IMG/VR virus record: IMGVR_UViG_3300044712_001084
Span: 1-64,000 of that record
Reading direction: 5' to 3' (one strand)
From: a virus
Length of the DNA: 64,000 nucleotides
The translations under genes were made by a program, and so were the position numbers. Below are positions 1 through 64,000 of the stretch, in pieces. The notes under the pieces were generated by a model. It saw only the letters and a list, made by a program, of their open reading frames with translations, was not told the origin of the DNA and did no database searches. Within the stretch, counting starts at the first letter, position 1. The number at the start of each line of letters is the position of its first letter.

Positions 1-1
1 G

Positions 2-967
2 AAAAGTCAGCGACTTATCTTGCTCACGCTTGGCTTGCCATAACCGCAAGGCATCCTGGACTTCATCCATTGTCAATCCAGAGATAGCCGCCACACCCTC
101 TGGAGGCAAATTGTCCAACTTTTCCTGGTCGTACTGGTGTAAACCTAGTAAAAGGTTAGCGGCTCTGAAGGCTCTGTCCACCGCGCAAAAACCAATTCCC
201 AGGTCTTTTTCACGAGGACTGTTCATCGAGGAAAAGTGAATAAACTCACCCGGCTGGAAGCGGATATACTGACCATTATGATAGCCACGATATGCCACTG
301 GATATTGGCTATTGCCTGTCAGAGTGCAGCATAGCGCATCCATGTGACCAATATCGATTGTGGGTGAATACAGCGGGTCACCCTCTTTCGCTAACTCGAT
401 AAACACGCCACGATTGGTGGTAAAAAAGTCTTGCGCCACCGATGACTTGTAGCCACCCCAGTCATAGCCACCATAATGCGCGGCTCTGGCAAACATTCTG
501 GCGGCTTCCATAGCCTTGCGCCGCGTACCTGTAACACTCCATTTCAAGCTGACCATCTTGGCTGTCATGGAATATACCGCGCCAGCCAAAATCGGCTCGT
601 TGCGCCAGTACTCAGCCAGCACTTCGTCCCGGCTTGGATCTTCACGGTACGGCAAATCCTTGAAGCGCTCTTTACCGCGCAGCACACGTACCATGTCTCG
701 CAGCTGGTTATACGCCATAGCATACACCATATCATTGTCATTACTGCGAATGTCCAGCCTGGACTTGCGATTATTTTCCTTCAACTCAGTACGTGGCTTG
801 GATAGCGCTGTCAGACCTCTGACGGCTGTCTCGTGCGTGGGCAAAGTGCCATCAGCAATCATGGCGTCAATTCTTTGGCTGACAGAGTCTATGTCAACTC
901 TGCCTGATGATGCTCTGGCTGCTGGAATAGCTCTGAATGCCTGGGTAATGCGTGAAATAATACTCAT
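2..967 (-). CDS. Phage portal protein (3' end truncated by window edge; absent from ORF track)
   Basis: Manual translation from ATG at 967: MSIISRITQAF...YWRNEPILAGAVYSMTAKMVSLKWSV...QDFFTTNRGVFIEL...FQPGEFIHFSSMNSPRE..GIGFCAVDRA; portal-like pattern, open to window start. Confidence 0.75.
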   Translation of the reverse strand, partial: MSIISRITQAFRAIPAARASSGRVDIDSVSQRIDAMIADGTLPTHETAVRGLTALSKPRTELKENNRKSRLDIRSNDNDMVYAMAYNQLRDMVRVLRGKERFKDLPYREDPSRDEVLAEYWRNEPILAGAVYSMTAKMVSLKWSVTGTRRKAMEAARMFARAAHYGGYDWGGYKSSVAQDFFTTNRGVFIELAKEGDPLYSPTIDIGHMDALCCTLTGNSQYPVAYRGYHNGQYIRFQPGEFIHFSSMNSPREKDLGIGFCAVDRAFRAANLLLGLHQYDQEKLDNLPPEGVAAISGLTMDEVQDALRLWQAKREQDKSLTF

Positions 968-1024
968 GCCACAACCTTTATTCCTGGCTGGATAAATTTT
1001 CGATCAGTTTGCCGCTGCGCGGCT

Positions 1025-1130
1025 GTTATTATATAATACTGGAGCGTAGCGACAGTATTATATAATAACCTAATAGCTGGTATATAATTACTAGCTAGAG
1101 TAATCTTTATATATAATTACTCTAGCTAGT
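1025..1130. repeat. Two tandem perfect inverted repeats (17 bp and 15 bp arms, 11-nt loops) upstream of portal
   Basis: GTTATTATATAATACTG 1025-1041 / 1053-1069; ACTAGCTAGAGTAAT 1090-1104 / 1116-1130. Confidence 0.85.
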
Positions 1131-1157
1131 TCTGAAGGAGGGTCCGGGAGGAAACTG

Positions 1158-2342
1158 TCAGTCACCCAGCACGAATTCCAAGGCACGTCTCAACTCTGGC
1201 GACAAGTCCACTAATTCATTGAAACCATCGAATTTGCGACCAAAGTGTTCCACGGCTGCCAGCTTGAAATCATTATCCGGCATAGCATCCAGCATGTAAG
1301 CCAGTCTGCGCTGAACGTCTGTATTGATCGTATTATCCACCCTCTTCCAGTCCAGATACACGTTGTACAGTTCTAACATCTGGAGGCAGTTGGTAAGGAA
1401 TGGATCCATAAGATAGCCGCGTTCTTTCTCAGCCGAACGCCCAGCAATCCCAGCGTCCAGAATTTTGAACACCTGGTTCAATTGCCAATCGAGGTCTTGT
1501 ATACGCGTATTGAACCCACCCGCTGGTTGCACGCCATAGTCGTAAATGGAGCCACCCTTGTAGTGCTCCACGATAGATATCGCACGATCATAATGCCTGG
1601 AATAGAGGTGGAACGATGAAATGAAATAGGTGAGTGGGCCCATATCCACGCCAGCCCAGTACGCCATCATCATATGCAGCACACTCCACTCAAAGGTATT
1701 GATGCCGCTGAAGCCCCAAAGGATATCGCTGGAGCGCTGGGCCACGTTCATACGCAGAGCCATACGGCTCTCGATTGTTTGAGAAGTGTATTTATTCTGG
1801 GTGCTGGACTTGACCACAAAGTCGCTGTGGCGAATGAGCCAGTGGATCCAATTGTTACAAGGGATATCCTTATAATCTCCATAGTCGCTGGCAGGGTCCC
1901 ATAGGCTCATGACCGCACGCCGCGTTTGCGGGTCATCATGTAAAAGGCTGGCGCACTGTTTGACTTGATCCACCTCTAGAAAGTCGGGCACCTCGTTATG
2001 GGCATGTCCCCAGTTGCGCAAGCGTGCCCCATAAGCTGCGCGCCATGTTCTTCCATCATCGGAAAAGTCCACAGCACGCGGCAGATAGCGTACCAAGAAT
2101 TCCATATCGTTGCGGCCAGCCAGTACCCATAACGTCTCTGCGATCTTGTGGAAGATATTGTCATTGCGCTTGGGTAGGATGAAGCAACGCTCAGCTGGGT
2201 TCTTGATGGTGAGCGTGACGTTGGTAAGCTCTTTTGTCTCATTACCGCGCACGACCTCGGTGACGCCATCAGCTAGCACTGTACTGAGCATATTCACCAG
2301 AGCCGCTTGCGCGTTCACGTAATTGGTGTTAATCCAATTCAT
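1158..2342 (-). CDS. Thymidylate synthase-family protein, probable dUMP hydroxymethylase
   Basis: FSDDG..AAYG.RLR, TRRAVMSLWDP, catalytic DIPCN, QRSSDILWGFSGINTF (Asn at the dUMP-specificity position), SFHLY. Confidence 0.8.
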   Translation of the reverse strand: MNWINTNYVNAQAALVNMLSTVLADGVTEVVRGNETKELTNVTLTIKNPAERCFILPKRNDNIFHKIAETLWVLAGRNDMEFLVRYLPRAVDFSDDGRTWRAAYGARLRNWGHAHNEVPDFLEVDQVKQCASLLHDDPQTRRAVMSLWDPASDYGDYKDIPCNNWIHWLIRHSDFVVKSSTQNKYTSQTIESRMALRMNVAQRSSDILWGFSGINTFEWSVLHMMMAYWAGVDMGPLTYFISSFHLYSRHYDRAISIVEHYKGGSIYDYGVQPAGGFNTRIQDLDWQLNQVFKILDAGIAGRSAEKERGYLMDPFLTNCLQMLELYNVYLDWKRVDNTINTDVQRRLAYMLDAMPDNDFKLAAVEHFGRKFDGFNELVDLSPELRRALEFVLGD

Positions 2343-2395
2343 AGCATTTCTCCCGGTAGCAAGTTTAGTCTATATATTACTAAACTTGCGAGGAC

Positions 2396-2674
2396 TCATG
2401 AATTATCCGCTAGAACCATTTTGGCTGTCGAGTGTTCCAGCTTCGTGCGCTGGAACCAGGCTTGATAATCGGCTGTATTGCCTACAGGCTCTGCGCTGTA
2501 AGCATCTGCCAATTCCACAATCACGTTGCTATAGTGCTGGGGTGTAAGCGTGGCTTGCGCTAACTCGGTAAACTGGCACTGCTCGGCAATCTTGTGGACG
2601 GCTTGGGTGTCGAACATGTTAGTCAATCCGCTAGCCCGCACTGCCTCGTACTGGTACAGTAAGGTCTGGTTCAT
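2396..2674 (-). CDS. DUF5049-like small phage protein
   Basis: QYEAVRASGLTNMFD motif. Confidence 0.6.
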   Translation of the reverse strand: MNQTLLYQYEAVRASGLTNMFDTQAVHKIAEQCQFTELAQATLTPQHYSNVIVELADAYSAEPVGNTADYQAWFQRTKLEHSTAKMVLADNS

Positions 2675-2849
2675 CTTGGTACTCCGCCATAGATATGTGT
2701 TTATGCGTAGGTCGTGGTTTGAATATCAGCAGGAACTTGTGACCGCAATGCCGACAAGTCACCCTGATGGTAGTGCTCATGTCCTGCGTCTTGGCCATAT
2801 TCCACTGCTCGCAACGAGGGCATATTACAGGACAATCGCATTCAATCAT
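2631..2849 (-). CDS. Small zinc-ribbon protein
   Basis: CPRC...CRHC; ATGA-type overlap with upstream gene. Confidence 0.55.
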   Translation of the reverse strand: MIECDCPVICPRCEQWNMAKTQDMSTTIRVTCRHCGHKFLLIFKPRPTHKHISMAEYQDEPDLTVPVRGSAG

Positions 2850-3229
2850 AATTTGCCACCCTCGTGGGCATCTGGTCGCTCCCAGAAGGTCTTGAAAGAT
2901 ACGATGCGCTCTAGAGCCTGGTCAAAATCTCCAGTAAACTGTACAGCACGATCATCCAGATATACCAAGGCTGGCACCTTATGATCGGTGACCTCTTTGA
3001 CGTAGTGGCTCAGGCCATAGTCATCCAGCCACTTGCGCACGATATCTGGATCAGCCGCTGTCATAATGACAATGTCGTAGCCATAACTCTGCAGGCTCTG
3101 CAAGAACTCCGCTATACCGTCACGCGGTGGATAGGTATAGCTAGCGCCACGCCAGCCAGTGTACGTGTCCAGCACTCCATTCCAATCAATAGCTATCTGC
3201 TTACGTGCCTCAACCCATTGTTTCGCCAT
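2846..3229 (-). CDS. HAD-superfamily phosphatase-like protein
   Basis: IAIDWNGVLD motif I; K.PA..YLDDRA motifs III/IV. Confidence 0.7.
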   Translation of the reverse strand: MAKQWVEARKQIAIDWNGVLDTYTGWRGASYTYPPRDGIAEFLQSLQSYGYDIVIMTAADPDIVRKWLDDYGLSHYVKEVTDHKVPALVYLDDRAVQFTGDFDQALERIVSFKTFWERPDAHEGGKL

Positions 3230-3256
3230 AATATTACCTCTAATATACTAAACTTG

Positions 3257-3799
3257 CTAATCCAACCTGGCCCATATGATATCACCTGGCGCGGCAAGGC
3301 TGTCTTCATAAGATATGGAATAATCCTTGTTTATCCCATATAGAGCCAGCATTACATCACCTAGCCCTGCTTCGGACCATTGCGCAGACGGTAAACCCAT
3401 CAGCCGTTTATCATCTATCAAAATGGTATGGGTCTTGATGGGGTGCCTGGCAATTATATCTAGCTCGTATAGCAATGGCGCGGCATGCTTCCCTTTTATA
3501 CCTTCTTGGATGTGGGCATCCAGCCAAAACGTTGCAGGCTCAGCGAGGTCTGCGATCATGGCTTCCAGTAATTCCTCGCTATCACCGCAAAACAGCTTGA
3601 CGTTGGGATTGTCGCCAAATCGCATCAGGCATACGTTATACCAATCTGGGCTGACCTCGATACTGCGCACTTGCTGGAAACCGTTGTCCAGTGCCATCTG
3701 AATTGTGCGCCCATCATAAGAGCCTGTTTCGATAAATACTGGATTAGCGCACTTGCTCAGCAAGGCAGCGGGCAATGTCATAGACTGACTAACTAACAT
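3257..3799 (-). CDS. Class I SAM-dependent methyltransferase-like protein
   Basis: VFIETGSYDG, SIEV, GDS, FWLDAH, ILIDD; start moved to 3799 after GGAGGA RBS. Confidence 0.7.
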   Translation of the reverse strand: MLVSQSMTLPAALLSKCANPVFIETGSYDGRTIQMALDNGFQQVRSIEVSPDWYNVCLMRFGDNPNVKLFCGDSEELLEAMIADLAEPATFWLDAHIQEGIKGKHAAPLLYELDIIARHPIKTHTILIDDKRLMGLPSAQWSEAGLGDVMLALYGINKDYSISYEDSLAAPGDIIWARLD

Positions 3800-3880
3800 G
3801 GAAGTCCTCCAATAATAAAATCCTCTGACGTGTAATATATACCTTATCACGTCAGAGGATTTTACCCGACTATAACGGCT

Positions 3881-4051
3881 CTAGCGTGCGGGAGTGACGA
3901 CCTGCTTCACCAGCGCTACTAACATGGCCACCGCTAGAACGCTCCATAGCAAGGCTCCTAGCAGACTTCCAGCCTTGTAATTGGCGACTGCCATGATAAT
4001 CATGAACAGCAAAACGATACCATAAATTACATTGCCTGATGCCCTGGCCAT
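3881..4051 (-). CDS. Small two-TM membrane protein (56 aa, not in ORF track)
   Basis: MARASGNVIYGIVLLFMIIMAV...LLWSVLAVAMLVALVKQ. Confidence 0.55.
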   Translation of the reverse strand: MARASGNVIYGIVLLFMIIMAVANYKAGSLLGALLWSVLAVAMLVALVKQVVTPAR

Positions 4052-4053
4052 AG

Positions 4054-4335
4054 TTAGCTCTTTCTCGTATTGCGTTTCAATTCCAGCATAGCTTCGTCAA
4101 TCAGCTGGCGAATCACCTGAGACACAGCCAGCATGGGTGACGCCAAGTTGAGTTGGCGCGACACCTCGAAGCCCTTATTTTGCGCATTACCTGGGTGCAC
4201 GATGACCATGATAATCTGAGTGGTATCGGCTGGCCTCACCTCCAGATCGAATTCACCCTTGCCAGTTAGCTCTTTCTCTATCCAAGTGAAGAGCATATCC
4301 ACCGCACTATCCATAACCTTGCCACTGCTTGCCAT
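4054..4335 (-). CDS. Hypothetical protein
   Basis: GAGG RBS, downstream of motif at 4377. Confidence 0.6.
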   Translation of the reverse strand: MASSGKVMDSAVDMLFTWIEKELTGKGEFDLEVRPADTTQIIMVIVHPGNAQNKGFEVSRQLNLASPMLAVSQVIRQLIDEAMLELKRNTRKS

Positions 4336-4396
4336 AAGACCTCTCTTGGGTACAACCCTGACTTTCTTATGTTTATACTAAACTTGCGTGTAAACG

Positions 4397-4431
4397 AAAC
4401 CACCCTGGCGCTCAGGACGTCAGGGTGGTTT
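4397..4431 (-). terminator. Intrinsic terminator-like hairpin
   Basis: AAACCACCCTGGCG...CGTCAGGGTGGTTT. Confidence 0.55.
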
Positions 4432-4599
4432 CTCTTCAGAGGGCAAGCGTACCCGGCAGCGAACTTGGCAGAGTTGGCTACCTATATATTTACTAAACTT
4501 GCTACGCTACAAAATAATGGTGGGATGGAGAACTATTGATTACGCACAATCCCACGGCTGGGCTTCTTGCAGGAATGATCGTCATGGTGCTCTCCATCC

Positions 4600-4947
4600 T
4601 CATAATACTAAACTTGTAACGCTATCACTCGCTACGTCCACGTTAGCTCTGTACAGCTTTACCAACAACCATATCCTGGGCGTGAGATGGTTTCCATAAG
4701 TCATGGGATGGTGGCATATCTCTCGTAATTGAAAGCGCACGTGCTTTGCGCAGAACCATCCCTGGTCGATGACTCCATTGCGGCCAATCATAGGCAAGCG
4801 CTTCCAGCCGCGTTGTTTAGCCGTCTTGGTGCGTATGGGTTTGGCCATTTTGACAACCTCGTCAGACGGCTCTGCGTGATAACGGCATACTTCGCAAATG
4901 ACCAAGTAATCTCTCATGGCTGCGCTCTCAAAGACAAGCGTGCCCAC
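4600..4947 (-). CDS. Hypothetical Zn-binding protein
   Basis: CEVC...WFCAKH. Confidence 0.5.
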   Translation of the reverse strand: MGTLVFESAAMRDYLVICEVCRYHAEPSDEVVKMAKPIRTKTAKQRGWKRLPMIGRNGVIDQGWFCAKHVRFQLREICHHPMTYGNHLTPRIWLLVKLYRANVDVASDSVTSLVL

Positions 4948-5201
4948 TTACGCTCCAAGATAGCGTTGAGGTCACGCATAATCTGAATATGCCGCATATC
5001 CCCAGGTATAACCTGGAAGCGGCCAAACGTGATTACGAGACGCGGCTGACCGTTGGGATAAATCATGGATAGCTCGTGCGCATATTTATCCGGCAGTTCG
5101 CACATCAGTTTGGAAGCTTCCATGTCATAGGCCAGCAACGACAGCAACGCACTCGTGATCTTGATAATACCGTCCAGATCATCACGCATCTTTGGCTCCA
5201 A
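4914..5201 (-). CDS. Hypothetical protein
   Basis: Co-oriented ORF in operon. Confidence 0.45.
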   Translation of the reverse strand: MEPKMRDDLDGIIKITSALLSLLAYDMEASKLMCELPDKYAHELSMIYPNGQPRLVITFGRFQVIPGDMRHIQIMRDLNAILERKWARLSLRAQP

Positions 5202-5466
5202 TCGAGGTCTGTATAATAGAGGTCGTGCGACACAGGCTGACCGTGATCAAGATGTCTCCGTCAGGACCAGTCATGGTTTCCGTGATGACAAACGTTCCCA
5301 GCTTCGTCATAGACAGTTTTGGATCTTGGGACACGACCTGCATCAATACGTTGGTCAACGAGGTGATCTCATAACCTAGATAGATATCACCTTGACGCGC
5401 ATATAGATATCCAGGAATCAGGGTGGTGCGCTGCACTAATACATCAAAACCAGCTGAACTTAGCAT
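5182..5466 (-). CDS. Hypothetical protein
   Basis: GAGG RBS, motif at 5491 upstream. Confidence 0.55.
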   Translation of the reverse strand: MLSSAGFDVLVQRTTLIPGYLYARQGDIYLGYEITSLTNVLMQVVSQDPKLSMTKLGTFVITETMTGPDGDILITVSLCRTTSIIQTSIGAKDA

Positions 5467-5539
5467 ATGGACCTCTCTTTATCTATAAATACTAAACTTG
5501 CTTCCCAACAAAATATGGGTGGAATTCCAGCAAAACCAC

Positions 5540-5568
5540 TTGACTTTTTCCACGATATCGGTTATAGT
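5540..5568 (+). promoter_or_regulatory. Host sigma70-type promoter (early)
   Basis: TTGACT-17 bp-TATAGT upstream of the plus-strand operon. Confidence 0.75.
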
Positions 5569-5615
5569 AAAGCCACGTATTCATCTACCACTCTCTAGCC
5601 CTCAGGAGGCACCCA

Positions 5616-5975
5616 ATGTCCAGCAATATCCAGCATTTTGAACTCGATTGGCGCAAATCCGAACCGTCAGAGCCAGTTTGCATCGATTACAGCACCAACG
5701 GTATGCCCTGCAGCGACTATTTCATCAATCGCCATACCAACGTCCTCAAGATCGATGGAGAAACCTTCATTACCCACGCTTTACTTATTGCGCTGATAGG
5801 CAATAACGCTATCCACGCCAAATACCATATGAAGTGGGGCACGGCCAAAATCCACTCTATCAGCGAGATATTAGACGACATTCTAGACCACGCCACTTAT
5901 CCACGCCGCTCAGATCGTGAGCGCGAAGTGGCCCACCGTCTAACCGTTATCGCTGAAATTTTAGCCGAATTCTAG
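5616..5975 (+). CDS. Hypothetical early protein
   Basis: AGGAGG RBS after sigma70 promoter. Confidence 0.7.
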   Translation: MSSNIQHFELDWRKSEPSEPVCIDYSTNGMPCSDYFINRHTNVLKIDGETFITHALLIALIGNNAIHAKYHMKWGTAKIHSISEILDDILDHATYPRRSDREREVAHRLTVIAEILAEF

Positions 5976-5985
5976 AGGTCAAGCC

Positions 5986-6189
5986 ATGATAGACGTTCAC
6001 ACTCTCCAGCATAAGGCAGCTGTGCTAGACAAGCTCATCGCCAATCTACAAGCTGAGACGCAGCGCGTGAGCGCTAGCGCTAGCAACCCAGTCTCATTAG
6101 CCAGACTGGACGTGGCACTCGATATCCTCGACACTTTAGAGGAAGCGCTAGACAATTTCACCTACACGCCATTCATCGTAGCCAACTAG
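5986..6189 (+). CDS. Hypothetical early protein
   Basis: GAGGT RBS, operon. Confidence 0.65.
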   Translation: MIDVHTLQHKAAVLDKLIANLQAETQRVSASASNPVSLARLDVALDILDTLEEALDNFTYTPFIVAN

Positions 6190-6199
6190 AGAGGTCAAA

Positions 6200-6580
6200 A
6201 TGTTCACTCGTATTTTAGCCACTTATTCAGTCCAAATCCAGGGCAACGCTTACACCATTACCAAGCTCAGCGACTCGGTTGCCGAGGATAGTTACGCCAT
6301 GCGCGAAGCCGATGCCGTTTTGTGGAAGCCCAGGCTTGAAGAGCCAGTGCGCGTTCTTATCTCCACCCGGCTCTTGAAAGTAATCGCTGGTCCGATGGGC
6401 GCATCCCACGCCACGTATTATCTAGGCACCGCGTATCGCAGACTTTACCATGCCTTGCAGGTCATTCAGCCCGATGTCAATATGCGGCTGGCCAACGCCA
6501 AGACCTCTCGCAGCAAGTCAGCGGCAGAGCGCAACGTGCGCATAGCGCTGGACCTCACTCAACTCGCTAGCCAGCGCTAA
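6200..6580 (+). CDS. Hypothetical early protein
   Basis: GAGGT RBS, followed by terminator. Confidence 0.65.
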   Translation: MFTRILATYSVQIQGNAYTITKLSDSVAEDSYAMREADAVLWKPRLEEPVRVLISTRLLKVIAGPMGASHATYYLGTAYRRLYHALQVIQPDVNMRLANAKTSRSKSAAERNVRIALDLTQLASQR

Positions 6581-6597
6581 CTAACAGCCTTATAACC

Positions 6598-6635
6598 AAG
6601 ACACCGCTGCCCGGATTGCAGCGGTGTCTTTATTT
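6598..6635 (+). terminator. Intrinsic terminator
   Basis: AAGACACCGCTGC-ccggatt-GCAGCGGTGTCTT followed by TATTT. Confidence 0.75.
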
Positions 6636-6812
6636 ACTTCAACCAAAGAGCCGTCCAGCGCTACATGCACCACGCGCATTGCTTCAGTTCAGTGTCAGAT
6701 GTCTCAAGTGCCCTTGAGAGGTACGATGGACATACGATCCAATCGCTACGGTATCGTGTACCACTGATCGACAAGTCGCAAACTCTTTAGCCGTCTATAT
6801 TTACTAAACTTG

Positions 6813-7460
6813 CTACTGATCCACCCTCCAGTAAATCGAGTTGAGACCATCGCACTGCACCAGCTTATACGGCTTGTCAGCGAACCACTCACGGATAGCC
6901 TTAGCATGGAAGCTGAATGCCTCCACCGGATTGCCGTCATGCGTCTCTACGATTATCATTCTGGGCTTCCAGCGCTCCATACTAGCGCCAGCCAACACCT
7001 TCAGTTCAGCACCCTCTACATCTATGACTAGCACGTCTATGGGCGCACTCACCTCGAATAGATCCAACAACGCGTCTAGCGTGTAGCAGGGTGCCAGCAC
7101 GAAGTTGTCAGCATCGTAAGTGCACCACGGCTGCTTCTCAACCGTCTCCGTGTCAATAGTCGGGTTCTCCGCCATATATAGCTTGACCGTACCCGTCACG
7201 TCACCCACGCAGCAATTGGCCACCATGACATTAGGGTGCTGAGCGTGGTTCATGCGGCATTGCTCAAATAAGGTCTTTACAGGCTCTACATAAAGTCCAG
7301 TCCAGCCAGCCTGGGCCAATCCCCAGGTATTAGACCACGCGTAACCATCATGGGCACCCACTTCGACAAACGTGCCTTCAGTGCAATAACCCAAATACTG
7401 GGCATATATCTCTGCCAGGTTGGCTATCTGGCAAGTGCGCGACATTTCATATTGCGTCAT
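6813..7460 (-). CDS. FkbM-family methyltransferase
   Basis: FVEVGAHDG..SNT, GWTGLYVEP, IDVLVIDVEGAE. Confidence 0.85.
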   Translation of the reverse strand: MTQYEMSRTCQIANLAEIYAQYLGYCTEGTFVEVGAHDGYAWSNTWGLAQAGWTGLYVEPVKTLFEQCRMNHAQHPNVMVANCCVGDVTGTVKLYMAENPTIDTETVEKQPWCTYDADNFVLAPCYTLDALLDLFEVSAPIDVLVIDVEGAELKVLAGASMERWKPRMIIVETHDGNPVEAFSFHAKAIREWFADKPYKLVQCDGLNSIYWRVDQ

Positions 7461-7470
7461 CTAAGCCTCT

Positions 7471-7896
7471 CTAGCGTTTGTAAGATCCGTAAGGACCTTT
7501 TGGTTTTACATCGTCTAGCGTCTTCTCTTCATCCGTTATGGTACGTGGACGTATGGTAGGATGACTCTTTGACCAATCTTTGACTATGCTGGATATAGCA
7601 ATATCCAAGGTCGTCACGACCTTATTCAATTTGGATGCCGATGACCCGTAACCAGAAATTTTGAAACCATCTTCTACTTTGGTGATCGAATAACCGTAAG
7701 GTCTCAATTTTGCTTTGCCTACTTCTACATAAGCAGTTCCACCTATAACGTCAATAGTTCCAGTCACATTATCGAATTTAGCCGCTAATGCGGCAGTATC
7801 ATTACTTGGCGCAGAGCCTCCAACCAAACCTGGCCTACCTTCATGACCGAAGTTCCCACTTCCTGATCCACCTTTGAACCGCATAGTCAGTTTCAT
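7471..7896 (-). CDS. Tagged protein 1 (GSGNFGHxGRPG tag + unknown ~100-aa domain)
   Basis: MRFKGGSGSGNFGHEGRPGLVGGSAP at N-terminus. Confidence 0.7.
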   Translation of the reverse strand: MKLTMRFKGGSGSGNFGHEGRPGLVGGSAPSNDTAALAAKFDNVTGTIDVIGGTAYVEVGKAKLRPYGYSITKVEDGFKISGYGSSASKLNKVVTTLDIAISSIVKDWSKSHPTIRPRTITDEEKTLDDVKPKGPYGSYKR

Positions 7897-7905
7897 AATA
7901 CCTCT

Positions 7906-8619
7906 CTAGCGTACGTTATCCACAAACCAATCTTCAATGGCGCTGGGCATGGGCTCACCCATCACGAAGTTAGCAAACATGTCGCAAAAGGCTTCTTCAT
8001 AAGAGCCGTTATAATTGGCGTAGCCTGACATAGAGCCACGATGCTCCCTCCAGACGTTATCGCGCCACGAGGTCAATACTGGGTTCGTCTCTACACGTCC
8101 TCTGCTACCTCCAGGTAATTTTACGAGGTCTGCGGACTTCACAGAGTTCTGCTTCCACCACAAATGTCCATACTCGTGACTCACGACATGCTTCAGCAGC
8201 GCGTCTCTATCGTTAGCGCCAGAGAACCCAAACCACTCGGCTCTATTGTAAGTGGAACCTGGAGATTTACTTGGTGGGTCATCTAATCTCCATGGCGCAA
8301 TATAGATATAGTTCTTGCCATCAATCCTGGTTGACCGTCCAAATGGATCTGAAGAGCCAGCCGCCACCGCGCCAGAGCTTCCAATGACAATCGCTTCAGG
8401 GTCATCCATAGCAATAGTGGCATGGATATCGGCCACCGCGTCATTGATCAAGGTGTGGTCAGCATCAGATAACGTCTTGCCAGTGGGCTTCTTGCTGACT
8501 GGATCCACGAAAGATATCTGCACGGCTGCGCTACCACCAACCTTGCCTGGTCTACCAGCATGACCAAAGTTGCCGCTTCCCTCTCCACCTTTGAACCTGA
8601 TACTCAACTTCATACGCAC
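7906..8619 (-). CDS. Tagged protein 2: zincin-like metallopeptidase
   Basis: N-terminal tag; HEYGH plus downstream SGYA...EEAFCDMF. Confidence 0.7.
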   Translation of the reverse strand: MRMKLSIRFKGGEGSGNFGHAGRPGKVGGSAAVQISFVDPVSKKPTGKTLSDADHTLINDAVADIHATIAMDDPEAIVIGSSGAVAAGSSDPFGRSTRIDGKNYIYIAPWRLDDPPSKSPGSTYNRAEWFGFSGANDRDALLKHVVSHEYGHLWWKQNSVKSADLVKLPGGSRGRVETNPVLTSWRDNVWREHRGSMSGYANYNGSYEEAFCDMFANFVMGEPMPSAIEDWFVDNVR

Positions 8620-8687
8620 CTCACTCTATCCTTATATAAACTAAAGAGCCTCCAACTGGAGGCTCTTATGAATACAGCAAACTGCGT

Positions 8688-8888
8688 CTAACTTTTACTT
8701 GGACCTATAAAGAGGAATAGAGCGAACAGAGCGCACACGGTGCCTATGGCGTAACCCATATAGGCAATCTCCATCAGCTTCTCCAGCATGGCTTGCCACG
8801 CCATATAATAGAAGAATGCCGCCACAATGACTAGGCACACTCCAATCAGCTTAGCCAGTGCATTCCCGCAACCATCATTCTGAGTCAT
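8688..8888 (-). CDS. Small membrane protein
   Basis: Two hydrophobic segments. Confidence 0.55.
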   Translation of the reverse strand: MTQNDGCGNALAKLIGVCLVIVAAFFYYMAWQAMLEKLMEIAYMGYAIGTVCALFALFLFIGPSKS

Positions 8889-9327
8889 CGCCAGCAATCC
8901 TTTCACGTGGGTCCGGCATCCCAGCCGCGTTCAGTAAACCCACCAACTTAGCAATGGCAAACTGGTATGCCTCGCACTTGCCCTGGTTGGTGGGATTGCC
9001 CAAAGATAGTATCATAGTTCGGATGCGCTCTGCTTCCAGGCCAACCACGACATTAGATACAGCGTGCAATACGTCCAGCGCTTGCGTGGGCATAAACGTG
9101 GCACTAACCTCCAGCAATATCTGTAATTCGTCATAGGGTGACGCTGGATTAGGTATAACACGCTCTTGCACGCGAACCAGGTGAACTGGATGGGCTGGTT
9201 TATTTACCATGGAGTACATTTGCTCAGCAGCTTTTTGGCGCGCATCACGTCTCCAAGGCTCTTGGTCAGCGTCAGTACAGCGCGGCAGCCTTGTCTTGAC
9301 TACATACGATACAAAATTTCCAGCCAT
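8875..9327 (-). CDS. Hypothetical protein
   Basis: Start adjusted to MAGNFVS. Confidence 0.5.
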   Translation of the reverse strand: MAGNFVSYVVKTRLPRCTDADQEPWRRDARQKAAEQMYSMVNKPAHPVHLVRVQERVIPNPASPYDELQILLEVSATFMPTQALDVLHAVSNVVVGLEAERIRTMILSLGNPTNQGKCEAYQFAIAKLVGLLNAAGMPDPRERIAGDDSE

Positions 9328-9329
9328 GG

Positions 9330-9521
9330 CTATTCCTTGGTATTCAGACGTGAGCCAATCCACTGCAGGAACACCAGCACCACCGTGCCCCACGCGGCCA
9401 TAATAAACCAAGCCAGTTCCCGGCTGGCCACGTGAAACAACTCGGAAACCATGTGTCCCAGCAACGCTGCGCACAGCATCAGGACAAAAATAATCACCCA
9501 ATACACAATCTTGCCAATCAT
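9330..9521 (-). CDS. Small membrane protein
   Basis: Two TM segments, AGGAG RBS, motif at 9541. Confidence 0.6.
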   Translation of the reverse strand: MIGKIVYWVIIFVLMLCAALLGHMVSELFHVASRELAWFIMAAWGTVVLVFLQWIGSRLNTKE

Positions 9522-9522
9522 G

Positions 9523-9837
9523 TCAGTCTCCTTTACTTATACTAAACTTGTACAACGCGTCTAGAATATCTAGACGTTGATCGATGGTCATTGGCGCGTT
9601 ATCGGCTACGAGGTCTTTGACCAACCGAACCATAACCCACCCTGTAGCGATATCACCGTCATCGCAGTCCACCTCCAATCCCATATCCACGCATAACGCC
9701 AAGAATGAGTCACGATACTCACTGGCTAGCGCCAAGTGGCCAGTCATATCCTTGACCGTATCTCTAATCCACTCTAGCTCAACCATGTAAGCCAGCGCAC
9801 GATCATTAGGAATAGGTTGCTGCCTGGGTTGGTACAT
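9523..9837 (-). CDS. Hypothetical protein
   Basis: Start MYQPRQ with GAGG RBS. Confidence 0.5.
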   Translation of the reverse strand: MYQPRQQPIPNDRALAYMVELEWIRDTVKDMTGHLALASEYRDSFLALCVDMGLEVDCDDGDIATGWVMVRLVKDLVADNAPMTIDQRLDILDALYKFSISKGD

Positions 9838-10073
9838 TACAGTAATTCCTCTCCGCATTGTGGATAGGTGTAATCTTCCACGTGATAGCATTTACCATCG
9901 CTAGTGCGCGTATAGTATCGCACATCAGTATGATTCCAGCCTTTTGTATGCGCAGCAGGACATACAACTTGCAATCTAGTGATCGTCACCTCTCCAGTAA
10001 TAGTATCGTACTCGTATGACGTAGATAGGTAGGAGAGTTCTGCACCGCAAGCCCTGCAGTACCGTGGTTTCAT
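9837..10073 (-). CDS. Small Zn-finger protein
   Basis: YCRACG...CP..H. Confidence 0.5.
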   Translation of the reverse strand: MKPRYCRACGAELSYLSTSYEYDTITGEVTITRLQVVCPAAHTKGWNHTDVRYYTRTSDGKCYHVEDYTYPQCGEELL

Positions 10074-10297
10074 CGGCTGCGTGCGCCGCAATATGGGCAA
10101 TAAACCACGTCAGCAGTGTCTTGCCAGACGTTATTGGATTGCAGGTCTGTATCTTGACCCTCAGCCGTTATGGTAATCAGCACGTAAGATGCTTCACAAT
10201 TCCCACATCGCATGACAGGAAACTCGATAGATATGGGTACGAATTGGCGCCAATGGCGTGTATAGGTCGTCAATTTGGTGTCGCTAGTTTTGGCCAT
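10070..10297 (-). CDS. Small Zn-ribbon protein
   Basis: CGNC...YCPYCG. Confidence 0.55.
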   Translation of the reverse strand: MAKTSDTKLTTYTRHWRQFVPISIEFPVMRCGNCEASYVLITITAEGQDTDLQSNNVWQDTADVVYCPYCGARSR

Positions 10298-10305
10298 GGT
10301 TCACC

Positions 10306-10524
10306 TCAACTCAGAGATATATCGATGGTATCGATGTGGCCATTGAGATAATTAGACACCTTTGTCATGATATCCGTGGCCATTTCCAGCTTAGCCAGAC
10401 CTTGTGCATAGTGCTCTCTGCCATCATAGCCATCACCGCAAAAGGTCTGTGCTTCTATCGCCAGAGCCTTTAGCAGCAAATCCAGTGCTAATACCTTTCT
10501 CTCGTTTATGTCCATATAATCCAC
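10306..10524 (-). CDS. Hypothetical protein
   Basis: Directly downstream of motif at 10535; ATG at 10515 fits the GAGG RBS. Confidence 0.55.
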   Translation of the reverse strand: MDYMDINERKVLALDLLLKALAIEAQTFCGDGYDGREHYAQGLAKLEMATDIMTKVSNYLNGHIDTIDISLS

Positions 10525-10603
10525 CTCTATCTATACTAAACTTGCTTATAAACAAAATAAACCCAGGAATTCCTGGGTTTATTGTAATAATTAGTGGGTT
10601 ATT

Positions 10604-10975
10604 TTACGACTCGAATTTGTCCACCACGTCAGGCTCTTTGACACGCGGCTCAGCAAAGTCTACGGCATCGACAGCCGTGCCCATCTCCGCCATGCAGGAG
10701 CCGCAGAAGTCGTAATGCCCGACACCAGGTCCGATGGGCAGCACCATGCGCAGAGCCGTCTCTACGCGCTGGTCGCAAGCTTCGCACTTCAGAGGATGGA
10801 ATGCCAATGGAGCAACCGCGTACAGCAGGTCTTCTAGGTCCATACCCAAAATGCGCCCATCGATAATGTCCATGACTTTCTTGACTTGGGCCACCTGAGT
10901 GGATTTCAGCACTTTATCCATCGAGGATAGTTGGCGCTTGATATGCGCTTCACGAGTGATTACAGAGTACTTCAT
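10604..10975 (-). CDS. Hypothetical Zn-binding protein
   Basis: CEAC...CGSC; GGAGG RBS. Confidence 0.6.
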   Translation of the reverse strand: MKYSVITREAHIKRQLSSMDKVLKSTQVAQVKKVMDIIDGRILGMDLEDLLYAVAPLAFHPLKCEACDQRVETALRMVLPIGPGVGHYDFCGSCMAEMGTAVDAVDFAEPRVKEPDVVDKFES

Positions 10976-11022
10976 ATGCCCTCCAAGGTATACAGTCTTA
11001 TCTTACTAAACTTGCTGGAAAG

Positions 11023-11054
11023 CAAAAGAGCCTCCATAATCGGAAGCTCTTTTG
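11023..11054 (-). terminator. Intrinsic terminator
   Basis: Minus strand GAGCTTCC-gattat-GGAGGCTC-TTTT. Confidence 0.7.
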
Positions 11055-11238
11055 GAAAACATGGGCTCAAAGCCTGGTAATGCGTCTGCTGGAAATTACG
11101 CTCAACGCGTCTGGCTTATGCTGGGTCAGCTAGCCTGAGTAGGTCCTAAGTGGAGAACATTGGCTGGCACTGAATGGCCAAGCCCTCGTTGGCTAGTATA
11201 ACCCGGCTGGAATTGGAACCAGAAGCCCATGGAATTCC
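11054..11238. ncRNA. Candidate structured ncRNA (~185 nt)
   Basis: Nested long-range helices CATGGGCT/AGCCCATG, GCTGGGT/ACCCGGC, GCTAGCC/GGCTAGT, TTGGCTG/TGGCCAA. Confidence 0.4.
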
Positions 11239-11239
11239 T

Positions 11240-11458
11240 TTACGAGTCCAGATATCTAGCCGTCATGGCCGCCATCAGACCCAGTATGCCCATAAAGACA
11301 CTGGCCAGGAATGCGCCGCTAGCCATCAATGTATCTTGGATGCTGGATGCTTCCACGCCATACAGGAATAAGATTAGTGCTAGGACGAATAGCACAATAC
11401 TGGCCACTAAAACAGCAGCCGCAAGACAAGATCCACCACCATTCGATTGTTTAGCCAT
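11240..11458 (-). CDS. Small two-TM membrane protein
   Basis: Hydrophobic; motif at 11477 and GAGG RBS upstream. Confidence 0.6.
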   Translation of the reverse strand: MAKQSNGGGSCLAAAVLVASIVLFVLALILFLYGVEASSIQDTLMASGAFLASVFMGILGLMAAMTARYLDS

Positions 11459-11542
11459 AGTTCCACCTCTATCTATACTAAACTTGCGTCATTCCAAGTC
11501 ATCCCATCCCTGGGAACATTTCAAAAAATTTTATAAAAATTT

Positions 11543-11737
11543 TTATGGCTGTCCCCAGAAACGCACGACCACCCATAGCAGACCTAATAAGAAGAAGCCA
11601 GCACCTAGTATAAGCAAGCTATATAGCATGGTATCACTGGCTGTCCAGCTAGCCGACACGCTACCAGCGTCATCCATAAATGCTACTGCCAAGCTATACA
11701 ATAGGAATACAATAAATACCAGCATAAGTTTCTTCAT
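11543..11737 (-). CDS. Small two-TM membrane protein
   Basis: MKKLMLVFIVF...; starts 2 nt after terL stop. Confidence 0.55.
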   Translation of the reverse strand: MKKLMLVFIVFLLYSLAVAFMDDAGSVSASWTASDTMLYSLLILGAGFFLLGLLWVVVRFWGQP

Positions 11738-11738
11738 A

Positions 11739-13985
11739 TTAAAATACCATCCCACCGCCCATCGAGGAATTGTCCCAAAAGGCCAAGCAGACAGAGTCCC
11801 CATAGTCAGTGGATCTACCCAGCCGCTCAGATATGTCGTTTTTACTTTCCAGCTTGATTACAGCGTCTTTTTGCATCTCATACTTGGGCGTAGATAGGTC
11901 CAGCACGAGTTCTTCCACCGGAGGGAGCATAACTTCAGAGCCGTATTCTGGATCCAATAGTTCCCGCATATTCCACCACATCGCAGCGCGTACATTTAGG
12001 AAGCGTAACTCCTTGCTACGATCCACCCAGGTCGTTCCACCCGACACCGTTATGGGTCGCAGCAGTGGTACATTGGACTCGTGTAATATATCGTAGAGCG
12101 ATGCGCCAAGCCCTCCATCAGTCTCGATATGCAACTCATAGCCTCTGGAAAGACTCTTGACGTAGCCAGCAAGGGATGTAATTGGAAGCTTCGAAAAGTA
12201 GTACATGTCGGAGATGACCAAGCGTTGTCTCCGTGCGCACACGGTTTTGTCAACCCCAGCACGCGCCACGTCCACGCCCAGGGCACGCTTGCCAGATTGC
12301 GGAGTCCTCCCGTTGGCGTGCCAAGCCTTCCAGCGCTCTGTAGCAGCCCTTATCCACGACAAAGGTATAACACCCTCTTCGCTAGAGTCAGCGAACTCCC
12401 CCAGGACGCGATTGAGGAATATAGAAGAGGACGCGCCCCACTGGCGCTCCCTCTGGCGTACCCACTCGCTAGATATGCGCCCTGCCTTTATGGCTTCATC
12501 CACTGTTACATGTCTAGTCTTCCAATCCTCATACCCTGGCTTATGGGAGTGGATGTCGTAGAATTGGCCTGATGGATCTCCAGGGGTAGATATGGCGAAT
12601 GCGAATGCCTCATCTGTAGTACCATCGTGAACGCTGGCTTCCTGGTTAGAACCCATTGTACCATCGACCTCTCTGGGTTGCTGGGTTTTGCTGGGTAGTG
12701 GGTTAGTATGGGATGCCCTGGTTCCCTGGGTTCCTATGGGTTGCTGGGATATGCTGGTAGCCCTTGGGTTGCTGGATTCCCTGGGTCGTTGGGAAGTATG
12801 GACGCGATGGAGCACGCCAGAGGTGCGTGGACTCGATGGCTCAGGTTGGCTGGGGTGGTGTGGGGCAAAACCCACGTTATCACCCACTTTCGAAGCCACT
12901 CCCTCCCCCAAGCCATCACCCACTCCCTCACCCAAGTTATCCCCCATACCAAACTCCACTCCCTGATCCACGCTTATACCCACTCCCTCCCCCATACTTT
13001 CTAACCCATCCCTAATACCCATCCCTGACATTCCAAGACTGATAGCTGCTGCTCCATCCGTTATTCTTCCACTCTTTACTCTATCCCTAATACTAGCCTC
13101 CCTTACGCTATCCACTCCCTTTACGCTATTGCTTACGATCTCCGAGAATGGACCTCCAATCAAATTTTTCACAACCGCTAGCCCACTCGCATTAGTGGCT
13201 ATACTAGGTGCTGGGTTCAGCTGGACTGCCTCCACAACCACTTTTCCTTTTATACCACCGTTGAATGGTAATCGCGTGATGGCCATCTTACCAGCGTATT
13301 TGCTACCATCCTTTAGCGCTTCCCATCTATCGATATTTGGATCACCCTCTGTGTCCTCGATTGCCATCTTGATATTCTTGGCATTGCTAAATGCGCCCTC
13401 TGCTGCATCCCAAGTCACTCTTGGAATAGCCTTGGCCTCATCGAATATGTATGTTAATCTTCTGGCGTGAGCACCCTCTATCGTATTATGATCGTCAGAT
13501 GCCACTGCGAATGCCTCCACTGTTCCAGATGACAATCGTATGGCTAATGACAAGAACTCTTTGTTGGGATCATATGGCTCTCTACCTATCAATGCCCAAT
13601 CCAAATGCCCAGCCAACTTTCTTATCTCTGGCCATAGGTACTTTTCTAACTGGCGCCATGCACTTGCCGTGGTTATAGTCTTGGCATCTGCCTCTGCTGT
13701 TAGCACTGAATGATGGGTTAGCAATGCTGCCATAAACGTCTTGCCTAATCCATGTGGACCTCTGACTGCCACTCTAGTATAGCCCTCGTCATAATACCCA
13801 AGAATTTCTTCCTGGTAAAATGCTAGCCTCTTGCCTAATGCGCCCAGCATATCGTATGCGAATGCTACCCTGTCTTTAGCATACATGCGCTGGAATTTGC
13901 GGAACTTGCCTGACGTGGATATCTGGGCATGGATAGCCAGCGAGAGGTCTGCTAAGTTGCCTGGTGTGCCAATTGACTGTAACAT
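11739..13985 (-). CDS. terL: Terminase large subunit with ~250-aa low-complexity insertion
   Basis: Walker A GPHGLGKT, Walker B YIFDEA, coupling motif ISTP, nuclease GVDVA...D...SxDYGD. Confidence 0.9.
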   Translation of the reverse strand: MLQSIGTPGNLADLSLAIHAQISTSGKFRKFQRMYAKDRVAFAYDMLGALGKRLAFYQEEILGYYDEGYTRVAVRGPHGLGKTFMAALLTHHSVLTAEADAKTITTASAWRQLEKYLWPEIRKLAGHLDWALIGREPYDPNKEFLSLAIRLSSGTVEAFAVASDDHNTIEGAHARRLTYIFDEAKAIPRVTWDAAEGAFSNAKNIKMAIEDTEGDPNIDRWEALKDGSKYAGKMAITRLPFNGGIKGKVVVEAVQLNPAPSIATNASGLAVVKNLIGGPFSEIVSNSVKGVDSVREASIRDRVKSGRITDGAAAISLGMSGMGIRDGLESMGEGVGISVDQGVEFGMGDNLGEGVGDGLGEGVASKVGDNVGFAPHHPSQPEPSSPRTSGVLHRVHTSQRPRESSNPRATSISQQPIGTQGTRASHTNPLPSKTQQPREVDGTMGSNQEASVHDGTTDEAFAFAISTPGDPSGQFYDIHSHKPGYEDWKTRHVTVDEAIKAGRISSEWVRQRERQWGASSSIFLNRVLGEFADSSEEGVIPLSWIRAATERWKAWHANGRTPQSGKRALGVDVARAGVDKTVCARRQRLVISDMYYFSKLPITSLAGYVKSLSRGYELHIETDGGLGASLYDILHESNVPLLRPITVSGGTTWVDRSKELRFLNVRAAMWWNMRELLDPEYGSEVMLPPVEELVLDLSTPKYEMQKDAVIKLESKNDISERLGRSTDYGDSVCLAFWDNSSMGGGMVF

Positions 13986-14129
13986 GTGGTTATCCTGTCT
14001 TTACTAGCCTGGAATGCTAATCCTTGGCTAGCCTTGGAATAGATGGACTAATGGTAATGGACTTTGGAATTACAAAGGCTAGCCAAGAGATATCCCTGGC
14101 TAGCCTTATGGCCTGTAAATATATACCGA

Positions 14130-16274
14130 TTAGATCATTACAAAATCATTGATCTGGACCGTTCCACCGTCTACCTTTATATCCACTGTATGCGATCCAC
14201 GCCCAGCGTACCATATCAATTGATGTAACATATATTGCGATATATTCCATGACGCTGACCATGAGCCTCCATCTATACGCCAGGAGAATGACCCACCCGT
14301 TCCAGAAGCGCTCATGCCGAATGACGCAAACGTACCGCTATATGAGATTGTACTACCCGCTGAAGATGATGATCTAGCCGTTCCCACCGTTGTCCAGGTA
14401 CCAGTTTCACCGTCATTAGCAGTGCCTAGTTTGGTTACTGGCTCATATTCAAAATCTACGCTTTCACTATACAGTCTGCTTGGCAATGGCGGTGTCCAAT
14501 CCTGCGTTATATTAGGAAATGGAGTGACTGCCCAGGCTGCTTTGAAGGCATTGGTAATCGTGGTATGACCCAGATCGTTGGGGTGAACGTCATTATGCGC
14601 TGGAAAATATTTGTCTATGTTTACTTGCGTCAGAGGTTCACCCTCTATGGTGCGAATTTCAGTAGCTAGATTAGCTCCAATTTGTAAGCCATAATGCGTT
14701 GCAAGAGCTAACCATAGATCACGCGCAGCACGTTTGGTAGCGTCCATTAGGTCGTGTTCGTCTGGCCATGTATATATACCCAAACTTATGGCCGCGTTCG
14801 GCATAAGTGTGCGGATACGTCTTATAAGCGCTTCGGCAGCACCTCTAGCGTAATTAGGCGCAGAGCCTCTCAAAAATACCTCGCCATCATTGACGGCATA
14901 ATCTATAACAACCATGTCTGGAATTACTGCTTGCAATTCTGCCATTCTAGCTAGCGATGTCCAAGAGCCGCACCCACTATTGGATAACGAGGTACGAACG
15001 TATTTTTTATCACGATATGTAGTATTCCACCACGTAATTAGCTGTGTCTGGAATGGATTAGTGGACGTGCCTCCAGCTGTTATGCTACCACCTATGAACA
15101 GCACTTGTTCCGGTGGGTTCAGGTCAGAGTCAGTAAAAAAACCTTGCAAGTTGTCCCACTCTCCGTCTGTGCCTATGGCCCACAAACTAGCCTCTCCGGT
15201 GGCGAACCCGCTAGCTGTAGCGGTGGTGGCTGTGGCGTTGAATGCTTGAGTGGTGGAATGCTTAGCTGTAACACCAACGTAAGTTTTGATGGTAGAACCG
15301 TTGGCAGTTATGTAAATATAGTAAGTTGTGCCGTTTGTCCAAGTTTGGGTTTTGCCAGCATCTAACTCGGTATCAACTCCGGCTTCGCGTTTATATAGCT
15401 TGATCGTATTGGCCGATTGAGTACATACCAATTTCAGGCAGTTGTCATCATCCGTGCGCCTGAATAATAGCGTCAATACGTCATTAGTGGCGCAAACCCA
15501 TTTGGCAACCATATGCGTATTAGCGCTACCAGTGAGTACAGCGCCAGAGGTGGCGCTGTAGGCAGACGCTGCTCCAAATTGCGTAGCTAACCCTGATACA
15601 GCTTGCGAGGCATCTGCGCAACGTAAGAACGCTATTTGACTGGTTCTATAGGTCGTCATTACAAATGGATATTCGTTCCCACCGCTGCCTTCTGTAACGC
15701 GCAATAAAGTGTAATGCGGATAGCTAGTGCCAGACTTTATAAAATATAGCGCTCCATTATTAGGTCGCAATATAACTGCCAAATCATGATACACGGCCAC
15801 GTTGCTATATGAACCTACTCCAGCAATATCCGTGCCCATCTCACGTAAGCCAACCGATACTGAGTTGGTATTGTATTGACCCAGAGCTAGCATAACACCT
15901 TGATTGTTAATACCTGTAGCAGTTCTAGCGCCAGCAAATCCGACTCTAGGACCGACCACGCCAGCGGTGGATACGTTATTATGATATACTCTGGCAAATA
16001 CTCCAGCGCCATTAGCACGCGTGACGGAATCTAACCATAAAATTGGATCTGCTACGCTACCACCGCCAGATGAAAAAACCAATTCACCATTGGCTATAGT
16101 TATATAATGCCCAGTATCTACTACCAAACGATTGCCTGGCCCAGGCTCTGCTGGAGTACCGTTGACGTTATCCACCAAGCGTGCAGTATCAAACTCATCG
16201 CGCATTAGATAACGATAACTAATGCCGCTGGATGATCTATTGAATGCTAAGCGATTTATGCGCAAATTATTCAT
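14130..16274 (-). CDS. Virion/tail-associated protein with SGNH hydrolase domain
   Basis: FIGGSIT, DYAVND, DVHPNDLGH; beta-rich N-terminal region. Confidence 0.7.
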   Translation of the reverse strand: MNNLRINRLAFNRSSSGISYRYLMRDEFDTARLVDNVNGTPAEPGPGNRLVVDTGHYITIANGELVFSSGGGSVADPILWLDSVTRANGAGVFARVYHNNVSTAGVVGPRVGFAGARTATGINNQGVMLALGQYNTNSVSVGLREMGTDIAGVGSYSNVAVYHDLAVILRPNNGALYFIKSGTSYPHYTLLRVTEGSGGNEYPFVMTTYRTSQIAFLRCADASQAVSGLATQFGAASAYSATSGAVLTGSANTHMVAKWVCATNDVLTLLFRRTDDDNCLKLVCTQSANTIKLYKREAGVDTELDAGKTQTWTNGTTYYIYITANGSTIKTYVGVTAKHSTTQAFNATATTATASGFATGEASLWAIGTDGEWDNLQGFFTDSDLNPPEQVLFIGGSITAGGTSTNPFQTQLITWWNTTYRDKKYVRTSLSNSGCGSWTSLARMAELQAVIPDMVVIDYAVNDGEVFLRGSAPNYARGAAEALIRRIRTLMPNAAISLGIYTWPDEHDLMDATKRAARDLWLALATHYGLQIGANLATEIRTIEGEPLTQVNIDKYFPAHNDVHPNDLGHTTITNAFKAAWAVTPFPNITQDWTPPLPSRLYSESVDFEYEPVTKLGTANDGETGTWTTVGTARSSSSAGSTISYSGTFASFGMSASGTGGSFSWRIDGGSWSASWNISQYMLHQLIWYAGRGSHTVDIKVDGGTVQINDFVMI

Positions 16275-16275
16275 G

Positions 16276-16617
16276 TCATGCTAGCCATTGATACTGAAGG
16301 CTTGCCGTGGCTTCCTCTTGAATGACTCGAATATCTGTGCCGGACACATAAACGATAACCGGGTCAGCGCCAGCACGTAATTGGAAACCAATCGATGCCG
16401 TTGGATTGGTTCCATCCAAACGGAACCTTACATTTTTGGTTATGGCCTGAATCATGATTTGCGTGGCACCAGCTGGTTTCGTTAGCGTGACTGCGCTGGA
16501 AATAGTGGGCCCAGAGCCGTGCGTTGAAACTGGCGCGTAGGCTTGATTGGTTTGATTACTGACCAGGCTCTTCATTTGCTGCCATAGCCGTTCCAGGTAA
16601 ACTTCAGCTGATAACAT
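16276..16617 (-). CDS. Small beta-sandwich virion protein
   Basis: QAITKNVRFRLDGTNPTASIGFQL pattern. Confidence 0.55.
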   Translation of the reverse strand: MLSAEVYLERLWQQMKSLVSNQTNQAYAPVSTHGSGPTISSAVTLTKPAGATQIMIQAITKNVRFRLDGTNPTASIGFQLRAGADPVIVYVSGTDIRVIQEEATASLQYQWLA

Positions 16618-16843
16618 TATACACCGTCCCTCTCTTATAAGTATAAGGATATATACTGGCTAGCTATCACCGCGTGACGCAGCCTTACATAATCCCCACG
16701 TGAATAAACTTGCCACTATAACGTAAATGATAATAGCTATCCACATTGATTAGCCTCTCTATCACTCTATACGCTTAGAAGCCTTTACAGCGTCAATCGC
16801 TTCTTGTACAGTGAGTATACCTCTGCCGAACTTCATAGCCAAG

Positions 16844-18013
16844 TCATCTGATATAGAGTCCATTGGAAAGTTGGACGCGTCTGCCAGCGTGCCAGCGGAA
16901 TCCGCTTCCTTTACCACCCTTGAGTCTTATTACCTCTTTACGCTCTGAGCCTCCAGCGCGCACGCCAAACTTCATAGAGCCGTCTTTGTAATACACTTTG
17001 ACAATCGTGGCTTTACTCTCGTCAACGACCTCGAACTGGTCGTTGATGTAGATAATCCGCTCAATATCGCTAGCGCTTGCCTCCTTGGCGCTCGTTGGCG
17101 TAGACGGCTGCACTAGAGGATATATAGCATTGATTTGTCGGTATAATTCCTTCCACACATAATCAACCTCGTGCATATGACCGCTATAGTCTAGCCGGGC
17201 AATCTCAGCTAACGTCTCGTTGATAGCCAGTGAGCTATATGGATCAGCCTGATAGTATGACCTGCTATATGCCGTCACACCATCTTTGGTGCGTAATTCC
17301 TCGGCATTATCCTCGATGTAGCGCATAATGACGTAGGATTGGTACTTATTTTCATAATCGGCATTACGCAAATTGCCGTCAGGCTTCATAATATATTCCA
17401 GCCTGGGCACACCTTTATCCATCTGCTCACGCATAATATTATCTATATCATACTTATCACGAGTATACTGCTCACTGAACATTTGCCATTTATCGTGCAT
17501 GACTTCGTGAGCCAGTACAGTCTTGGATATTTGATTATCCTCATTGGTATTATTATTACGTTGGAATGCTTCGTCATATAATCTTATATGCCTATCTATA
17601 GGACTATAATCTCCAGCAGCCTTCCATTTTACGTCACCGACTTGGAAAGGATATCCAACACCCTCGTAAGATATTAGAGCGGCATCATAACCCAAGCGCT
17701 CTGCTAAATGAGGAATTTGATCACGGAATGCCTCAACACGTTCTCTATGCTCTCTAGATAATCGATGTAGCGCAGCACGCTTGGCAGCCGTCTTATCAGC
17801 GAACTTTGGATCAGCTTCAATAGCGGCTGCTCGTAAACCAATGCGCGCATGGCCGCCACCTTTAGCAGAGCCGCCACGCAAGCCTGGTCTGCCTTTATGA
17901 CCGTAATTACCAGAGGTGGGCCCACCTTTGAGTCGGATAACTGACTTGGGTGTATGCAGCCAGTTCTCCCATTCAAAATCATCCAATAAATCTATATCTA
18001 GGTTAGTTGCCAT
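16844..18013 (-). CDS. Tagged protein 3: zincin metallopeptidase with N-terminal and degenerate C-terminal tag
   Basis: IRLKGGPTSGNYGHKGRPG; LAHEVMH; GVTAYS...NETLAE; C-terminal IRLKGGKGSGFRWHAGR. Confidence 0.7.
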   Translation of the reverse strand: MATNLDIDLLDDFEWENWLHTPKSVIRLKGGPTSGNYGHKGRPGLRGGSAKGGGHARIGLRAAAIEADPKFADKTAAKRAALHRLSREHRERVEAFRDQIPHLAERLGYDAALISYEGVGYPFQVGDVKWKAAGDYSPIDRHIRLYDEAFQRNNNTNEDNQISKTVLAHEVMHDKWQMFSEQYTRDKYDIDNIMREQMDKGVPRLEYIMKPDGNLRNADYENKYQSYVIMRYIEDNAEELRTKDGVTAYSRSYYQADPYSSLAINETLAEIARLDYSGHMHEVDYVWKELYRQINAIYPLVQPSTPTSAKEASASDIERIIYINDQFEVVDESKATIVKVYYKDGSMKFGVRAGGSERKEVIRLKGGKGSGFRWHAGRRVQLSNGLYIR

Positions 18014-19532
18014 AATCCCAATCCTCTATATAAAAATCCATAGTATCGTCAGTGTTCAGCGTCACCACCTCTCCAATATCATCTGAAAATGTAATAGGTG
18101 GCGCCACTCCAGCATCTCTGGGCAATATCCATACATCTTCCGCTTTCACAGTTCTAGATAGCACCAATCCAGTCAACCGTCTCGATTTATTACTGGCGAA
18201 TAAGTAGGCTCTACCTCTATTATTAGAGAACGATGATAATCCATAAACTTTAGCAGTCACGTGTTTATCGGCATCTTCTATCGTTATACCAGCCTTCTCC
18301 AGCATAGCGGTGCGTAATTTACCAGCATAACGTCCATTTACACCTCTATACATGACTACTTCTTCGCCATACAACTCTCTGAACAAGGCTTGATTATATT
18401 CCTGCCTAGCCTTGAAACCGGCAATCTGCCTATCCGTCAGTTGGACGTCAATCAAACCTTTAGGTTTATTCTTATTAGTCGTCAACGTGTTTATAGCAGC
18501 CCATTCATTATAAGCGCTGCCTGGCGACATAGTCCAATTTTCTTGCGAACCCATTACAAATAACATAGTTTCACGATCTGTCTTGGACTCTATATATTGC
18601 GCCATAGCGTAATCACGCGTCAGATTGCCTTGCCCTCGAAACACGCGCTGACCCAAATGAAAATATGAAGCTGAATATGAATCACCTCCATAAAACTTAG
18701 CATATTTGCGCTCATTAGCAAGTAGATACTGATGTAAATCCTCGATATATGGGTCATCTTCCGCTAACTGCGTGACTATAGCGCTAGATGGCGCAGAGCC
18801 GCCAACCTTACCAGGACGTCCTGCGTGGTCAAAATTACCGCTGCCTTCTCCACCTTTGAGTCGGATAGCGCCACGCTCTTTCTTCACCTCGCCATTATTA
18901 TACAGGCTCTTTATATAGTCATAGAATTTGCCTGGATTGCTGTAACCCATAGCCTTTATAGCCGTGCGAACAGCTTGCTGCGTGGACACGATACCTGTTT
19001 TGGGTGATAGAGCGTAATCACTGGTATGTAAGCGTAATTGATTCAAACCAAATCTACGCTCCCATTGAAAATACTGGCTGCCACCTCTCGAATAGATCAT
19101 ATAATCAAACTCTGCTTCAGACATCTTCAGCAAAGGCTGTAATTCATTCCATCCGATTAGATTGGCGGCTGGGTGCTCAGCTGCATAACCTTTCAACGCG
19201 TGTAATAGATAGCCCACCGACATCTTATCTTGCGCAGATGCCTTTGGAATATCTGGCCCAGGCTCGTTTATAGAGGCAATAAAATCCTCTCTTGATACAT
19301 CACCCCATACGATATTCTGTATGCGTTTATTGACATGATCCGCATAGCCTCTAATATCAGGCTGCTGAAGTCTGGCGTAAGTGGCAATATTGACGTTCTG
19401 ATCCCAAGCCAAGCGCTGGTCACTTGTAAGAGCCGCATCACCATCGACCACGCTACCACCAACTTGGCCTGGTCTACCAGCGTGACCGAAGTTTCCAGAG
19501 CCTTTACCACCCTTCAATCTAATAACTGCCAT
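18003..19532 (-). CDS. Tagged protein 4: tag-unknown domain-tag-ADP-ribosyltransferase-like domain
   Basis: Two tag copies; C-terminal MYRGV...LSSFS...GEVV (R-S-E ART pattern). Confidence 0.6.
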   Translation of the reverse strand: MAVIRLKGGKGSGNFGHAGRPGQVGGSVVDGDAALTSDQRLAWDQNVNIATYARLQQPDIRGYADHVNKRIQNIVWGDVSREDFIASINEPGPDIPKASAQDKMSVGYLLHALKGYAAEHPAANLIGWNELQPLLKMSEAEFDYMIYSRGGSQYFQWERRFGLNQLRLHTSDYALSPKTGIVSTQQAVRTAIKAMGYSNPGKFYDYIKSLYNNGEVKKERGAIRLKGGEGSGNFDHAGRPGKVGGSAPSSAIVTQLAEDDPYIEDLHQYLLANERKYAKFYGGDSYSASYFHLGQRVFRGQGNLTRDYAMAQYIESKTDRETMLFVMGSQENWTMSPGSAYNEWAAINTLTTNKNKPKGLIDVQLTDRQIAGFKARQEYNQALFRELYGEEVVMYRGVNGRYAGKLRTAMLEKAGITIEDADKHVTAKVYGLSSFSNNRGRAYLFASNKSRRLTGLVLSRTVKAEDVWILPRDAGVAPPITFSDDIGEVVTLNTDDTMDFYIEDWDYGN

Positions 19533-19535
19533 GGT

Positions 19536-20303
19536 TCACTTCCCTAATAAAGATTTGAGTTGCGTGAGGTCTTTTGCCTGGTCTAACTGGCGCTGCTCCA
19601 TCCTAGCTAGAATATCAGCCACATAATCAGGCCTGGACTGATATGCGATATACTGGCGCAGAGCCGTCTCGTCACCGTTGAAAACAACGATATCCATTGG
19701 ACGTTCAGCGCAACCTGGTAATATAAACCTATCCGCTGATATCTGCCACAACTGACAAGTGCCAACGGTATTGCCTGGGTTCCAGGACGTAGCTCTAATC
19801 TTGCTATGTAAATCAGCCCATGACAATCTGGTCGTGTTAGCAGGATAGAATGTATAAGGATATCTGGCCCAGGTATAACGCTCGCTGGGCCACTTGGATA
19901 GATAGGATATGAACCAACCTCCAGTATAGATATCGAATGACCAGGCAGCCGTCACCATATCCACAAATTTCTGTACATCAGCCGCATACGTAACAGCTGC
20001 GTAATTCTCTGGAGGCTTGACCTCGATATCCAGCATAACGTGCGTAGCCTCTTTGGGCATATGCGCACGCAACCAGTCAAAATTAGCTCTTGCGTTTACC
20101 CAGGGATTGTATACAAAATAGGGCCAGCGCAAGAAGTTAGCAGCCTGGTCCCACTGGGCTTGAAAATTGGCATCGAGGTGATGCCCACCGTTCATGTTAT
20201 TGAGCCTGACGATTATGGCACGCACTCCAGCATCCCATAATATCTGCTCTTCAATGTCCAGGCTTCCTTCCCAAACGTCCACAGCTAGCGTATAAGTAAG
20301 CAT
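19536..20303 (-). CDS. Endolysin, GH25 muramidase
   Basis: AVDVWEG, PYFVY, LDIEV (DxE), IYTG, LWQ, MDI. Confidence 0.8.
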   Translation of the reverse strand: MLTYTLAVDVWEGSLDIEEQILWDAGVRAIIVRLNNMNGGHHLDANFQAQWDQAANFLRWPYFVYNPWVNARANFDWLRAHMPKEATHVMLDIEVKPPENYAAVTYAADVQKFVDMVTAAWSFDIYTGGWFISYLSKWPSERYTWARYPYTFYPANTTRLSWADLHSKIRATSWNPGNTVGTCQLWQISADRFILPGCAERPMDIVVFNGDETALRQYIAYQSRPDYVADILARMEQRQLDQAKDLTQLKSLLGK

Positions 20304-20305
20304 AA

Positions 20306-21733
20306 TTACTTAGCTCCAATTGATCTACTTCCTAGCGTGTCTTTTTCCACGTGAATACCAAATTGCGTAAGGAATGGCCCACTAGATGGTGCTGTACTGG
20401 ATGCGGCAATCCTCGTGACCTTGGCCAAAATACGTCCACCCATTTTCATGTTGGCATCCAATAGCGTGCCTATAGATGTAGTAATCTCTGACATATCGTC
20501 AGTATTGGCAGGCACCGTTGTCTCAGCGCTAATGGTCACCGTATCCGAGTAAATAGGGAATGGCGCGGCAATAGCTGGTCCAGTGGTATATGAATACTCT
20601 ATTTGCCATTTTACATAACGATCTGACGCATCCGATACACCAGTCACCCAGTGAATATGGAATTCTATAGAGCTTCCTTCTTTATAAGCGTGCGACACCT
20701 CTTGCGCGTCAAATTCTACCGATTGATTGGTATTGAATCTGTAGGCATAAAACCCATTCGGCATTGCTAATAATGCCGCGCCAGTCACTCTTGCCGAGGA
20801 TATAGAACACGCGATATCATCGAAGACTGTCGCAGAGCCGTTGAATTTGATCGTACCGTCAGTCTCTATCGTGGTATTATTCGTGCTATCACCTAATACC
20901 AGTGGATAGGTGAGCATAGGTTCCCAGTCTGGATAGCCTCCAACGACCTTTAGCACCTCACCCGTTGAACCTATAGGAAGCCGCGTAGGACTGGATAGAA
21001 CTGACGATAGCGTGAATTCACGCGTATCCGAGTATAAGGGCCACCCACCGTTCAATTGCGCTGTTACGACATAGCGTCCGTCAGTTGGCGCGTTATCTAA
21101 GTAAGAAGATGTCCACTGCTGCTCGTGGCCAGCTGATGAGTCAGTTCCGAAGCGCGCACTTTTGCTGCCAAGAACAGTTCCAGTCAAGGACTCTTTGCGC
21201 ACGCGCAACGTGTAATCCTTATACACGCCATAAGCAATACCGCTGACCCATATATTCCAAGTGACGGTAATCGAGGTGCCAACGTCCACCGTCAAATCCA
21301 TATCCGCAATTATCACTTCGCTCGTGGAATTGTGTATAAGCTCTAATATATATGGCGTAGGATTGGATACCACTGTATTGGGCCCAAGGTAAATCATATC
21401 ACCTTCAGCCGTCATAGGGTTCGGCATAATCCCTATGTTATCAATAGCCTCTAGAGCCTCTTGAACAGTATCGTCAGCGACATCAAAGACTTTCGTGAAA
21501 CTGGACGTGTCCACCGATATAATCGAGGCAGGATGACCTGATGTAGTGAGACCACTCAACGCTGAATGCGCGATAGCCTCAGCGCTCTGCGACACGTCAA
21601 CCCATGAAGCACCGTTGAACCAATACAACACTGGTTCGTCTGTCAGAAACCACGTACCTTCTCTGACAGTCGTAAATGCCAGCATTTCTACCTCTGTACC
21701 AATATATAACGGTGCTCCATGAGTCTTGACCAT
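20306..21733 (-). CDS. Tail fiber/virion protein
   Basis: TVQEALEAI, MTAEGDMIY, RLPIGSTGEVL fiber-type motifs. Confidence 0.6.
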   Translation of the reverse strand: MVKTHGAPLYIGTEVEMLAFTTVREGTWFLTDEPVLYWFNGASWVDVSQSAEAIAHSALSGLTTSGHPASIISVDTSSFTKVFDVADDTVQEALEAIDNIGIMPNPMTAEGDMIYLGPNTVVSNPTPYILELIHNSTSEVIIADMDLTVDVGTSITVTWNIWVSGIAYGVYKDYTLRVRKESLTGTVLGSKSARFGTDSSAGHEQQWTSSYLDNAPTDGRYVVTAQLNGGWPLYSDTREFTLSSVLSSPTRLPIGSTGEVLKVVGGYPDWEPMLTYPLVLGDSTNNTTIETDGTIKFNGSATVFDDIACSISSARVTGAALLAMPNGFYAYRFNTNQSVEFDAQEVSHAYKEGSSIEFHIHWVTGVSDASDRYVKWQIEYSYTTGPAIAAPFPIYSDTVTISAETTVPANTDDMSEITTSIGTLLDANMKMGGRILAKVTRIAASSTAPSSGPFLTQFGIHVEKDTLGSRSIGAK

Positions 21734-21735
21734 TT

Positions 21736-21966
21736 CTAATCCTTGCTGCGCAACTGAAACTTCTTTTTACGAGGGCCACTGGGTGTCGTAATGGCCGCCA
21801 ACGCAGCCCTCCAGGCATCATCCAAGGCTTCGTCCTTTACTTCCTCAGTCCAGATACTGGCACCAGTCGGTTTACCATTATCATCCACGATCTGGCCGTC
21901 CGGCTGCGTCTCTGGCTCAACGGTTTTGGCGCTGCTTAGCTTTACTCTCATAGTATGCCTCTCCAA
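21736..21966 (-). CDS. Small hypothetical protein
   Basis: Co-oriented; GGAGAGG RBS before ATG at 21951. Confidence 0.5.
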   Translation of the reverse strand: MERHTMRVKLSSAKTVEPETQPDGQIVDDNGKPTGASIWTEEVKDEALDDAWRAALAAITTPSGPRKKKFQLRSKD

Positions 21967-23173
21967 CTCGATAGCTCAATGAATCATCTGCCATATACTT
22001 TATGGCTTGCCAACTGGAATTCAGCATGGACTCTTTACCTAATTTGAAACCATCTGGACCTACGAATGCCGCAATCTCCCAAGAGTGCTGTAAGGAATCC
22101 AACGTGGATCTAGGCATAGCCGTATTATAGCGCTGGCTCCACATACGCTCCAATTTGGCTTGAGCGCCAATCAGATACGTCTCGTGCCTGAAATCGAAGC
22201 CCATCCTGGCCCACGCGTACCCACCTACGTCAATATTGGCGTAAATAGTGACCTCTTTGATGCCAGCTTCTTTATAAGTCACTTCACTGGATTGATACCA
22301 GGCAGAGCCGAACCCAGTACCTTGCTGACTACCATTCAGAGTGAATAGGTCGTGATGAACTTCCTTCAACTTTACATAAATAGAGCGTGTAAAGCCACCG
22401 ACATAACTACCATCGGCAGTTCGCACAATACCTTCCACTTCAACCGTTGGACCTCTAGACCCATCCTTCAACGTTATCGATTGAACTATACCACGCGTAC
22501 CCGTAGTTTCATCCACAGTATTCCAAGCTTCTTCTACAAAATCCTCGATGGGCTTGGTATATCCTGCTTTTGTCCAGGCTTCTAATACGTCTCTATCAGT
22601 AACACTGAGCGGTCCTCGCAATTGATTTTTCACCTCGGAAGCCAGAGGCTCAACCTTCAGACCTTTCTTTGGATTGATAGCCTTATCAGCTGGCTTGGGA
22701 TAATCCATAGTAGGCTCAGTCATACGCGGCTTGGGGTGTGACCATAGGTCCCATTCCTCCATAGCTCTTTGCCGCGCCAGCCCTGCCTCGAATGATGCTG
22801 TCACATTACCCCAACCTTGCTCACGCGATATGCGATATTGTAAATCATATGCCTCTTGGCCGCGCAACTCACGCGTAGCGTTATCGCGCAAATCCGCATC
22901 CCATATCTCATACTGGCGCTGTCTCGCATCACGCCCATAATCCTCTGCCATGGTACGTGACCAACCAGCACGCATCTGGCGCGTGACCTCGGTGGAGCGT
23001 GCTCGTTCTCCAGCATTCAATCTATCGCGTCTGGCTTGCTGCTCTGGCGTCAATTCTCTGGGCGCTGAACCACGTGCTGGCGCTGAACCTCCGACACGCC
23101 CAGGTCTGCCAGCGTGACCAAAGTTCCCAGAATTATCATTGCCTTCTTTCCAAGTGACCACTATCTTACCCAT
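21917..23173 (-). CDS. Tagged protein 5: GNAT-like acetyltransferase domain
   Basis: VTWKEGNDNSGNFGHAGRPGRVGGSAP; C-terminal QQGTGFG (acetyl-CoA motif A) and GGYAWARMGF. Confidence 0.65.
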   Translation of the reverse strand: MGKIVVTWKEGNDNSGNFGHAGRPGRVGGSAPARGSAPRELTPEQQARRDRLNAGERARSTEVTRQMRAGWSRTMAEDYGRDARQRQYEIWDADLRDNATRELRGQEAYDLQYRISREQGWGNVTASFEAGLARQRAMEEWDLWSHPKPRMTEPTMDYPKPADKAINPKKGLKVEPLASEVKNQLRGPLSVTDRDVLEAWTKAGYTKPIEDFVEEAWNTVDETTGTRGIVQSITLKDGSRGPTVEVEGIVRTADGSYVGGFTRSIYVKLKEVHHDLFTLNGSQQGTGFGSAWYQSSEVTYKEAGIKEVTIYANIDVGGYAWARMGFDFRHETYLIGAQAKLERMWSQRYNTAMPRSTLDSLQHSWEIAAFVGPDGFKLGKESMLNSSWQAIKYMADDSLSYRVGEAYYESKAKQRQNR

Positions 23174-23858
23174 CTTGAACCTCGCTGTAATCTGGAAGAT
23201 AAACTTCGCTGCGCCGCATATCGACATTCTGAGCAACTTCTCCACCCAGTCTAGCCGCTAACTCACGTGCCGCACGTTCTCGCACGTTTGGATCCGTGAT
23301 ATACTTTGAGAATAAATCAGCCACCGTGGCTCGTAATAATAAAACTTGCGCAGCCGTGAGTGTATTGCGGGCATCGGTGCGCGATATCTTTTCCACCAGC
23401 GTGCCTATGGATCCAATGACATTCAAAAACCGATTGAGCCATATCCCATAATTATCATCCCCAGGCTCTGGAAATAAGGACACCATTTCAGCATAAATAG
23501 CCTTGGCCGTAGCCAACTCATAATCGAGGTTCAATAACTTACCACGATCTTGATTCAGATATTCCTGGATCTGGTCATTGAGCCGCGTGCGCGTCACAAA
23601 CGCTGTGCGCCCAGTGCGAATGTTGGGATTGGCTGATGTATTTCCACCGTGAAACGCGCACGCGCCTGTACCAACGTGCCAAGTCTTATACCCAGCTGGG
23701 TTGGTGCAGCGCAACGCGTGATCTTTATGCATGCGCCTGAAACAGATTGCCTTTTCCTCTCGATTGGCTGGCAACTTGACAAAATAGGTCGTGCCACCCG
23801 GTGTGCCAGGCTCTTCGCGTATATTTCCAGCGCGTATTTTTGAGAATTCAACCGACAT
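23166..23858 (-). CDS. Putative terminase small subunit (HGG-motif protein)
   Basis: C...RCTNPAG..TWHVGTGACAFHGG followed by helical oligomerisation-like region. Confidence 0.5.
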   Translation of the reverse strand: MSVEFSKIRAGNIREEPGTPGGTTYFVKLPANREEKAICFRRMHKDHALRCTNPAGYKTWHVGTGACAFHGGNTSANPNIRTGRTAFVTRTRLNDQIQEYLNQDRGKLLNLDYELATAKAIYAEMVSLFPEPGDDNYGIWLNRFLNVIGSIGTLVEKISRTDARNTLTAAQVLLLRATVADLFSKYITDPNVRERAARELAARLGGEVAQNVDMRRSEVYLPDYSEVQDG

Positions 23859-23930
23859 ATGGACCTCTACATATAAATTCACGTCAGTATATTTACTGAC
23901 GTGAATGTTTACCAGGAATAATGACAATTA

Positions 23931-24389
23931 TCACGACTCTATAGCGGCATTATCTGGACTTTCTTCGCAAGTGGGTGCTTGCCACAAGTCTGGCGTCCAA
24001 ACCGGAATTTGCTTCAAGCTCAGGATTTGCCTGTGTAAACTCTCGATGCCCACCATGAGGTAGGCCAGCCTGTCTGCGTAAGCGTTGACTACTAACCTCA
24101 ACTGGTGTATAAGTCTGGCCTGGGAGTGGTATTGGCGCTCTAGCCGCGTCACCTTCTCGTTCAATTCCTCTATCATGGCAGAAGCCGTCTGGCGTATCTG
24201 CTCTGCCCATTGAGCGCGCAATAGCTGCGCCTTCTCTTCCGTCTCGATAGCCTCTGCGCGTCTCTTTTTACGCTCTAATACCGCTAACACCAGTGTAGTG
24301 ACAATACCTGAGCCCAGTAAGGCAGTGAATAACGATACTACAGCCGTCACCACTATATTAGTATTATCCACAGTCTCCAGTAAATTCAT
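23931..24389 (-). CDS. Membrane-anchored coiled-coil protein (lysis-associated)
   Basis: N-terminal TM then coiled coil. Confidence 0.55.
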   Translation of the reverse strand: MNLLETVDNTNIVVTAVVSLFTALLGSGIVTTLVLAVLERKKRRAEAIETEEKAQLLRAQWAEQIRQTASAMIEELNEKVTRLERQYHSQARLIHQLRLVVNAYADRLAYLMVGIESLHRQILSLKQIPVWTPDLWQAPTCEESPDNAAIES

Positions 24390-24661
24390 AAATCCACCAA
24401 TCCTTCTGCGGCAGAGGCAGTCAGCATGAAGGTCAACGCCAATAGCAATAAGTAGCCGCTAACGTCCTGCATGGACGTGATATGAGTAAAATCCAATATA
24501 ATGACAATCAACGCATACAAGCTGGCTGATGCCTGAGTCAACCGCACCACCGATTTATTTTTCAAACGATATCGCTTAGCATAAGCTACGTTGGCTATCA
24601 CTGCTACAATCGCCATAGCGGCAGCTAGTATCTTCACGACATCAGTCAGCATATGCGTCAT
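24386..24661 (-). CDS. Three-TM membrane protein
   Basis: Hydrophobic segments, coupled overlaps. Confidence 0.55.
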   Translation of the reverse strand: MTHMLTDVVKILAAAMAIVAVIANVAYAKRYRLKNKSVVRLTQASASLYALIVIILDFTHITSMQDVSGYLLLLALTFMLTASAAEGLVDL

Positions 24662-25083
24662 TCCTTACCAGTCATAAAGGCTGATATAGCCTTTTTTACC
24701 GCGTTATTACCCATGTCGAATAAACCAGTGCTGGCCAAACCGAATGCCAGGCAGAAGATAACCGTCTCCACCCAGGGATTGAGTTGCGGGAACATTGTCA
24801 TAAGTTTGTATATAAATCCCACAACCACGCTGATGATCAGGGCCACTAGCATCAAGGTATTGCCCTTTACACCAAAACGTTTGACCAACTCGACATAACC
24901 CATAACCAGCATTATAAGACTCACGCCGCCAATGGTTGGGTCCATAGGCAATGCGGGCTGCGCGCTGGGATCAATGGGCACCGCGTCCTGCGATAATGGC
25001 GCGGCATAAGCCACGCCCACGAAAGTGGCGCACATGACAATCATCAGCGCCAGCAACACAATCGTACGAATTGCATGCTTCAT
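24658..25083 (-). CDS. Holin-like protein
   Basis: Signal-like N-terminus, TM helices, GLASTGLFD. Confidence 0.6.
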   Translation of the reverse strand: MKHAIRTIVLLALMIVMCATFVGVAYAAPLSQDAVPIDPSAQPALPMDPTIGGVSLIMLVMGYVELVKRFGVKGNTLMLVALIISVVVGFIYKLMTMFPQLNPWVETVIFCLAFGLASTGLFDMGNNAVKKAISAFMTGKE

Positions 25084-25124
25084 AATCTATCCTTTCTCTA
25101 GTCGATATTGCCTGACAACTATAT

Positions 25125-25910
25125 TTACTGAGGCAGTTTTATCATCATACCTGCGAATATCGCACGCACTCGCTTGTAATCTACCTCTCCAAGCACAGTA
25201 CGCAAATCACGTAACAACGTGAATTCACCTCCATCACTATAATCATCTAGCGATGCGTTGCTCAGATGAAGGTTGCGTAAGAATATAAGGCTGGAATTGT
25301 ATATGATTGTCATGATGGGAACTGGTATACTAGCTAGCTGAGCAATCTGCGTTATCGCGTCCCGGCTGCGCTGCTCTCGACATAGCGAACTGTAAATGAG
25401 TTCTGACACTTCATCCAAGATGATACAAGGTATAGATGGGAAGCGTTGCCGATTGTAATGCGTAAGATCCACCAATATAGCATCCTCGCATAGCTTGTCG
25501 AATGCCAGCGTGGATTGACAATCCTCTAGCCCATCCTCCAGTGAATCAACCTCGTCACTATCCTCTGACGGCTTGGCGAAGTCGTCTAGTAAGATCACGC
25601 GGCTCTCTTTAGTTGAATAGGTGCGGCATATATTATGGATCACAGTCGTGAAGTAATTATGCAGCGTGGATACACCTGGATTGAAATAGCGGCTGGAATG
25701 CTGGATTTTCATCAAGGCTTCTTGAATCAAATCCTCTCTATCGTTGGGATCATAAATGCTAACTATGGCTTCAACTAGGTATTGAGATAATTCAACAATT
25801 CTAGCCATGATAGCAGGATTTTCAGATTGCTGCCAATCCAACACTAACTCGGTGACTCTAGCGTTGTCAAATATTAGAGCCGTTTTATCAGCGCGTAGTG
25901 TGCCAGACAT
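25125..25910 (-). CDS. Phage sigma-70-like factor
   Basis: Region 2 pattern DREDLIQEALMKI...FNP...LHNYFTTVIHN. Confidence 0.65.
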   Translation of the reverse strand: MSGTLRADKTALIFDNARVTELVLDWQQSENPAIMARIVELSQYLVEAIVSIYDPNDREDLIQEALMKIQHSSRYFNPGVSTLHNYFTTVIHNICRTYSTKESRVILLDDFAKPSEDSDEVDSLEDGLEDCQSTLAFDKLCEDAILVDLTHYNRQRFPSIPCIILDEVSELIYSSLCREQRSRDAITQIAQLASIPVPIMTIIYNSSLIFLRNLHLSNASLDDYSDGGEFTLLRDLRTVLGEVDYKRVRAIFAGMMIKLPQ

Positions 25911-26365
25911 AATGCCTCCGCCATACCGTCATTAGGTTTATAGCACCTCGGTGTGGGTAATAATGATGCTGAAGGGTACGCCATACGGCAGAATGCAATA
26001 GCCGCATCTTTATCTTTTTTGGTTCCAGCCAATACAATCTTCTTCCACGCTTGCGGTGTAACCATATACCGTGGAATTTGTAGCGCACCTAACACACCGT
26101 GGATTATACCAGTAGACATACCAAACGAGAACATACTGGTGACACCCTGGCCTGGCATAGCGCTGACTTTCTCGATACAAGCTGCGACATGCTCAGGCTG
26201 CTGGTGATTATCGTATATTTCCATGAACCAGGCAGCAATGCGCTCTGGATCCACCCCATGACCAGATTGAGGCATAGGTGCTGTATAGATAGCTTGGCTA
26301 GCGCCATAAATGGCTGCCAGCCCTCCACCCATACCTGGATCTATGCCAAAATACAGGCTATTCAT
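25874..26365 (-). CDS. ruvC: RuvC-like Holliday junction resolvase
   Basis: FGIDPG, CIEKV, PGQGVTSMFSFG, TPQAWKK, DGMAEA. Confidence 0.85.
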   Translation of the reverse strand: MNSLYFGIDPGMGGGLAAIYGASQAIYTAPMPQSGHGVDPERIAAWFMEIYDNHQQPEHVAACIEKVSAMPGQGVTSMFSFGMSTGIIHGVLGALQIPRYMVTPQAWKKIVLAGTKKDKDAAIAFCRMAYPSASLLPTPRCYKPNDGMAEALCLAHYALIKRL

Positions 26366-27323
26366 ACGATATCCTGCGACAATGGATAACTGGCACGCGC
26401 CATTTACCAGCACGTATAGACGGCTGTTTCAACTTGGTCATTGCCATAGGCATGCCGTCCATCAAAGATACAAACGCATTACGCAAAAGGTATTGCTTTA
26501 TGCGCTTAGCGTTTGCTGGTCTATAATCTCCAATAGCATCGAGTATAGCTTGCCTAGAACCCACCCTATCTGCGTAGAGGGCCATTATATAGATATTCTT
26601 GCATATCCGTTCAAATCCGAACGTTAGAATGGCGCTAGACAATCTATCTGACAGTACGGCTGGCCCAGGATAGCTGCCAGTGGCCGCGTTGGTGATATTC
26701 GTTAGCTCTCGGAATTCTTTGAATAGTTTGCTAGCCGTCTTTTCACCGATACCAGGCACACCTGGGATATTATCACTTGAGTCGCCAATCAGTGCGCGCC
26801 AATCCACGTAATTCGAGAATGCTATATCATAGTCAGTCTCTACATCGACCATCGTGTACACTTTATCTTTAGAGGGATAATACACGCTCACGCCCAACTC
26901 ATCATCGATGGCCTGGAATAGGTCTTTATCCCCACTAACGATCATATTGTCACCTTCCAGCATACGGCTGGCGTGATACAAGTGATCGTCAGCCTCTGCG
27001 CCAAGTTTGCGAACGCTGACCACGCCCATCATAGGGAACACGTAATCAGTAAGCTCTTGGACTTGGCGCAGAAAGTCTTGATATTCGAGTGGGTCACCAT
27101 GGTCACGATTGGCTTTATACTCTGGTACAGCTTTGCGCCTGAACTCAGGCACTCCACCATCCCAGCATACCACTATGGATGAAGGCTTGAAGCGCTTTAT
27201 CAAGCTGGCCACGTTGCGCAAGAAGCCATAGGTCACGCTTACATCTACCCCATGGTGCGATAGATGAAACGCATGACGACATCGATGAGCCAGATTATTT
27301 CCATCAATAAGTAAATTCAACAT
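26358..27323 (-). CDS. 5'-3' exonuclease/flap endonuclease
   Basis: LLIDGNN, YKANR, EADD, SGDKD, GDSSDNIPGVPGIGEKTA. Confidence 0.92.
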   Translation of the reverse strand: MLNLLIDGNNLAHRCRHAFHLSHHGVDVSVTYGFLRNVASLIKRFKPSSIVVCWDGGVPEFRRKAVPEYKANRDHGDPLEYQDFLRQVQELTDYVFPMMGVVSVRKLGAEADDHLYHASRMLEGDNMIVSGDKDLFQAIDDELGVSVYYPSKDKVYTMVDVETDYDIAFSNYVDWRALIGDSSDNIPGVPGIGEKTASKLFKEFRELTNITNAATGSYPGPAVLSDRLSSAILTFGFERICKNIYIMALYADRVGSRQAILDAIGDYRPANAKRIKQYLLRNAFVSLMDGMPMAMTKLKQPSIRAGKWRVPVIHCRRISYE

Positions 27324-27326
27324 GTT

Positions 27327-28409
27327 CTATTCCTCGCCAGACTCATCTTCAGTAGAAGGCTGCTCTTCTGGATTAGCGTGCTGTACAACCGCCAGCGGGT
27401 CATAGGCTAGAACCAACTCAGCTATGGCGGCATATTCCTCTCTGTAAAAGTCAGGCCAATCTGCCCTCGACAACTCGATATCCTCGTCACCCAATGATAA
27501 TATATAGCTGCGTCCCTCTTGCCGCAATAGGTCTGCATCTTTCAGATATAACCATGTGGCGGCTGGGTCATCTATTCCTTCACCAAAGTAAATCGGAAAA
27601 GTGGCTGACCTGAACGGCTTGGCCATTTTATTCTTTACCACGGTGGCACGCGTAAGCATACCCAAGATGCGCTTCTTGCCGTTCTTAGCTTTATCACTCT
27701 TGATCTTGCTGGAGAGGTCCAATTGAACGCGCACTGATGAATGAAATGGAATAGCCTTGCCGCCAAAGGTAGATGTATCATCGCCAAACATTACGCCAAT
27801 CTTCTGGCGCGTCTGGTTGAGGAATAAAGCACATATGCGTTGGTCAGATAGGATACGCGTGAATTTGCGCAAGGATTGCGATATAATACGCGCATGGCTG
27901 GCCATAGTAGCTTTGCCATATTCGTGCGTCATTTCATATTCATCCGAGGTGGCAGCCACGCTATCCCAAACCAGTAGCATATCCGTGTCAGGAAACTTCT
28001 TGTCTTTCAACTCAGCCACTGTCTCAAAGAATTCAAATACTTCCTCGATTGTGTCTGGTGAATAATAGATCAAGTTGCCCACGTCCACGCCCAGCATTTT
28101 CATCATATCGATAGACACAGCCGTCTCTGTATCCACGTACCCGCATATGATGCCAGATTGCTGGGCCAGCGCCACCGTCTGCGCTGCTATCAGGCTCTTG
28201 CCGCTAGATGGGTCACCGAACATCTCAGTCAACCGTCCAACTGGCAAACCTTTGCCCATAATAGCGTCCAGCACGAGGCATCCGGTGGGCATAAACGCGT
28301 TTACCACGCAAGGGCTGTCGTCATCCGATAACAATGACACATCTATCTTGCGCTTCATAGCCTTTACCAAGTCTGATGCTTTACTCGCCATATCATCCTC
28401 CAAGTTCAC
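27327..28409 (-). CDS. recA: RecA-family recombinase
   Basis: GDPSSGKS, DSVAA, NQTRQKIGVMFGD, GGKAIPFHSSVR. Confidence 0.92.
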   Translation of the reverse strand: MNLEDDMASKASDLVKAMKRKIDVSLLSDDDSPCVVNAFMPTGCLVLDAIMGKGLPVGRLTEMFGDPSSGKSLIAAQTVALAQQSGIICGYVDTETAVSIDMMKMLGVDVGNLIYYSPDTIEEVFEFFETVAELKDKKFPDTDMLLVWDSVAATSDEYEMTHEYGKATMASHARIISQSLRKFTRILSDQRICALFLNQTRQKIGVMFGDDTSTFGGKAIPFHSSVRVQLDLSSKIKSDKAKNGKKRILGMLTRATVVKNKMAKPFRSATFPIYFGEGIDDPAATWLYLKDADLLRQEGRSYILSLGDEDIELSRADWPDFYREEYAAIAELVLAYDPLAVVQHANPEEQPSTEDESGEE

Positions 28410-29589
28410 GATTCACTGTATTGATAATATCTCTAGCCACTGGCAGCGTGCCTTCTATAAACGCGTCACTTTTACCTAGTAAGCGCATATACATCTCAAC
28501 CAGGGCATCCGGTGTCATACCAACGTTGAAGATATCCGCATCCATACGCGCACCATTATCGCGTTCATCCGATAGCGGAACCATGACAATACCTGCCATA
28601 CTGAATACGTGTTTATGCTCTAATGCGGTCAATATTTGCCGTTTATCCAGGCGCATTAGAGCCTCTTTGCTAGCCTGGACTATCACTTTGACAATCGCTC
28701 CATTCAAGGCAGCCAACTCCAACTTCTGTAACACTTTCTTGGTGGGATTATCGGCTTCCGTTTTGACGCGTATTGTTACATATGGCCTGGCATCCAACTC
28801 GATATATTCCCAGTCAGCGCGTCCTGGAGCGATATCGATAATGATAAATCCTTTGGGCTCTTTTTCCTCGTTGAAAGACACGCGTTCTATTGAGCCAGAG
28901 TAAACCACTGGAGGATTATCATTGAGGCATTGATGGGTGTGTAAGTGACCTAGTGCTACATAATCCCATACGGTATCCGCTAACACGCCAATATCCACAT
29001 CTGATTCATCCTCTAGCACATAGCCACGCTCTACACCATAGCTAGCGCCAGATACAGAAAAATGACCCACTAAAATGGATGGCATAGTGTCATCGATACC
29101 TTCACCAAGCGCATAGATAGCTTGCTCAGCCGTGACACGCAAATCCTCTTTGGCGCAATCTAGCGTGCGCCTGGATGGGTACGGTGCTGTAGCAACTTGT
29201 ATAGGGCCAGACTTGGTATCAATAACATGAACCTCATAACGATTGCCAATTGTAACTCCCTCGATACCCAAGCTGCCGTATATCTCTATGGCGCTGGACG
29301 TTGGCGACATATCGTGATTACCAACCAGCATAACCAATGGCGCAATATTCTTTAGCCGTCTAACACGCTCTGCGAACGCTGTCTGATACATAGGGTGAGG
29401 GTTATGGCGATGAAAGGCATCACCAGCGAATATTGATAAATCGACTTGCTCACTCTCAGCAAAGTCGATTATGGCATCAAGCGTATCCAAATAATCCAAG
29501 ACACGTTCGCTCATTCCAGTAATTGGATCGATTGAACCAGCAGAGTCTACACCTATGTGGGCATCAGCAAAATGTAAGACTTTCATCAT
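28393..29589 (-). CDS. sbcD: SbcD/Mre11 nuclease
   Basis: ADAH, AGD, GNHD, GHF, ALGHLH, YSGS. Confidence 0.9.
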   Translation of the reverse strand: MMKVLHFADAHIGVDSAGSIDPITGMSERVLDYLDTLDAIIDFAESEQVDLSIFAGDAFHRHNPHPMYQTAFAERVRRLKNIAPLVMLVGNHDMSPTSSAIEIYGSLGIEGVTIGNRYEVHVIDTKSGPIQVATAPYPSRRTLDCAKEDLRVTAEQAIYALGEGIDDTMPSILVGHFSVSGASYGVERGYVLEDESDVDIGVLADTVWDYVALGHLHTHQCLNDNPPVVYSGSIERVSFNEEKEPKGFIIIDIAPGRADWEYIELDARPYVTIRVKTEADNPTKKVLQKLELAALNGAIVKVIVQASKEALMRLDKRQILTALEHKHVFSMAGIVMVPLSDERDNGARMDADIFNVGMTPDALVEMYMRLLGKSDAFIEGTLPVARDIINTVNRELGG

Positions 29590-29660
29590 CCAGCCCTTAC
29601 AAATAACCTGGTCAGGCTATATACTCTGACCAGGTTATTATCAAAAGGATGCGGGCGCAG

Positions 29661-30638
29661 CTAGCGTCTGGCGGACCTGCGTGCCATGCGGCTCTTGACG
29701 TCCGAATTTACCGCTGAACGCTTGGCGGGACGCACTTCTTCCTCTTCCTCGTCCTCTTCGCTGGCGTCATCCTCAGTATCTTCATCCTCTTCTTCAGGCT
29801 CCGGCTCCGGTGCTGGCTTCTTGGCGTTGCGTGCAGCCGTGGCCGCTTGCTTGGCGTTATTGGATTTTGAGGGCTTCTCTTCCTCTTCGTCCGCAGAAAC
29901 ACCTTCATCCAGCTTGAGTTCCTTGATAATCCGATTGTACGGCAGGACATACAGCGCATGGCCGTCCGACAACTCTTTATCCTCGTTTGGATCTTCGGAG
30001 ACCTCGACATAGCTCAGGTCTTTGGCTTTGTCCACCCATTCCTGGCTCAAGTCAGCGTCATCGGTCAGCGGAGTCGGCTTGGGCTTGGGTAACACCTCGT
30101 ACTCGGTGTCCAGGCCAGAACCCTTGCGCACAATGGTAATATCGAAGCCCTCATTGAGGTCTGTAATATCGCCATAATCCGGATCTGAAATGAGGGTGAT
30201 AAGCGAACCGAAGATCGTGGTACCTGGCGTGAAGATCATCGGTCCCTGGCTCTCCTGGCCGCGCACGATAACGTTCATCCACCAAGTGCGCCGCACACGC
30301 AGGTCGTTGGCCATGGCCTTCTGAGCCTTGTCGCCTGACTTCGACATCTGAGACACGATCTCACAAACCGGGCATTCCAGTTCACCCTCACTGGTGAAGT
30401 TGGGGCAGTACGCGTACTTCTTGCCGTCTGGAGGGAATGAGTGCTTCCCAACCTGCTGGAAAAAATACTGCATGGTGCCCACTTCCGGCAGGATGCGGAT
30501 CACGTTGCGCCCTTCTTTGGGTGTCCAGAAACCTGAACTGCCACCCAAATCCATGCCCTTCATCTTACTGCGCAGTGCAGCCAAACGATCTTGCCCACCT
30601 GCGACTGACTTGCCTTTAGCTAGCGGCTTGGTTGCCAT
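29661..30638 (-). CDS. ssDNA-binding protein (T4 gp32-like)
   Basis: IRILP, H..C..CPVC, DITD...GFDI..., acidic C-terminal tail. Confidence 0.75.
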   Translation of the reverse strand: MATKPLAKGKSVAGGQDRLAALRSKMKGMDLGGSSGFWTPKEGRNVIRILPEVGTMQYFFQQVGKHSFPPDGKKYAYCPNFTSEGELECPVCEIVSQMSKSGDKAQKAMANDLRVRRTWWMNVIVRGQESQGPMIFTPGTTIFGSLITLISDPDYGDITDLNEGFDITIVRKGSGLDTEYEVLPKPKPTPLTDDADLSQEWVDKAKDLSYVEVSEDPNEDKELSDGHALYVLPYNRIIKELKLDEGVSADEEEEKPSKSNNAKQAATAARNAKKPAPEPEPEEEDEDTEDDASEEDEEEEEVRPAKRSAVNSDVKSRMARRSARR

Positions 30639-30738
30639 TTACAGAACTCCTTGGTAAAAGTGGTGAAATATGTGATCAGGAATATCCCTGGGTAAAAGTG
30701 GTGAATTCCTAGCTCTATAATAATAAACTTGCTTTTTG

Positions 30739-31293
30739 TCATTTTCCACGCTTGGAGCGCATTATGGATTTGACATCGCTTATGCTCTGGTCCAGGTCAT
30801 GAACCTCGTTGGAACGTATATTCATGCCAGTCATGTCCATTTCTTTACGCATCTGGGAGCCAAGTGAGATTAGCATATCAGCGCGTTGCTTCAGAGCATC
30901 AGTGATAGCCTTTAGCAACTTGAACTGGTACTCAGCTTCAAAGTAGGCAGCTTGCTTCGCTATATACTCGGCATCGGTGGTGATACACGCTTTGACTTGC
31001 GGCTCAGTCATTTTCTGGTCGTTGACCGCTGCTGCTTCACGCACGGCTGAATCAGTGCGGGCATACTCGACATCTTTGTCAAAATCGGCTCTATTGCGAT
31101 AATCCTCTGCCATGGACGTGAGCACTGCGAAGTGCCCATATAGAGCCGCTTGCTGCATGTATTCTTCGCTTAGCGCTTCGCCATTGACGTTGAGAAGCTC
31201 TATCGCGTTATATGCAGCGCGTTTACCGTCTGGGCCCATAACCGTGATGGTAAAGCCCTCGATAGCTTGAATAACTGGCTTGGCCTGTCCCAT
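30739..31293 (-). CDS. UvsY-like recombination mediator
   Basis: Helical; KMTEPQVKACI...ALKQRADMLISLG; next to SSB. Confidence 0.55.
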   Translation of the reverse strand: MGQAKPVIQAIEGFTITVMGPDGKRAAYNAIELLNVNGEALSEEYMQQAALYGHFAVLTSMAEDYRNRADFDKDVEYARTDSAVREAAAVNDQKMTEPQVKACITTDAEYIAKQAAYFEAEYQFKLLKAITDALKQRADMLISLGSQMRKEMDMTGMNIRSNEVHDLDQSISDVKSIMRSKRGK

Positions 31294-31295
31294 GC

Positions 31296-31610
31296 CTAAT
31301 CCTCCGACAATTCGTGGATATCATCCTCAATGATAATCCCTGCGTTGAGCAAGGCTTGTAAAATCTCTGCGCCAGTCTTGGTGCGCCACACGTCAGCGTT
31401 ATCTGGGTTCTTGAAGAACTCGAATAATTCCATCAACTCACCCAAGGTGAACTGAATAGCGCTAACGTCTGCGCACTGCTGATGGTTCAAAGGTATCGTG
31501 GTGGGCTGCGCTCCATATTCCTCGGCATGCTGTTCGCATACCAGAGTGATATCGTAAGGTCCATCTTGGACATAGTGCGTAGCTGGATTTTGACAATTGA
31601 TCAGTTTCAT
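31296..31610 (-). CDS. Hypothetical protein
   Basis: GAGG RBS. Confidence 0.5.
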   Translation of the reverse strand: MKLINCQNPATHYVQDGPYDITLVCEQHAEEYGAQPTTIPLNHQQCADVSAIQFTLGELMELFEFFKNPDNADVWRTKTGAEILQALLNAGIIIEDDIHELSED

Positions 31611-31622
31611 CGTAGCCTCTCT

Positions 31623-34313
31623 TTACATCAATGATAATTCTAGCGCCAACTCTTTATCGCAAGGCTGGCCATATTCCTCTAGCCATTCATCCAATCCCAT
31701 CTCAGCGCCATAATGCGTACCAACCTCAATATCTGCCTTGAGTGGGGTTCTGAGCCAAGAAAAGTCCAGCCCAGGCGCATACTGGGCCGCGTAAGTGGCT
31801 ACATTCTCCATAACGTCTTTGCATAATCCGGCATATGCTACAATCTCATGTCGTGGAGAGTCTGCCACCAACGAGTCATGTACTGTATTTACTAGCTTAG
31901 AATACAGTCCAGTGTCTCGCAACTTACGATCTATTATTGTCAAGGCAGTCAATAACGTGTCGCTGGCAGCCGATTGAACTGGCATGTTGACGGCTGCGCG
32001 CCTGTCTTTATTCTGGAAGCCTCTATCGCGTGGATCATTGATATATGGCAAGTGCTCACGTCTTCCAAAGGGTGATTCAATATAACCATTATCCTCTGCG
32101 AAGCTCTGCGTCCACTTACGATAATCCAGTACCTCTGGAAAGATATCGTAATATATCTCAACTGTTTCCTCGGCATCCTCTAGAGGGATATCGTACAGCC
32201 TGTGGAGCGTATAAGCATCGCCACCATATAGCAACGTCCAGTTTGTCCATTTATAGCGATAGCGCACTGGCTTGGGCAGAGCCTTTATTTCACCATCTTC
32301 GACATCAAACGGAGATTTATGCGTCATGGCCATAATAGCCACGACTGAATGAAAATCCTTGCCTGACTTGATGATATCGATCATGGGCTGGCAATTAGCC
32401 AGTGAGGCAAACACCCGCAATTCCATACCAGAATAGTCCGCTGCCACGAGTGCGCCGCTATCATAGATATTATCATATACAGGCCACGGATTGTACCCAA
32501 AGATATCAGCAAAGACCTCTAGCCAATCGGAATGCGTGAATACATTCTTGATAGGCATATGCTCCAGTATCGTACCCGGCTCTTTCTCTGGAGTGGGTAT
32601 GTTTTGGAGATTCAATGGCCTGGATGATGATAACCGTCCAGTAACCGTGCCATGCTGATTATAGGTCGTGCGCACTTTACCATCGCTAGATGACCACTTA
32701 CCTTCGGCTGCTGGCCGCAAGTAAGTTCCCAGCATCTTAGACAATAACTTGTAATAACGAATTTTGTACAAGATGGGGTGCTTGGACTCTAGCGGACGAT
32801 AGGATTTTGACGAGGTGGTTGGTGCTCCAGACTTCGTTTTGCCCACCTCTGGTAATTTGTAGTGTAAGAAGTACAAATCGCGTAATTGATTGGCAGAGCC
32901 TGGATTGAAAATATACGGCTTGGGCTGGCGCTTCTTACCAACGCTATCTTGCCGTAATTTTTTATTCACCTTGCTCATCATACTCTTTACTTTGGGATCA
33001 TCCAAAACCACTTGGAAGGCTTTATCGCGCAATAGCTCGTATATTCCAGCATAGCGCTTAGCCACGTAAGCATCCAATGGCAATCCGTTGCTCTGGATAT
33101 GACGCAAAGCATTAGTGGCCGCCACCACTAACTCATGGTATAAAGTCTTTTGCGTATCCGATAATTCTGGATACAACTTGCGCTCCAACTGAAGCGTAGC
33201 CCAAGAGTCTTTGGCACCATAAGGTAATAGAATATCCAACGGTATTTTAGCGTAACTGCCACCGCGTTCTGGATTAGCCTCTGGGTGCTGCTTCTTATAT
33301 ACCTCTAGCTCTGAATCATAATCATACATTCCCAAGTGAACGCCAGCAAGACGTTTCAACCCATGTACACCCTGTCTAGAGTCCAGCAAATGACTGATTA
33401 GCATCGTATCACCGCCAGCGTCCACGTCTATACCCAACCTGGCGCTAACGTGCATCAAGTCAAACTTTACATTATGCCCAGATAAATGACCGCTATGGCT
33501 CTGGAATATATCGCGCAATATTGTCTTTAGCTTAGCATTACCTAGAAACCACGACTCAGGGTGATCCACAGGCAGAGAGTACGCTACACTCCCGGCTGCG
33601 AATGACAATGATAATAGTAAGCTACCATCCAAATATGGATCAAGTGTAGAGGTCTCAACGTCAAACGTAATATCAGTGTGCTGGGCTAGATAGCCTTGCA
33701 TAGCTTTGACCTCTGCCAACGTCTCTGGATATATGTATTGACAATCCTCTCGTTGCTCAGCGTCAATCGCGTTGGTGATAGCTTCTAGCCATTCATCCAT
33801 GTGGCTAGAGTCACGCAAAATATAGGCTGGGTGATAAAGAGGCACAAAGCGCACAGTGAATTTGTCGCCATAGCCGTCTTCCACCTCTTTATCGATAATA
33901 GAGCCGTGCCAGTTTGTAATACCATTCTCACCCAGCACGCCAGATAATGCGCTGCCACCCATCAAAAACACCAAGGCTGGCTTATAATCGAGGATATCTT
34001 GCAGCGCAAATCGACTGCAATGATTCATCGCCATCTTGGTGATCTTGTTGTCTGGTGGGCGGCAGCGCACCACGTTCGTGAAGCGCACGTCAGCGTCAAC
34101 GTCAAATAATTCCTCTAATACCTGGCGCAGTAAGGCACCCGACTTGCCTACAAAAGGTTGACCCTGGCGGTCCTCATCCTCTCCAGGTGCCTCACCGATA
34201 ACCAGCAATCCAGGCTCTTCAGAGCCGTATGACTCCATGAACGGTGTCTTACAACCCTGCCACAGATCGCATTTGACGCATATATCGTTGCGCTTACCTG
34301 GCCGCTTGGTCAT
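31623..34313 (-). CDS. polA: Family A DNA polymerase with N-terminal family-4 uracil-DNA glycosylase domain and 3'-5' exonuclease
   Basis: CVKC..GEAPG..TNVVRCRPP..HPAY (UDG4); FDVET exonuclease; TGRLSS, ADYSGMELR, motif B, VHDS. Confidence 0.92.
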   Translation of the reverse strand: MTKRPGKRNDICVKCDLWQGCKTPFMESYGSEEPGLLVIGEAPGEDEDRQGQPFVGKSGALLRQVLEELFDVDADVRFTNVVRCRPPDNKITKMAMNHCSRFALQDILDYKPALVFLMGGSALSGVLGENGITNWHGSIIDKEVEDGYGDKFTVRFVPLYHPAYILRDSSHMDEWLEAITNAIDAEQREDCQYIYPETLAEVKAMQGYLAQHTDITFDVETSTLDPYLDGSLLLSLSFAAGSVAYSLPVDHPESWFLGNAKLKTILRDIFQSHSGHLSGHNVKFDLMHVSARLGIDVDAGGDTMLISHLLDSRQGVHGLKRLAGVHLGMYDYDSELEVYKKQHPEANPERGGSYAKIPLDILLPYGAKDSWATLQLERKLYPELSDTQKTLYHELVVAATNALRHIQSNGLPLDAYVAKRYAGIYELLRDKAFQVVLDDPKVKSMMSKVNKKLRQDSVGKKRQPKPYIFNPGSANQLRDLYFLHYKLPEVGKTKSGAPTTSSKSYRPLESKHPILYKIRYYKLLSKMLGTYLRPAAEGKWSSSDGKVRTTYNQHGTVTGRLSSSRPLNLQNIPTPEKEPGTILEHMPIKNVFTHSDWLEVFADIFGYNPWPVYDNIYDSGALVAADYSGMELRVFASLANCQPMIDIIKSGKDFHSVVAIMAMTHKSPFDVEDGEIKALPKPVRYRYKWTNWTLLYGGDAYTLHRLYDIPLEDAEETVEIYYDIFPEVLDYRKWTQSFAEDNGYIESPFGRREHLPYINDPRDRGFQNKDRRAAVNMPVQSAASDTLLTALTIIDRKLRDTGLYSKLVNTVHDSLVADSPRHEIVAYAGLCKDVMENVATYAAQYAPGLDFSWLRTPLKADIEVGTHYGAEMGLDEWLEEYGQPCDKELALELSLM

Positions 34314-34891
34314 TTGGAACTGTAATAATCGTAGTACCACTGAATAAGAACTGCGTCATCCTCCAGCGTGGGCGCATCTGATACGGTGGCACGAATCCGC
34401 TGGGCCAGTTCAGGCTCGTTGAATTCTTCCTTTACCGTGTCTGCGCCAGACAATACGCGCATGATAATATAGCTGCGTACGTCCTGGAGTAATTGCGATT
34501 GTCCATCATCTAAACTGCGCAGAATCAACTCTGGGAACAATACTGGCGCGTGCCAGTGGGACACCTTGGAGAATTTATCCATAAGATTATCGGACACCTT
34601 ATGGACAACCTCTTGCTCATATTCCCAGCGCAGCCGCAATAGGGCCAGCAACCCATAGGCCACGGTGTCGCGCATCGTTTCCTCGATATCCTCGTCAGCC
34701 ACCATAGCCTTGCGCCCATCAGATAACGTCTCCAACCGTGTGAGTTTATCCTTGATGCGGATCAATGGAGTGAAAATACCGTTGGCTTGCCAGGCATCGC
34801 CATAATCAGCGTTCTTCTTGATAATCGTGTCCAGTAAACCGTCCACGATGGTTTGCAAGGCTTCTTTAGTAACATTCACTTTATCGCTCAT
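34310..34891 (-). CDS. Nucleotide modification-associated domain 1 (DUF1599/Nmad1-like)
   Basis: KKNADYGDAW...RIKDKLTRL...D..AYG. Confidence 0.7.
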   Translation of the reverse strand: MSDKVNVTKEALQTIVDGLLDTIIKKNADYGDAWQANGIFTPLIRIKDKLTRLETLSDGRKAMVADEDIEETMRDTVAYGLLALLRLRWEYEQEVVHKVSDNLMDKFSKVSHWHAPVLFPELILRSLDDGQSQLLQDVRSYIIMRVLSGADTVKEEFNEPELAQRIRATVSDAPTLEDDAVLIQWYYDYYSSK

Positions 34892-35169
34892 AATACTGGT
34901 TTCCTTTTCGTGATAAATATCCTGGGCGTGCGATTGGATTTGTAAACGGTACCCAGCCCAAAGTGGCACGATGGCATAGCCGTCTCCACGCACTTCATAT
35001 TACCTAGCTGTGCCATGGCCTCACCTTTAGCTCTATCCTCGCCACGCACCAATAACCATTGCGGCTGATATCCCACACGCTCTATGAAAGACTTCTTGGC
35101 CGCTGCCAACGAGTCTGAAGTCAATCCATGTTTGTCATAGTACATTTTGAACATAGTCACCGTCCACAA
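34888..35169 (-). CDS. Hypothetical protein
   Basis: Downstream of motif at 35188. Confidence 0.5.
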   Translation of the reverse strand: MWTVTMFKMYYDKHGLTSDSLAAAKKSFIERVGYQPQWLLVRGEDRAKGEAMAQLGNMKCVETAMPSCHFGLGTVYKSNRTPRIFITKRKPVL

Positions 35170-35188
35170 CTAGGTTAGCTCTATATTA

Positions 35189-35392
35189 CTAAACTTGCGG
35201 GTGACGTATGCCTGGATATACAACTGGTTGCCTGTAGATAGCCGTGGGACATTTGGAAGCGTGCTTTAGCCATTGCCAGGCATGGCACGTCTCGCAATAC
35301 ACTTGCGGGAACTGGGCTGTTAGCTCAGCTATGCGTTGCGGAGACGTAACCCAAGTCACTTTTCCATGGGACATCAGCCTGCATCTGTGCAT
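35189..35392 (-). CDS. Small Cys/His protein
   Basis: CETC...H...C. Confidence 0.4.
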   Translation of the reverse strand: MHRCRLMSHGKVTWVTSPQRIAELTAQFPQVYCETCHAWQWLKHASKCPTAIYRQPVVYPGIRHPQV

Positions 35393-35397
35393 ACGAT

Positions 35398-36285
35398 CTA
35401 CCTAAGTTGCGGTGGCACGAATTTGGAACGCGGCTTGCCTTCGCCAGTCAGAACGCGCATATATTTATCCCATTCGCATAACGAGTGTTCCACGTCTCGC
35501 ATTTCCAGTGGATCCATCCAGTAGGCTAGATACTCCGGTGACAGTTCTAGCAAGGTCCGCATTGCCATTATACACTCTGCACGGCTTGGAAAGTCTTTGG
35601 TACCATGTCTAGCGTCTTGACCCATCAAGCGCACAATCCCTCGAATGGCTCCGGGACCAGGATTTGCCCAAGTCAATATATCGGCTGCGTTGCATAGATA
35701 ACGCGTCCAGCGCAAATCGGTGATAACCTCGTAAGTGATAAAGTGGCCGTATCCAGGCACTTTACCGTCTAGCCGATTGAACGCCATTTCTAGCGTATCT
35801 CCTGGTTGCGGCTCTAGCTCTCTGCGTTTATTCCACAGAATAGCAAACGATATATTGAAAATCTGTTCAATCTTGGTTGGCGGCATGTAACCACTAGCGT
35901 CCCGAATGTTACCGCACAGCATATGAGCGCCAGTGAAAATCTGACCGCCAGAGGCTCTGCGCTGAAACATGTGCTGCGTATAGCGGTCAGCGTCATAATC
36001 CTCGATATAACCCAAGGCTTGCTGCGTCTCGATTAGGTTATACCGTCTATAGGCAGCGATGTTGAAAAACAGTTCAGGATGCGCTGCGTACGGCTCCCTA
36101 ATGGCCTCCCGGCAATGAACTGTGCCACGGTCAAGCTCTCTGTATACATTAGTGAATTTATACGTCTGAAGTATCGGGTCAAGTGTCCATGGCCAAGGAT
36201 GACCGTTCGCACGCCTGAGATACACGGCATGGCGTTCATTCATGAATTCAAAGAACTGCTGGATATTGTCACTAAGTAATTCCAT
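35398..36285 (-). CDS. aGPT-Pplase1 / amino acid:DNA transferase-like thymidine hypermodification enzyme
   Basis: ERHAVY...PWPWTLDPILQTYKFTNVYRELDR, GYGHFITYEVITD, GPGAIRG, EHSLCEWDKY. Confidence 0.8.
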   Translation of the reverse strand: MELLSDNIQQFFEFMNERHAVYLRRANGHPWPWTLDPILQTYKFTNVYRELDRGTVHCREAIREPYAAHPELFFNIAAYRRYNLIETQQALGYIEDYDADRYTQHMFQRRASGGQIFTGAHMLCGNIRDASGYMPPTKIEQIFNISFAILWNKRRELEPQPGDTLEMAFNRLDGKVPGYGHFITYEVITDLRWTRYLCNAADILTWANPGPGAIRGIVRLMGQDARHGTKDFPSRAECIMAMRTLLELSPEYLAYWMDPLEMRDVEHSLCEWDKYMRVLTGEGKPRSKFVPPQLR

Positions 36286-36361
36286 AAAGCCCTCTCTAAT
36301 GCTAGTGCCCCCAAGTATAGCTACTGGGGGCACTAGTCACGTACCTGGCGCTGGCTAGAGG

Positions 36362-37225
36362 CTAGCCGCGCACCGCATCACGCTGCTTGCGCGTCTGGTA
36401 TTCAGGCTTGTACTTTTCCACGCCCATGTGTTCGCGCATGGCCTGGGTCAGCCGAATCATGTTGACGCGTTCGTCTTTGTCATCTTCCCACTTCACACCC
36501 TCTTTCTTGGCGCGATTGCGCTTTTCAGCGGCAGTGAGTTGATTCCATTCCTCGTCAAACTTGAGGTACTCCTGCGTGCAGACCTCTTCGAGGTAGGCTT
36601 TGCCAGTCAGCTTGCCGGCAGCGCTAGCGGCAGCGCGTCCAGAGGCAGGGCCAACCGTCCATTTACCATCAGCCGTCTTGGTGATGACGATCACCTGACC
36701 AGTGCTCATGGCTTCCATCATAGCGGGCAGCAATTCTTCCATGACCTGGCTGGACACGGTTTTGAGTTTCAGGCTGGGAGCGGCAACTTTGGCTGGCGCT
36801 TCTTCAACCACGTCTTCTTCCACAACCGGGTCCGGCTCAACGATCTTGGCCACAGGCTTGGCGGCTGGCTTCACGGCAACTTTGGCGGCTGGCGGAGGCA
36901 CAACGACTTTCTTGGCGGGAGCGGCTGGAGGCTCAACCTTCGCGGCTGGCTTGGCGGCTGGCTTGGCGGCAACTGGCGGCACAACAACTTTCTTAGTGGA
37001 GACGGTGGGAACCACTGCCTTCTTGGTCGGCTTGGCGGGAGGCTCAGGCTCTTCTTCCTCGTCAGCGTCATCCGCTTCGGCATCATCTTCTTCGACATCC
37101 ACATCGATGTCTTCCGGCTCAACCTGGGTGTCCAGGACTTCTTCCACTTCTTCCTCTTCCACAGGCTTGGAAGCAGGTTTGCCAATACGTCTTCGAACTA
37201 CCATGATAATCCTCTCTTTACGCAA
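36362..37225 (-). CDS. Acidic + Pro/Ala/Lys-rich protein with globular C-terminus
   Basis: E/D-rich N-terminus, AKPAAK repeats. Confidence 0.65.
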   Translation of the reverse strand: MRKERIIMVVRRRIGKPASKPVEEEEVEEVLDTQVEPEDIDVDVEEDDAEADDADEEEEPEPPAKPTKKAVVPTVSTKKVVVPPVAAKPAAKPAAKVEPPAAPAKKVVVPPPAAKVAVKPAAKPVAKIVEPDPVVEEDVVEEAPAKVAAPSLKLKTVSSQVMEELLPAMMEAMSTGQVIVITKTADGKWTVGPASGRAAASAAGKLTGKAYLEEVCTQEYLKFDEEWNQLTAAEKRNRAKKEGVKWEDDKDERVNMIRLTQAMREHMGVEKYKPEYQTRKQRDAVRG

Positions 37226-37742
37226 TCTTCTTAGCTGTCTTGGGCATCGCTAGCACGCAGAACGCGGCTTCGATACACACTTTACATTCTTCGCTATGCG
37301 GCTCAAAATACTTTCCAAAACATTCTGGCCTATTGGCCTCACGGCTCTGGCGGCATAGCGTAGCAACCTTGCACTTGCGACACGCTGGGTCTTTGTCATC
37401 CTCGAATGCGAAGCAATCGGGCATTTTATCCTGCGTGGCGCTAACGTTCAGCGACTTGCTGGCACCGGATACGTCTGCTGCTGTATTATCATCCCCCATC
37501 TCAAGAATGTTACCATCTTCATCTGTCAACGCAGCCGATATGCAAAACTCAGCTAGCGTCTCGGAACACTCTTGAAATTCTGGTACACCCTCCTCAATTA
37601 GATTGTCATAAATAGCCTTGGCCAGTTTCTTGGCAGTGGTAGCCTCTGGAGACACGTGCATGCCTAATTCCTCGGCAACCGCCATAAGCTCATCCTTGCG
37701 AAAGTCTTTGACCAGAGTGGTAATATCCTCGTTAGTGAGCAT
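37218..37742 (-). CDS. Hypothetical protein with helical N-terminus and Cys-rich C-terminus
   Basis: KDELMAVAEELG; two CF...CxxC...C repeats. Confidence 0.6.
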   Translation of the reverse strand: MLTNEDITTLVKDFRKDELMAVAEELGMHVSPEATTAKKLAKAIYDNLIEEGVPEFQECSETLAEFCISAALTDEDGNILEMGDDNTAADVSGASKSLNVSATQDKMPDCFAFEDDKDPACRKCKVATLCRQSREANRPECFGKYFEPHSEECKVCIEAAFCVLAMPKTAKKIA

Positions 37743-38415
37743 CCAACACCTCGTTATACAACTTGCGTATGGCGGTGAATGCGGCTTGCGCTTCTGTCTC
37801 TGTTATACATAGCGCTTGCGACACCATCCACGGCTTGATGCGTATCGTGGGATTTGCGAACACTGCGTACTGGCGCTGCGTATGAACCAAGAGGATATTC
37901 GTCAACCGTTCGTCACCCTGACCTAATACCAGGCAATCAAATACCTTTACGTGCACCGGATTAGTCAATCTGCTGCGCACCTCCATCACTCTATCCATAG
38001 AGTGCTGCATAGCCGCCAAATAATGCTCCGGTGTGGGCTCATTAGAGGTGAGAGATTCGCACGCCGCGTCTGACTCGATGGACTTGGTGCCCTGACCTAG
38101 TTTGCGATGCGTCCCATAATAGCGGTGGCGTAACTCGCTAACTCGATTGCGCAAGATTGTCTTCATAACGTTGAGCTTGGGCTCACCGTCATCCATCTTG
38201 GCATAGGTCTTGAGACCTTTGGCCAATTCCTCTAGTAATTCACTGGCAACCTCTTCTGGCTCCATAAGCACATCCACTGGATAATATTGCCAAGCCAGTT
38301 TCCAGATAAACTTGATCAACTTACTGTAGATCACTTGGTCCTCGCTGGCTTCCTGGCTCAGTCCTGTCTCTATATTACTAAACTTGCGTGTAGACAATTT
38401 TTGCAGGGTATCCAT
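37732..38415 (-). CDS. Second sigma-factor-like transcription protein
   Basis: Region-2-like (MEPEEVASEL...KTILRNRV), TPE linker, C-terminal HTH-like segment. Confidence 0.45.
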   Translation of the reverse strand: MDTLQKLSTRKFSNIETGLSQEASEDQVIYSKLIKFIWKLAWQYYPVDVLMEPEEVASELLEELAKGLKTYAKMDDGEPKLNVMKTILRNRVSELRHRYYGTHRKLGQGTKSIESDAACESLTSNEPTPEHYLAAMQHSMDRVMEVRSRLTNPVHVKVFDCLVLGQGDERLTNILLVHTQRQYAVFANPTIRIKPWMVSQALCITETEAQAAFTAIRKLYNEVLDAH

Positions 38416-38428
38416 GATAATTCTCCAA

Positions 38429-40756
38429 TTAGTCGTTCACAAAAACGAGTTCGTGTAAAGTGCGCGTATAAGCCACGTATTCAATGTTGCGCTCTTGGCG
38501 CTTCTCCCAATCCTTCTTGGCCATAGGGTGAGGTAACAACTCAGGGTGTAAGATATAAACTCTCTCAGCCTCCAAGCCCTTGGCGCGGTGGATAGATGAA
38601 AATACCACACCCTCACTCTTGTCGCTGAAAATAGCGTCAATCTTAGCCTCTACCTGACCCACGTTAGTGCAGCCGTCTGCCAGAGCGATGATTGTCTGGA
38701 TCTTATCTTCCAGAGCCTGGGCTTGGGTGTTCTTCTCGGCAGCCACCAGCTTAGCCACTTCCACTTTCTGATACTCGCTAGCTTTTATCACTAGATCGTG
38801 GATATCCACAGCGCGCATCTTGCGAATAAACGCTACCAGACCTTTACCGATATCGCGCCCACGGATGGTGGCTTTGATGCCTCTGCGAATGAGTTCGAAT
38901 ACAGGTTCCACGAGTGGGGCATTGGTGCGGCAAATTACCATGTCGCCAACTTTATACTCGTCAATAGCCTTCTCGCCAGAGACGGAGCGAATGATGCCCT
39001 CTTCTGCCCACTCGGCAGCCTCAATCGGAATCTCAGGCCACTTCTGATTACATAGCCGAACCACGCACTTGGGATTGCGGTACGTGATCGATAATGGTAA
39101 AGTTTCGGCGTCCAGCATATGGATCAAGTTGGGAATGGCTTCGGCATCTGCCCCACGGAAGCCGTAAATGCTCTGGTACCGATCACCCACACCGATTAGG
39201 ATGCCACCAGGCTTTACTAACCGGATAGCTAGCTGTCCCATACACTTGTTGGTGTCCTGGAATTCATCGACAAATACCACATCGTACTGCTCACCGCGTA
39301 AGTTCAAAATCACGGGCAACCAGCACATATCGTCAAAGTCGATGATATTGGTAATCTTGGCCGCGTGCTCAATAACGTAAGCCACAGCCTGATAAATAAC
39401 CTCTTCGTCACCGTTCAATTCGATGCCGTGATAATCTGCCAGCTGCGATAAATTCTCTGGAGTGGGCTCAACCAGATTTGCCTTGACTAACTCCACGAGA
39501 GATTTGACTGGACCGTATAAATGCTTCTGGGTCGTGCGGTCCAAGACTGGTTCCAATATCATATCTGTCTTGCAAATACCTAGCTCGTCATCCAACTTGA
39601 TCTCAGAGCCGTTATCCAGAGCCTTGACAAGAATGCCGAACCCAAGAGAGTGGTACGTGGATACCTTGACGTGTTTGGGAGCCTTCTTGCGATTGGCGAT
39701 AGCGATGCCCTTGTTATACGAGACAAAGACCACGCTGAACTGGGTGGGGATGCGCTCAAGCATTTTCAACCCGGTGGTGGTTTTGCCGGACCCTGCTACT
39801 GCCTCAACCACGAGGGCACGAATATAGCTAGCCGACACCTGAACGGTATCCGTGACCCAATTCCAGATAGCCGTCTGGTATTTACTCGGTGCGAATTCCT
39901 TGGGCTTGGCCGTCTCTGCTGGCTGCGACTCTAGCGCTGGAATAAGAGTGTTGGAAAGTTTACTGGATAATGAGGCTTGATAATCTGGATCTGACTCAAA
40001 GGCTGCGCGCTCTTCCTGAGCCTCACGGTCCGCAAAGCGCTGCTTCATTTCCATCTTTTCGTTGATAGCTTGCTGGCTGGCTAGATCCACCGTGCTGGTC
40101 GTGTCGGTGTCCACATCGTTGAGGTTACGCGTACCGTTGCAGGATGGATAACGCGTGCAACCGTAAAATTGGCTGCCATCGCTGCGCCGCGTACGCATGG
40201 CCATAGGAGCGTTGCACTTTGGGCACGTTGGCGCTACTGGAATGGGCTTGCCTGTTAAGGTCTGGAGAGGCTTGGCCGCCATAGGCTGGGCCGCGTCTTC
40301 TATATTACGCGTGCCATTGCAGGATGGAAATTTGCGGCAGCCGTAAAATTGGCCACCATCCGATTTGCGCGTGCGCGCTACCATCTCACCGCCACACTTG
40401 GGACACGTTGGCGTATTGTAAAGGCTCTGGGCTGTCTCTAGTACCTGGTCTATGACCTTGGATAATCGCGTAACCCAGCCCGGTGCGCGTGTGACGTATG
40501 CCTGCTCTTTTTTAGCTAGCGGCTTGCCCTGGTCGTTAGTAAGCCATACACGGATTGAGTTCTCACCCGTATCGGCTGCGTACCCGCTATGATCGATGGA
40601 AGAATTGATCTGGATTTGATAATCCGGACGAATGTGTAAGGTGTAACGTAATTCACCCTGCACAAAACCCACCATGCGCCAAGACAAGGATTTTGCCGTG
40701 GCGATGATGATTAGTGTATCTTCAAACTGGGTCTTGGAAAATTTGTCGGTAGACAT
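38429..40756 (-). CDS. UvrD/Rep SF1 helicase with two topoisomerase-type C4 zinc ribbons
   Basis: CPKC..FYGC..FPSC twice; AVAGSGKT, VDEFQD, GDRYQSIYGFRGA, SIHRAKGLE, YVAYTR. Confidence 0.88.
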   Translation of the reverse strand: MSTDKFSKTQFEDTLIIIATAKSLSWRMVGFVQGELRYTLHIRPDYQIQINSSIDHSGYAADTGENSIRVWLTNDQGKPLAKKEQAYVTRAPGWVTRLSKVIDQVLETAQSLYNTPTCPKCGGEMVARTRKSDGGQFYGCRKFPSCNGTRNIEDAAQPMAAKPLQTLTGKPIPVAPTCPKCNAPMAMRTRRSDGSQFYGCTRYPSCNGTRNLNDVDTDTTSTVDLASQQAINEKMEMKQRFADREAQEERAAFESDPDYQASLSSKLSNTLIPALESQPAETAKPKEFAPSKYQTAIWNWVTDTVQVSASYIRALVVEAVAGSGKTTTGLKMLERIPTQFSVVFVSYNKGIAIANRKKAPKHVKVSTYHSLGFGILVKALDNGSEIKLDDELGICKTDMILEPVLDRTTQKHLYGPVKSLVELVKANLVEPTPENLSQLADYHGIELNGDEEVIYQAVAYVIEHAAKITNIIDFDDMCWLPVILNLRGEQYDVVFVDEFQDTNKCMGQLAIRLVKPGGILIGVGDRYQSIYGFRGADAEAIPNLIHMLDAETLPLSITYRNPKCVVRLCNQKWPEIPIEAAEWAEEGIIRSVSGEKAIDEYKVGDMVICRTNAPLVEPVFELIRRGIKATIRGRDIGKGLVAFIRKMRAVDIHDLVIKASEYQKVEVAKLVAAEKNTQAQALEDKIQTIIALADGCTNVGQVEAKIDAIFSDKSEGVVFSSIHRAKGLEAERVYILHPELLPHPMAKKDWEKRQERNIEYVAYTRTLHELVFVND

Positions 40757-40828
40757 AGATGCCCTCTGTATAACCTCTGCCAAGGTTGGAAATGGACTGA
40801 CCCGGCTGGCTAGCGCCAACCTACTAAC

Positions 40829-40857
40829 ATTATAACCGTTATCCTAATAAAAGTAAA
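40829..40857 (-). promoter_or_regulatory. Host sigma70-type promoter
   Basis: TTTACT-17 bp-TATAAT on minus strand. Confidence 0.7.
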
Positions 40858-40891
40858 GTGGTTCATTATGGTAAATTCCAAGTTATTTCAG

Positions 40892-40964
40892 CACCCTCGG
40901 TGGGATTCGAACCCACAACCGTCAGCTTAGAAGGCTGCTGCTCTATCCGTTGAGCTACAAGGGC
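40892..40964 (-). tRNA. tRNA-Arg(UCU)
   Basis: GCCCTTGTAGCTCAACGGATAGAGC...CTTCTAA...GGTTCGAATCC cloverleaf; no encoded CCA. Confidence 0.88.
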
Positions 40965-40993
40965 AAAGCCCTCTCTTGCGAGAGGGCTGGCTA

Positions 40994-41296
40994 TTACTCT
41001 TTGAACGCTATATAACCGATAATCGAGGTGCCTATGTTGGACAACGCTTGGGCCGCTTGATAATCGCCATAGAGCCTGTCCAAGTAAGCGCTTACGTAAT
41101 CGCGCACCATCCTTTCTATCCAATTTTTGGGTGGAGCAGCCATAACCAGCGCTTTCAATACATCTGCCATACGTGCATAATCTGCGGCATACTGTAAAAG
41201 GTCTTGCTGGAATAACGTGGATTTGATAGGCTTGGCACGATATAAAATCCACAGCGCTAGATACACTCCCAAGGGCAGACTCAATAACTGCGGCAT
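40994..41296 (-). CDS. Hypothetical protein
   Basis: GGAGG RBS. Confidence 0.6.
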   Translation of the reverse strand: MPQLLSLPLGVYLALWILYRAKPIKSTLFQQDLLQYAADYARMADVLKALVMAAPPKNWIERMVRDYVSAYLDRLYGDYQAAQALSNIGTSIIGYIAFKE

Positions 41297-41314
41297 AAGA
41301 CCTCCATGATAATC

Positions 41315-41836
41315 TTAGCTAGACGGTGACACCAGGACCCAAGGCTGTTCGTCTAACAATACGGCTGGAAATAGCAGAACCAGGCAATTGCGTGATAGAC
41401 TGGCCATCCAGGTCAGCACCTGGCCACCGTTCAATCCCACAGCCGTCTTGATGGTTTCTGGAACAGCTGCCGCGCTGACCGTTTGCCAGCCGTTCGTTTT
41501 GAGATAGTTCACGAATTGCTCAGCGTTGGTGAAGTTGATCAAGTTGCCAGTCATGCGATAATTATACACGGCTTGCTGGGATGGGTTCACGCCCACAAAT
41601 CCGAACCCGGACTCCATCCCCCAGCCAAAGATATACTTACCACCCTGCTCCATGATAATCGTACCTGCTCTGGACTCCAGAGCCTGTCGAATGCCGAACT
41701 GCACGGTACCCGGCTGGATGCCCACGACATCGCCAGCAATGGGCTGCGGAGGCTGATAGCCAGCCATAACAGCCAGAGCCATAACCACAGTAACCAGAAG
41801 AGCGATAAAACCCATGATATACTTCATATCAACCAT
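41315..41836 (-). CDS. Membrane-anchored/exported hypothetical protein
   Basis: N-terminal hydrophobic segment. Confidence 0.6.
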   Translation of the reverse strand: MVDMKYIMGFIALLVTVVMALAVMAGYQPPQPIAGDVVGIQPGTVQFGIRQALESRAGTIIMEQGGKYIFGWGMESGFGFVGVNPSQQAVYNYRMTGNLINFTNAEQFVNYLKTNGWQTVSAAAVPETIKTAVGLNGGQVLTWMASLSRNCLVLLFPAVLLDEQPWVLVSPSS

Positions 41837-41883
41837 CCATCCTTTCTGCTAATATAGTGGACCGTCACCATGACAATCCTGAA

Positions 41884-41955
41884 TGGGCCCAGATGGACTC
41901 GAACCATCAACCAAACGATTATGAGACGCGTGCTCCGCCATTGAGCTATGGGCCC
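41884..41955 (-). tRNA. tRNA with CAU anticodon, probably Ile2 (lysidine type)
   Basis: GGGCCCATAGCTCAATGG...CTCATAA...GGTTCGAGTCC...GGGCCCA; acceptor and loop resemble Ile2; anticodon stem imperfect. Confidence 0.75.
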
Positions 41956-41978
41956 AGCATTACCAGTAAACTTTACCG

Positions 41979-42566
41979 CTAAACTTTAGGTACCGTTATA
42001 CCACGCTGACCCTGGTATTTACCTTTCTTGTCTGCGTATGACTTGAGGCATACCTGGTCTGCTTCAAAAAATAACACCTGCGCGATGCCCTCGTTAGCGT
42101 ATATCTTGGCCGGGAGTGGAGTTGTATTGCTAATCTCTATAGTGACGTGCCCTTGCCACTCCGGCTCAAATGCCGTGATATTGGCCACGATGCCGCACCT
42201 GGCGTAGGTGGATTTGCCGAGACATATTGTCAATACGCCACGAGGAATGCGGAAGTACTCCACGCTGCGCGCTAGAGCGAAAGAGTTTGGCGGTACGATC
42301 ACGTACCCATCATTGGCGCAGACTTCCTCTACAAACTTGATGTCAAAGTTCTTTGGATCTATGATCCCAGGCCAGATGTTGGAGAAGATTTTGAATTCCT
42401 CGGCAACCCGCATATCGTACCCATACGATGACACGCCATAGCTGACGACCTTGGATGCGTGACGATACGGTGTAGCCTCTAAATGACTGACCTGGTCTGC
42501 TGAGAACGGCTCTATCATGCCGCGTTCGGCTTGGTCAATAATCCATGCATCATTTTTCAATCCCAT
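41979..42566 (-). CDS. dcd: dCTP deaminase
   Basis: [39 protein letters not shown]. Confidence 0.95.
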
Positions 42567-42685
42567 CGGTAATTCTCCGAGTTTGCTAGAGAGTAATAAG
42601 TTGGTTATATTTACCAGCCTAGTATAATAAACTTGCGCACCCATCGATTTGACTGGGTGCGCAAGAGGTCTTGGAAAGTATTGGA

Positions 42686-44005
42686 TTACATGCTGGAAGT
42701 GATAAACTCGCTAATGATCTGGCGCAGTAAACCAGGCAGCGTGTCTCGATTAGCAGGATATTGAACGCACCGCTTCGGAAGCGTTCCATCGCTCCATTCA
42801 TTCTCACGCATGAAGTTCAGCATGACCGTCTGGAGATTGCCATTACGTCTCTCCTGTATCTCATCAGCCTTGCGGATATCGCTGGGATGCTCCAAAACAG
42901 CGTCTGTGAGCACAATATCTAGCCGTGCGCAACCCGGCTCACTTTCTTCCTTCTCCCAGCGCTCAATCTGCTCAAACAATGGATAGATCCATGTATCTTC
43001 ACCGCTGAAAATCGAGTTACCGCTGCCCAGATAACGTGGGTGGAATTCACTGAACTCTGCCAGAGCCAATCCGTTCTCGGCATCCTTCTCTGGGTCATAA
43101 TATGGGCTCAGTCGTAAGCGCTCTGCGCGTTTACCAATCTCACTATCCTCGGAGCCTTGATTCAACCCGAACTTGAAGAATGCTACATAAAGATCGTTGG
43201 GATGCTCTGCGTGGAGTTGCTTGAGAGTCAAACCCATATCACGGAAGGCAATGGCCGCGTCCATATGAACACCGTTGTAATACATCGAGTTCGTGCAATC
43301 CAGTGTAAGCGTGATCTGCAACTTGACGCCACCTGGTCTGCGTACTTCCTCGCTGAAACCATAGCCAGTCGTGTAGCCGTCTACCACGTCATCCAGATAA
43401 TCGCCAGCATCCCTGCCACTCAACTCAAAGACATCGAACGCAGTGGCAAAATCGCTAGCGATAGCGCCAGTCACCAATTCCACATTCTTGTTGACCGTGT
43501 CGGCTGCCTCTCGATTGAGCTTGGCCACCTCTGCCTCTCTGGCTTTGCGCTCTTTCTCCCAGCGCTGATTATATTCCTCGTCACGCTTGCGCTGAACCTG
43601 CTCCAGCACCAACTTCTTATTGATATAGCCCTTTACCAGGTGCGTGTAGAACTCCACCCAAATCCCATCTTTACGAGGTGACTTGGCTTTTATCATTCTG
43701 CGCGCACGGCTGTCGCTAGCCTGGACATACATCAGCCAGCGCTCTGGCTCGTACTGGTCTGGGTCATAAACGTTAGCGATATCCTCCAAATTGAACCGCA
43801 TCGTGGAATGCTTCAAAAGATAGTAGCACTGGTCATCGCTCAGGCTCATTAGCCAGCTATCCGCTAACCCGCTAGCCGTGTAATTGCTCTCGAACCATTC
43901 CCAAGCGCTCTTGCTGGAACCGCGTCCCTCGTCATCGTAACTGTAGCTAGAGCCGCCACCGTAGCCACCGCGTCCTGATCTGTAACGAACATCACCGTTT
44001 GGCAT
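42686..44005 (-). CDS. vWA-domain protein (partner of MoxR ATPase)
   Basis: LDCTNSM MIDAS-like, IVLTD; adjacent to AAA ATPase. Confidence 0.65.
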
Positions 44006-44019
44006 CGTTTTATCCCTCG

Positions 44020-45240
44020 TTAGTTATTGCGAACAAATTGGCGTAGCACGTCTTCCGCAGCGCGTGCCTCAACCTGGCTGTCGATGGAGCCAATGACAGC
44101 CTTGCGCAAAGCCTTTACCACGTCTTCCTCGATACCGTTATTGATCAGCGTGATGGCATCGATCAATCTGCGCGTGGTGATCTGATAGCGGAAACGCCCA
44201 CGCTCATAGGCATCCCACATCGCCTGACCGAACTTGACAATCGTATTGGCCCAGTGACCATCGTTGGCGATGGATGCGCCCTCTGGCAAACCGTGAGCCT
44301 CCAGGATGCGCCGCAAACCCTGCTCATTCGGGAATGGGACCTGAATGGAAAAGAAGCGGTCCTTGAACGACTGCGGAAGAGGCTTGGTACCGATCAAGCC
44401 TGGGTTATAAGAAATGATCAAGCGAAAGTCTGGATGAACTGGGTATGCCTTGCCGTTGATAGAGACGGTATAAGGCTCTGCCATTTGCGTGTTCATGTAC
44501 ATAATGGCGTCAGGCTCAGCCGCGTTGATCTCAGTCGCCAGTACCCACCATCCGTTGACGGCTGCTGCTGCGTACTCGGCAACCTCGAAAAATGATGTAC
44601 CGTTGACAATCTGGGATGACCCAGAGAGGTCTTTGCGCCGCAACCCGGCATCGCCACCCACGACCACGAGAGGCTTGCCGAGGGCTGACGCTAACTGGAT
44701 AATGGCCGTGTCTTTGCCGACACCTGGAGGGCCAGCCAGCGCTATGTGCTTGCCCAGCATGAGCATGCGTTCCATAATGGGGTACCAGTCGGGCTGACGG
44801 AAATAATCCTTGAAGTCCGGGATTGGCGGCATCTGCGGCCATACCATCTTGGCCTCAAGATTGTCATCCGAGGATGCTTGGCGTCCATTTACGAGTGCCT
44901 GGAGTAATTGCGACAAATCTGACGTATTGAGAGTGGGCTGCGAGTCATCGCTAACGATAACCTTGGATTTGCTGCGACTGTCGGTGGAAATAGGTTGCGG
45001 TGCTCGTACGATTGGAGAGTGGTACGCTACGGTCTGGCTATTGGCGTCCCAATTTTTGACGATTGAGACGTTGTCCGTCATCTTCATAAGCCACTGAAAC
45101 ATATAACCCCACTGCTTCTGGCCACCTACCTCTGCGAGTTGGGTATTGGATAACGGCTGGCCATTCGCTGCCTCGAATGCCTCGAAAATATTATCAATCG
45201 GGCTGCCCTTCTTGATCCTGAGTAAATACTGTTCTTTCAT
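44020..45240 (-). CDS. MoxR/CobS-like AAA+ ATPase
   Basis: GPPGVGKD, ATEINAA, HPDFRLI, NPG..GTKPL..SFKDRF. Confidence 0.85.
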   Translation of the reverse strand: MKEQYLLRIKKGSPIDNIFEAFEAANGQPLSNTQLAEVGGQKQWGYMFQWLMKMTDNVSIVKNWDANSQTVAYHSPIVRAPQPISTDSRSKSKVIVSDDSQPTLNTSDLSQLLQALVNGRQASSDDNLEAKMVWPQMPPIPDFKDYFRQPDWYPIMERMLMLGKHIALAGPPGVGKDTAIIQLASALGKPLVVVGGDAGLRRKDLSGSSQIVNGTSFFEVAEYAAAAVNGWWVLATEINAAEPDAIMYMNTQMAEPYTVSINGKAYPVHPDFRLIISYNPGLIGTKPLPQSFKDRFFSIQVPFPNEQGLRRILEAHGLPEGASIANDGHWANTIVKFGQAMWDAYERGRFRYQITTRRLIDAITLINNGIEEDVVKALRKAVIGSIDSQVEARAAEDVLRQFVRNN

Positions 45241-45290
45241 TGCCTTGTCCTCTGGTACGGCTTGGATTTGACGTAATTAGCCGTGATTAG

Positions 45291-45319
45291 ATTATAGCTG
45301 GACCTATGCAAAAAGTAAA
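45291..45319 (-). promoter_or_regulatory. Host sigma70-type promoter
   Basis: TTTACT-17 bp-TATAAT on minus strand. Confidence 0.7.
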
Positions 45320-45331
45320 GTGGGATTTTGC

Positions 45332-46237
45332 TCAAAATCCAAGACTATACATGATTTGAGTCTTGGAGTTGTAGGGAACTTCTGTAAATACGCTATCAGG
45401 CTCAGCCGGGTCACCCTTCTGAAATTTCCATAGCGTGACACGCTTCCCATTGCGATGTAGAGCCTGGGCCAGATGTTGTATAGAGGTCCACGCGTCTGGC
45501 TCAACCGTAATGATAAAGTGCTCCACAGCGCTAGCTATCAAGCGCTCCAACTTTTCTGGCGGTGCCTCTTTTCCTACCAACGCCAGAGCATTCTCCCCAA
45601 CCGCCATGGCGCTGAAGCAACCCTCGCATATCACGACCTCGTTATACAATTCCAACGCTTCGCTATTGAATAGGTGACACTTGGACTCTGCCTTAGGATT
45701 GAGGTACTTAGGCTCTAGCCAACTATATATGGATCTACCCTGCCAATACTCATCCTCCACCGGAATTATCAAACGACCTTCCACACTCGGTGCGTATCCT
45801 AGTTGATAGCGTTCGGCATGCCGTCTGGTAAATCCTCTGCGTTTGAGATAGCGCATAAACGGTTTACTAGATACATCGCCTGACCGCAATACACAAAAGT
45901 CATCAGGCAATCCACGCATCTTGGGCTTTGCGTCATGGACTTCGCTAGTCAACCGCGTCACCTGGCTAGCAAAATCTTTAGCCTTGGGAACTACGTATAA
46001 TTCAGCCAGCGCGTGTACATAATCGAGTCCAGAGGTGTCAATGACAAAACCTATCCACGTGGACTTGTAACCGCATCTGAAGCAATGCACTACGTGACGC
46101 TCAAGGCTCACGTATAGATGCTGCTTAGAATCACCTCCGCTGCAATAAGGGCAATCTATACGATAATCTGTTGTAGGATTGCCATAAGGCAATATAGGTG
46201 TGAAATTGCGCTCTATATAGCCCTCTATGCTAAGCAT
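45332..46237 (-). CDS. DNA primase (Zn finger + TOPRIM)
   Basis: CPYC..H..HCFRCG; WQGR, KYLN, ICEG. Confidence 0.82.
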   Translation of the reverse strand: MLSIEGYIERNFTPILPYGNPTTDYRIDCPYCSGGDSKQHLYVSLERHVVHCFRCGYKSTWIGFVIDTSGLDYVHALAELYVVPKAKDFASQVTRLTSEVHDAKPKMRGLPDDFCVLRSGDVSSKPFMRYLKRRGFTRRHAERYQLGYAPSVEGRLIIPVEDEYWQGRSIYSWLEPKYLNPKAESKCHLFNSEALELYNEVVICEGCFSAMAVGENALALVGKEAPPEKLERLIASAVEHFIITVEPDAWTSIQHLAQALHRNGKRVTLWKFQKGDPAEPDSVFTEVPYNSKTQIMYSLGF

Positions 46238-47510
46238 CCTGCTCCTTGGACTTCATCTTACCGAACCCGGTGGTGATCAAAGCCATACTATCACCGTAAT
46301 ATTTGCAGTTGATCAAATTCAACTTGCGGCTGGAGTCACGTATCTTGGCCAAATATAATCTAGCCTGGTCTGCCTGTTCCTCGTCATAGGTCTGACATAA
46401 CGCCACGATCACGTCCGCAATATTAGCTTTACCGATATCCTCTGCGATATCTGCCATAGTGATAATCTCTTTAGCCAACGCTTCGCGTCTTGCCTGGCTA
46501 GCCGTCCATACTGGGCATAGATATTCTTCGCTGATGGCGCGTAATTCCTCGTAGTTGGCGCTCAGTTCAAAACGTCTGTCTGTGTAACGTCTGCTGGGTA
46601 TTAGCAAATCCGCATAGTCATCGATTATCAATCCAGGGTCAAAGCCTTCGCTGCGCAAACGATCTAAGTGCTGGCGCATTTCCAAGAAAGTCATCTTATA
46701 CGCACCACCAATTACTCGGATTTTACCTGGAACAGTACGCCTGGCAGCCTCCATCAAGCTGTCCTCATACTCTGGCAAGTTGCCTTCTTTGGATGGGAAG
46801 CGAAACACCATCCTGGCTGCGTAGCGTTTACATACCTGCGACACTTTCATCTCATGGGTAAAGTGCACGACATTCTTGCCAGAGCCCAACCCGGCTGCGC
46901 CATAGCCTATGCTAATCAGCGCCAGAGATTTGCCACGATTAGGAGGAGCCATGATAACACCTAGCTCAGGCACGCCCAACCCACCGTCCAGCACCATATC
47001 CAAATGATGTAATCCAGTACGCACTTTATCTGCCCAATACTCGTACAACCATTTGTCAACGTCTCTAATTGGATCTATACCAGGTGACATAATCGAGTCA
47101 CCCACAGAGACGGCTTCTTTCATGCGATCAACTAGCTGATCCACGTCTCCAGCGTTGATTTCATCGACACTCTCGATGACCGCTAGCTTGACTGCCTGCA
47201 GCCTGGCAAAATCTCTGGCTTTACTCTCTGCCAATGACAATTCACCAGTCTCATAAATATCATATATCTTGTACACCAATTCGGCATACTTTACAGAGGC
47301 TAGCGCAATTACATCGTCCGGATCATTAGGCAAGCGATTATAGGATGCCTTGTAATCCAAGATAGCCTTGGCCACGGCTTCTTCATCCTCTTGCTCAAAA
47401 TATTCTGGCTTGATTAGAGCCGTACCGTATCTGGACATCCACACGCCATCCAGCATCAACGCTAACAACTTCAATCTAAATGGCCGTTCGAACTCGTAAG
47501 TTGTACTCAT
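46230..47510 (-). CDS. dnaB: Replicative DnaB-like helicase
   Basis: APPNRGKS, HEM, IIDDYADL, VWTASQ, AED..K...AD. Confidence 0.88.
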   Translation of the reverse strand: MSTTYEFERPFRLKLLALMLDGVWMSRYGTALIKPEYFEQEDEEAVAKAILDYKASYNRLPNDPDDVIALASVKYAELVYKIYDIYETGELSLAESKARDFARLQAVKLAVIESVDEINAGDVDQLVDRMKEAVSVGDSIMSPGIDPIRDVDKWLYEYWADKVRTGLHHLDMVLDGGLGVPELGVIMAPPNRGKSLALISIGYGAAGLGSGKNVVHFTHEMKVSQVCKRYAARMVFRFPSKEGNLPEYEDSLMEAARRTVPGKIRVIGGAYKMTFLEMRQHLDRLRSEGFDPGLIIDDYADLLIPSRRYTDRRFELSANYEELRAISEEYLCPVWTASQARREALAKEIITMADIAEDIGKANIADVIVALCQTYDEEQADQARLYLAKIRDSSRKLNLINCKYYGDSMALITTGFGKMKSKEQDA

Positions 47511-48124
47511 TTCAATACACCAATAAAATCATTATAGTCGTGCGCAGATCGCAATGATAATTCCTCGGATAATACATCAATCGCTCTGGTAATAAGTAAT
47601 TGGCGTTCTGGAAGCTTGTCTCGATACATGCGCAACCAGGATGGGCTCAGTAGCGGCTCTATACTCATCACCAAATCCGACATGCGCACACGACCCAGCA
47701 TGGCTATGTATTGCCGCGCCACGGTCAACTCCGATTGCAATAATTCCACGTCATTCGTGTCTATAATTTCCACCGATTGAGAGCCGTGCACTTTCATAAA
47801 GCGCTTCATGGCCCATGGGCTCAGGAATATATGAGAGGGAATGTGAGGCAATTCACGACCTATAGCCCAACGCTTCAATATCCTGGTAACAGTGAACGCG
47901 TATTCACGACTGGATATGCCTTGGTGCATCAAACTGGCTTCCAAATCCGAGAACTTGGGCCATAACTTAGATGACACATAAACGGTCACGCCAAACACCT
48001 CACTCTGTGCGCGTTGATAGTGCATGACAATGCCTGGCTTACATATAGCGGACTTCGAAACCTTCTGCATCATATGTGTCCATCCTCTCACTAGATTGGT
48101 GTAATAAATGCTCGTTGGTATCAT
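47507..48124 (-). CDS. Hypothetical replication-cluster protein
   Basis: Between helicase genes; start uncertain. Confidence 0.5.
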   Translation of the reverse strand: MIPTSIYYTNLVRGWTHMMQKVSKSAICKPGIVMHYQRAQSEVFGVTVYVSSKLWPKFSDLEASLMHQGISSREYAFTVTRILKRWAIGRELPHIPSHIFLSPWAMKRFMKVHGSQSVEIIDTNDVELLQSELTVARQYIAMLGRVRMSDLVMSIEPLLSPSWLRMYRDKLPERQLLITRAIDVLSEELSLRSAHDYNDFIGVLK

Positions 48125-49412
48125 CGATAAAATCCATAACTAGCAATCGATTATCACCAACCTCTTTCTGGCGCAGACCTCTGCCAATGCGTTGTAACAG
48201 TTTTACAGAGGATGCGCCAGACCCAGCTAGAACCACGGCATTTACGCTGGGCACGTCTACGCCCTCGTCAAAAATAGATGTAGCTATGAAAATCCCTTTA
48301 CCCAGGCGCATTCTATCCAAAATAGACAAGCGCTTTTCAGTACTATCAGAGCCGCTTACAAATATAGACTCCCGCATAAGACTTTCCAGCAACTTGCCGT
48401 GCTCTATCCGATTTACCAGTATCAATACAGCACCGGATATGCTACGGGCAAATTTGACGATAGCGGCATTACGTTTATCGTGATTTACAATCAACTTGCT
48501 GTAAGCATCTTGATAATTCATATCCCACAAGTCATCGTCTTTTTCCTCGATAACCGCTATATGAACTATAGGCTCAGCTGAATAGCCTTTAGTGATCATG
48601 AACGCATTAGTCACCTCGTATACTATGGGCCCAGTGGCTGCCATCAATTTGAGGTCGTTCAGAGCCTCACGCTTGAGAGGTGTACCAGACACGCCATAGC
48701 GATAATTCCCAGGTATACTCATAAATACGTCCATGGCCTGGTCTGATGGCAGTATGTGGCACTCGTCAATAAATACGATCTTATTGTCACTATAGGTTGG
48801 CCACAATTCATCGATAACCGCTAGACGGCTGGACAGCGTCTGGATCATGGCTACGGTCACATAATCTGGTGACCAAATCCCATCGCCAACCATACCCACG
48901 TTAGTTATACCACGTTTGATAAAACGCTCTGCTGTTTGATACATTAGCTCTTTGCGGTGCGTCAGTATAATAGCAGGCAATTCCATAGCCTTTAGTACAG
49001 CCGCCATAACCTCTGTTTTACCTGAATTGGTGGCCATCTTAGCCACGCCGCGTCTGGCGTATATTAGAGCATTGGCAGCTTCCACTTGATAATCGCGCAG
49101 CGTTATATCCTTTAATATAGAAGAGTCCACCACCTTGTCCATAGGATTAGCCACGTCATTGGTGTAAACGCACTCCACGCTATGGCCATTATTCAATAAG
49201 GCTTGCCGAACTAACTCCAGCAAGCCACTTGGGAAACTGCCAAAATCCTTCATTAGGGATATATAACCATCCCAAAATCCAGCCTTGAATTTTGGCATGT
49301 ATTGATAGTTATTAGGTCTTGCGCGGCATATATCGCGTATAACTGCTAATGCAGCCGCGTTATGAACTGGGTCGTGGATAGAGGAATATAGATCACCAAC
49401 TAGAATTTTCAT
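48039..49412 (-). CDS. SF2 helicase (UvsW-like)
   Basis: LRDYQ, ATNSGKT, DECH, SGTP, QRIGRGLR. Confidence 0.88.
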   Translation of the reverse strand: MKILVGDLYSSIHDPVHNAAALAVIRDICRARPNNYQYMPKFKAGFWDGYISLMKDFGSFPSGLLELVRQALLNNGHSVECVYTNDVANPMDKVVDSSILKDITLRDYQVEAANALIYARRGVAKMATNSGKTEVMAAVLKAMELPAIILTHRKELMYQTAERFIKRGITNVGMVGDGIWSPDYVTVAMIQTLSSRLAVIDELWPTYSDNKIVFIDECHILPSDQAMDVFMSIPGNYRYGVSGTPLKREALNDLKLMAATGPIVYEVTNAFMITKGYSAEPIVHIAVIEEKDDDLWDMNYQDAYSKLIVNHDKRNAAIVKFARSISGAVLILVNRIEHGKLLESLMRESIFVSGSDSTEKRLSILDRMRLGKGIFIATSIFDEGVDVPSVNAVVLAGSGASSVKLLQRIGRGLRQKEVGDNRLLVMDFIDDTNEHLLHQSSERMDTYDAEGFEVRYM

Positions 49413-49490
49413 GGCCGCCAGCCTTGCTTGAAAGATAGATGCGAAGTTGCTATACCTCGCATCTATCTTTACTAAACTTGCGGAGCTAAC

Positions 49491-49988
49491 CTACGCTGGC
49501 CGCTTAGCTAGATACAACGTAGTTTCCATTGTATCTGCAGCGGCAGCCACGGCTGTCTTATCATAAACCTTTATGATGTAAGCTTCCGGCAGAATGAGGC
49601 CACTCGGCAGCGTCACGGTCAGGTAATCGGTATTTATGAAACTGGACATCTGCGACAAGCCCAACCCAAATTGATAATACCTGGTCAAAGACTCTGCCTG
49701 GACTGCTCCAGCCATAATGCGCGCTATGATAGCCGATGCATTAGTCAGGAATTCCAGAGTCAGTACGCGATTGCCAGCCGTAGCGGACGAGACGTATTTG
49801 ACGTGCAATCCATCCAGCCGCCATTCCTGGTCAGCGGTCACTGCCCACGTTTTGACGCTCAGTGACGGAGTTATATCACGCGTGATTTCATTTACAAAAC
49901 CATCGCGCATGATCAGACGTCCCTCGGTGTCGCATAAATTCCAATAGGACGATCCACTACCAGTCTTGTTAGTATTGCCTACACCCAT
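49491..49988 (-). CDS. Small virion/tail protein
   Basis: Last gene of tail operon, beta-rich. Confidence 0.5.
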   Translation of the reverse strand: MGVGNTNKTGSGSSYWNLCDTEGRLIMRDGFVNEITRDITPSLSVKTWAVTADQEWRLDGLHVKYVSSATAGNRVLTLEFLTNASAIIARIMAGAVQAESLTRYYQFGLGLSQMSSFINTDYLTVTLPSGLILPEAYIIKVYDKTAVAAAADTMETTLYLAKRPA

Positions 49989-49989
49989 A

Positions 49990-50823
49990 TTATCCCTCCA
50001 CTATGTGCTTGGATAGCACTACATCTATTTCAGCCATGGCAGCCGCTAACTGATTGGTTACATCCGATATACTGAAGATCACCCTTGGGTCTTCTACAAT
50101 ATCTGCCTCGGATACATAAGTCATGCCATAATAGAGCCGTATATAAGCCAATGGAAATATACCAGCTGGCACGGCTTGCTTTATTGGCGCTGGCTCTAGC
50201 GTAAGCTCTCCGTCAACCACTACAGCTGTATTCGTGCTTACGCTCAACCCAACTAGCACAGTACGAAAATAATCCACGGTGCCTGGTACATAAGACACTA
50301 ATGACAAATAATTAGTGCCATCGTACGTAACAAACGCACCGTTTACAGAATATCTAGCTGGAGCTACGCCCACGGATACGTCAGACAATAACGTATAAAC
50401 ACGCAACGGTGCGATAGCTCTTGGAAATACAGACACAGCATCGATACCTGGAGCCATGTCAGGCCACTCGTGCGTGTTTCGGTGTCTAACTAGGTTATAA
50501 GTCATGCCGTTCGCGTCATCTGGCATCATGACAAACGCAGACCAATTCACGCCAATAACCATGCGCCTGAACGGAGCGGCTGGCTCTTTAGAGATTAGCA
50601 CTGGTAAACCAACCAGAGTTTGAACTGATGGATTGAAGCATTGGTATATGGCACCGTCCTGGCTCTCTTCGCGTACCCATATATAATTAGCTTTACCGTC
50701 CACCGAACAATCGTTGCTGTAATCTATGCCAACTGTTACACCTCTAGCGTAATTGCGCTTGGACTCGAATGACTGGTCCTCACGCTTGGCCGATGCTTTG
50801 ATAATATCCCTGGTTGACGCCAT
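49990..50823 (-). CDS. Minor tail protein
   Basis: Position after tail tip gene. Confidence 0.5.
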   Translation of the reverse strand: MASTRDIIKASAKREDQSFESKRNYARGVTVGIDYSNDCSVDGKANYIWVREESQDGAIYQCFNPSVQTLVGLPVLISKEPAAPFRRMVIGVNWSAFVMMPDDANGMTYNLVRHRNTHEWPDMAPGIDAVSVFPRAIAPLRVYTLLSDVSVGVAPARYSVNGAFVTYDGTNYLSLVSYVPGTVDYFRTVLVGLSVSTNTAVVVDGELTLEPAPIKQAVPAGIFPLAYIRLYYGMTYVSEADIVEDPRVIFSISDVTNQLAAAMAEIDVVLSKHIVEG

Positions 50824-50829
50824 ACTGCC

Positions 50830-53679
50830 TCACTTGTCGCAAATGTTGTAGATGTATATACCGTGCACGGTCATACGTGTAACACCAGCACGCGTTGCTC
50901 CGGATATGCGTATCATATAATCAAATCCACAGTTATCCGAGTTGTTGCTATCCGGTGCCTTCATATACAACTTATCTGTAACTGGCTTTACATAGCACCA
51001 TGAATACGAGGTCGTGCCATCACTATCACCAAAAGCCAGTAAAAAGTCTGACCATACCGCGCCACCTATAATCTCCACACCAAGAGGGCCAGTTGACACC
51101 CCATCTGTTATGGCAAAGTATAAATATTGCGGTCCTGAGCATCCAGGAAGCGCTGTCCAGTAACCGCTGTAGGACTCCACCTTATATACACTTCCAGGCA
51201 CTAGATTGTCAATCACCATATAAGGGTTATAGTAATTGACGTTCAGTGCAAAATCCGCTAGCACAGCGCCATCAGTGAACTCATATCCAGGTCTGGCCAC
51301 GGCTTGGAACACTAGCGCATCGATGACCTGCGCCTCCGCCAAATTCAAGAACCTTACCACGCGATAGCCGCAACCGTTATTATCCGTGTACAGCGTCACC
51401 GTGCCTGTAGCCACGTTCACGCCATTACGCTGGCCATAAACGCGTATCCAATCCACAGTCTGCGTGGGTTCCCACACGCTGCTCAAGCGCTCGTAAAAGC
51501 ACCCATCAATGATAATATACGTCCATTGACCGTCCAGAACAGAGGATTTGCGTAGCACGACCTCGCATGGCACGGTAATCTGCGTAGAACCATAAGCACT
51601 CTCAGAGAATATATCGAAGCCGCCATGAGAGAATGGACCATTATAGCCTGGATTTATAGCCAAGCTGCACTCGTTGGGCCATACCGTGACTATATTATCA
51701 ACCCACCCATCACCTGGTATCTTGGGAGGCAATATTGATGGCGGCTTGAATGGATTAGGTGGAACCACTGGTAAAGTTGGAGGAAGAACTGGTGGATACG
51801 TGGGATTGGTGGTATTATCGGGAATCTCCGGAACTATGACGGTCACGCCATCCACGCTATCCTCTATAACTGGCTCTAATCCGATTGTGGGCAAAGCCAA
51901 GCCAGCACTCATATCTAATCCGCTATCAACCGTGCGTATCAGATAATCGCCAACCAATCCAACACCTCTAGCAAAATAAGACCCAGGAATATTCAGAGTG
52001 ATAAACTGCTGGGGCACCACGTCCACCGGATAATTACCTGCCAGACCCAGCGACACTTCTTTCACAGTGGATTGTAATATGGCATAGAGCCGTCCAGATA
52101 TGAAATTCAGCTGCTCTTGGCTCTCTAATACCTGGCGCTCCACAGACGCGTGTGAAGATCCAACGGCATCTGGTAAAGTGCCTGGAGCCAATGACATTAT
52201 AGGCAAGTATTTATCCGTGGCATCATCCCAATACACGCCAGACACCGTAATGGATGCCGTGTCATTATCCTCGTTTCTGGAGAATTCCACGCCAGAGTCT
52301 AGCCGTCTATCGGTATCTTCCATTTCAAATAGAGCCAAGCTATCTATGCGCCGCGCATCTGATAATGTATTGTAATCCTCGGTGACATAAACCTGGCCAC
52401 CTTTGTTACAGCATACATGGGCAAATATACCGTATTGGCGCGCAAAATTATCCGGCATAGAGTACAGAGTACCAGTTTCCAGGTCATCGCAAGCTGGTAA
52501 GCGTAAGGTATTATCAGTGGGTAGAAATACATCAGCGATATCCATCAACGTGGAATGCCACTGCCAGAAATAATGAAGCACGCCAGACACGGTCAGAGGC
52601 TCTTTGTACTGATACCAAGTAGTGGGGTCATCCGCTACTTCCTCAACGCTCATGGAATACATATAAAACGAGTCCAGTATGCCGTCCACAGTGACCAATG
52701 ACAAACTAGCCGTATTGTTGGCATCGTCTCTAGAGGATTTATCAGAGCGTATATACCCAGCAAATTTTATATTGCCGCACGCGTCCATGTAATAGGTATC
52801 ACCGTCAAATGTTTCCTCAGTCCATAAGATTATCATGGAGTTGTCTGGTATAACTGACGTAGAAGCATTAGCGCCATGTAGCTGTATAGAGGCTTGCCAG
52901 CCGCCATCATTCCAACTGCCAGCTGGCTTGGACTCTAGTTCGAAGTCCAGTATGGGCGCATGGGTACCAGTCGGCTCGTGGATACGAATAGGTCTGCGCG
53001 TGGTGCGCGTTTTATCATTCGAGTCTGTAACGGTCAGACTCAGCCAATATAAACCCGGCTCTGTAAACGTGATCAGAGTTTGAGCTATATTAGGATTAGT
53101 TATAGTACCACCAGTGCACTCCCAGTAATATCCTGTAATCGTGGCTCCATGAGCTATGGTATAGCTAGCCAACGCGTTCAGCGCCATAGATAGCTGCGTA
53201 CTTCGCAGCATACCCACCTTGGGACAACCCGCTATGGCAACTGGCGGTGGGTACAACGTCTGGTCCAAATACGCTATGTCACGGTCCTTGTAGAACGTAT
53301 AAGCATCAGAGTCATCTATCCAAGGATATATTGGCCACAATTCCCAATAACGATATATGCGCAAACCCATATCCAGACTCCAAACGATATTATTTTCATC
53401 CAGAGTCAGTGTATGGTTATCTATAGAGCGCAATCTGCGCTTGGACACAATAGCGCCAGAAGCTATGTCATAGACCTCTATAGTATTGCCTGGCCTGGCA
53501 TCCGTTATAGAGCCTGACAAATCGCTAACTGTTATGACGCGTGCGCCACGCTCTGGAACGTATAACCCAGTTACATGGCCTGTATAAATTTCCACTGGGG
53601 TGATAGCCGTCATATACAGCTTGACCTTGTGTGGATGCTTACCACGCAAACGCGATAATTGTTGGGCAGTTAGACTCAT
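50830..53679 (-). CDS. Large tail tip/hub protein with PKD-like domain and Pro-rich linker
   Basis: ITGYYW..PGLYWLSLTVTDS (PKD-like); follows tape measure and distal tail genes. Confidence 0.6.
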   Translation of the reverse strand: MSLTAQQLSRLRGKHPHKVKLYMTAITPVEIYTGHVTGLYVPERGARVITVSDLSGSITDARPGNTIEVYDIASGAIVSKRRLRSIDNHTLTLDENNIVWSLDMGLRIYRYWELWPIYPWIDDSDAYTFYKDRDIAYLDQTLYPPPVAIAGCPKVGMLRSTQLSMALNALASYTIAHGATITGYYWECTGGTITNPNIAQTLITFTEPGLYWLSLTVTDSNDKTRTTRRPIRIHEPTGTHAPILDFELESKPAGSWNDGGWQASIQLHGANASTSVIPDNSMIILWTEETFDGDTYYMDACGNIKFAGYIRSDKSSRDDANNTASLSLVTVDGILDSFYMYSMSVEEVADDPTTWYQYKEPLTVSGVLHYFWQWHSTLMDIADVFLPTDNTLRLPACDDLETGTLYSMPDNFARQYGIFAHVCCNKGGQVYVTEDYNTLSDARRIDSLALFEMEDTDRRLDSGVEFSRNEDNDTASITVSGVYWDDATDKYLPIMSLAPGTLPDAVGSSHASVERQVLESQEQLNFISGRLYAILQSTVKEVSLGLAGNYPVDVVPQQFITLNIPGSYFARGVGLVGDYLIRTVDSGLDMSAGLALPTIGLEPVIEDSVDGVTVIVPEIPDNTTNPTYPPVLPPTLPVVPPNPFKPPSILPPKIPGDGWVDNIVTVWPNECSLAINPGYNGPFSHGGFDIFSESAYGSTQITVPCEVVLRKSSVLDGQWTYIIIDGCFYERLSSVWEPTQTVDWIRVYGQRNGVNVATGTVTLYTDNNGCGYRVVRFLNLAEAQVIDALVFQAVARPGYEFTDGAVLADFALNVNYYNPYMVIDNLVPGSVYKVESYSGYWTALPGCSGPQYLYFAITDGVSTGPLGVEIIGGAVWSDFLLAFGDSDGTTSYSWCYVKPVTDKLYMKAPDSNNSDNCGFDYMIRISGATRAGVTRMTVHGIYIYNICDK

Positions 53680-54116
53680 GATGAAGGATATACCTGGAGA
53701 TTGATAAATCGCAATTGAACCGTCTGCACCACGTAAGGTGACTTGGCCACAGGCATGCCCTCTGGACCGTGAAGCAAGGGCTTCCACATAACGCAACTAT
53801 AGGTGGCAAAGGCATTGCGCGGCAGCGCGTTGGTACCGTCTCGCAAATCGGTATAGATATACACGCTGGCTGATTCTCCACCGTCCAGGTAGGCTAGTAA
53901 ATTGGACAAACGCGCCAAACTTATCATGTCCCATACCCAAAACGCGGTGGCATAGCCGTCTCCAACGCGGCTGTAATCAGCCCGCATGTAGAATGCGCTA
54001 GCTGGCTGGAATATAACCTGATCTGGTACAGCTACACCTAGATCACGCAAACGCGCCATTGACCCAGCACTTCTTCCTATCTTATAATCGGTATCAAGCA
54101 CGTATCGATTTGCCAT
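53676..54116 (-). CDS. Putative distal tail protein
   Basis: Immediately after tape measure. Confidence 0.5.
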   Translation of the reverse strand: MANRYVLDTDYKIGRSAGSMARLRDLGVAVPDQVIFQPASAFYMRADYSRVGDGYATAFWVWDMISLARLSNLLAYLDGGESASVYIYTDLRDGTNALPRNAFATYSCVMWKPLLHGPEGMPVAKSPYVVQTVQLRFINLQVYPSS

Positions 54117-56643
54117 TGCGTGCCCTTTCAATCTCATACAAAGTATTCAAAACCACGCGCTGAATGTAGGGTTCCATTTGTGGCGCATCTAGCTTTACAG
54201 TAATATCTACCGCTTCGCGATTAGAGCCGCCAACTGATGGCACTCTAGCTGGCGATGGAGGCATTGACCCCAGGGCAGATGCGGTCATAGTCGTTGGCGT
54301 AAGCATAGAGGATACTAAACCAGCTTGGCCTATTTTACCGTCATTGTCATAATCCCTGTTATCGCGTATCTCCTGATCATGGAGGTCTTCGGTCACGCTG
54401 CTGCCAGCCTCTCCACCTCCAGGATTAGATATAATCTCATCAGAGCCGCCAGACGTTCCACCTCCGGACATACCGCTATAATAAGAGTTTATAGCCTCAC
54501 CCAACGCTTTGAAATAGCCACCCCAGTCATCGAGTAAAGTCTGTAAACCCTCTCTGGTGACGGCATCCATTCCAGCAAATTGCTTCACCATATCATCCAG
54601 CATCTTGCGCGTCTGACGATCACGATCTTCCTGCGCCCACTGGTCGTGTAATTCCTTTAGCTGGCGCTGTCTATCCAGATTGCGCTGATATGACTCCAAT
54701 TCCTTTACGCGTGCCTCTTCTGCCTTGGCCAGCTGCTCCTGCATGGTGGCATTGATCTGCTCCATAGCCTTGTCAAAATTCTCTTGAGCTTTTTTACGGC
54801 TGTCTTCATAGGTCTTCTTCTCTTGCTCAAGCTGGCGCTTGTTACTGCGAATAAGAGCCAGTAAACCCACGGCATCACGTCTGCGCGCTAGCTCGCTAGC
54901 GTTGAAGTTGAATTCCTCTTGGATTTGCTGTAAGCGCTTACGATAATCCTCTTCTGCGTTCAGCCGTGCCTCGTTTGCCTGCTCCAGCAAATGAGTCTTG
55001 GAGTCCTCGCTGCCTTCCATAATCTGACGTATGCGCTCAGCGTGGGTGCGGGCCATATCTTCCTTGGCCCACTGACCTCGCAGTTCTTCCTCTATCGCAT
55101 CGCGTTGGGCTTTGATCTGGCGCTCCAACGCGTCATCCTCCATACTCTCTTTCATTTGTTTCAGCTTAGCATTGGCTAATGACAATGCGTCAGCCAATTT
55201 ATTGGCCTGTATCTCAGCGTATTTGCTGGTAGCCTCTCCTGCATTCTCTGTAGCCGTCTCGTTCTCTTTGATCAACTCGGTGGACTCTCGAACTGATTCA
55301 TTGAACCAATCCTGAACCTGCTGCCATTTATCCACTTTGAATGTATCTGATATGGCATCCCTGGCTTGCATAGCCTCTGCTATAGTGTTAGCGTTTATGG
55401 AAGATGGATCCAAAGGATTTATAGACGCGGCAGCCTTGACAATCGTAAGCAAATTCAAGCCTATTTGAACACCCTGCTCCCAGGCTTTGAATAAAGCTGT
55501 AAATCCAGCGCGCACGAGGATGACAGACTTGGTAGCCGTGTCTAATATACCTGCCACGTCAGTCAAACTGTCTAGAAAATCTGACATGGCCTGTGGATTA
55601 GTCGATAACAATTCAAACAATTGCGATATCGACTGCCAAGCCATATCTCCTACGCTGGCTATCTGACTCATGGCTTGTTTTATCGTATCCAATAATATAG
55701 ATATCAAATCTCCGGCAGACGCAGCAGTAGCCTCCAACTCACTTTGGTGAGCCTTCAAAAAGTCCAGGATATCTGCCAGCAATTCTTTATAAGTGGTAAC
55801 ACCTTGAAGATAGCCAGCCTGGAATAGGCCACCAAAAATCATACTAATTTCTTCTTGATAACGCGGCAACGAGGTCAACTGCTTACCCACGGTACCCATA
55901 GCTGCCTCGTAAGTTCCTGCTATGACTTGACCTTGCCGCAAGACCTCGTTGAGCGCCACCTGCTTGCGCTCAGTGTAAGTCAACTGCTCAGCCGTCTTGC
56001 CAACCGTGGCAGCATAACGCGTATAAGCGCTCTGGAGGTCCACGGTGATATTCATATTACGTAATATCTCTGGCTGGAGAGTGACAATTGCGCTGGTAAT
56101 TCTCTCGAATGCCTGGGCACTCGTGATGCCAGCGTTTACAGCCGCGTCTTGCGATACACGCGCCAGATCAGAAGCCTTGCTTAGATCCAATTCACTTTGG
56201 GCCATTTGAATCAGCGCGTCTCTAGTCTGCTGCGTGGTAATTCCTCTGCTCTTTACCGACTCTTCGAACGCCGCCAACTGATCAGCCGTATAGCCAGCAT
56301 TGCGGCCAGCAATATTGAGGGATACGCCCAACGTGTCTACCCTGGCTCGCAAATCCGCTGATGACTTGGCAAAATTGAAGAATGCGTCCACACCAGCTTC
56401 GGCCATTTCTACCAGTTTCATAGTCAAGCCACCGATAATACCGCCAACCATACCCATCTTCAAGCCAGCATTATCTACACTTTCTTCCACACCCTTGAAA
56501 CCGTTGGACGTTCTGCGCTCCATATTATCCAGACGGTCATCAAAATCCTCGAAGAACTTGTATGTCTGATCCTCTATAGAGGCTCTGAATAGCAAATCTC
56601 CGGCATCTGGTACGGCTGGGATATCATGCGATGTTCTGGCCAT
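54094..56643 (-). CDS. Tail tape measure protein
   Basis: Helical Ala/Gln-rich, long coiled coil, follows tail chaperones. Confidence 0.85.
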   Translation of the reverse strand: MARTSHDIPAVPDAGDLLFRASIEDQTYKFFEDFDDRLDNMERRTSNGFKGVEESVDNAGLKMGMVGGIIGGLTMKLVEMAEAGVDAFFNFAKSSADLRARVDTLGVSLNIAGRNAGYTADQLAAFEESVKSRGITTQQTRDALIQMAQSELDLSKASDLARVSQDAAVNAGITSAQAFERITSAIVTLQPEILRNMNITVDLQSAYTRYAATVGKTAEQLTYTERKQVALNEVLRQGQVIAGTYEAAMGTVGKQLTSLPRYQEEISMIFGGLFQAGYLQGVTTYKELLADILDFLKAHQSELEATAASAGDLISILLDTIKQAMSQIASVGDMAWQSISQLFELLSTNPQAMSDFLDSLTDVAGILDTATKSVILVRAGFTALFKAWEQGVQIGLNLLTIVKAAASINPLDPSSINANTIAEAMQARDAISDTFKVDKWQQVQDWFNESVRESTELIKENETATENAGEATSKYAEIQANKLADALSLANAKLKQMKESMEDDALERQIKAQRDAIEEELRGQWAKEDMARTHAERIRQIMEGSEDSKTHLLEQANEARLNAEEDYRKRLQQIQEEFNFNASELARRRDAVGLLALIRSNKRQLEQEKKTYEDSRKKAQENFDKAMEQINATMQEQLAKAEEARVKELESYQRNLDRQRQLKELHDQWAQEDRDRQTRKMLDDMVKQFAGMDAVTREGLQTLLDDWGGYFKALGEAINSYYSGMSGGGTSGGSDEIISNPGGGEAGSSVTEDLHDQEIRDNRDYDNDGKIGQAGLVSSMLTPTTMTASALGSMPPSPARVPSVGGSNREAVDITVKLDAPQMEPYIQRVVLNTLYEIERARNGKSIRA

Positions 56644-56650
56644 ATTTACC

Positions 56651-56896
56651 TCACTTCATCACTAACTCTTCTTGTAGTGTAGTCAACCACTGGCGTCCAA
56701 CGCGTGCTGCTATCATAACATGTCTGGTGTATAATGGCAATGCGTACCATTGTTCATCGAACGCTATACCATGAGCCTGAGCCGTCTCTACAGCTAGCAA
56801 GCGCACATTGAATTCCACCGGACTGGTGTCCATCTTAGTGGCGCTTGCGAACCTTTCTGCTAGTACCAGATGGAGAAGTTGGCCGTTCCACTTCAT
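56651..56896 (-). CDS. Tail assembly chaperone C-terminal (T-like) frame
   Basis: Overlaps upstream chaperone in +1 frame; W..LP...R..M.A pattern. Confidence 0.6.
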   Translation of the reverse strand: MKWNGQLLHLVLAERFASATKMDTSPVEFNVRLLAVETAQAHGIAFDEQWYALPLYTRHVMIAARVGRQWLTTLQEELVMK

Positions 56897-57437
56897 CCCG
56901 AAACCCTTGCAGGGCTGTCAGAATGCCCTGCATGGTTTCCTCCATATAAAGTGACGTTTGAATGACATTGGTAAAGTCGCTGGTTGTACGCAGCACTTGG
57001 CTCTTCATAAACGCCAGCATGCGTTTACCTGGATGCGTAGGAGCCTGAAAATCCTCGATACTGGCTTCTAGCTGCTGAACCCACTCAACGGAGTCCACGT
57101 CATAAGGTCCATCTACTATAGATACGCAATTAGCCAGTAAATAGTCACGCTTAGCCCTCTCCCGCAGCGCAGTTGCGCGCTCGTTATGGGCTTGGACCTG
57201 CTTGTGGCGCAAATATAGCGCTAGCTCTTCCTCCGAAGCATCCTCCGGCAATTTATCGGGCACGATGTAATCTTCTTCATACGTGTCACCAGAGGCTAGA
57301 CGTATTTTGCGCTTTACTGGGTTGGCGAATGGGAACGCATCCGTTATGAAATCGATATAATACGGTGGATATGGCCGCACGCTAACCGTGAAACCTGATG
57401 ACAATTTTAGTACTTTCTGCAATGAAGAGTGATCCAT
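56835..57437 (-). CDS. Tail assembly chaperone (G-like)
   Basis: Between major tail and tape measure genes. Confidence 0.65.
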   Translation of the reverse strand: MDHSSLQKVLKLSSGFTVSVRPYPPYYIDFITDAFPFANPVKRKIRLASGDTYEEDYIVPDKLPEDASEEELALYLRHKQVQAHNERATALRERAKRDYLLANCVSIVDGPYDVDSVEWVQQLEASIEDFQAPTHPGKRMLAFMKSQVLRTTSDFTNVIQTSLYMEETMQGILTALQGFRDEVERPTSPSGTSRKVRKRH

Positions 57438-57451
57438 AATTCCTCTAGTAA

Positions 57452-57487
57452 AGAGGACCAGACGGCATGCTAACACGTCTGGTCCTC
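57452..57487 (-). terminator. Terminator-like hairpin after major tail gene
   Basis: GAGGACCAGACG...CGTCTGGTCCTC followed by TTT on minus strand. Confidence 0.6.
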
Positions 57488-57512
57488 ATACCAATATATT
57501 ACAACCGCTAAC

Positions 57513-59006
57513 TTAGATCAAACCGACTACCCTGGAGTTGGTGCGCGTAAGGAAGCCATAAGAGCCTTGCGGAGCACCACTCACCCACACCGTATTGTCA
57601 TCCACCAGGTACATGGAGCTCAAGCCAGAGTTGGCAGGAATGTTGAGGTTCCATAACCGGAATGATGCGCCACCATCGATGGACCGCAACACCTTGCCGC
57701 CAGCAGCCGTGGTCACAGCCACGTAAATGTTGGAGTCACCGGAGTTGACAATCTTTACCACAGCGGTGGGCACGACACCCTGCAGCGGCAGAGCATCCCA
57801 CTCACTGTCGCGCACAGATCCAAATACCTGACCAGCGTTATCGCCAACGAACACCGTACCATCCGGAGTGACGCATACGCAAGTCAAGTCTTCGCTGATA
57901 GTGCCTGGGCCTGTCAGAGCCGTCCAGCTTGTACCACCATCCTCGGATTTGACAATCAGATTGGAATTACCCACCGCATACACGGTGCCATCTGACAAAC
58001 CAGCAATGGCGTTGATATCCACCGCGCCAGCGCTGTAGGCAGCCGTCCAGCTAGCGCCACCGTCAATGGATTTATAGACATAGCCATCATCCGTGCTGGC
58101 ATAAACGTGCGCCCAGTCGATGAACAGCAAATCCTTGATATACTGGCCATCAACCGCGCCAACGTCCACCTTCACCCAAGTTGCCTGGCCCATGGACGTA
58201 ATATCAGCATAAGCGATTTGCGCAGGGTCAGAGGGACGCGTGGTACCGTTGGACACGATAACGCGGTGACTATCTCTACGACCAACGACCACTATGGCGC
58301 TGATTGTCATGGAGGCATCGAATGGCGTGGTAGAGGTCTGCGTCCATGTCTCACCGCTATCATCCGTGTACCATACCTGGGCGATGTTACCAGCAGAGCC
58401 ACCCAGCAAGCCTGAGCACAGATAGCCGTTCTCACCCACATCTTCCTGGGTGCGGAAGTCGGTCTGGCACTCGCCATTCATGAACGCGATGCCAGTAATA
58501 GCCTCTGTCTCAGCAATCGTGCGCGCTGATAAGAACCTGGTTAGCATGTCGTAAATGGCCATGGGCTCTTCCGACACGAAGGGTGTCTGGACACCCACAG
58601 ACGCGTTATCACCCTCAATCTTGGACAAACGATCTACGCCCAGGTCACCACGCCGCGCACGCTCAAAGTGCACCACGACCTCGGAGGTGTACTGATTATC
58701 GGCTCTGTCGCACGCTCCCAGATGACCCTGGATATTGACAATGCGGTTCTTGAGGCCCATCATATAGTTCTGCGTGCGCTTCATGCGCGTCTCCAGCGTA
58801 AATGAGGGCAACGCTGGCTCACCAGTCACGATATCCGATATCACCGACATACCGCGCTGGGCAGGGTCCGGCTCACGAACAGCGTTCAGAGCACCCACCG
58901 GGTCAGTGATGTTTGTCAGGCCATAGGGCAGAAGCAGCTCAAACGGCTGGAACTTTCTGAGCTGGATCCATACACGGCCATCCCCAACTTTATAACTTGT
59001 TGCCAT
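57513..59006 (-). CDS. Probable major tail protein fused to Asp-box beta-propeller
   Basis: Synteny; TDDSGETW, SIDGGASW, SEDGGTSW, SIDGGASF repeats; AGGAGG RBS. Confidence 0.6.
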   Translation of the reverse strand: MATSYKVGDGRVWIQLRKFQPFELLLPYGLTNITDPVGALNAVREPDPAQRGMSVISDIVTGEPALPSFTLETRMKRTQNYMMGLKNRIVNIQGHLGACDRADNQYTSEVVVHFERARRGDLGVDRLSKIEGDNASVGVQTPFVSEEPMAIYDMLTRFLSARTIAETEAITGIAFMNGECQTDFRTQEDVGENGYLCSGLLGGSAGNIAQVWYTDDSGETWTQTSTTPFDASMTISAIVVVGRRDSHRVIVSNGTTRPSDPAQIAYADITSMGQATWVKVDVGAVDGQYIKDLLFIDWAHVYASTDDGYVYKSIDGGASWTAAYSAGAVDINAIAGLSDGTVYAVGNSNLIVKSEDGGTSWTALTGPGTISEDLTCVCVTPDGTVFVGDNAGQVFGSVRDSEWDALPLQGVVPTAVVKIVNSGDSNIYVAVTTAAGGKVLRSIDGGASFRLWNLNIPANSGLSSMYLVDDNTVWVSGAPQGSYGFLTRTNSRVVGLI

Positions 59007-59016
59007 ACAAATCCTC

Positions 59017-59577
59017 CTACTGCGACTTTATTCGTCTGAATCCACGCCTGATTGCTGCCTCTACAACCGATTTGAATGCGCCTGGTTTATTAGAGGATAA
59101 TTCATCATACAGCGTTTTGGTAAAGTTACGAGGATATATACCTGGATGCATTACACGCTTCGGACGCATAAGGTGCGGGGCATCGCTGGATGGGAAACCA
59201 GGTATGGCGGGATTCGGTAAACTTTTTGGAGAATGTGGAGTCATGAATGCCAGCCGTCCAGATTTATTCTCCTTTCTGGGCGCTATTAAATACGGTTTAC
59301 CTTTACCACCACGCAACGCTGTACCTTTATCCACCCAAGTGAAAATCTTACCTATCTTTTTGCGTTTATCCGTGGTTATCTCTAGCGTCCACGTCTTGGA
59401 CGTAACTGTCACTTTATAGGTGAATACAGGCTTGGTATTCCAAGAGCTAACTTCTTTGGTAATCGCTGCGACACCTTTTACACCTAGTTGCTGTAACGCA
59501 CTTTGCACGCTGGCCAGTACTTCAGCGTGCATGCGTTTTGCCGAACGAGGTCTGCGCACCAACTTTATAGGACTCAT
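59017..59577 (-). CDS. Neck/tail completion protein (HK97 gp10-like)
   Basis: Basic; WVDKGT...VMHPG..PRNF. Confidence 0.6.
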   Translation of the reverse strand: MSPIKLVRRPRSAKRMHAEVLASVQSALQQLGVKGVAAITKEVSSWNTKPVFTYKVTVTSKTWTLEITTDKRKKIGKIFTWVDKGTALRGGKGKPYLIAPRKENKSGRLAFMTPHSPKSLPNPAIPGFPSSDAPHLMRPKRVMHPGIYPRNFTKTLYDELSSNKPGAFKSVVEAAIRRGFRRIKSQ

Positions 59578-60602
59578 GGCTGCGTTATGCTACCTGATTT
59601 TACGCAACTAGCCGCCAAACGACCACCTTGGCCAATACGCGTCATAGAATCATGCATCCAAGTGTCCACAGCACCTTTAGTGCGCCCATACGGTGTTAGT
59701 ACAGCATTATCATCCACCGTCATATCCTCTTGCCAATACTGAACCACTGGCTCGCAAGATGTGGGTGCGAAGGGCATCAGCGTGTGAGCCAAGCGACAAG
59801 TGTATAAATCGATATCGCTAGATTCCCCACCGCATAGATAATTCAGCCGCACTCGATATGGATACACACTTGTCAGGTACTCAGCTGGAGTAGCAGAGCC
59901 AACTAACCAAGTGGCTGGGTATACTCGGATAATACCCAACCGCGTGTCCACCGTCTCTATGTAGCCAGTCTGGCTCGTGGTGACAAACGAGGATGACGCA
60001 GTGTAGAGTAAAGTGACTGCCTGCGTCTCATCGTAGTACACACGCTTGACATCCACCGACTCAACAAAATTGTCGTCATCGTAATAATCCAAGCCCTCTT
60101 CCGAGTCACCCAGATTGTCATCCAGAGCCAACCGCGCCAGAGGAATAACAATAGTCACCGTGCCAGAGCCTAGCGTGACGCTATACGGCTTGACCTGGAT
60201 ATCGGTACCAGGCTTGAACACATAAACCTCGTCAATCGAGGAAAATGCCGAGGAAGCCAAGGTCAACGTCACATTAGGTCTGGCCACAGTAATGCTCTCA
60301 TCCAGAGCCACGTCCACAACCGTGCGCACTCCCCACGCGTGAATCAGCTTGCGCTCAGTCACGTATAAGTTGGATTTGAACGCGTGTTCTTCCCCAGCAA
60401 TATAGCGCTTGGTTGGATAATAACCCAAGAAGTTATAACGAGTGTTTTCAGCCAGCTGGATGAAGCGCTGTAAATCCTCTCGTTGCGTGCGCGTCCATAT
60501 GGTAGCGCATTGATAGCGTTGTGGCTCGTTGGGATCATTCAGACCATTGAATGCCGCTATGGGCAAGCGCATTAGCTCTTGATAACGATCTAATGTTAAC
60601 AT
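59574..60602 (-). CDS. Head-tail adaptor-like protein
   Basis: IQLAE...FLGY; VRLNYLCG; synteny. Confidence 0.5.
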   Translation of the reverse strand: MLTLDRYQELMRLPIAAFNGLNDPNEPQRYQCATIWTRTQREDLQRFIQLAENTRYNFLGYYPTKRYIAGEEHAFKSNLYVTERKLIHAWGVRTVVDVALDESITVARPNVTLTLASSAFSSIDEVYVFKPGTDIQVKPYSVTLGSGTVTIVIPLARLALDDNLGDSEEGLDYYDDDNFVESVDVKRVYYDETQAVTLLYTASSSFVTTSQTGYIETVDTRLGIIRVYPATWLVGSATPAEYLTSVYPYRVRLNYLCGGESSDIDLYTCRLAHTLMPFAPTSCEPVVQYWQEDMTVDDNAVLTPYGRTKGAVDTWMHDSMTRIGQGGRLAASCVKSGSITQP

Positions 60603-60614
60603 GCGGTCACCTCT

Positions 60615-60929
60615 CTATGTAAACCGATAGAACAAACCAATGAACGCCACGCACCATAGCCATATATAAAATACTGACCACCATACCAGGCCACCTAGCG
60701 CCACAAACGCCAGAGCGATGACGGCAGATACCCACGTACCCAGGCACCAATGACAATCGAATAGCTTGGCGAAGAAGTTCACTGGTATATACTCGGCATC
60801 GTATCTGCATAGCATCATGCGCAAACGCCCAAAGATATCCCACGGTCCTTCCAAATCCTTGAGCATAACCAGCATCGTAAATGACACTGGAGCGCATACT
60901 AGACAAGCCAACGCGATATTGGCAATCAT
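60615..60929 (-). CDS. DUF1360-like membrane protein
   Basis: GPWDIF..LR; LFDCHWCLGTW. Confidence 0.65.
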   Translation of the reverse strand: MIANIALACLVCAPVSFTMLVMLKDLEGPWDIFGRLRMMLCRYDAEYIPVNFFAKLFDCHWCLGTWVSAVIALAFVALGGLVWWSVFYIWLWCVAFIGLFYRFT

Positions 60930-62152
60930 CTGGTCTTGCCTTTCAGCCAGTTCACGACCTTGGCGCGATTGCGGCCACGCAACTCATTACGCAGCAGTAA
61001 TCTAGCGATGTCTGGAGTGAGATTATCCAGCATCATAATCTGGTCTACAGACATGGTGGCAATATCGGGCACGTCATCTTCAACTGGCTTGCGTACCACC
61101 TCTCGTACCACGGCTGTGCGAGTGACCGCTTCCTCGACAACTTGCGGTGGAGGCTCAACCACTACAATAGGCTCTGGCGTGGGAGCGCTGGCTGACCGCA
61201 CGACTCGCACAAAATACGTAGGCTTGGGTTCGTTGATCTGTCTAGCGTCAGATGGATCTACGTACAGATAATCCCCATAAGTCACCTTATGGGCCATGCC
61301 AGTCGTAATGCCATTGTAATAATGGCGGCCACGACCTTTACCACCCACGTACTGAACCAGCACCTTACCATCAGGCATGGTCAACGCCATAGAATTTACA
61401 TCCACAGTCGTTGGAATGGGCTGATTAGCCGCTACCAGCGCAGCCGCTGCGCGTCTTTTTCCACTGCACGAAGGACAAGCCATGTCGATATCTCCTATCA
61501 ATTGAAGTACACGCCGCGCATATTGCGCAGAACGTTGCTTATAACTTTTGGTGCGCTGGTGCTCGTGCATGCGATATTCCACCAGAGGATGTGGGCAGCG
61601 CACCGCGCAATAGCGTAAAAACAATCTAGCGTTATATTCACCATCTTCGTAAAAGTCCAAATCCTCTCGATAGCCACCCACAGCATTGAATTGAGTTTTG
61701 CTGTACAGCACATTTACGCTAGAGAAACCAACGTGCTTATATACGAGAGAACAATCAAAATCCAGTAAATGATAATGCTCAGTCACCTCTGCGCCAAACT
61801 TAGCTACATCTGGATATACTGGAACACCTGTCCAATAGGTTAGTAAAGTGCTGATTGCCTCTGGCTTCAACCTATCATCGCAATCCAAGGGCAACACTAA
61901 CGAGGTCTTGGCCACGCTTATGGCACGATTGCGGGCACTAGCCACGCCCACGTGATTGCCGTAAATTATAGAGCCGTCTAGATTATATTTACTGACGACC
62001 TTGCGTGGAGACAACGGTGATCCATCATCATATAGCGCTACAGAACAACCTTGCGTAGTAGCGCTAGCTAGACATTCATCTAACCACTCCATAGATTGCG
62101 CGTGACTGCAATATACTGGAATGATAATCGTCACATCTTCAGGCTTATTCAT
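60926..62152 (-). CDS. GT2 glycosyltransferase fused to a C-terminal non-GT module
   Basis: VTIIIPVY, DDGS, ARN, LDCDD, GGYREDL..ED. Confidence 0.85.
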   Translation of the reverse strand: MNKPEDVTIIIPVYCSHAQSMEWLDECLASATTQGCSVALYDDGSPLSPRKVVSKYNLDGSIIYGNHVGVASARNRAISVAKTSLVLPLDCDDRLKPEAISTLLTYWTGVPVYPDVAKFGAEVTEHYHLLDFDCSLVYKHVGFSSVNVLYSKTQFNAVGGYREDLDFYEDGEYNARLFLRYCAVRCPHPLVEYRMHEHQRTKSYKQRSAQYARRVLQLIGDIDMACPSCSGKRRAAAALVAANQPIPTTVDVNSMALTMPDGKVLVQYVGGKGRGRHYYNGITTGMAHKVTYGDYLYVDPSDARQINEPKPTYFVRVVRSASAPTPEPIVVVEPPPQVVEEAVTRTAVVREVVRKPVEDDVPDIATMSVDQIMMLDNLTPDIARLLLRNELRGRNRAKVVNWLKGKTR

Positions 62153-63837
62153 TTATCCTCGCCAAGCATGTGACGTAATTCCTTTACACGCTGGTCAAAT
62201 GAACAATTAGCCAAGACAAAATCCTGACCTCGTTTTGCTATGGCTTGGCGTTCCACGTCTCTAGCTAACCAATGCCGAATGAGGTCCGGCAACTCAGCCG
62301 TCTCTTTATAAGTGACGTAGTGCTCACCCTCTTTCATACCCAGCATGTACTCTATCTTAGGAAACCATTGCTGTAACGTGAAGCAACCCGCTGCCATGGA
62401 TTGGAATATGCGATTGGATACAAAATTTGTAGAGGGACGACCATCAGATATGGCAATCTTAGCTGCCTTATACAGTCTGCAGCCAGCATCATAATCGTAT
62501 AAATTGCGGCCATTAGACGGTATACTGGAAGGCCATGATCCATAAATACCCACGTTCACGCCGCGCATAGAGCGTAAGGTACGACCTAATTCCACCCTGA
62601 ATGGATAGTGGCCATTACCAAGAAACAGTACGTCATGCCTGGGTGTTTTATTGATAGGCTCTGCGTTCGACACCTCGTAACCTATTTGCCAGTAGGCCCA
62701 AGGTATATTGGCCACGTTATAATCTGTAGCCACGTCCACCGTGACAAACGTGGCCAAATCGAAGCGCTTCATCATTTCCATATACGGCTTGGCCAGAAAA
62801 TTTTGTGGAAAATAATCCCCATTCCAGTTCACTAGCTTAGCGTGCTTGGGGCACACCTCTCGTAATAAATGAACCGTCTCACGACCGTATAACGAGGTGT
62901 CATGGATCTGCGTCAATACCAGGTCAGGCTGCCAACCGCTAGCCGCGTCCAGTAAACCGTCTGGGTCAGCTAAGTAATCGAATTCATAAACATGATAATA
63001 ACGGCTCAGCGCTTCGCGCAAACCACGCTTGGTTACGCGCTGTATGGCACTCCACTGCTCGTATATGGGAGCATATAATAAACGAGGTTTGTGGATACGA
63101 GGTTCATCCACTATAGGCTTGGGTGCTACGTTAGGACCCAATAAACCATCTCTGGTCCACCTTTCTCGCCACGCTGTACTATCTGGGTGGCCAGTGGAAG
63201 GATGATAATCCACAGCACCCATATTGATCTTACGCAACTCATCAGCCGCTACAAAATCTTGGATACACGCGCACGGAACTGGTTGGATCTTATAACCTAG
63301 CTCGTATACACGGCAACTCAATTCGTTATCACCCGCATAGGTGTGGTATAAATCACCCCACCAACCCACGTAATCACCTAGCCAACGAGGCACTATGCAT
63401 ACCTGGCCATAAGGTCCATGGGATTGCTTACCGTCCACGACAATCGGCATATGCTCTACGTGCCACTCTTTTCCACCTCTATCCTGATAAAAGCATCCAA
63501 TGCCAACGTCTGGATTATCTTCCATGAACACGAAGGCATTGCGCAAGGTATCACCCACGAAGGCAATGTCATCGTTGGCGATAATTACATACTGACCTCT
63601 AGCCTCTTCAAAACCTGCTTGGAATGCCTTTACCGCGCCAACCAGTTTACCCTGCTCTATCAAGCGAATATCGGATTGCCGTTTACACCAGTCAATCGTG
63701 CCATCCTTGCTGCCACCGTCCACCAGCACTATCTCATACGGTAAACCAACGCCAATAGAGGCTCGCACGCTGTATACCATATTTTTCAGATATCCCAGCC
63801 GATTATAAGTGCCTGACACGATTGATAATTGCTTCAT
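62149..63837 (-). CDS. Bifunctional glycosyltransferase (GT2 + CgeB-like GT-B)
   Basis: GTYNR, VDGGSKDGT, NDD; C-terminal DVLFLG, SNRIFQSMAAG, R..IA.RG. Confidence 0.85.
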   Translation of the reverse strand: MKQLSIVSGTYNRLGYLKNMVYSVRASIGVGLPYEIVLVDGGSKDGTIDWCKRQSDIRLIEQGKLVGAVKAFQAGFEEARGQYVIIANDDIAFVGDTLRNAFVFMEDNPDVGIGCFYQDRGGKEWHVEHMPIVVDGKQSHGPYGQVCIVPRWLGDYVGWWGDLYHTYAGDNELSCRVYELGYKIQPVPCACIQDFVAADELRKINMGAVDYHPSTGHPDSTAWRERWTRDGLLGPNVAPKPIVDEPRIHKPRLLYAPIYEQWSAIQRVTKRGLREALSRYYHVYEFDYLADPDGLLDAASGWQPDLVLTQIHDTSLYGRETVHLLREVCPKHAKLVNWNGDYFPQNFLAKPYMEMMKRFDLATFVTVDVATDYNVANIPWAYWQIGYEVSNAEPINKTPRHDVLFLGNGHYPFRVELGRTLRSMRGVNVGIYGSWPSSIPSNGRNLYDYDAGCRLYKAAKIAISDGRPSTNFVSNRIFQSMAAGCFTLQQWFPKIEYMLGMKEGEHYVTYKETAELPDLIRHWLARDVERQAIAKRGQDFVLANCSFDQRVKELRHMLGEDK

Positions 63838-63998
63838 CTGATAACCCTCTTGAGTAATTTCCTATCACCCACGGCTTCCAAAAATTTTACCAGCATAGAG
63901 GTCTTGGGCGTAGATTCGACATCTATCCAACGCGCATAATCACCATAGTACTGCCCATACCGCTCAACCATATCTATCTTGGAGCGCAGTAAATCCAG
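63834..63998 (-). CDS. C-terminal fragment of upstream gene (truncated by window edge)
   Basis: Open frame ending in TGA overlapping the next ATG. Confidence 0.5.
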   Translation of the reverse strand: MDLLRSKIDMVERYGQYYGDYARWIDVESTPKTSMLVKFLEAVGDRKLLKRVIR

Positions 63999-64000
63999 GT

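Follow-up and report, generated by a model that had tools for sequence, protein, structure and literature searches.

The window, a 64,000-nucleotide stretch from the circular, 74,005-bp genome of an uncultured phage, contains seven copies of a glycine-rich module of 25 residues in five genes, all on the minus strand, and we found no further copies within it. An eighth copy lies outside the window at the head of a 213-aa gene (p213, genome positions 72108–72749), giving six tagged genes that are otherwise unrelated. The module, referred to here as the tag, consists of a short leader (h-R-h-K in this phage, h being hydrophobic) followed by a near-invariant core, GG-x-GSG-N-F-G-H-x-GRPG-x-V-GGS. 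The first-pass annotation had described the seven window copies, and all were recovered essentially where it had placed them; the hydrophobic-[R/T]-hydrophobic-K leader that it noted precedes every copy in the genome. Twelve residues are invariant across the seven intact copies, and tblastn within the genome detects the copies at E values of 1e-5 to 1e-15. At the DNA level the copies have a mean identity of 70% and differ synonymously (AGC/TCT for Ser, AGA/CGT for Arg), so the tag is conserved at the protein level, as had been proposed.

The gene p141 (141 aa; 7471–7896) starts with the leader MKLTMRFK and carries its tag at 7810–7887; its body has no match in Pfam or PHROG. The zincin-like p237 (7906–8619), with an HExxH motif of HEYGH, has its tag at 8527–8601, and its true start is likely the ATG at 8613, giving MKLSIRFK. 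The second zincin-like protein, p389 (16844–18013), has the motif HEVMH and a 29-aa leader plus tag at 17864–17944, and its body has homologs among those units of multi-tag proteins that match zincin families of Pfam weakly. At its C-terminus p389 bears a second, degenerate tag in the same frame (16865–16933), which retains a VIRLK leader and GGKGSG while the remainder has decayed. Because no domain comes after it, this tag probably marks where a downstream unit has been lost; of the 275 tags examined elsewhere, just 5 are followed by fewer than 40 residues.

The gene p509 (18003–19532) encodes a two-unit protein with one domain behind each of its two tags, the N-terminal one at 19446–19532 (including the Met) and the internal one at 18792–18869. 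Unit 2 occurs elsewhere as a stand-alone protein, P0273, which starts with Met, leader and tag, is 47% identical by BLASTP and can be aligned with it; P0003 contains a unit that matches unit 1. The last tagged gene of the window, p442 (21917–23245, with a likely start at the ATG at 23173), has the variant leader VVTWK↓E (the arrow marks the proposed cut), a tag at 23081–23149 and a weakly GNAT-like C-terminal domain. That likeness amounts to an E value of 0.18 to a PDB acetyltransferase and of 0.003 to GNAT for a homologous unit; p442 also matches phrog_25452, a family of unknown function, at 1e-9. The bodies of p442 and p509 unit 1, like that of p389, match units of multi-tag proteins elsewhere, and the window's own tagged proteins have no match in Pfam. 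The domain assignments of the first-pass annotation thus hold for the HExxH motifs of p237 and p389 and, weakly, for the GNAT-like domain of p442; the ADP-ribosyltransferase-like domain ascribed to p509 found no match in Pfam or the PDB, and its AF2 model is unusable (pLDDT 41).

The tag is N-terminal in six of the eight copies, and five of the six tagged proteins are single units, p509 having two. Five of the six genes lie outside the head module, near terminase, lysis (lysozyme) and tail-fibre-like genes, and p213 alone sits in the head module. It directly follows a 699-aa ORF that crosses the ends of the record, with its N-terminal part at 2–967 on the minus strand. By position only, we regard this ORF as a putative portal gene; the MuF-like assignment in this phage has the same positional basis. 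In 14 of 17 related loci the ORF is kept ahead of the genes for the MuF-like protein, the protease and the capsid; it has no family match and gave an unusable AF2 model. The portal, protease, scaffold and capsid genes, which the first-pass annotation had placed outside the window, lie in part within the same genome record.

We built a profile from the seven good copies and searched for relatives at E ≤ 1e-3. It matches 4,920 representative proteins (clusters), 827 of them at 1e-10 or better. The best matches contain 3–9 copies per protein at a median spacing of 220 residues, many family members being polyvalent proteins of 1,000–2,700 residues. Across the family some ten positions of the core hardly vary. 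In the searches made the tag is a previously undescribed peptide: neither a model in Pfam, PHROG or NCBIfam nor a paper among those searched covers it, and we found no cultured phage that bears it. The hosts of tag-bearing phages are very diverse and include Clostridia, Oxalobacter, Alphaproteobacteria, Eggerthellaceae and Elusimicrobia. A Pfam search of 60 tagged proteins returned ADPrib_exo_Tox (10), ART-PolyVal (8) and Phage_Mu_F (6), as well as GNAT, NUDIX, ATLF, Zeta toxin and topoisomerase IB domains. Close relatives carry wholly different cargo sets.

The first-pass annotation saw the tag as a portable address, a reading that the wider family does not support as worded, since the tag is not mainly N-terminal. 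Among 275 tags in 165 proteins 72% are internal, with 76 falling in the first 30 residues, and nearly all are followed by at least 80 residues. Stand-alone proteins with an N-terminal tag invariably have 5 or more residues ahead of GG. The tag stands immediately behind the portal domain in 13 distinct proteins, and also immediately behind MuF domains and behind S78 or DUF2213 protease domains; 14 distinct tagged proteins contain a MuF domain, which often ends right at the tag. Prophages show the same arrangements. Across 72 viral loci the recurrent gene order is terminase, portal, tagged genes, MuF, protease/scaffold, cement and capsid, with a MuF domain present in 50, so that in other phages the tagged genes typically lie between the portal gene and the MuF, protease and capsid genes. 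This comparative evidence supports two other proposals, that the tagged proteins are of the capsid-cargo kind (polyvalent or MuF toxin) and that the module is portable.

We examined the leader in 40 loci with at least three tags each. The modal residue preceding GG accounts for 95% of the tags per locus, as against 51% after shuffling. This residue agrees with the family of the head protease in 37 of the 40 loci, a value reached by 0 of 10,000 permutations, although shared ancestry confounds this association, related phages having both in common. It is Lys in 8/8 loci with S78, Asp in 12/12 with strong DUF2213, Leu or Ala in 8/10 with DUF2213 plus a zinc ribbon, and Lys in 9/10 with the protease family of this phage. 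Matching sites, looked up once the motif was already known, occur in the head proteins, where the first-pass annotation had suggested seeking xR[LF]K-type sequences. The protease-scaffold of this lineage has a conserved R-h-K in the context PRxGKLR[IV]xR[FMY]K, followed by A, E or S (R in 105–111 and K in 113 of 120 homologs), and in the capsid protein h-[FLY]-K↓E (K in 116, E in 113 of 120) comes after a variable N-terminus of about 45 residues. The corresponding sites are h-D↓G in F4 scaffolds, h-K↓[GS] where the protease domain of F10 ends, and ELKxL↓A in F3. The proposed cutting enzyme, P0151, has no Pfam match but looks like an S78-fold protease: an Atlas structure search aligned it with S78 clusters at TM 0.59–0.68, and all 40 homologs compared keep His58 and Ser107. 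P0152 resembles a capsid protein of the SU10 type.

Taken together, the location of the tagged genes, the tracking of leader and protease, and the matching scaffold and capsid sites lead us to read the leader as a probable cut site of the prohead protease. We propose, at a probability of about 0.6, that the tag is a two-part punctuation mark for head-carried proteins, consisting of a protease-cut leader and a core retained on the product. The leader of 4–6 residues, here hydrophobic-Arg-hydrophobic-Lys, would be recognised by the HK97-type prohead serine protease that the phage itself encodes, with the cut between the Lys and the first Gly, and the 20-residue glycine-rich core would remain as the new N-terminus of the downstream unit. 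The cleavage after Lys that the first-pass annotation suggested is plausible for an HK97-like protease on this comparative evidence. In other phages, tag–enzyme units in strings or behind portal, MuF and protease domains would presumably be separated inside the prohead. In this phage the units are mostly individual genes starting with Met, leader and core; hence the tagged enzymes, two of them zincin-like, one weakly GNAT-like and the rest of unassigned function, are most likely packaged in the capsid and delivered with the DNA. The tag may thus mark units of capsid-internal cargo. Polyvalent proteins do occur in virions, as described for phi24B gp47 (bioRxiv 10.64898/2026.04.10.717836) and the P1 Dar proteins (PMC5512222).

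Several other explanations bear on these data. The tag could be a pure address, its core binding capsid, scaffold or portal and thereby loading enzymes, with the Lys cut a secondary trimming. The stand-alone proteins headed by most copies here, together with 45 single N-terminally tagged proteins in other loci, fit this idea, since a cleavage site by itself would serve no obvious purpose at a free N-terminus; a precedent is the T4 capsid-targeting sequence (PMC3012670), and the invariance of the core calls for a binding partner. Yet most tags are internal, the portal, MuF and protease domains ahead of them get into the prohead unaided and require no address, and a core that stays constant while capsid, portal and protease families vary ill fits binding to a fast-evolving shell protein. 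We therefore regard a pure address as rather unlikely and, given the internal positions and the domains that precede them, take the tag to be first of all a cut-here separator ahead of each unit. It is very unlikely that the tags are instead cut by the co-encoded zincin metallopeptidases, freeing the enzyme units in the host after injection. HExxH is enriched in inter-tag units (81 of 702, against 5.8 expected by shuffling), two of the six tagged proteins here carry it, and Iyer et al. proposed autoprocessing of polyvalent proteins by MPTase domains (PMC5512222). However, a unit with HExxH is absent from 94 of 150 multi-tag proteins, and the residue preceding GG follows the serine prohead-protease family, with the same motif conserved in scaffold and capsid.

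Highly improbable, in our estimate, is that the core works in the infected cell, binding a conserved bacterial component or DNA, or leading the unfolded protein through the tail channel: its GRP resembles an AT-hook core, it does not vary between phages whose hosts differ greatly, and it is kept on the cargo if the cut precedes GG, but it also stands ahead of scaffold domains that stay in the head, and with Glu at position +11 in 47% of copies and a net charge of about zero it is unlike DNA-binding hooks. Least probable is a mere module boundary that eases recombinational shuffling of cassettes and has no packaging or processing role. Fusion or fission falls exactly at tags (P0273 and p509 unit 2), the decayed end of p389 resembles a recombination scar, and close relatives differ completely in cargo; but synonymous divergence goes alongside invariant and near-invariant residues, and the per-phage uniformity of the residue before GG and the protease link require selection on the protein.

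Within the punctuation reading the core needs an account of its own. A protease needs few residues at its cut, so cleavage leaves the near-invariance of 20 prime-side residues across different protease, portal and capsid families unaccounted for. Our leading guess is that the core docks the substrate on the protease or on some other conserved part of the head, and stand-alone cargo would be loaded in the same way. In its general form, in which the core is a universal loading handle that docks leader–core proteins on a conserved head-assembly component so that they are carried into the prohead and cut free, we hold this idea only tentatively; the docking partner would most plausibly be the HK97/assemblin-fold prohead protease itself. 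Such a handle would serve generally to package foreign proteins in phage heads; it would amount to an encapsidation and injection tag, portable and programmable, in thousands of unrelated phages, with the residue before GG as its protease code. Capsid-packed, injected proteins are usually recognised only by virion proteomics of cultured phages. If the punctuation reading is right, the tag may predict injected anti-defence and host-takeover enzymes directly from metagenome sequence (at least 4,920 protein clusters), would delimit functional units in giant polyvalent proteins, and would allow the specificity of uncharacterised prohead-protease families to be predicted, DUF2213 after Asp and its zinc-ribbon variant after Leu or Ala.

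Four known systems are close to the one proposed here. In HK97-type maturation (Peptidase_S78) the capsid protein is cleaved after Lys; Lys likewise precedes the proposed cut in S78 phages and in this lineage, which has conserved K sites in scaffold and capsid, but its known substrates comprise the capsid, scaffold and portal proteins rather than enzyme arrays sharing a glycine-rich peptide. The T4 capsid-targeting sequence is removed by the prohead protease gp21. Like the tag, it is a short peptide common to otherwise unrelated anti-host enzymes whose cargo is highly variable among relatives, it is tied to head assembly, and it is cut by the phage's own prohead protease, as is probable for the tag. 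It differs in having no sequence similarity to the tag, in being strictly N-terminal and lineage-specific where the tag is mostly internal and occurs up to nine times per protein, and in being removed, whereas the tag core would stay on the product and is common to thousands of phages with different proteases. It is carried by internal proteins IPI–III and Alt and linked to head assembly (PMC3012670).

In MuF polymorphic toxins the toxin domains are fused behind a head protein whose gene neighbours that of the portal, and injection has been proposed for them (Jamet et al. 2017, PMC5576092); that text describes no common junction peptide, and the words "linker" and "glycine" are absent from it. 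Their architecture of an N-terminal PF04233 or PF06152 domain and a C-terminal toxin is paralleled by the MuF-containing tagged proteins elsewhere, whereas a Pfam search of this genome's tagged proteins found none with a MuF domain. The text on polyvalent proteins (Iyer et al. 2017, PMC5512222) likewise does not mention the motif, "glycine" or "linker". Large tag members share the repertoire of those proteins (ART-PolyVal, MPTase/zincin, MuF, GNAT, ParB-like and Zeta toxin) and, like them, adjoin portal and MuF genes. The domains typical of polyvalent proteins are ART-PolyVal, MPTase-PolyVal, LPD and MuF domains. The head-module location of polyvalent proteins is seen for p213 and most of the 72 loci but not for the window's five tagged genes. 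Polyvalent proteins join 2–15 effector domains in one polypeptide; this phage instead has mostly single-unit genes, each with its tag, while its relatives in the tag family, with 3–9 units per protein, share the multi-domain feature.

Five minus-strand genes in the window carry seven copies of a short peptide module, as shown by listing the ORFs and scanning all six frames for the motif; the first-pass annotation had listed the same copies and genes, and its coordinates proved right within a few bases. The module, here called the tag, consists of a short leader (h-R-h-K in this phage, h being hydrophobic) and a glycine-rich core of about 20 residues (GG-x-GSG-N-F-G-H-x-GRPG-x-V-GGS). The tag is N-terminal in p141 (7471–7896; proteins are named by length), in p237 (7906–8619), which contains HEYGH, and in p442 (21917–23245). 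p389 (16844–18013), which contains HEVMH, has an N-terminal tag and ends in a degenerate copy, and p509 (18003–19532) has one N-terminal and one internal tag. A whole-genome search placed an eighth copy at the head of a sixth gene, p213 (213 aa; genome 72108–72749, outside the window). The window covers the first 64 kb of the 74,005-bp IMG/VR record, whose termini carry a 127-bp repeat of each other, so that the assembly is effectively circular and complete; the minus strand holds 81 of its 95 called ORFs (~85%).

When the tags of this genome are aligned, the seven good copies have 12 invariant residues in common. Their DNA is only ~70% identical and the codon changes are synonymous, so that selection is at the protein level; the reading of the tags as a DNA-level repeat was dropped for this reason. 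In the degenerate p389 copy the leader and GGKGSG are kept, and the remainder has decayed in frame. We considered a frameshifted continuation beyond this copy and ruled it out, as there is no open frame downstream.

No model in Pfam, PHROGs or NCBIfam covers the tag module, and literature searches, by motif strings across 8.4 million papers and preprints and by concept, returned no paper describing it; neither the polyvalent-protein paper (PMC5512222) nor the MuF-toxin paper (PMC5576092) mentions a glycine-rich junction. A profile built from the seven copies and scored against 1.84 billion cluster representatives matched 4,920 proteins at E ≤ 1e-3, 827 of them at ≤ 1e-10. The best 150 of the 4,920 are 500–2,700 residues long and contain 3–9 copies at a median spacing of 220 residues. 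The logo from 579 instances reads h-R-x-[K/L/R/A] followed by GG-x-GSG-[N/H]-F-G-H-x-GRPG-x-V-GGS-[A/S]-[P/S], with about 10 core positions invariant or near-invariant. Neither the tag nor a five-tag protein (P0008) had a tblastn match among 50,697 GenBank phage records, though low-complexity filtering may have masked the tag.

The fused domains were tabulated by running Pfam on 60 of these tag proteins. ADPrib_exo_Tox (10), ART-PolyVal (8) and Phage_Mu_F (6) were accompanied by GNAT families, NUDIX, ATLF, Zeta toxin and topoisomerase IB. This domain set is that of polyvalent proteins and MuF toxins. Of 702 inter-tag units, 81 contain HExxH, where shuffling gives 5.8. Single units of multi-tag proteins, each a tag with the domain after it, are homologous to the bodies of p389, p442 and p509 unit 1, and p509 unit 2 has a stand-alone homologue (P0273; 47% identity, BLASTP) that starts with Met, leader and tag. 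The same units thus exist both in fusions and on their own, and the tag marks the exact junction.

That tagged units are capsid-internal is argued chiefly from fusions of the tag to proteins known to reside in proheads. Across 72 viral loci fetched using the tag, tagged genes form same-strand arrays, and the genes recur in the order large terminase, portal, tagged genes, MuF, a protease/scaffold gene (Peptidase_S78 or DUF2213), cement and major capsid protein. A MuF domain is found in 50 of the 72 loci, in 19 of them inside a tagged protein. The tag stands immediately after portal domains belonging to two Pfam families, in 13 distinct proteins, and immediately after MuF domains as well; in S78 and DUF2213 proteins it separates the protease part from the scaffold part. 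The same arrangements recur at 25 loci in prokaryote genomes. The hosts are very different and include Oxalobacter paraformigenes HOxBLS, whose tag-bearing prophage (NZ_KI392031.1, ~874–881 kb) encodes a portal, MuF and a two-tag protein of 1,280 aa, and Clostridiales bacterium CCNA10 (AP018533.1, ~1.708–1.714 Mb). Virion proteomics has detected a polyvalent protein, phi24B gp47 (bioRxiv 10.64898/2026.04.10.717836).

Of 275 tags in 165 distinct tagged ORFs, 28% fall within the first 30 residues and the other 72% are internal; a domain-sized stretch follows all but five, and N-terminal tags never have fewer than five residues before the GG. Two prophage portals, in Oscillibacter sp. UBA8280 (L094) and Clostridiales bacterium CCNA10 (L095; AP018533.1, ~1.71 Mb), carry two tags each, the second lying about 10 residues from the C-terminal end and directly before the MuF gene. 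In having no domain after it, this second tag is like the degenerate end tag of p389.

The residue directly before the GG is uniform within one phage and different between phages. At 40 loci with at least three tags, the modal class accounts for 95% of tags, versus 51% when tags are drawn from the pool. We searched for protease families in the whole records of 87 non-redundant loci. The residue is K in 8 of 8 loci with an S78 protease, D in 12 of 12 with a strong DUF2213 protease, L or A in 8 of 10 with a weak DUF2213 plus zinc ribbon protease, and K in 9 of 10 with the protease family of this phage. This concordance (37 of 40) is reached in none of 10,000 permutations, a statistic that ignores shared ancestry. 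Phage_portal_3-type portals occur in both L/A and D phages, which argues that the residue tracks the protease rather than the portal. Further lineages have Asn (L017, L018, L021, L060, L079), Glu (L052, L059) or His/Tyr/Gln (L027, L043) before the GG; for most of these no protease family was found in the fetched DNA, and L027 and L043 gave a weak DUF2213 match only.

Sites resembling the leader were looked for in the head proteins, as the first-pass annotation had advised, and conserved matches emerged in scaffold and capsid homologs (120 each). In the protease-scaffold homologs, a PRxGKLR[IV]xR[FMY]K block is conserved right before a variable acidic tail (Arg in 111 and 105, Lys in 113 of 120), and it reads LRVTRYK in a 48%-identical relative. 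In the capsid homologs, the variable N-terminal ~45 residues end at h-[FLYM]-K|E, with Lys in 116 and Glu in 113 of 120. At P2 (Phe/Leu) and P1 (Lys), both sites agree with the tag leader of the lineage; the P3 Arg is matched at the scaffold site only, the capsid site being without Arg. The variant leader of p442 is followed by Glu, as at the capsid site. The other lineages follow the same site logic, with h-D|G sites in DUF2213 scaffolds, an h-K|[GS] site at the S78 domain end, and ELKxL|A along with additional L-[KR]-x-[LA] sites in zinc-ribbon DUF2213 scaffolds.

Most likely, the leader is where a phage's prohead protease cuts, with cleavage after Lys in this phage. The tag would mark prohead-internal units, and cleavage of polyproteins would release units made of a tag and an enzyme. 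Genes that stand alone, such as those in the window, keep both leader and core, which argues that the site is functional even where there is no separation to make. There it could serve in removal of a short propeptide, for which T4 offers a precedent (PMC3012670), or in recruitment via the protease. The 20 residues after the proposed cut are near-invariant across phages with different protease, portal and capsid families. A complex prediction of the protease domain (residues 1–200) with a 40-residue leader-plus-tag peptide scored 0.15, against a mark of 0.32, which speaks neither for nor against binding. The earlier proposal of cleavage after Lys and injected cargo thus gains comparative support; the address role that it also gave the tag is possible. 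Two other readings of the tag were dropped: Asn-mediated self-cleavage, because 17% of copies have His and 3% have Asp in place of the Asn, and a signal peptide, because the tag has no hydrophobic core.

The head module of this phage contains one of its six tagged genes, the other five lying elsewhere. It begins with a putative portal, assigned by position (a 699-aa ORF across the record ends), followed by p213, a LigT plus MuF-like protein (L009:7904–9100, minus strand, genome 70904–72100, outside the window; MuF-like by position), the protease-scaffold protein (P0151/P0153, 406–423 aa) and the capsid candidate (P0152, 479 aa). The N-terminal 200 residues of P0151 resemble S78/S77 prohead proteases (Atlas structure comparison, TM 0.59–0.68), His58 and Ser107 are invariant in 40 homologs, and the C-terminal half is a scaffold-like acidic coiled-coil. 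P0152 is similar to capsid proteins of the SU10 type (feature score 0.97). Relatives were retrieved using the protease alignment, and 17 loci of this lineage have the order portal, MuF-like, 0 to 5 tagged genes, protease and capsid, the tagged gene set being entirely different between relatives. Comparison by hhalign of the putative portal and MuF-like protein with the portal and MuF alignments of other loci gave no significant match, and PDB sequence searches with these two proteins, the protease-scaffold, the capsid candidate, p509 and p442 returned nothing useful. AlphaFold2 models reached a mean pLDDT of 40.9 for a close relative's putative portal (11-row alignment) and 40.8 for tagged p509 unit 2 (2-row alignment), both too low for use; the ART-like assignment in p509 is tentative.

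Several neighboring genes were noted. In the LigT plus MuF-like protein, a LigT/2H-phosphoesterase domain (PF13563, 1e-11) is joined to a head protein of ~215 aa, which follows the putative portal in all relatives and also has N-terminal tags in some of them; it could be a capsid-carried phosphodiesterase. The large terminase (11739–13985, minus strand, 748 aa) contains a Gly/Ser/Pro-rich low-complexity insertion of ~250 residues that separates the ATPase part (PHROG match, residues 27–204) from the nuclease part (455–739). Interleaved with p389, p509 and p442 are minus-strand genes for a 714-aa protein with a GDSL lipase/esterase domain (14130–16274; PF13472, 1.5e-12) and a GH25 lysozyme (19536–20303; PF01183, 9e-7), the latter ending 3 bases before the p509 start. 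Outside the window (L009:2917–5116, minus strand, genome 65917–68116), an amino acid:DNA transferase (PF18724, 1e-20) adjoins a radical-SAM protein (phrog_9252, 7e-93), a pairing that suggests phage DNA hypermodification.

Follow-up and report, generated by a model that had tools for sequence, protein, structure and literature searches.

A long and predicted disordered loop in the ATPase core of the large terminase subunit of an uncultured soil phage and its relatives

The large terminase subunit (TerL) is among the most conserved and best-studied enzymes of phages, and serves as a hallmark gene for virus discovery. In the window, a stretch of 64,000 nt from the genome of an uncultured soil phage (74,005 nt, ~74 kb), the minus strand encodes a TerL of 748 residues, termed P0001. 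Profile search against PHROG assigned P0001 to phrog_2, ‘terminase large subunit’ (E = 7e-28), with the match split in two stretches, and tblastn retrieved the annotated terminases of Actinoplanes and Streptomyces phages. All Pfam terminase models failed the threshold against P0001, indicating a remote TerL lineage. A phmmer search of P0001 against the PDB gave zero matches, the sequence being too remote, and a fold search was needed instead; structural similarity search using Foldseek revealed Sf6 gp2 TerL as the top match (E = 1.6e-14). The split profile matches, with none in Pfam and two stretches in PHROG, result from a long loop in the ATPase core. The genes neighbouring TerL gave zero matches against PHROG, and no adjacent small terminase was identified among them. 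The features of the gene are listed below, with the three catalytic motifs read from the sequence.

11739-13985, minus strand: TerL P0001, 748 residues, assigned by its open reading frame and by PHROG, Foldseek and tblastn matches
13386-13985, minus strand: first part of the ATPase domain (residues 1-200), ending in the helix WDAAEGAFS, with pLDDT of 94-98
13737-13760, minus strand: Walker A motif GPHGLGKT (residues 76-83)
13434-13451, minus strand: Walker B motif YIFDEA (residues 179-184)
12600-13385, minus strand: loop insert of 262 residues (residues 201-462), delimited by comparison of 120 homologues, pLDDT and stop counts
12582-12590, minus strand: motif III, STP (residues 466-468)
11739-12599, minus strand: rest of the ATPase domain, beginning with the FAISTP strand, and the RNase H-like nuclease domain, with conserved residues and pLDDT above 90

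P0001 has the hallmarks of a TerL: an ASCE ATPase with Walker A, Walker B and motif III, an RNase H-like nuclease domain, and matches to TerL in both profile and fold. Across 119 relatives, the ATPase columns G81, K82, D182, E183, E196, G197, A198 and F199, as well as S466, T467 and P468, are invariant. The acidic residues D572 and D632 of the nuclease domain are also invariant among these relatives, and D623 and D727 are nearly so. Foldseek matched the nuclease domain to the TerLs of E217, Sf6 and G20c, with TM-scores by target of 0.6-0.7 (0.68-0.70 for E217 and Sf6). The conserved catalytic motifs, together with a predicted fold like that of Sf6 gp2, indicate that P0001 is an intact TerL.

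Residue 200 ends the helix WDAAEGAFS and residue 463 starts FAISTP, leaving a gap of 262 residues, close to the ~258 codons counted in a sequence-only reading of this locus. Compared to the same connector in relatives that lack the insert, which spans only 11-12 residues and whose short 12-residue form is of the TEGLSDDYDAIA type, P0001 has ~250 extra residues. Over the 120 homologues compared, the loop ranges in length from 11 to 326 residues. The insert of P0001 has no stop codon in the TerL frame, versus 15 and 21 in the other sense frames. Long inserts with DNA were collected from 13 relatives by tblastn and motif search, with gene calls not used; in all 14 inserts, that of this phage included, the length is a multiple of three and the TerL frame has no stop, whereas the other sense frames hold 10-42. 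The open TerL frame in 14 of 14 inserts indicates that the insert is a translated part of TerL.

The model predicted by AlphaFold2 from 119 sequences has pLDDT values of 30-47 at residues ~205-450, with no secondary structure, compared to values above 90 in the TerL core. The insert is enriched in Asn, Ser, Pro and Asp, and depleted in Trp, Cys and Phe. Search of the ESM Atlas found no structural look-alike of the insert, with all scores below 0.9 and TM-scores of at most 0.25. Low pLDDT, biased composition, rapid change of sequence and length, and a frame kept in 14/14 inserts are all attributes of an intrinsically disordered region; the stop counts and pLDDT bear out the earlier proposal of a disordered loop kept in frame. 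In the literature, we found no description of such a loop in any TerL. A scan of the insert for promoters and terminators remained at chance level. On the opposite strand, two antisense ORFs at 12688-12966 and 12708-13004 overlap the insert. They were rejected as genes and regarded as by-products of biased composition; the antisense frames of the relatives have stops in nearly every case.

Only two rhizosphere runs contain the phage sequence, both as Logan contigs. Contigs from a second rhizosphere study agree with it at every position across 12221-12866 and 12954-13174, hence the insert is real and not an assembly artefact, as had been considered possible. In run X2, a low-depth contig ends at 12866 and positions 12867-12953 have no contig; at a depth of 2-5x in a repeat-rich stretch, this gap is uninformative as to a terminus. 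The record has a terminal repeat of 127 nt, which resembles the overlap that assembly of a circular or permuted genome would leave.

Introns and inteins are frequent in TerL genes, and the insert interrupts a conserved catalytic core, both of which speak for an insert that would be absent from the mature enzyme, having been lost as an unrecognised intron, as a degenerate intein or through translational bypass. One relative, P0017, indeed has a LAGLIDADG intein domain (PF14528); its loop at the insert site is only 98 residues long, which places the intein elsewhere in the protein. However, Pfam search of P0001 gave no Hint and no LAGLIDADG match. The insert starts with NAKN and finishes with DEAFA followed by FAISTP, with no Cys/Ser/Thr plus His-Asn junction, and it is situated in a variable loop, the ends of which (N/T-E/A-G-L ... 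Y-E-A-x-A) are conserved and flank the short forms too. Rfam search over 12300-13700 gave no match at E up to 1, introns included, and a non-coding intron would have no reason to remain open in just the TerL frame of 14/14 inserts. The insert was thus rightly described as no intein, whereas the intron offered as an alternative fails, and removal by any of these routes is hardly credible.

The insert is composed of two arms with opposite base composition, joined at a sharp flip.

12871-13130, minus strand: arm rich in G on the coding strand (C-rich on the plus strand), encoding a Gly/acidic segment of GEGVG and GDGL units with a 12-nt in-frame periodicity
12860-12875, no strand assigned: mini-hairpin GTGGG-gcaaaa-CCCAC at the flip, corresponding to the protein junction ...VGF/APHHPS...
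12670-12866, minus strand: arm rich in C on the coding strand (G-rich on the plus strand), encoding a Pro/Ser/Thr/Gln/His/Arg segment with repeated CCCAGCAACCC units

The plus-strand skew peaks at +0.36 within 12650-12850 and reaches a low of -0.86 within 12900-13000. Among 150-nt windows over the entire genome of 74,005 nt, the most C-rich one starts at 12877 and the most G-rich one at 12682. The flip at 12877 scores 1.21, compared to 0.68 for the next largest in the genome (sd 0.16). The abrupt switch from G-rich to C-rich noticed on the plus strand is therefore the strongest skew flip of the genome, and the repeat said to recur at least four times in its C-rich arm is present as well: CCACTCCCT has five copies, all within 12896-13120, against 0.42 expected. 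The insert also holds a 12-nt periodic family and CTGGGTTGCTGG-type repeats. As a whole, it contains 36 repeated 9-mers against 2.9 expected, and 27 of the 36 repeat distances are in frame; repeated 9-mers are also enriched in L016 and L018. The 12-nt in-frame period resembles that of coding duplications.

In the protein, the flip is the boundary between Gly/acidic codons and Pro/Ser/Thr/Gln/His codons. Codon positions 1, 2 and 3 of the G-rich arm have G fractions of 0.59, 0.38 and 0.37 and C fractions of 0.02, 0.09 and 0.08, respectively, and those of the C-rich arm have C fractions of 0.42, 0.41 and 0.42. When 51 protein inserts were divided into deciles, the GDEV-rich residues dominate early and the PTHQS-rich ones in deciles 7-9, with decile 8 negative in 90%; this compositional order is kept in ~90% of the 51. 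Correspondingly, all 14 DNA inserts run from G-rich to C-rich on the coding strand, 13 of them with p<0.05 against codon shuffles. Moreover, the four-fold degenerate sites track the polarity of the arms. With the codon family controlled, the C-rich arm has 113 C at third positions against 58 expected (z = 7.9), and the excess persists once repeat-rich loci are left out (z = 6.2), whereas C is depleted at these sites in the G-rich arm (z = -4.6). Part of the skew is thus a nucleotide-level signal besides amino-acid composition, so that a force at the nucleotide level is also at work; the bias at synonymous sites could be explained by slippage together with inherited composition.

A flip of such strength, with a polarity that is conserved in 14/14 inserts and reaches four-fold degenerate sites, argues for an element in the nucleic acid itself (a pac site or terminase binding array, an R-loop or origin, a G-quadruplex, or an mRNA structure), in which case the protein loop would be a by-product. 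In the same direction, the insert region of P0001 carries canonical G4 motifs (G3+N1-7 x4), two on the coding strand and one on the template strand, and 95 of 124 predicted base pairs span the flip. However, the relatives share neither the sequence nor the structures. No DNA motif or array is common to the inserts or flips of the 13 relatives, and alignment of related TerLs, where conservation of the DNA had been expected, showed a loop retained clade-wide with a sequence that is not shared. The G4 motifs, proposed as functional tracts, were found in none of the eight relatives tested. As for the mini-hairpin, the sequence reported at the flip is present, but its folding is not significant (z = -1.19, with 23 of 200 shuffles equal) and no conserved counterpart was seen at the flips of the 13 relatives. 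Folding of the entire insert is no better than that of shuffles (z = -1.4 and -0.7 for composition-preserving and global shuffles), the values of the relatives scatter from -5.0 to +2.5 with no consistent signal, and 13 of 14 inserts are less stable per nucleotide than the flanking coding sequence. The flip window gave no consistent hairpin signal versus other windows either. A specific RNA or ssDNA hairpin in the insert was accordingly rejected, as block shuffles, global shuffles, flip-window and mini-hairpin tests yielded no consistent signal.

The position of the insert likewise speaks against a DNA element. Across the 74 kb, cumulative GC skew declines monotonically from 0 to -3667, straight through the insert, with only a local wiggle at 12.7-13.1 kb and no inflection of the kind that an origin or terminus at the flip had led us to look for. 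In P22, SPP1 and Sf6, the known pac sites are found within or beside the small terminase gene rather than in the ATPase core of TerL, and the repeats of the insert are 12 nt long and in frame. The idea in the sequence-only reading that the DNA is the functional element, as pac site, terminus or origin, thus finds no backing in shared sequence, hairpin, G4, folding or skew, and we regard such an element as very improbable. Instead, the G-to-C flip reflects the make-up of the loop, with no sign of a packaging site or replication origin at the flip.

The 51 metagenomic TerLs with a loop of 94-326 residues form one exclusive clade (support 0.80, mean depth 0.63 substitutions per site), in which no member has a short loop. 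In the sister clades, the loop has 11-16 residues, except for one member with 77. Pairs with a core identity of 96-98% share only 57-83% identity in the insert, and all but one pair have 17-51 gap positions, indicating that the insert changes in sequence and length more than ten times as fast as the core. Of the sequences with DNA, the two closest have a core identity of 77%, at which synonymous sites are saturated. Subclade motifs aside (FNPPP in five inserts, QPGL in eight), no k-mers are common across the clade beyond chance. In addition, the inserts of the relatives have a lower G+C content than the flanking core.

Such hypervariability in sequence and length with no common motif, a loop predicted to be fully disordered, DNA-level repeats typical of slippage, and a G+C content below that of the flanking core, as is often seen in weakly constrained sequence, would also fit neutral baggage, namely an expansion prone to slippage that is tolerated but serves no function, in which selection acts solely on the frame since the nuclease domain lies downstream. 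Yet phage genomes are under size pressure, so that a neutral loop should be lost in some lineages, whereas all 51 clade members have at least 94 residues, even though indels are frequent and the clade has a depth of 0.63 substitutions per site. The compositional order, kept in 14/14 DNA inserts and ~90% of the protein inserts, is likewise difficult to reconcile with neutrality. The retention of the loop in 51/51 members is suggestive of selection, and we consider neutral baggage unlikely.

Two further roles would make the loop a selected and fast-evolving appendage with a function as yet unrecognised, which is, taken together, a distinctly improbable reading. As a shield or decoy, the loop may keep Avs-type NLR-like sensors of the TerL fold off the ATPase, which would account for the retention of the loop as well as for a turnover reminiscent of an arms race. 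Alternatively, the polarity from purine-rich to C-rich may mark a function at the nucleic-acid level, for example an R-loop or co-translational pausing between the two ATPase halves.

Altogether, the insert is probably a translated disordered loop of TerL, located at a permissive surface site, changing in length through slippage and retained for its bulk properties. We propose that a single insertion took place in the ancestor of the clade, whose members come from soil, sediment and groundwater, at the short connector that leads from the helix after Walker B to the β-strand bearing motif III (STP). Since then, the loop would have grown, shrunk and been rewritten through in-frame duplication and slippage, with only the reading frame, a minimum of ~90 residues and the compositional order being kept, that is, a Gly/acidic purine-rich half followed by a Pro/Ser/Thr/Gln/His C-rich half. 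The plus-strand flip would then be the border of the two halves viewed from the non-coding strand, probably exaggerated in this phage through recent in-frame repeats of 12 nt and through its higher G+C content. Judging from the fold topology, the connector of the ASCE fold leads into the strand at the sheet edge remote from the nucleotide pocket, and a floppy surface loop could therefore be accommodated without disturbing catalysis. Its persistence suggests that a long flexible appendage with such bulk properties is useful to the enzyme, perhaps as an entropic spacer or shield that modulates the contacts of TerL in self-assembly, partner docking or recognition by host sensors. A sequence-specific site is apparently not needed for such a role, and the DNA of the insert itself would be no packaging or replication signal.

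The retention of 94-326 disordered residues by an entire clade, in the stretch from Walker B to the coupling motif, marks this connector as a permissive site, which could be useful for tagging or engineering packaging motors. The loop also offers a natural test case for the maintenance of disordered regions through bulk properties rather than a conserved sequence, in viral genomes where space is costly. The recurrent compositional polarity, synonymous sites included, is a regularity that merits further attention. Moreover, the locus illustrates that a sharp intragenic flip in GC skew can stem from amino-acid composition plus slippage, and does not imply a cis-acting site.

P0001 shares the fold of an ASCE ATPase plus an RNase H-like nuclease with Sf6 gp2 (PDB 4IDH and 4IFE), D6E (PDB 5OE8), HK97 (PDB 6Z6D) and T4 gp17 (PDB 3CPE). 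To our knowledge, only a short connector joins the helix after Walker B to the strand of motif III in the solved TerLs, compared to 262 residues in P0001; in the nearest metagenomic relatives outside the insert clade, it has 11-19. The closest annotated TerLs are those of Actinoplanes phage phiAsp2 (Pas60) and Streptomyces phages such as TurkishDelight, with 45-47% identity in both halves. These terminases match P0001 in two pieces that skip the insert, and their genes of ~1.35-1.4 kb have no long loop. Similar to the inteins and introns of terminases, the insert is a large interruption of the TerL gene at or near catalytic motifs; however, it differs from them in lacking splice-junction residues, a Hint or endonuclease domain and an intron RNA family, and in having an open frame in every member. 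The insert also resembles the disordered low-complexity loop expansions of conserved enzymes, which are in-frame, repeat-rich and fast-evolving, and occupy a surface loop in one clade where they are long kept. Compared to such expansions, the loop of the P0001 clade lies within the ATPase core, after Walker B and before motif III, reaches up to 326 residues, and possesses a conserved polarity from purine-rich to C-rich that is visible even at synonymous sites.

The window covers positions 1 to 64,000 of an IMG/VR virus record that spans 74,005 nt and has every gene on the minus strand. Profile search with the protein encoded by the terL ORF matched PHROG phrog_2 (E 7e-28) in two separate stretches, and tblastn gave 45-47% identity, invariably in two pieces, to the annotated terminases of Actinoplanes phage phiAsp2 and Streptomyces phages. 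Fold search with its AlphaFold2 model revealed a match to Sf6 gp2 (E 1.6e-14), with TM 0.6-0.7 by target to TerL nuclease domains. The protein keeps intact Walker A (GPHGLGKT), Walker B (YIFDEA), motif III (STP) and the acidic residues of the nuclease, all of them invariant or nearly so among 119 relatives. The protein belongs to the TerL family, and every defining feature tested was found in it. The features concerned are:

11739-13985, minus strand: terL ORF, 748 aa
12600-13385, minus strand: TerL insert, 262 residues from WDAAEGAFS (ending at residue 200) to FAISTP (starting at residue 463)
12670-12866: G-rich on the plus strand, the C-rich arm on the coding strand
12871-13130: C-rich on the plus strand, the G-rich arm on the coding strand
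14130-16274, minus strand: gene directly upstream of terL, 714 aa, with a GDSL-like lipase/acylhydrolase domain (PF13472, E 1.5e-12, residues 393-570)

The long insertion after the Walker B helix, first noticed from the sequence, was thus confirmed. Of all 150-nt windows in the genome, the one richest in G and the one richest in C both fall in its oppositely skewed arms, and the flip between the arms at ~12877 scores 1.21 in a genome-wide scan, compared to 0.68 for the runner-up (sd 0.16). The claimed repetition of CCACTCCCT also holds, with five copies against 0.42 expected, as part of a family repeating every 12 nt. Identical sequence over most of the insert is present in contigs of a second rhizosphere study, and the insert is therefore not an assembly artefact.

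The sequence-only reading took the DNA itself for the functional element, namely a pac site or terminus, an origin or a G-quadruplex (G4) element. The mini-hairpin it placed at the flip (12860-12875) does exist, but 23 of 200 shuffles fold as well, and comparison of the insert with those of related TerLs revealed no conserved sequence, hairpin or motif at this site. Likewise, canonical G4 motifs are predicted in the window insert (two on the coding strand and one on the template strand), but in none of the eight relatives tested. Folding of the window insert is not better than that of block shuffles preserving local composition (z -1.4) or of global shuffles (z -0.7); the z-scores of the relatives scatter from -5.0 to +2.5, and in 13 of 14 inserts folding per nucleotide is less stable than in the flanking coding sequence. 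Cumulative GC skew, proposed as a check for an origin, falls monotonically genome-wide without inflection at the flip, and promoter-like and terminator-like sites in the insert are at chance level only. The insert is not a conserved cis-element, with neither sequence, hairpin nor G4 kept in the relatives tested. The record carries a direct terminal repeat of exactly 127 nt (1-127 and 73879-74005), a common largest assembler k-mer, which suggests a circular or permuted assembly; coordinate 1 is hence probably arbitrary.

For a packaging or regulatory site near terL, the palindrome GGCTAGCC is a better candidate than the insert. The intergenic region immediately preceding the terL start (13986-14129) has three exact copies in an 80-nt span (14026-14105), their contexts being similar (TTGGCTAGCCTTGG, CTGGCTAGCCTTA), and the 64-kb window has five copies against 1.3 expected. 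Such an array may serve as an operator or bind some other protein. No gene adjoining terL was recognized as a small terminase. The upstream GDSL-like protein has a low-entropy stretch at residues 621-676.

On the coding strand, the insert runs from G-rich to C-rich. The G-rich arm encodes ...GMSGMGIRDGLESMGEGVGISVDQGVEFGMGDNLGEGVGDGLGEGV... through Gly, Glu, Asp and Val codons, and the C-rich arm encodes ...PHHPSQPEPSSPRTS...SQQPIGTQGT...KTQQPRE through Pro, Ser, Thr, Gln and His codons, with the protein junction VGF/APHH at the flip. Across 51 protein inserts, GDEV-type residues prevail in the first deciles and PTHQS-type residues in deciles 7-9, decile 8 being negative on this profile in 90% of them. 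At the DNA level, all 14 inserts show the G-rich to C-rich profile, 13 of them significantly against codon shuffles. The window is the extreme case, owing to a G+C above that of the other inserts and recent in-frame duplications: repeated 9-mers number 36 against 2.9 expected, and 27 of the 36 spacings are in frame. Among the loci compared for G+C (L002, L004, L005, L015-L020, L092-L095 and L106), for 12 of 13 relatives the insert lies below the adjacent TerL coding sequence (e.g. 0.35-0.47 vs 0.45-0.54); the two are equal in the relative L094, and likewise in the window (0.55 vs 0.56).

A tblastn and motif search of IMG/VR and JGI/ENA contigs, which did not rely on gene calls, yielded 13 different long inserts of 390-855 nt. 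Together with that of the window, all 14 are multiples of three with no stop in the TerL frame, compared to 10-42 stops in the other two sense frames. AlphaFold2, using a 119-sequence alignment, predicted the core with pLDDT above 90, and residues about 205-450 with pLDDT 30-47 and no secondary structure, in agreement with the proposal of a disordered loop kept in frame. ESM Atlas search with the insert found nothing similar. An unrecognized intron, the earlier alternative, is ruled out, given the open frame of all 14 inserts and the lack of any Rfam match to the insert region. As already read from the sequence, the window insert has no endonuclease domain or intein junction; it also lacks a Hint domain, and is not an intein. 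This TerL lineage does host true inteins besides the disordered loop: P0017 (942 aa, ENA), which belongs to the insert clade, has a LAGLIDADG_3 domain (PF14528), and with only 98 aa in its connector loop the intein must be at another site of the protein. Another ORF of the genome (36362-37204, minus strand) has by far the longest protein segment of low entropy (residues 8-150 of 280), with complexity below that of the TerL loop by the same simple entropy measure.

In most of the 120 best metagenomic homologues, the connector at this site has 11-12 residues; it has 16-19 in some, 38-46 in one clade and 94-326 in 51 proteins. In a tree built on the core with the insert left out, these 51 form one exclusive clade (support 0.80, mean depth 0.63 substitutions per site) with no short-loop member; its sister group has 11-16 residues, and 77 in one member. 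The simplest history is a single ancient insertion that was never lost afterwards. Pairs with 96-98% core identity have only 57-83% identity in the insert, and all such pairs except one also differ there by 17-51 gap positions; the window insert is 19-26% identical to those of its nearest relatives. No k-mers beyond chance are common to the inserts of the whole clade; motifs, e.g. FNPPP and QPGL, are confined to subclades. The separate clade with 38-46 residues (P0064, P0077, P0083, P0084, P0087, P0090, P0093, P0103, P0104, P0106 and P0110-P0112) shows recognizable conservation (TEGLxxPDxxAVxxLSTDDELY...), as if this permissive loop had been elaborated independently, probably into a structured form. 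In a TerL relative at greater distance (L149:1501-4035; 45% identity, 2.5-kb match), regex scan found the Walker B helix motif but no FAISTP within 3 kb downstream, and this relative may carry another kind of large interruption.

The loop keeps the reading frame, is hypervariable, is predicted to be disordered, and is confined to one clade, where it was never lost. As in other ASCE ATPases, the connector from the helix after Walker B to the motif III strand would enter the sheet on the side facing away from the nucleotide pocket, so that a floppy appendage need not disturb catalysis. We propose that slippage makes the loop grow and shrink, and that it may be kept for bulk properties, i.e. length, flexibility and an acidic/Gly-rich half ahead of a Pro/Ser/Thr-rich one, rather than for a specific sequence. 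Candidate roles are motor spacing or tethering, control of premature oligomerization, and a shield against host proteins that sense the terminase fold; TerL is reportedly recognized by Avs-type sensors (PMC11564622).

The conserved polarity of composition extends to synonymous sites. With arms defined by codon positions 1 and 2 only, and codon family controlled against flanking TerL sequence, four-fold degenerate sites of the C-arm have 113 C against 58 expected (z 7.9), or 84 against 45 (z 6.2) without three repeat-rich loci; those of the G-arm are depleted in C (z -4.6) and enriched in A (z 3.8). The composition thus does not reflect amino-acid choice solely. Most economically, each half would evolve by local duplication and slippage of short units, which would copy all three codon positions and so maintain the local composition that the ancestral insert passed on. 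Selection may also act on the nucleic acid.

Altogether, we consider a translated, slippage-driven disordered loop the likely explanation; within it, a selected and a merely tolerated loop are about equally plausible. Conserved enzymes with expanded disordered loops are known. For the stretch of TerL from Walker B to motif III, our literature search turned up no report of a long disordered insert.
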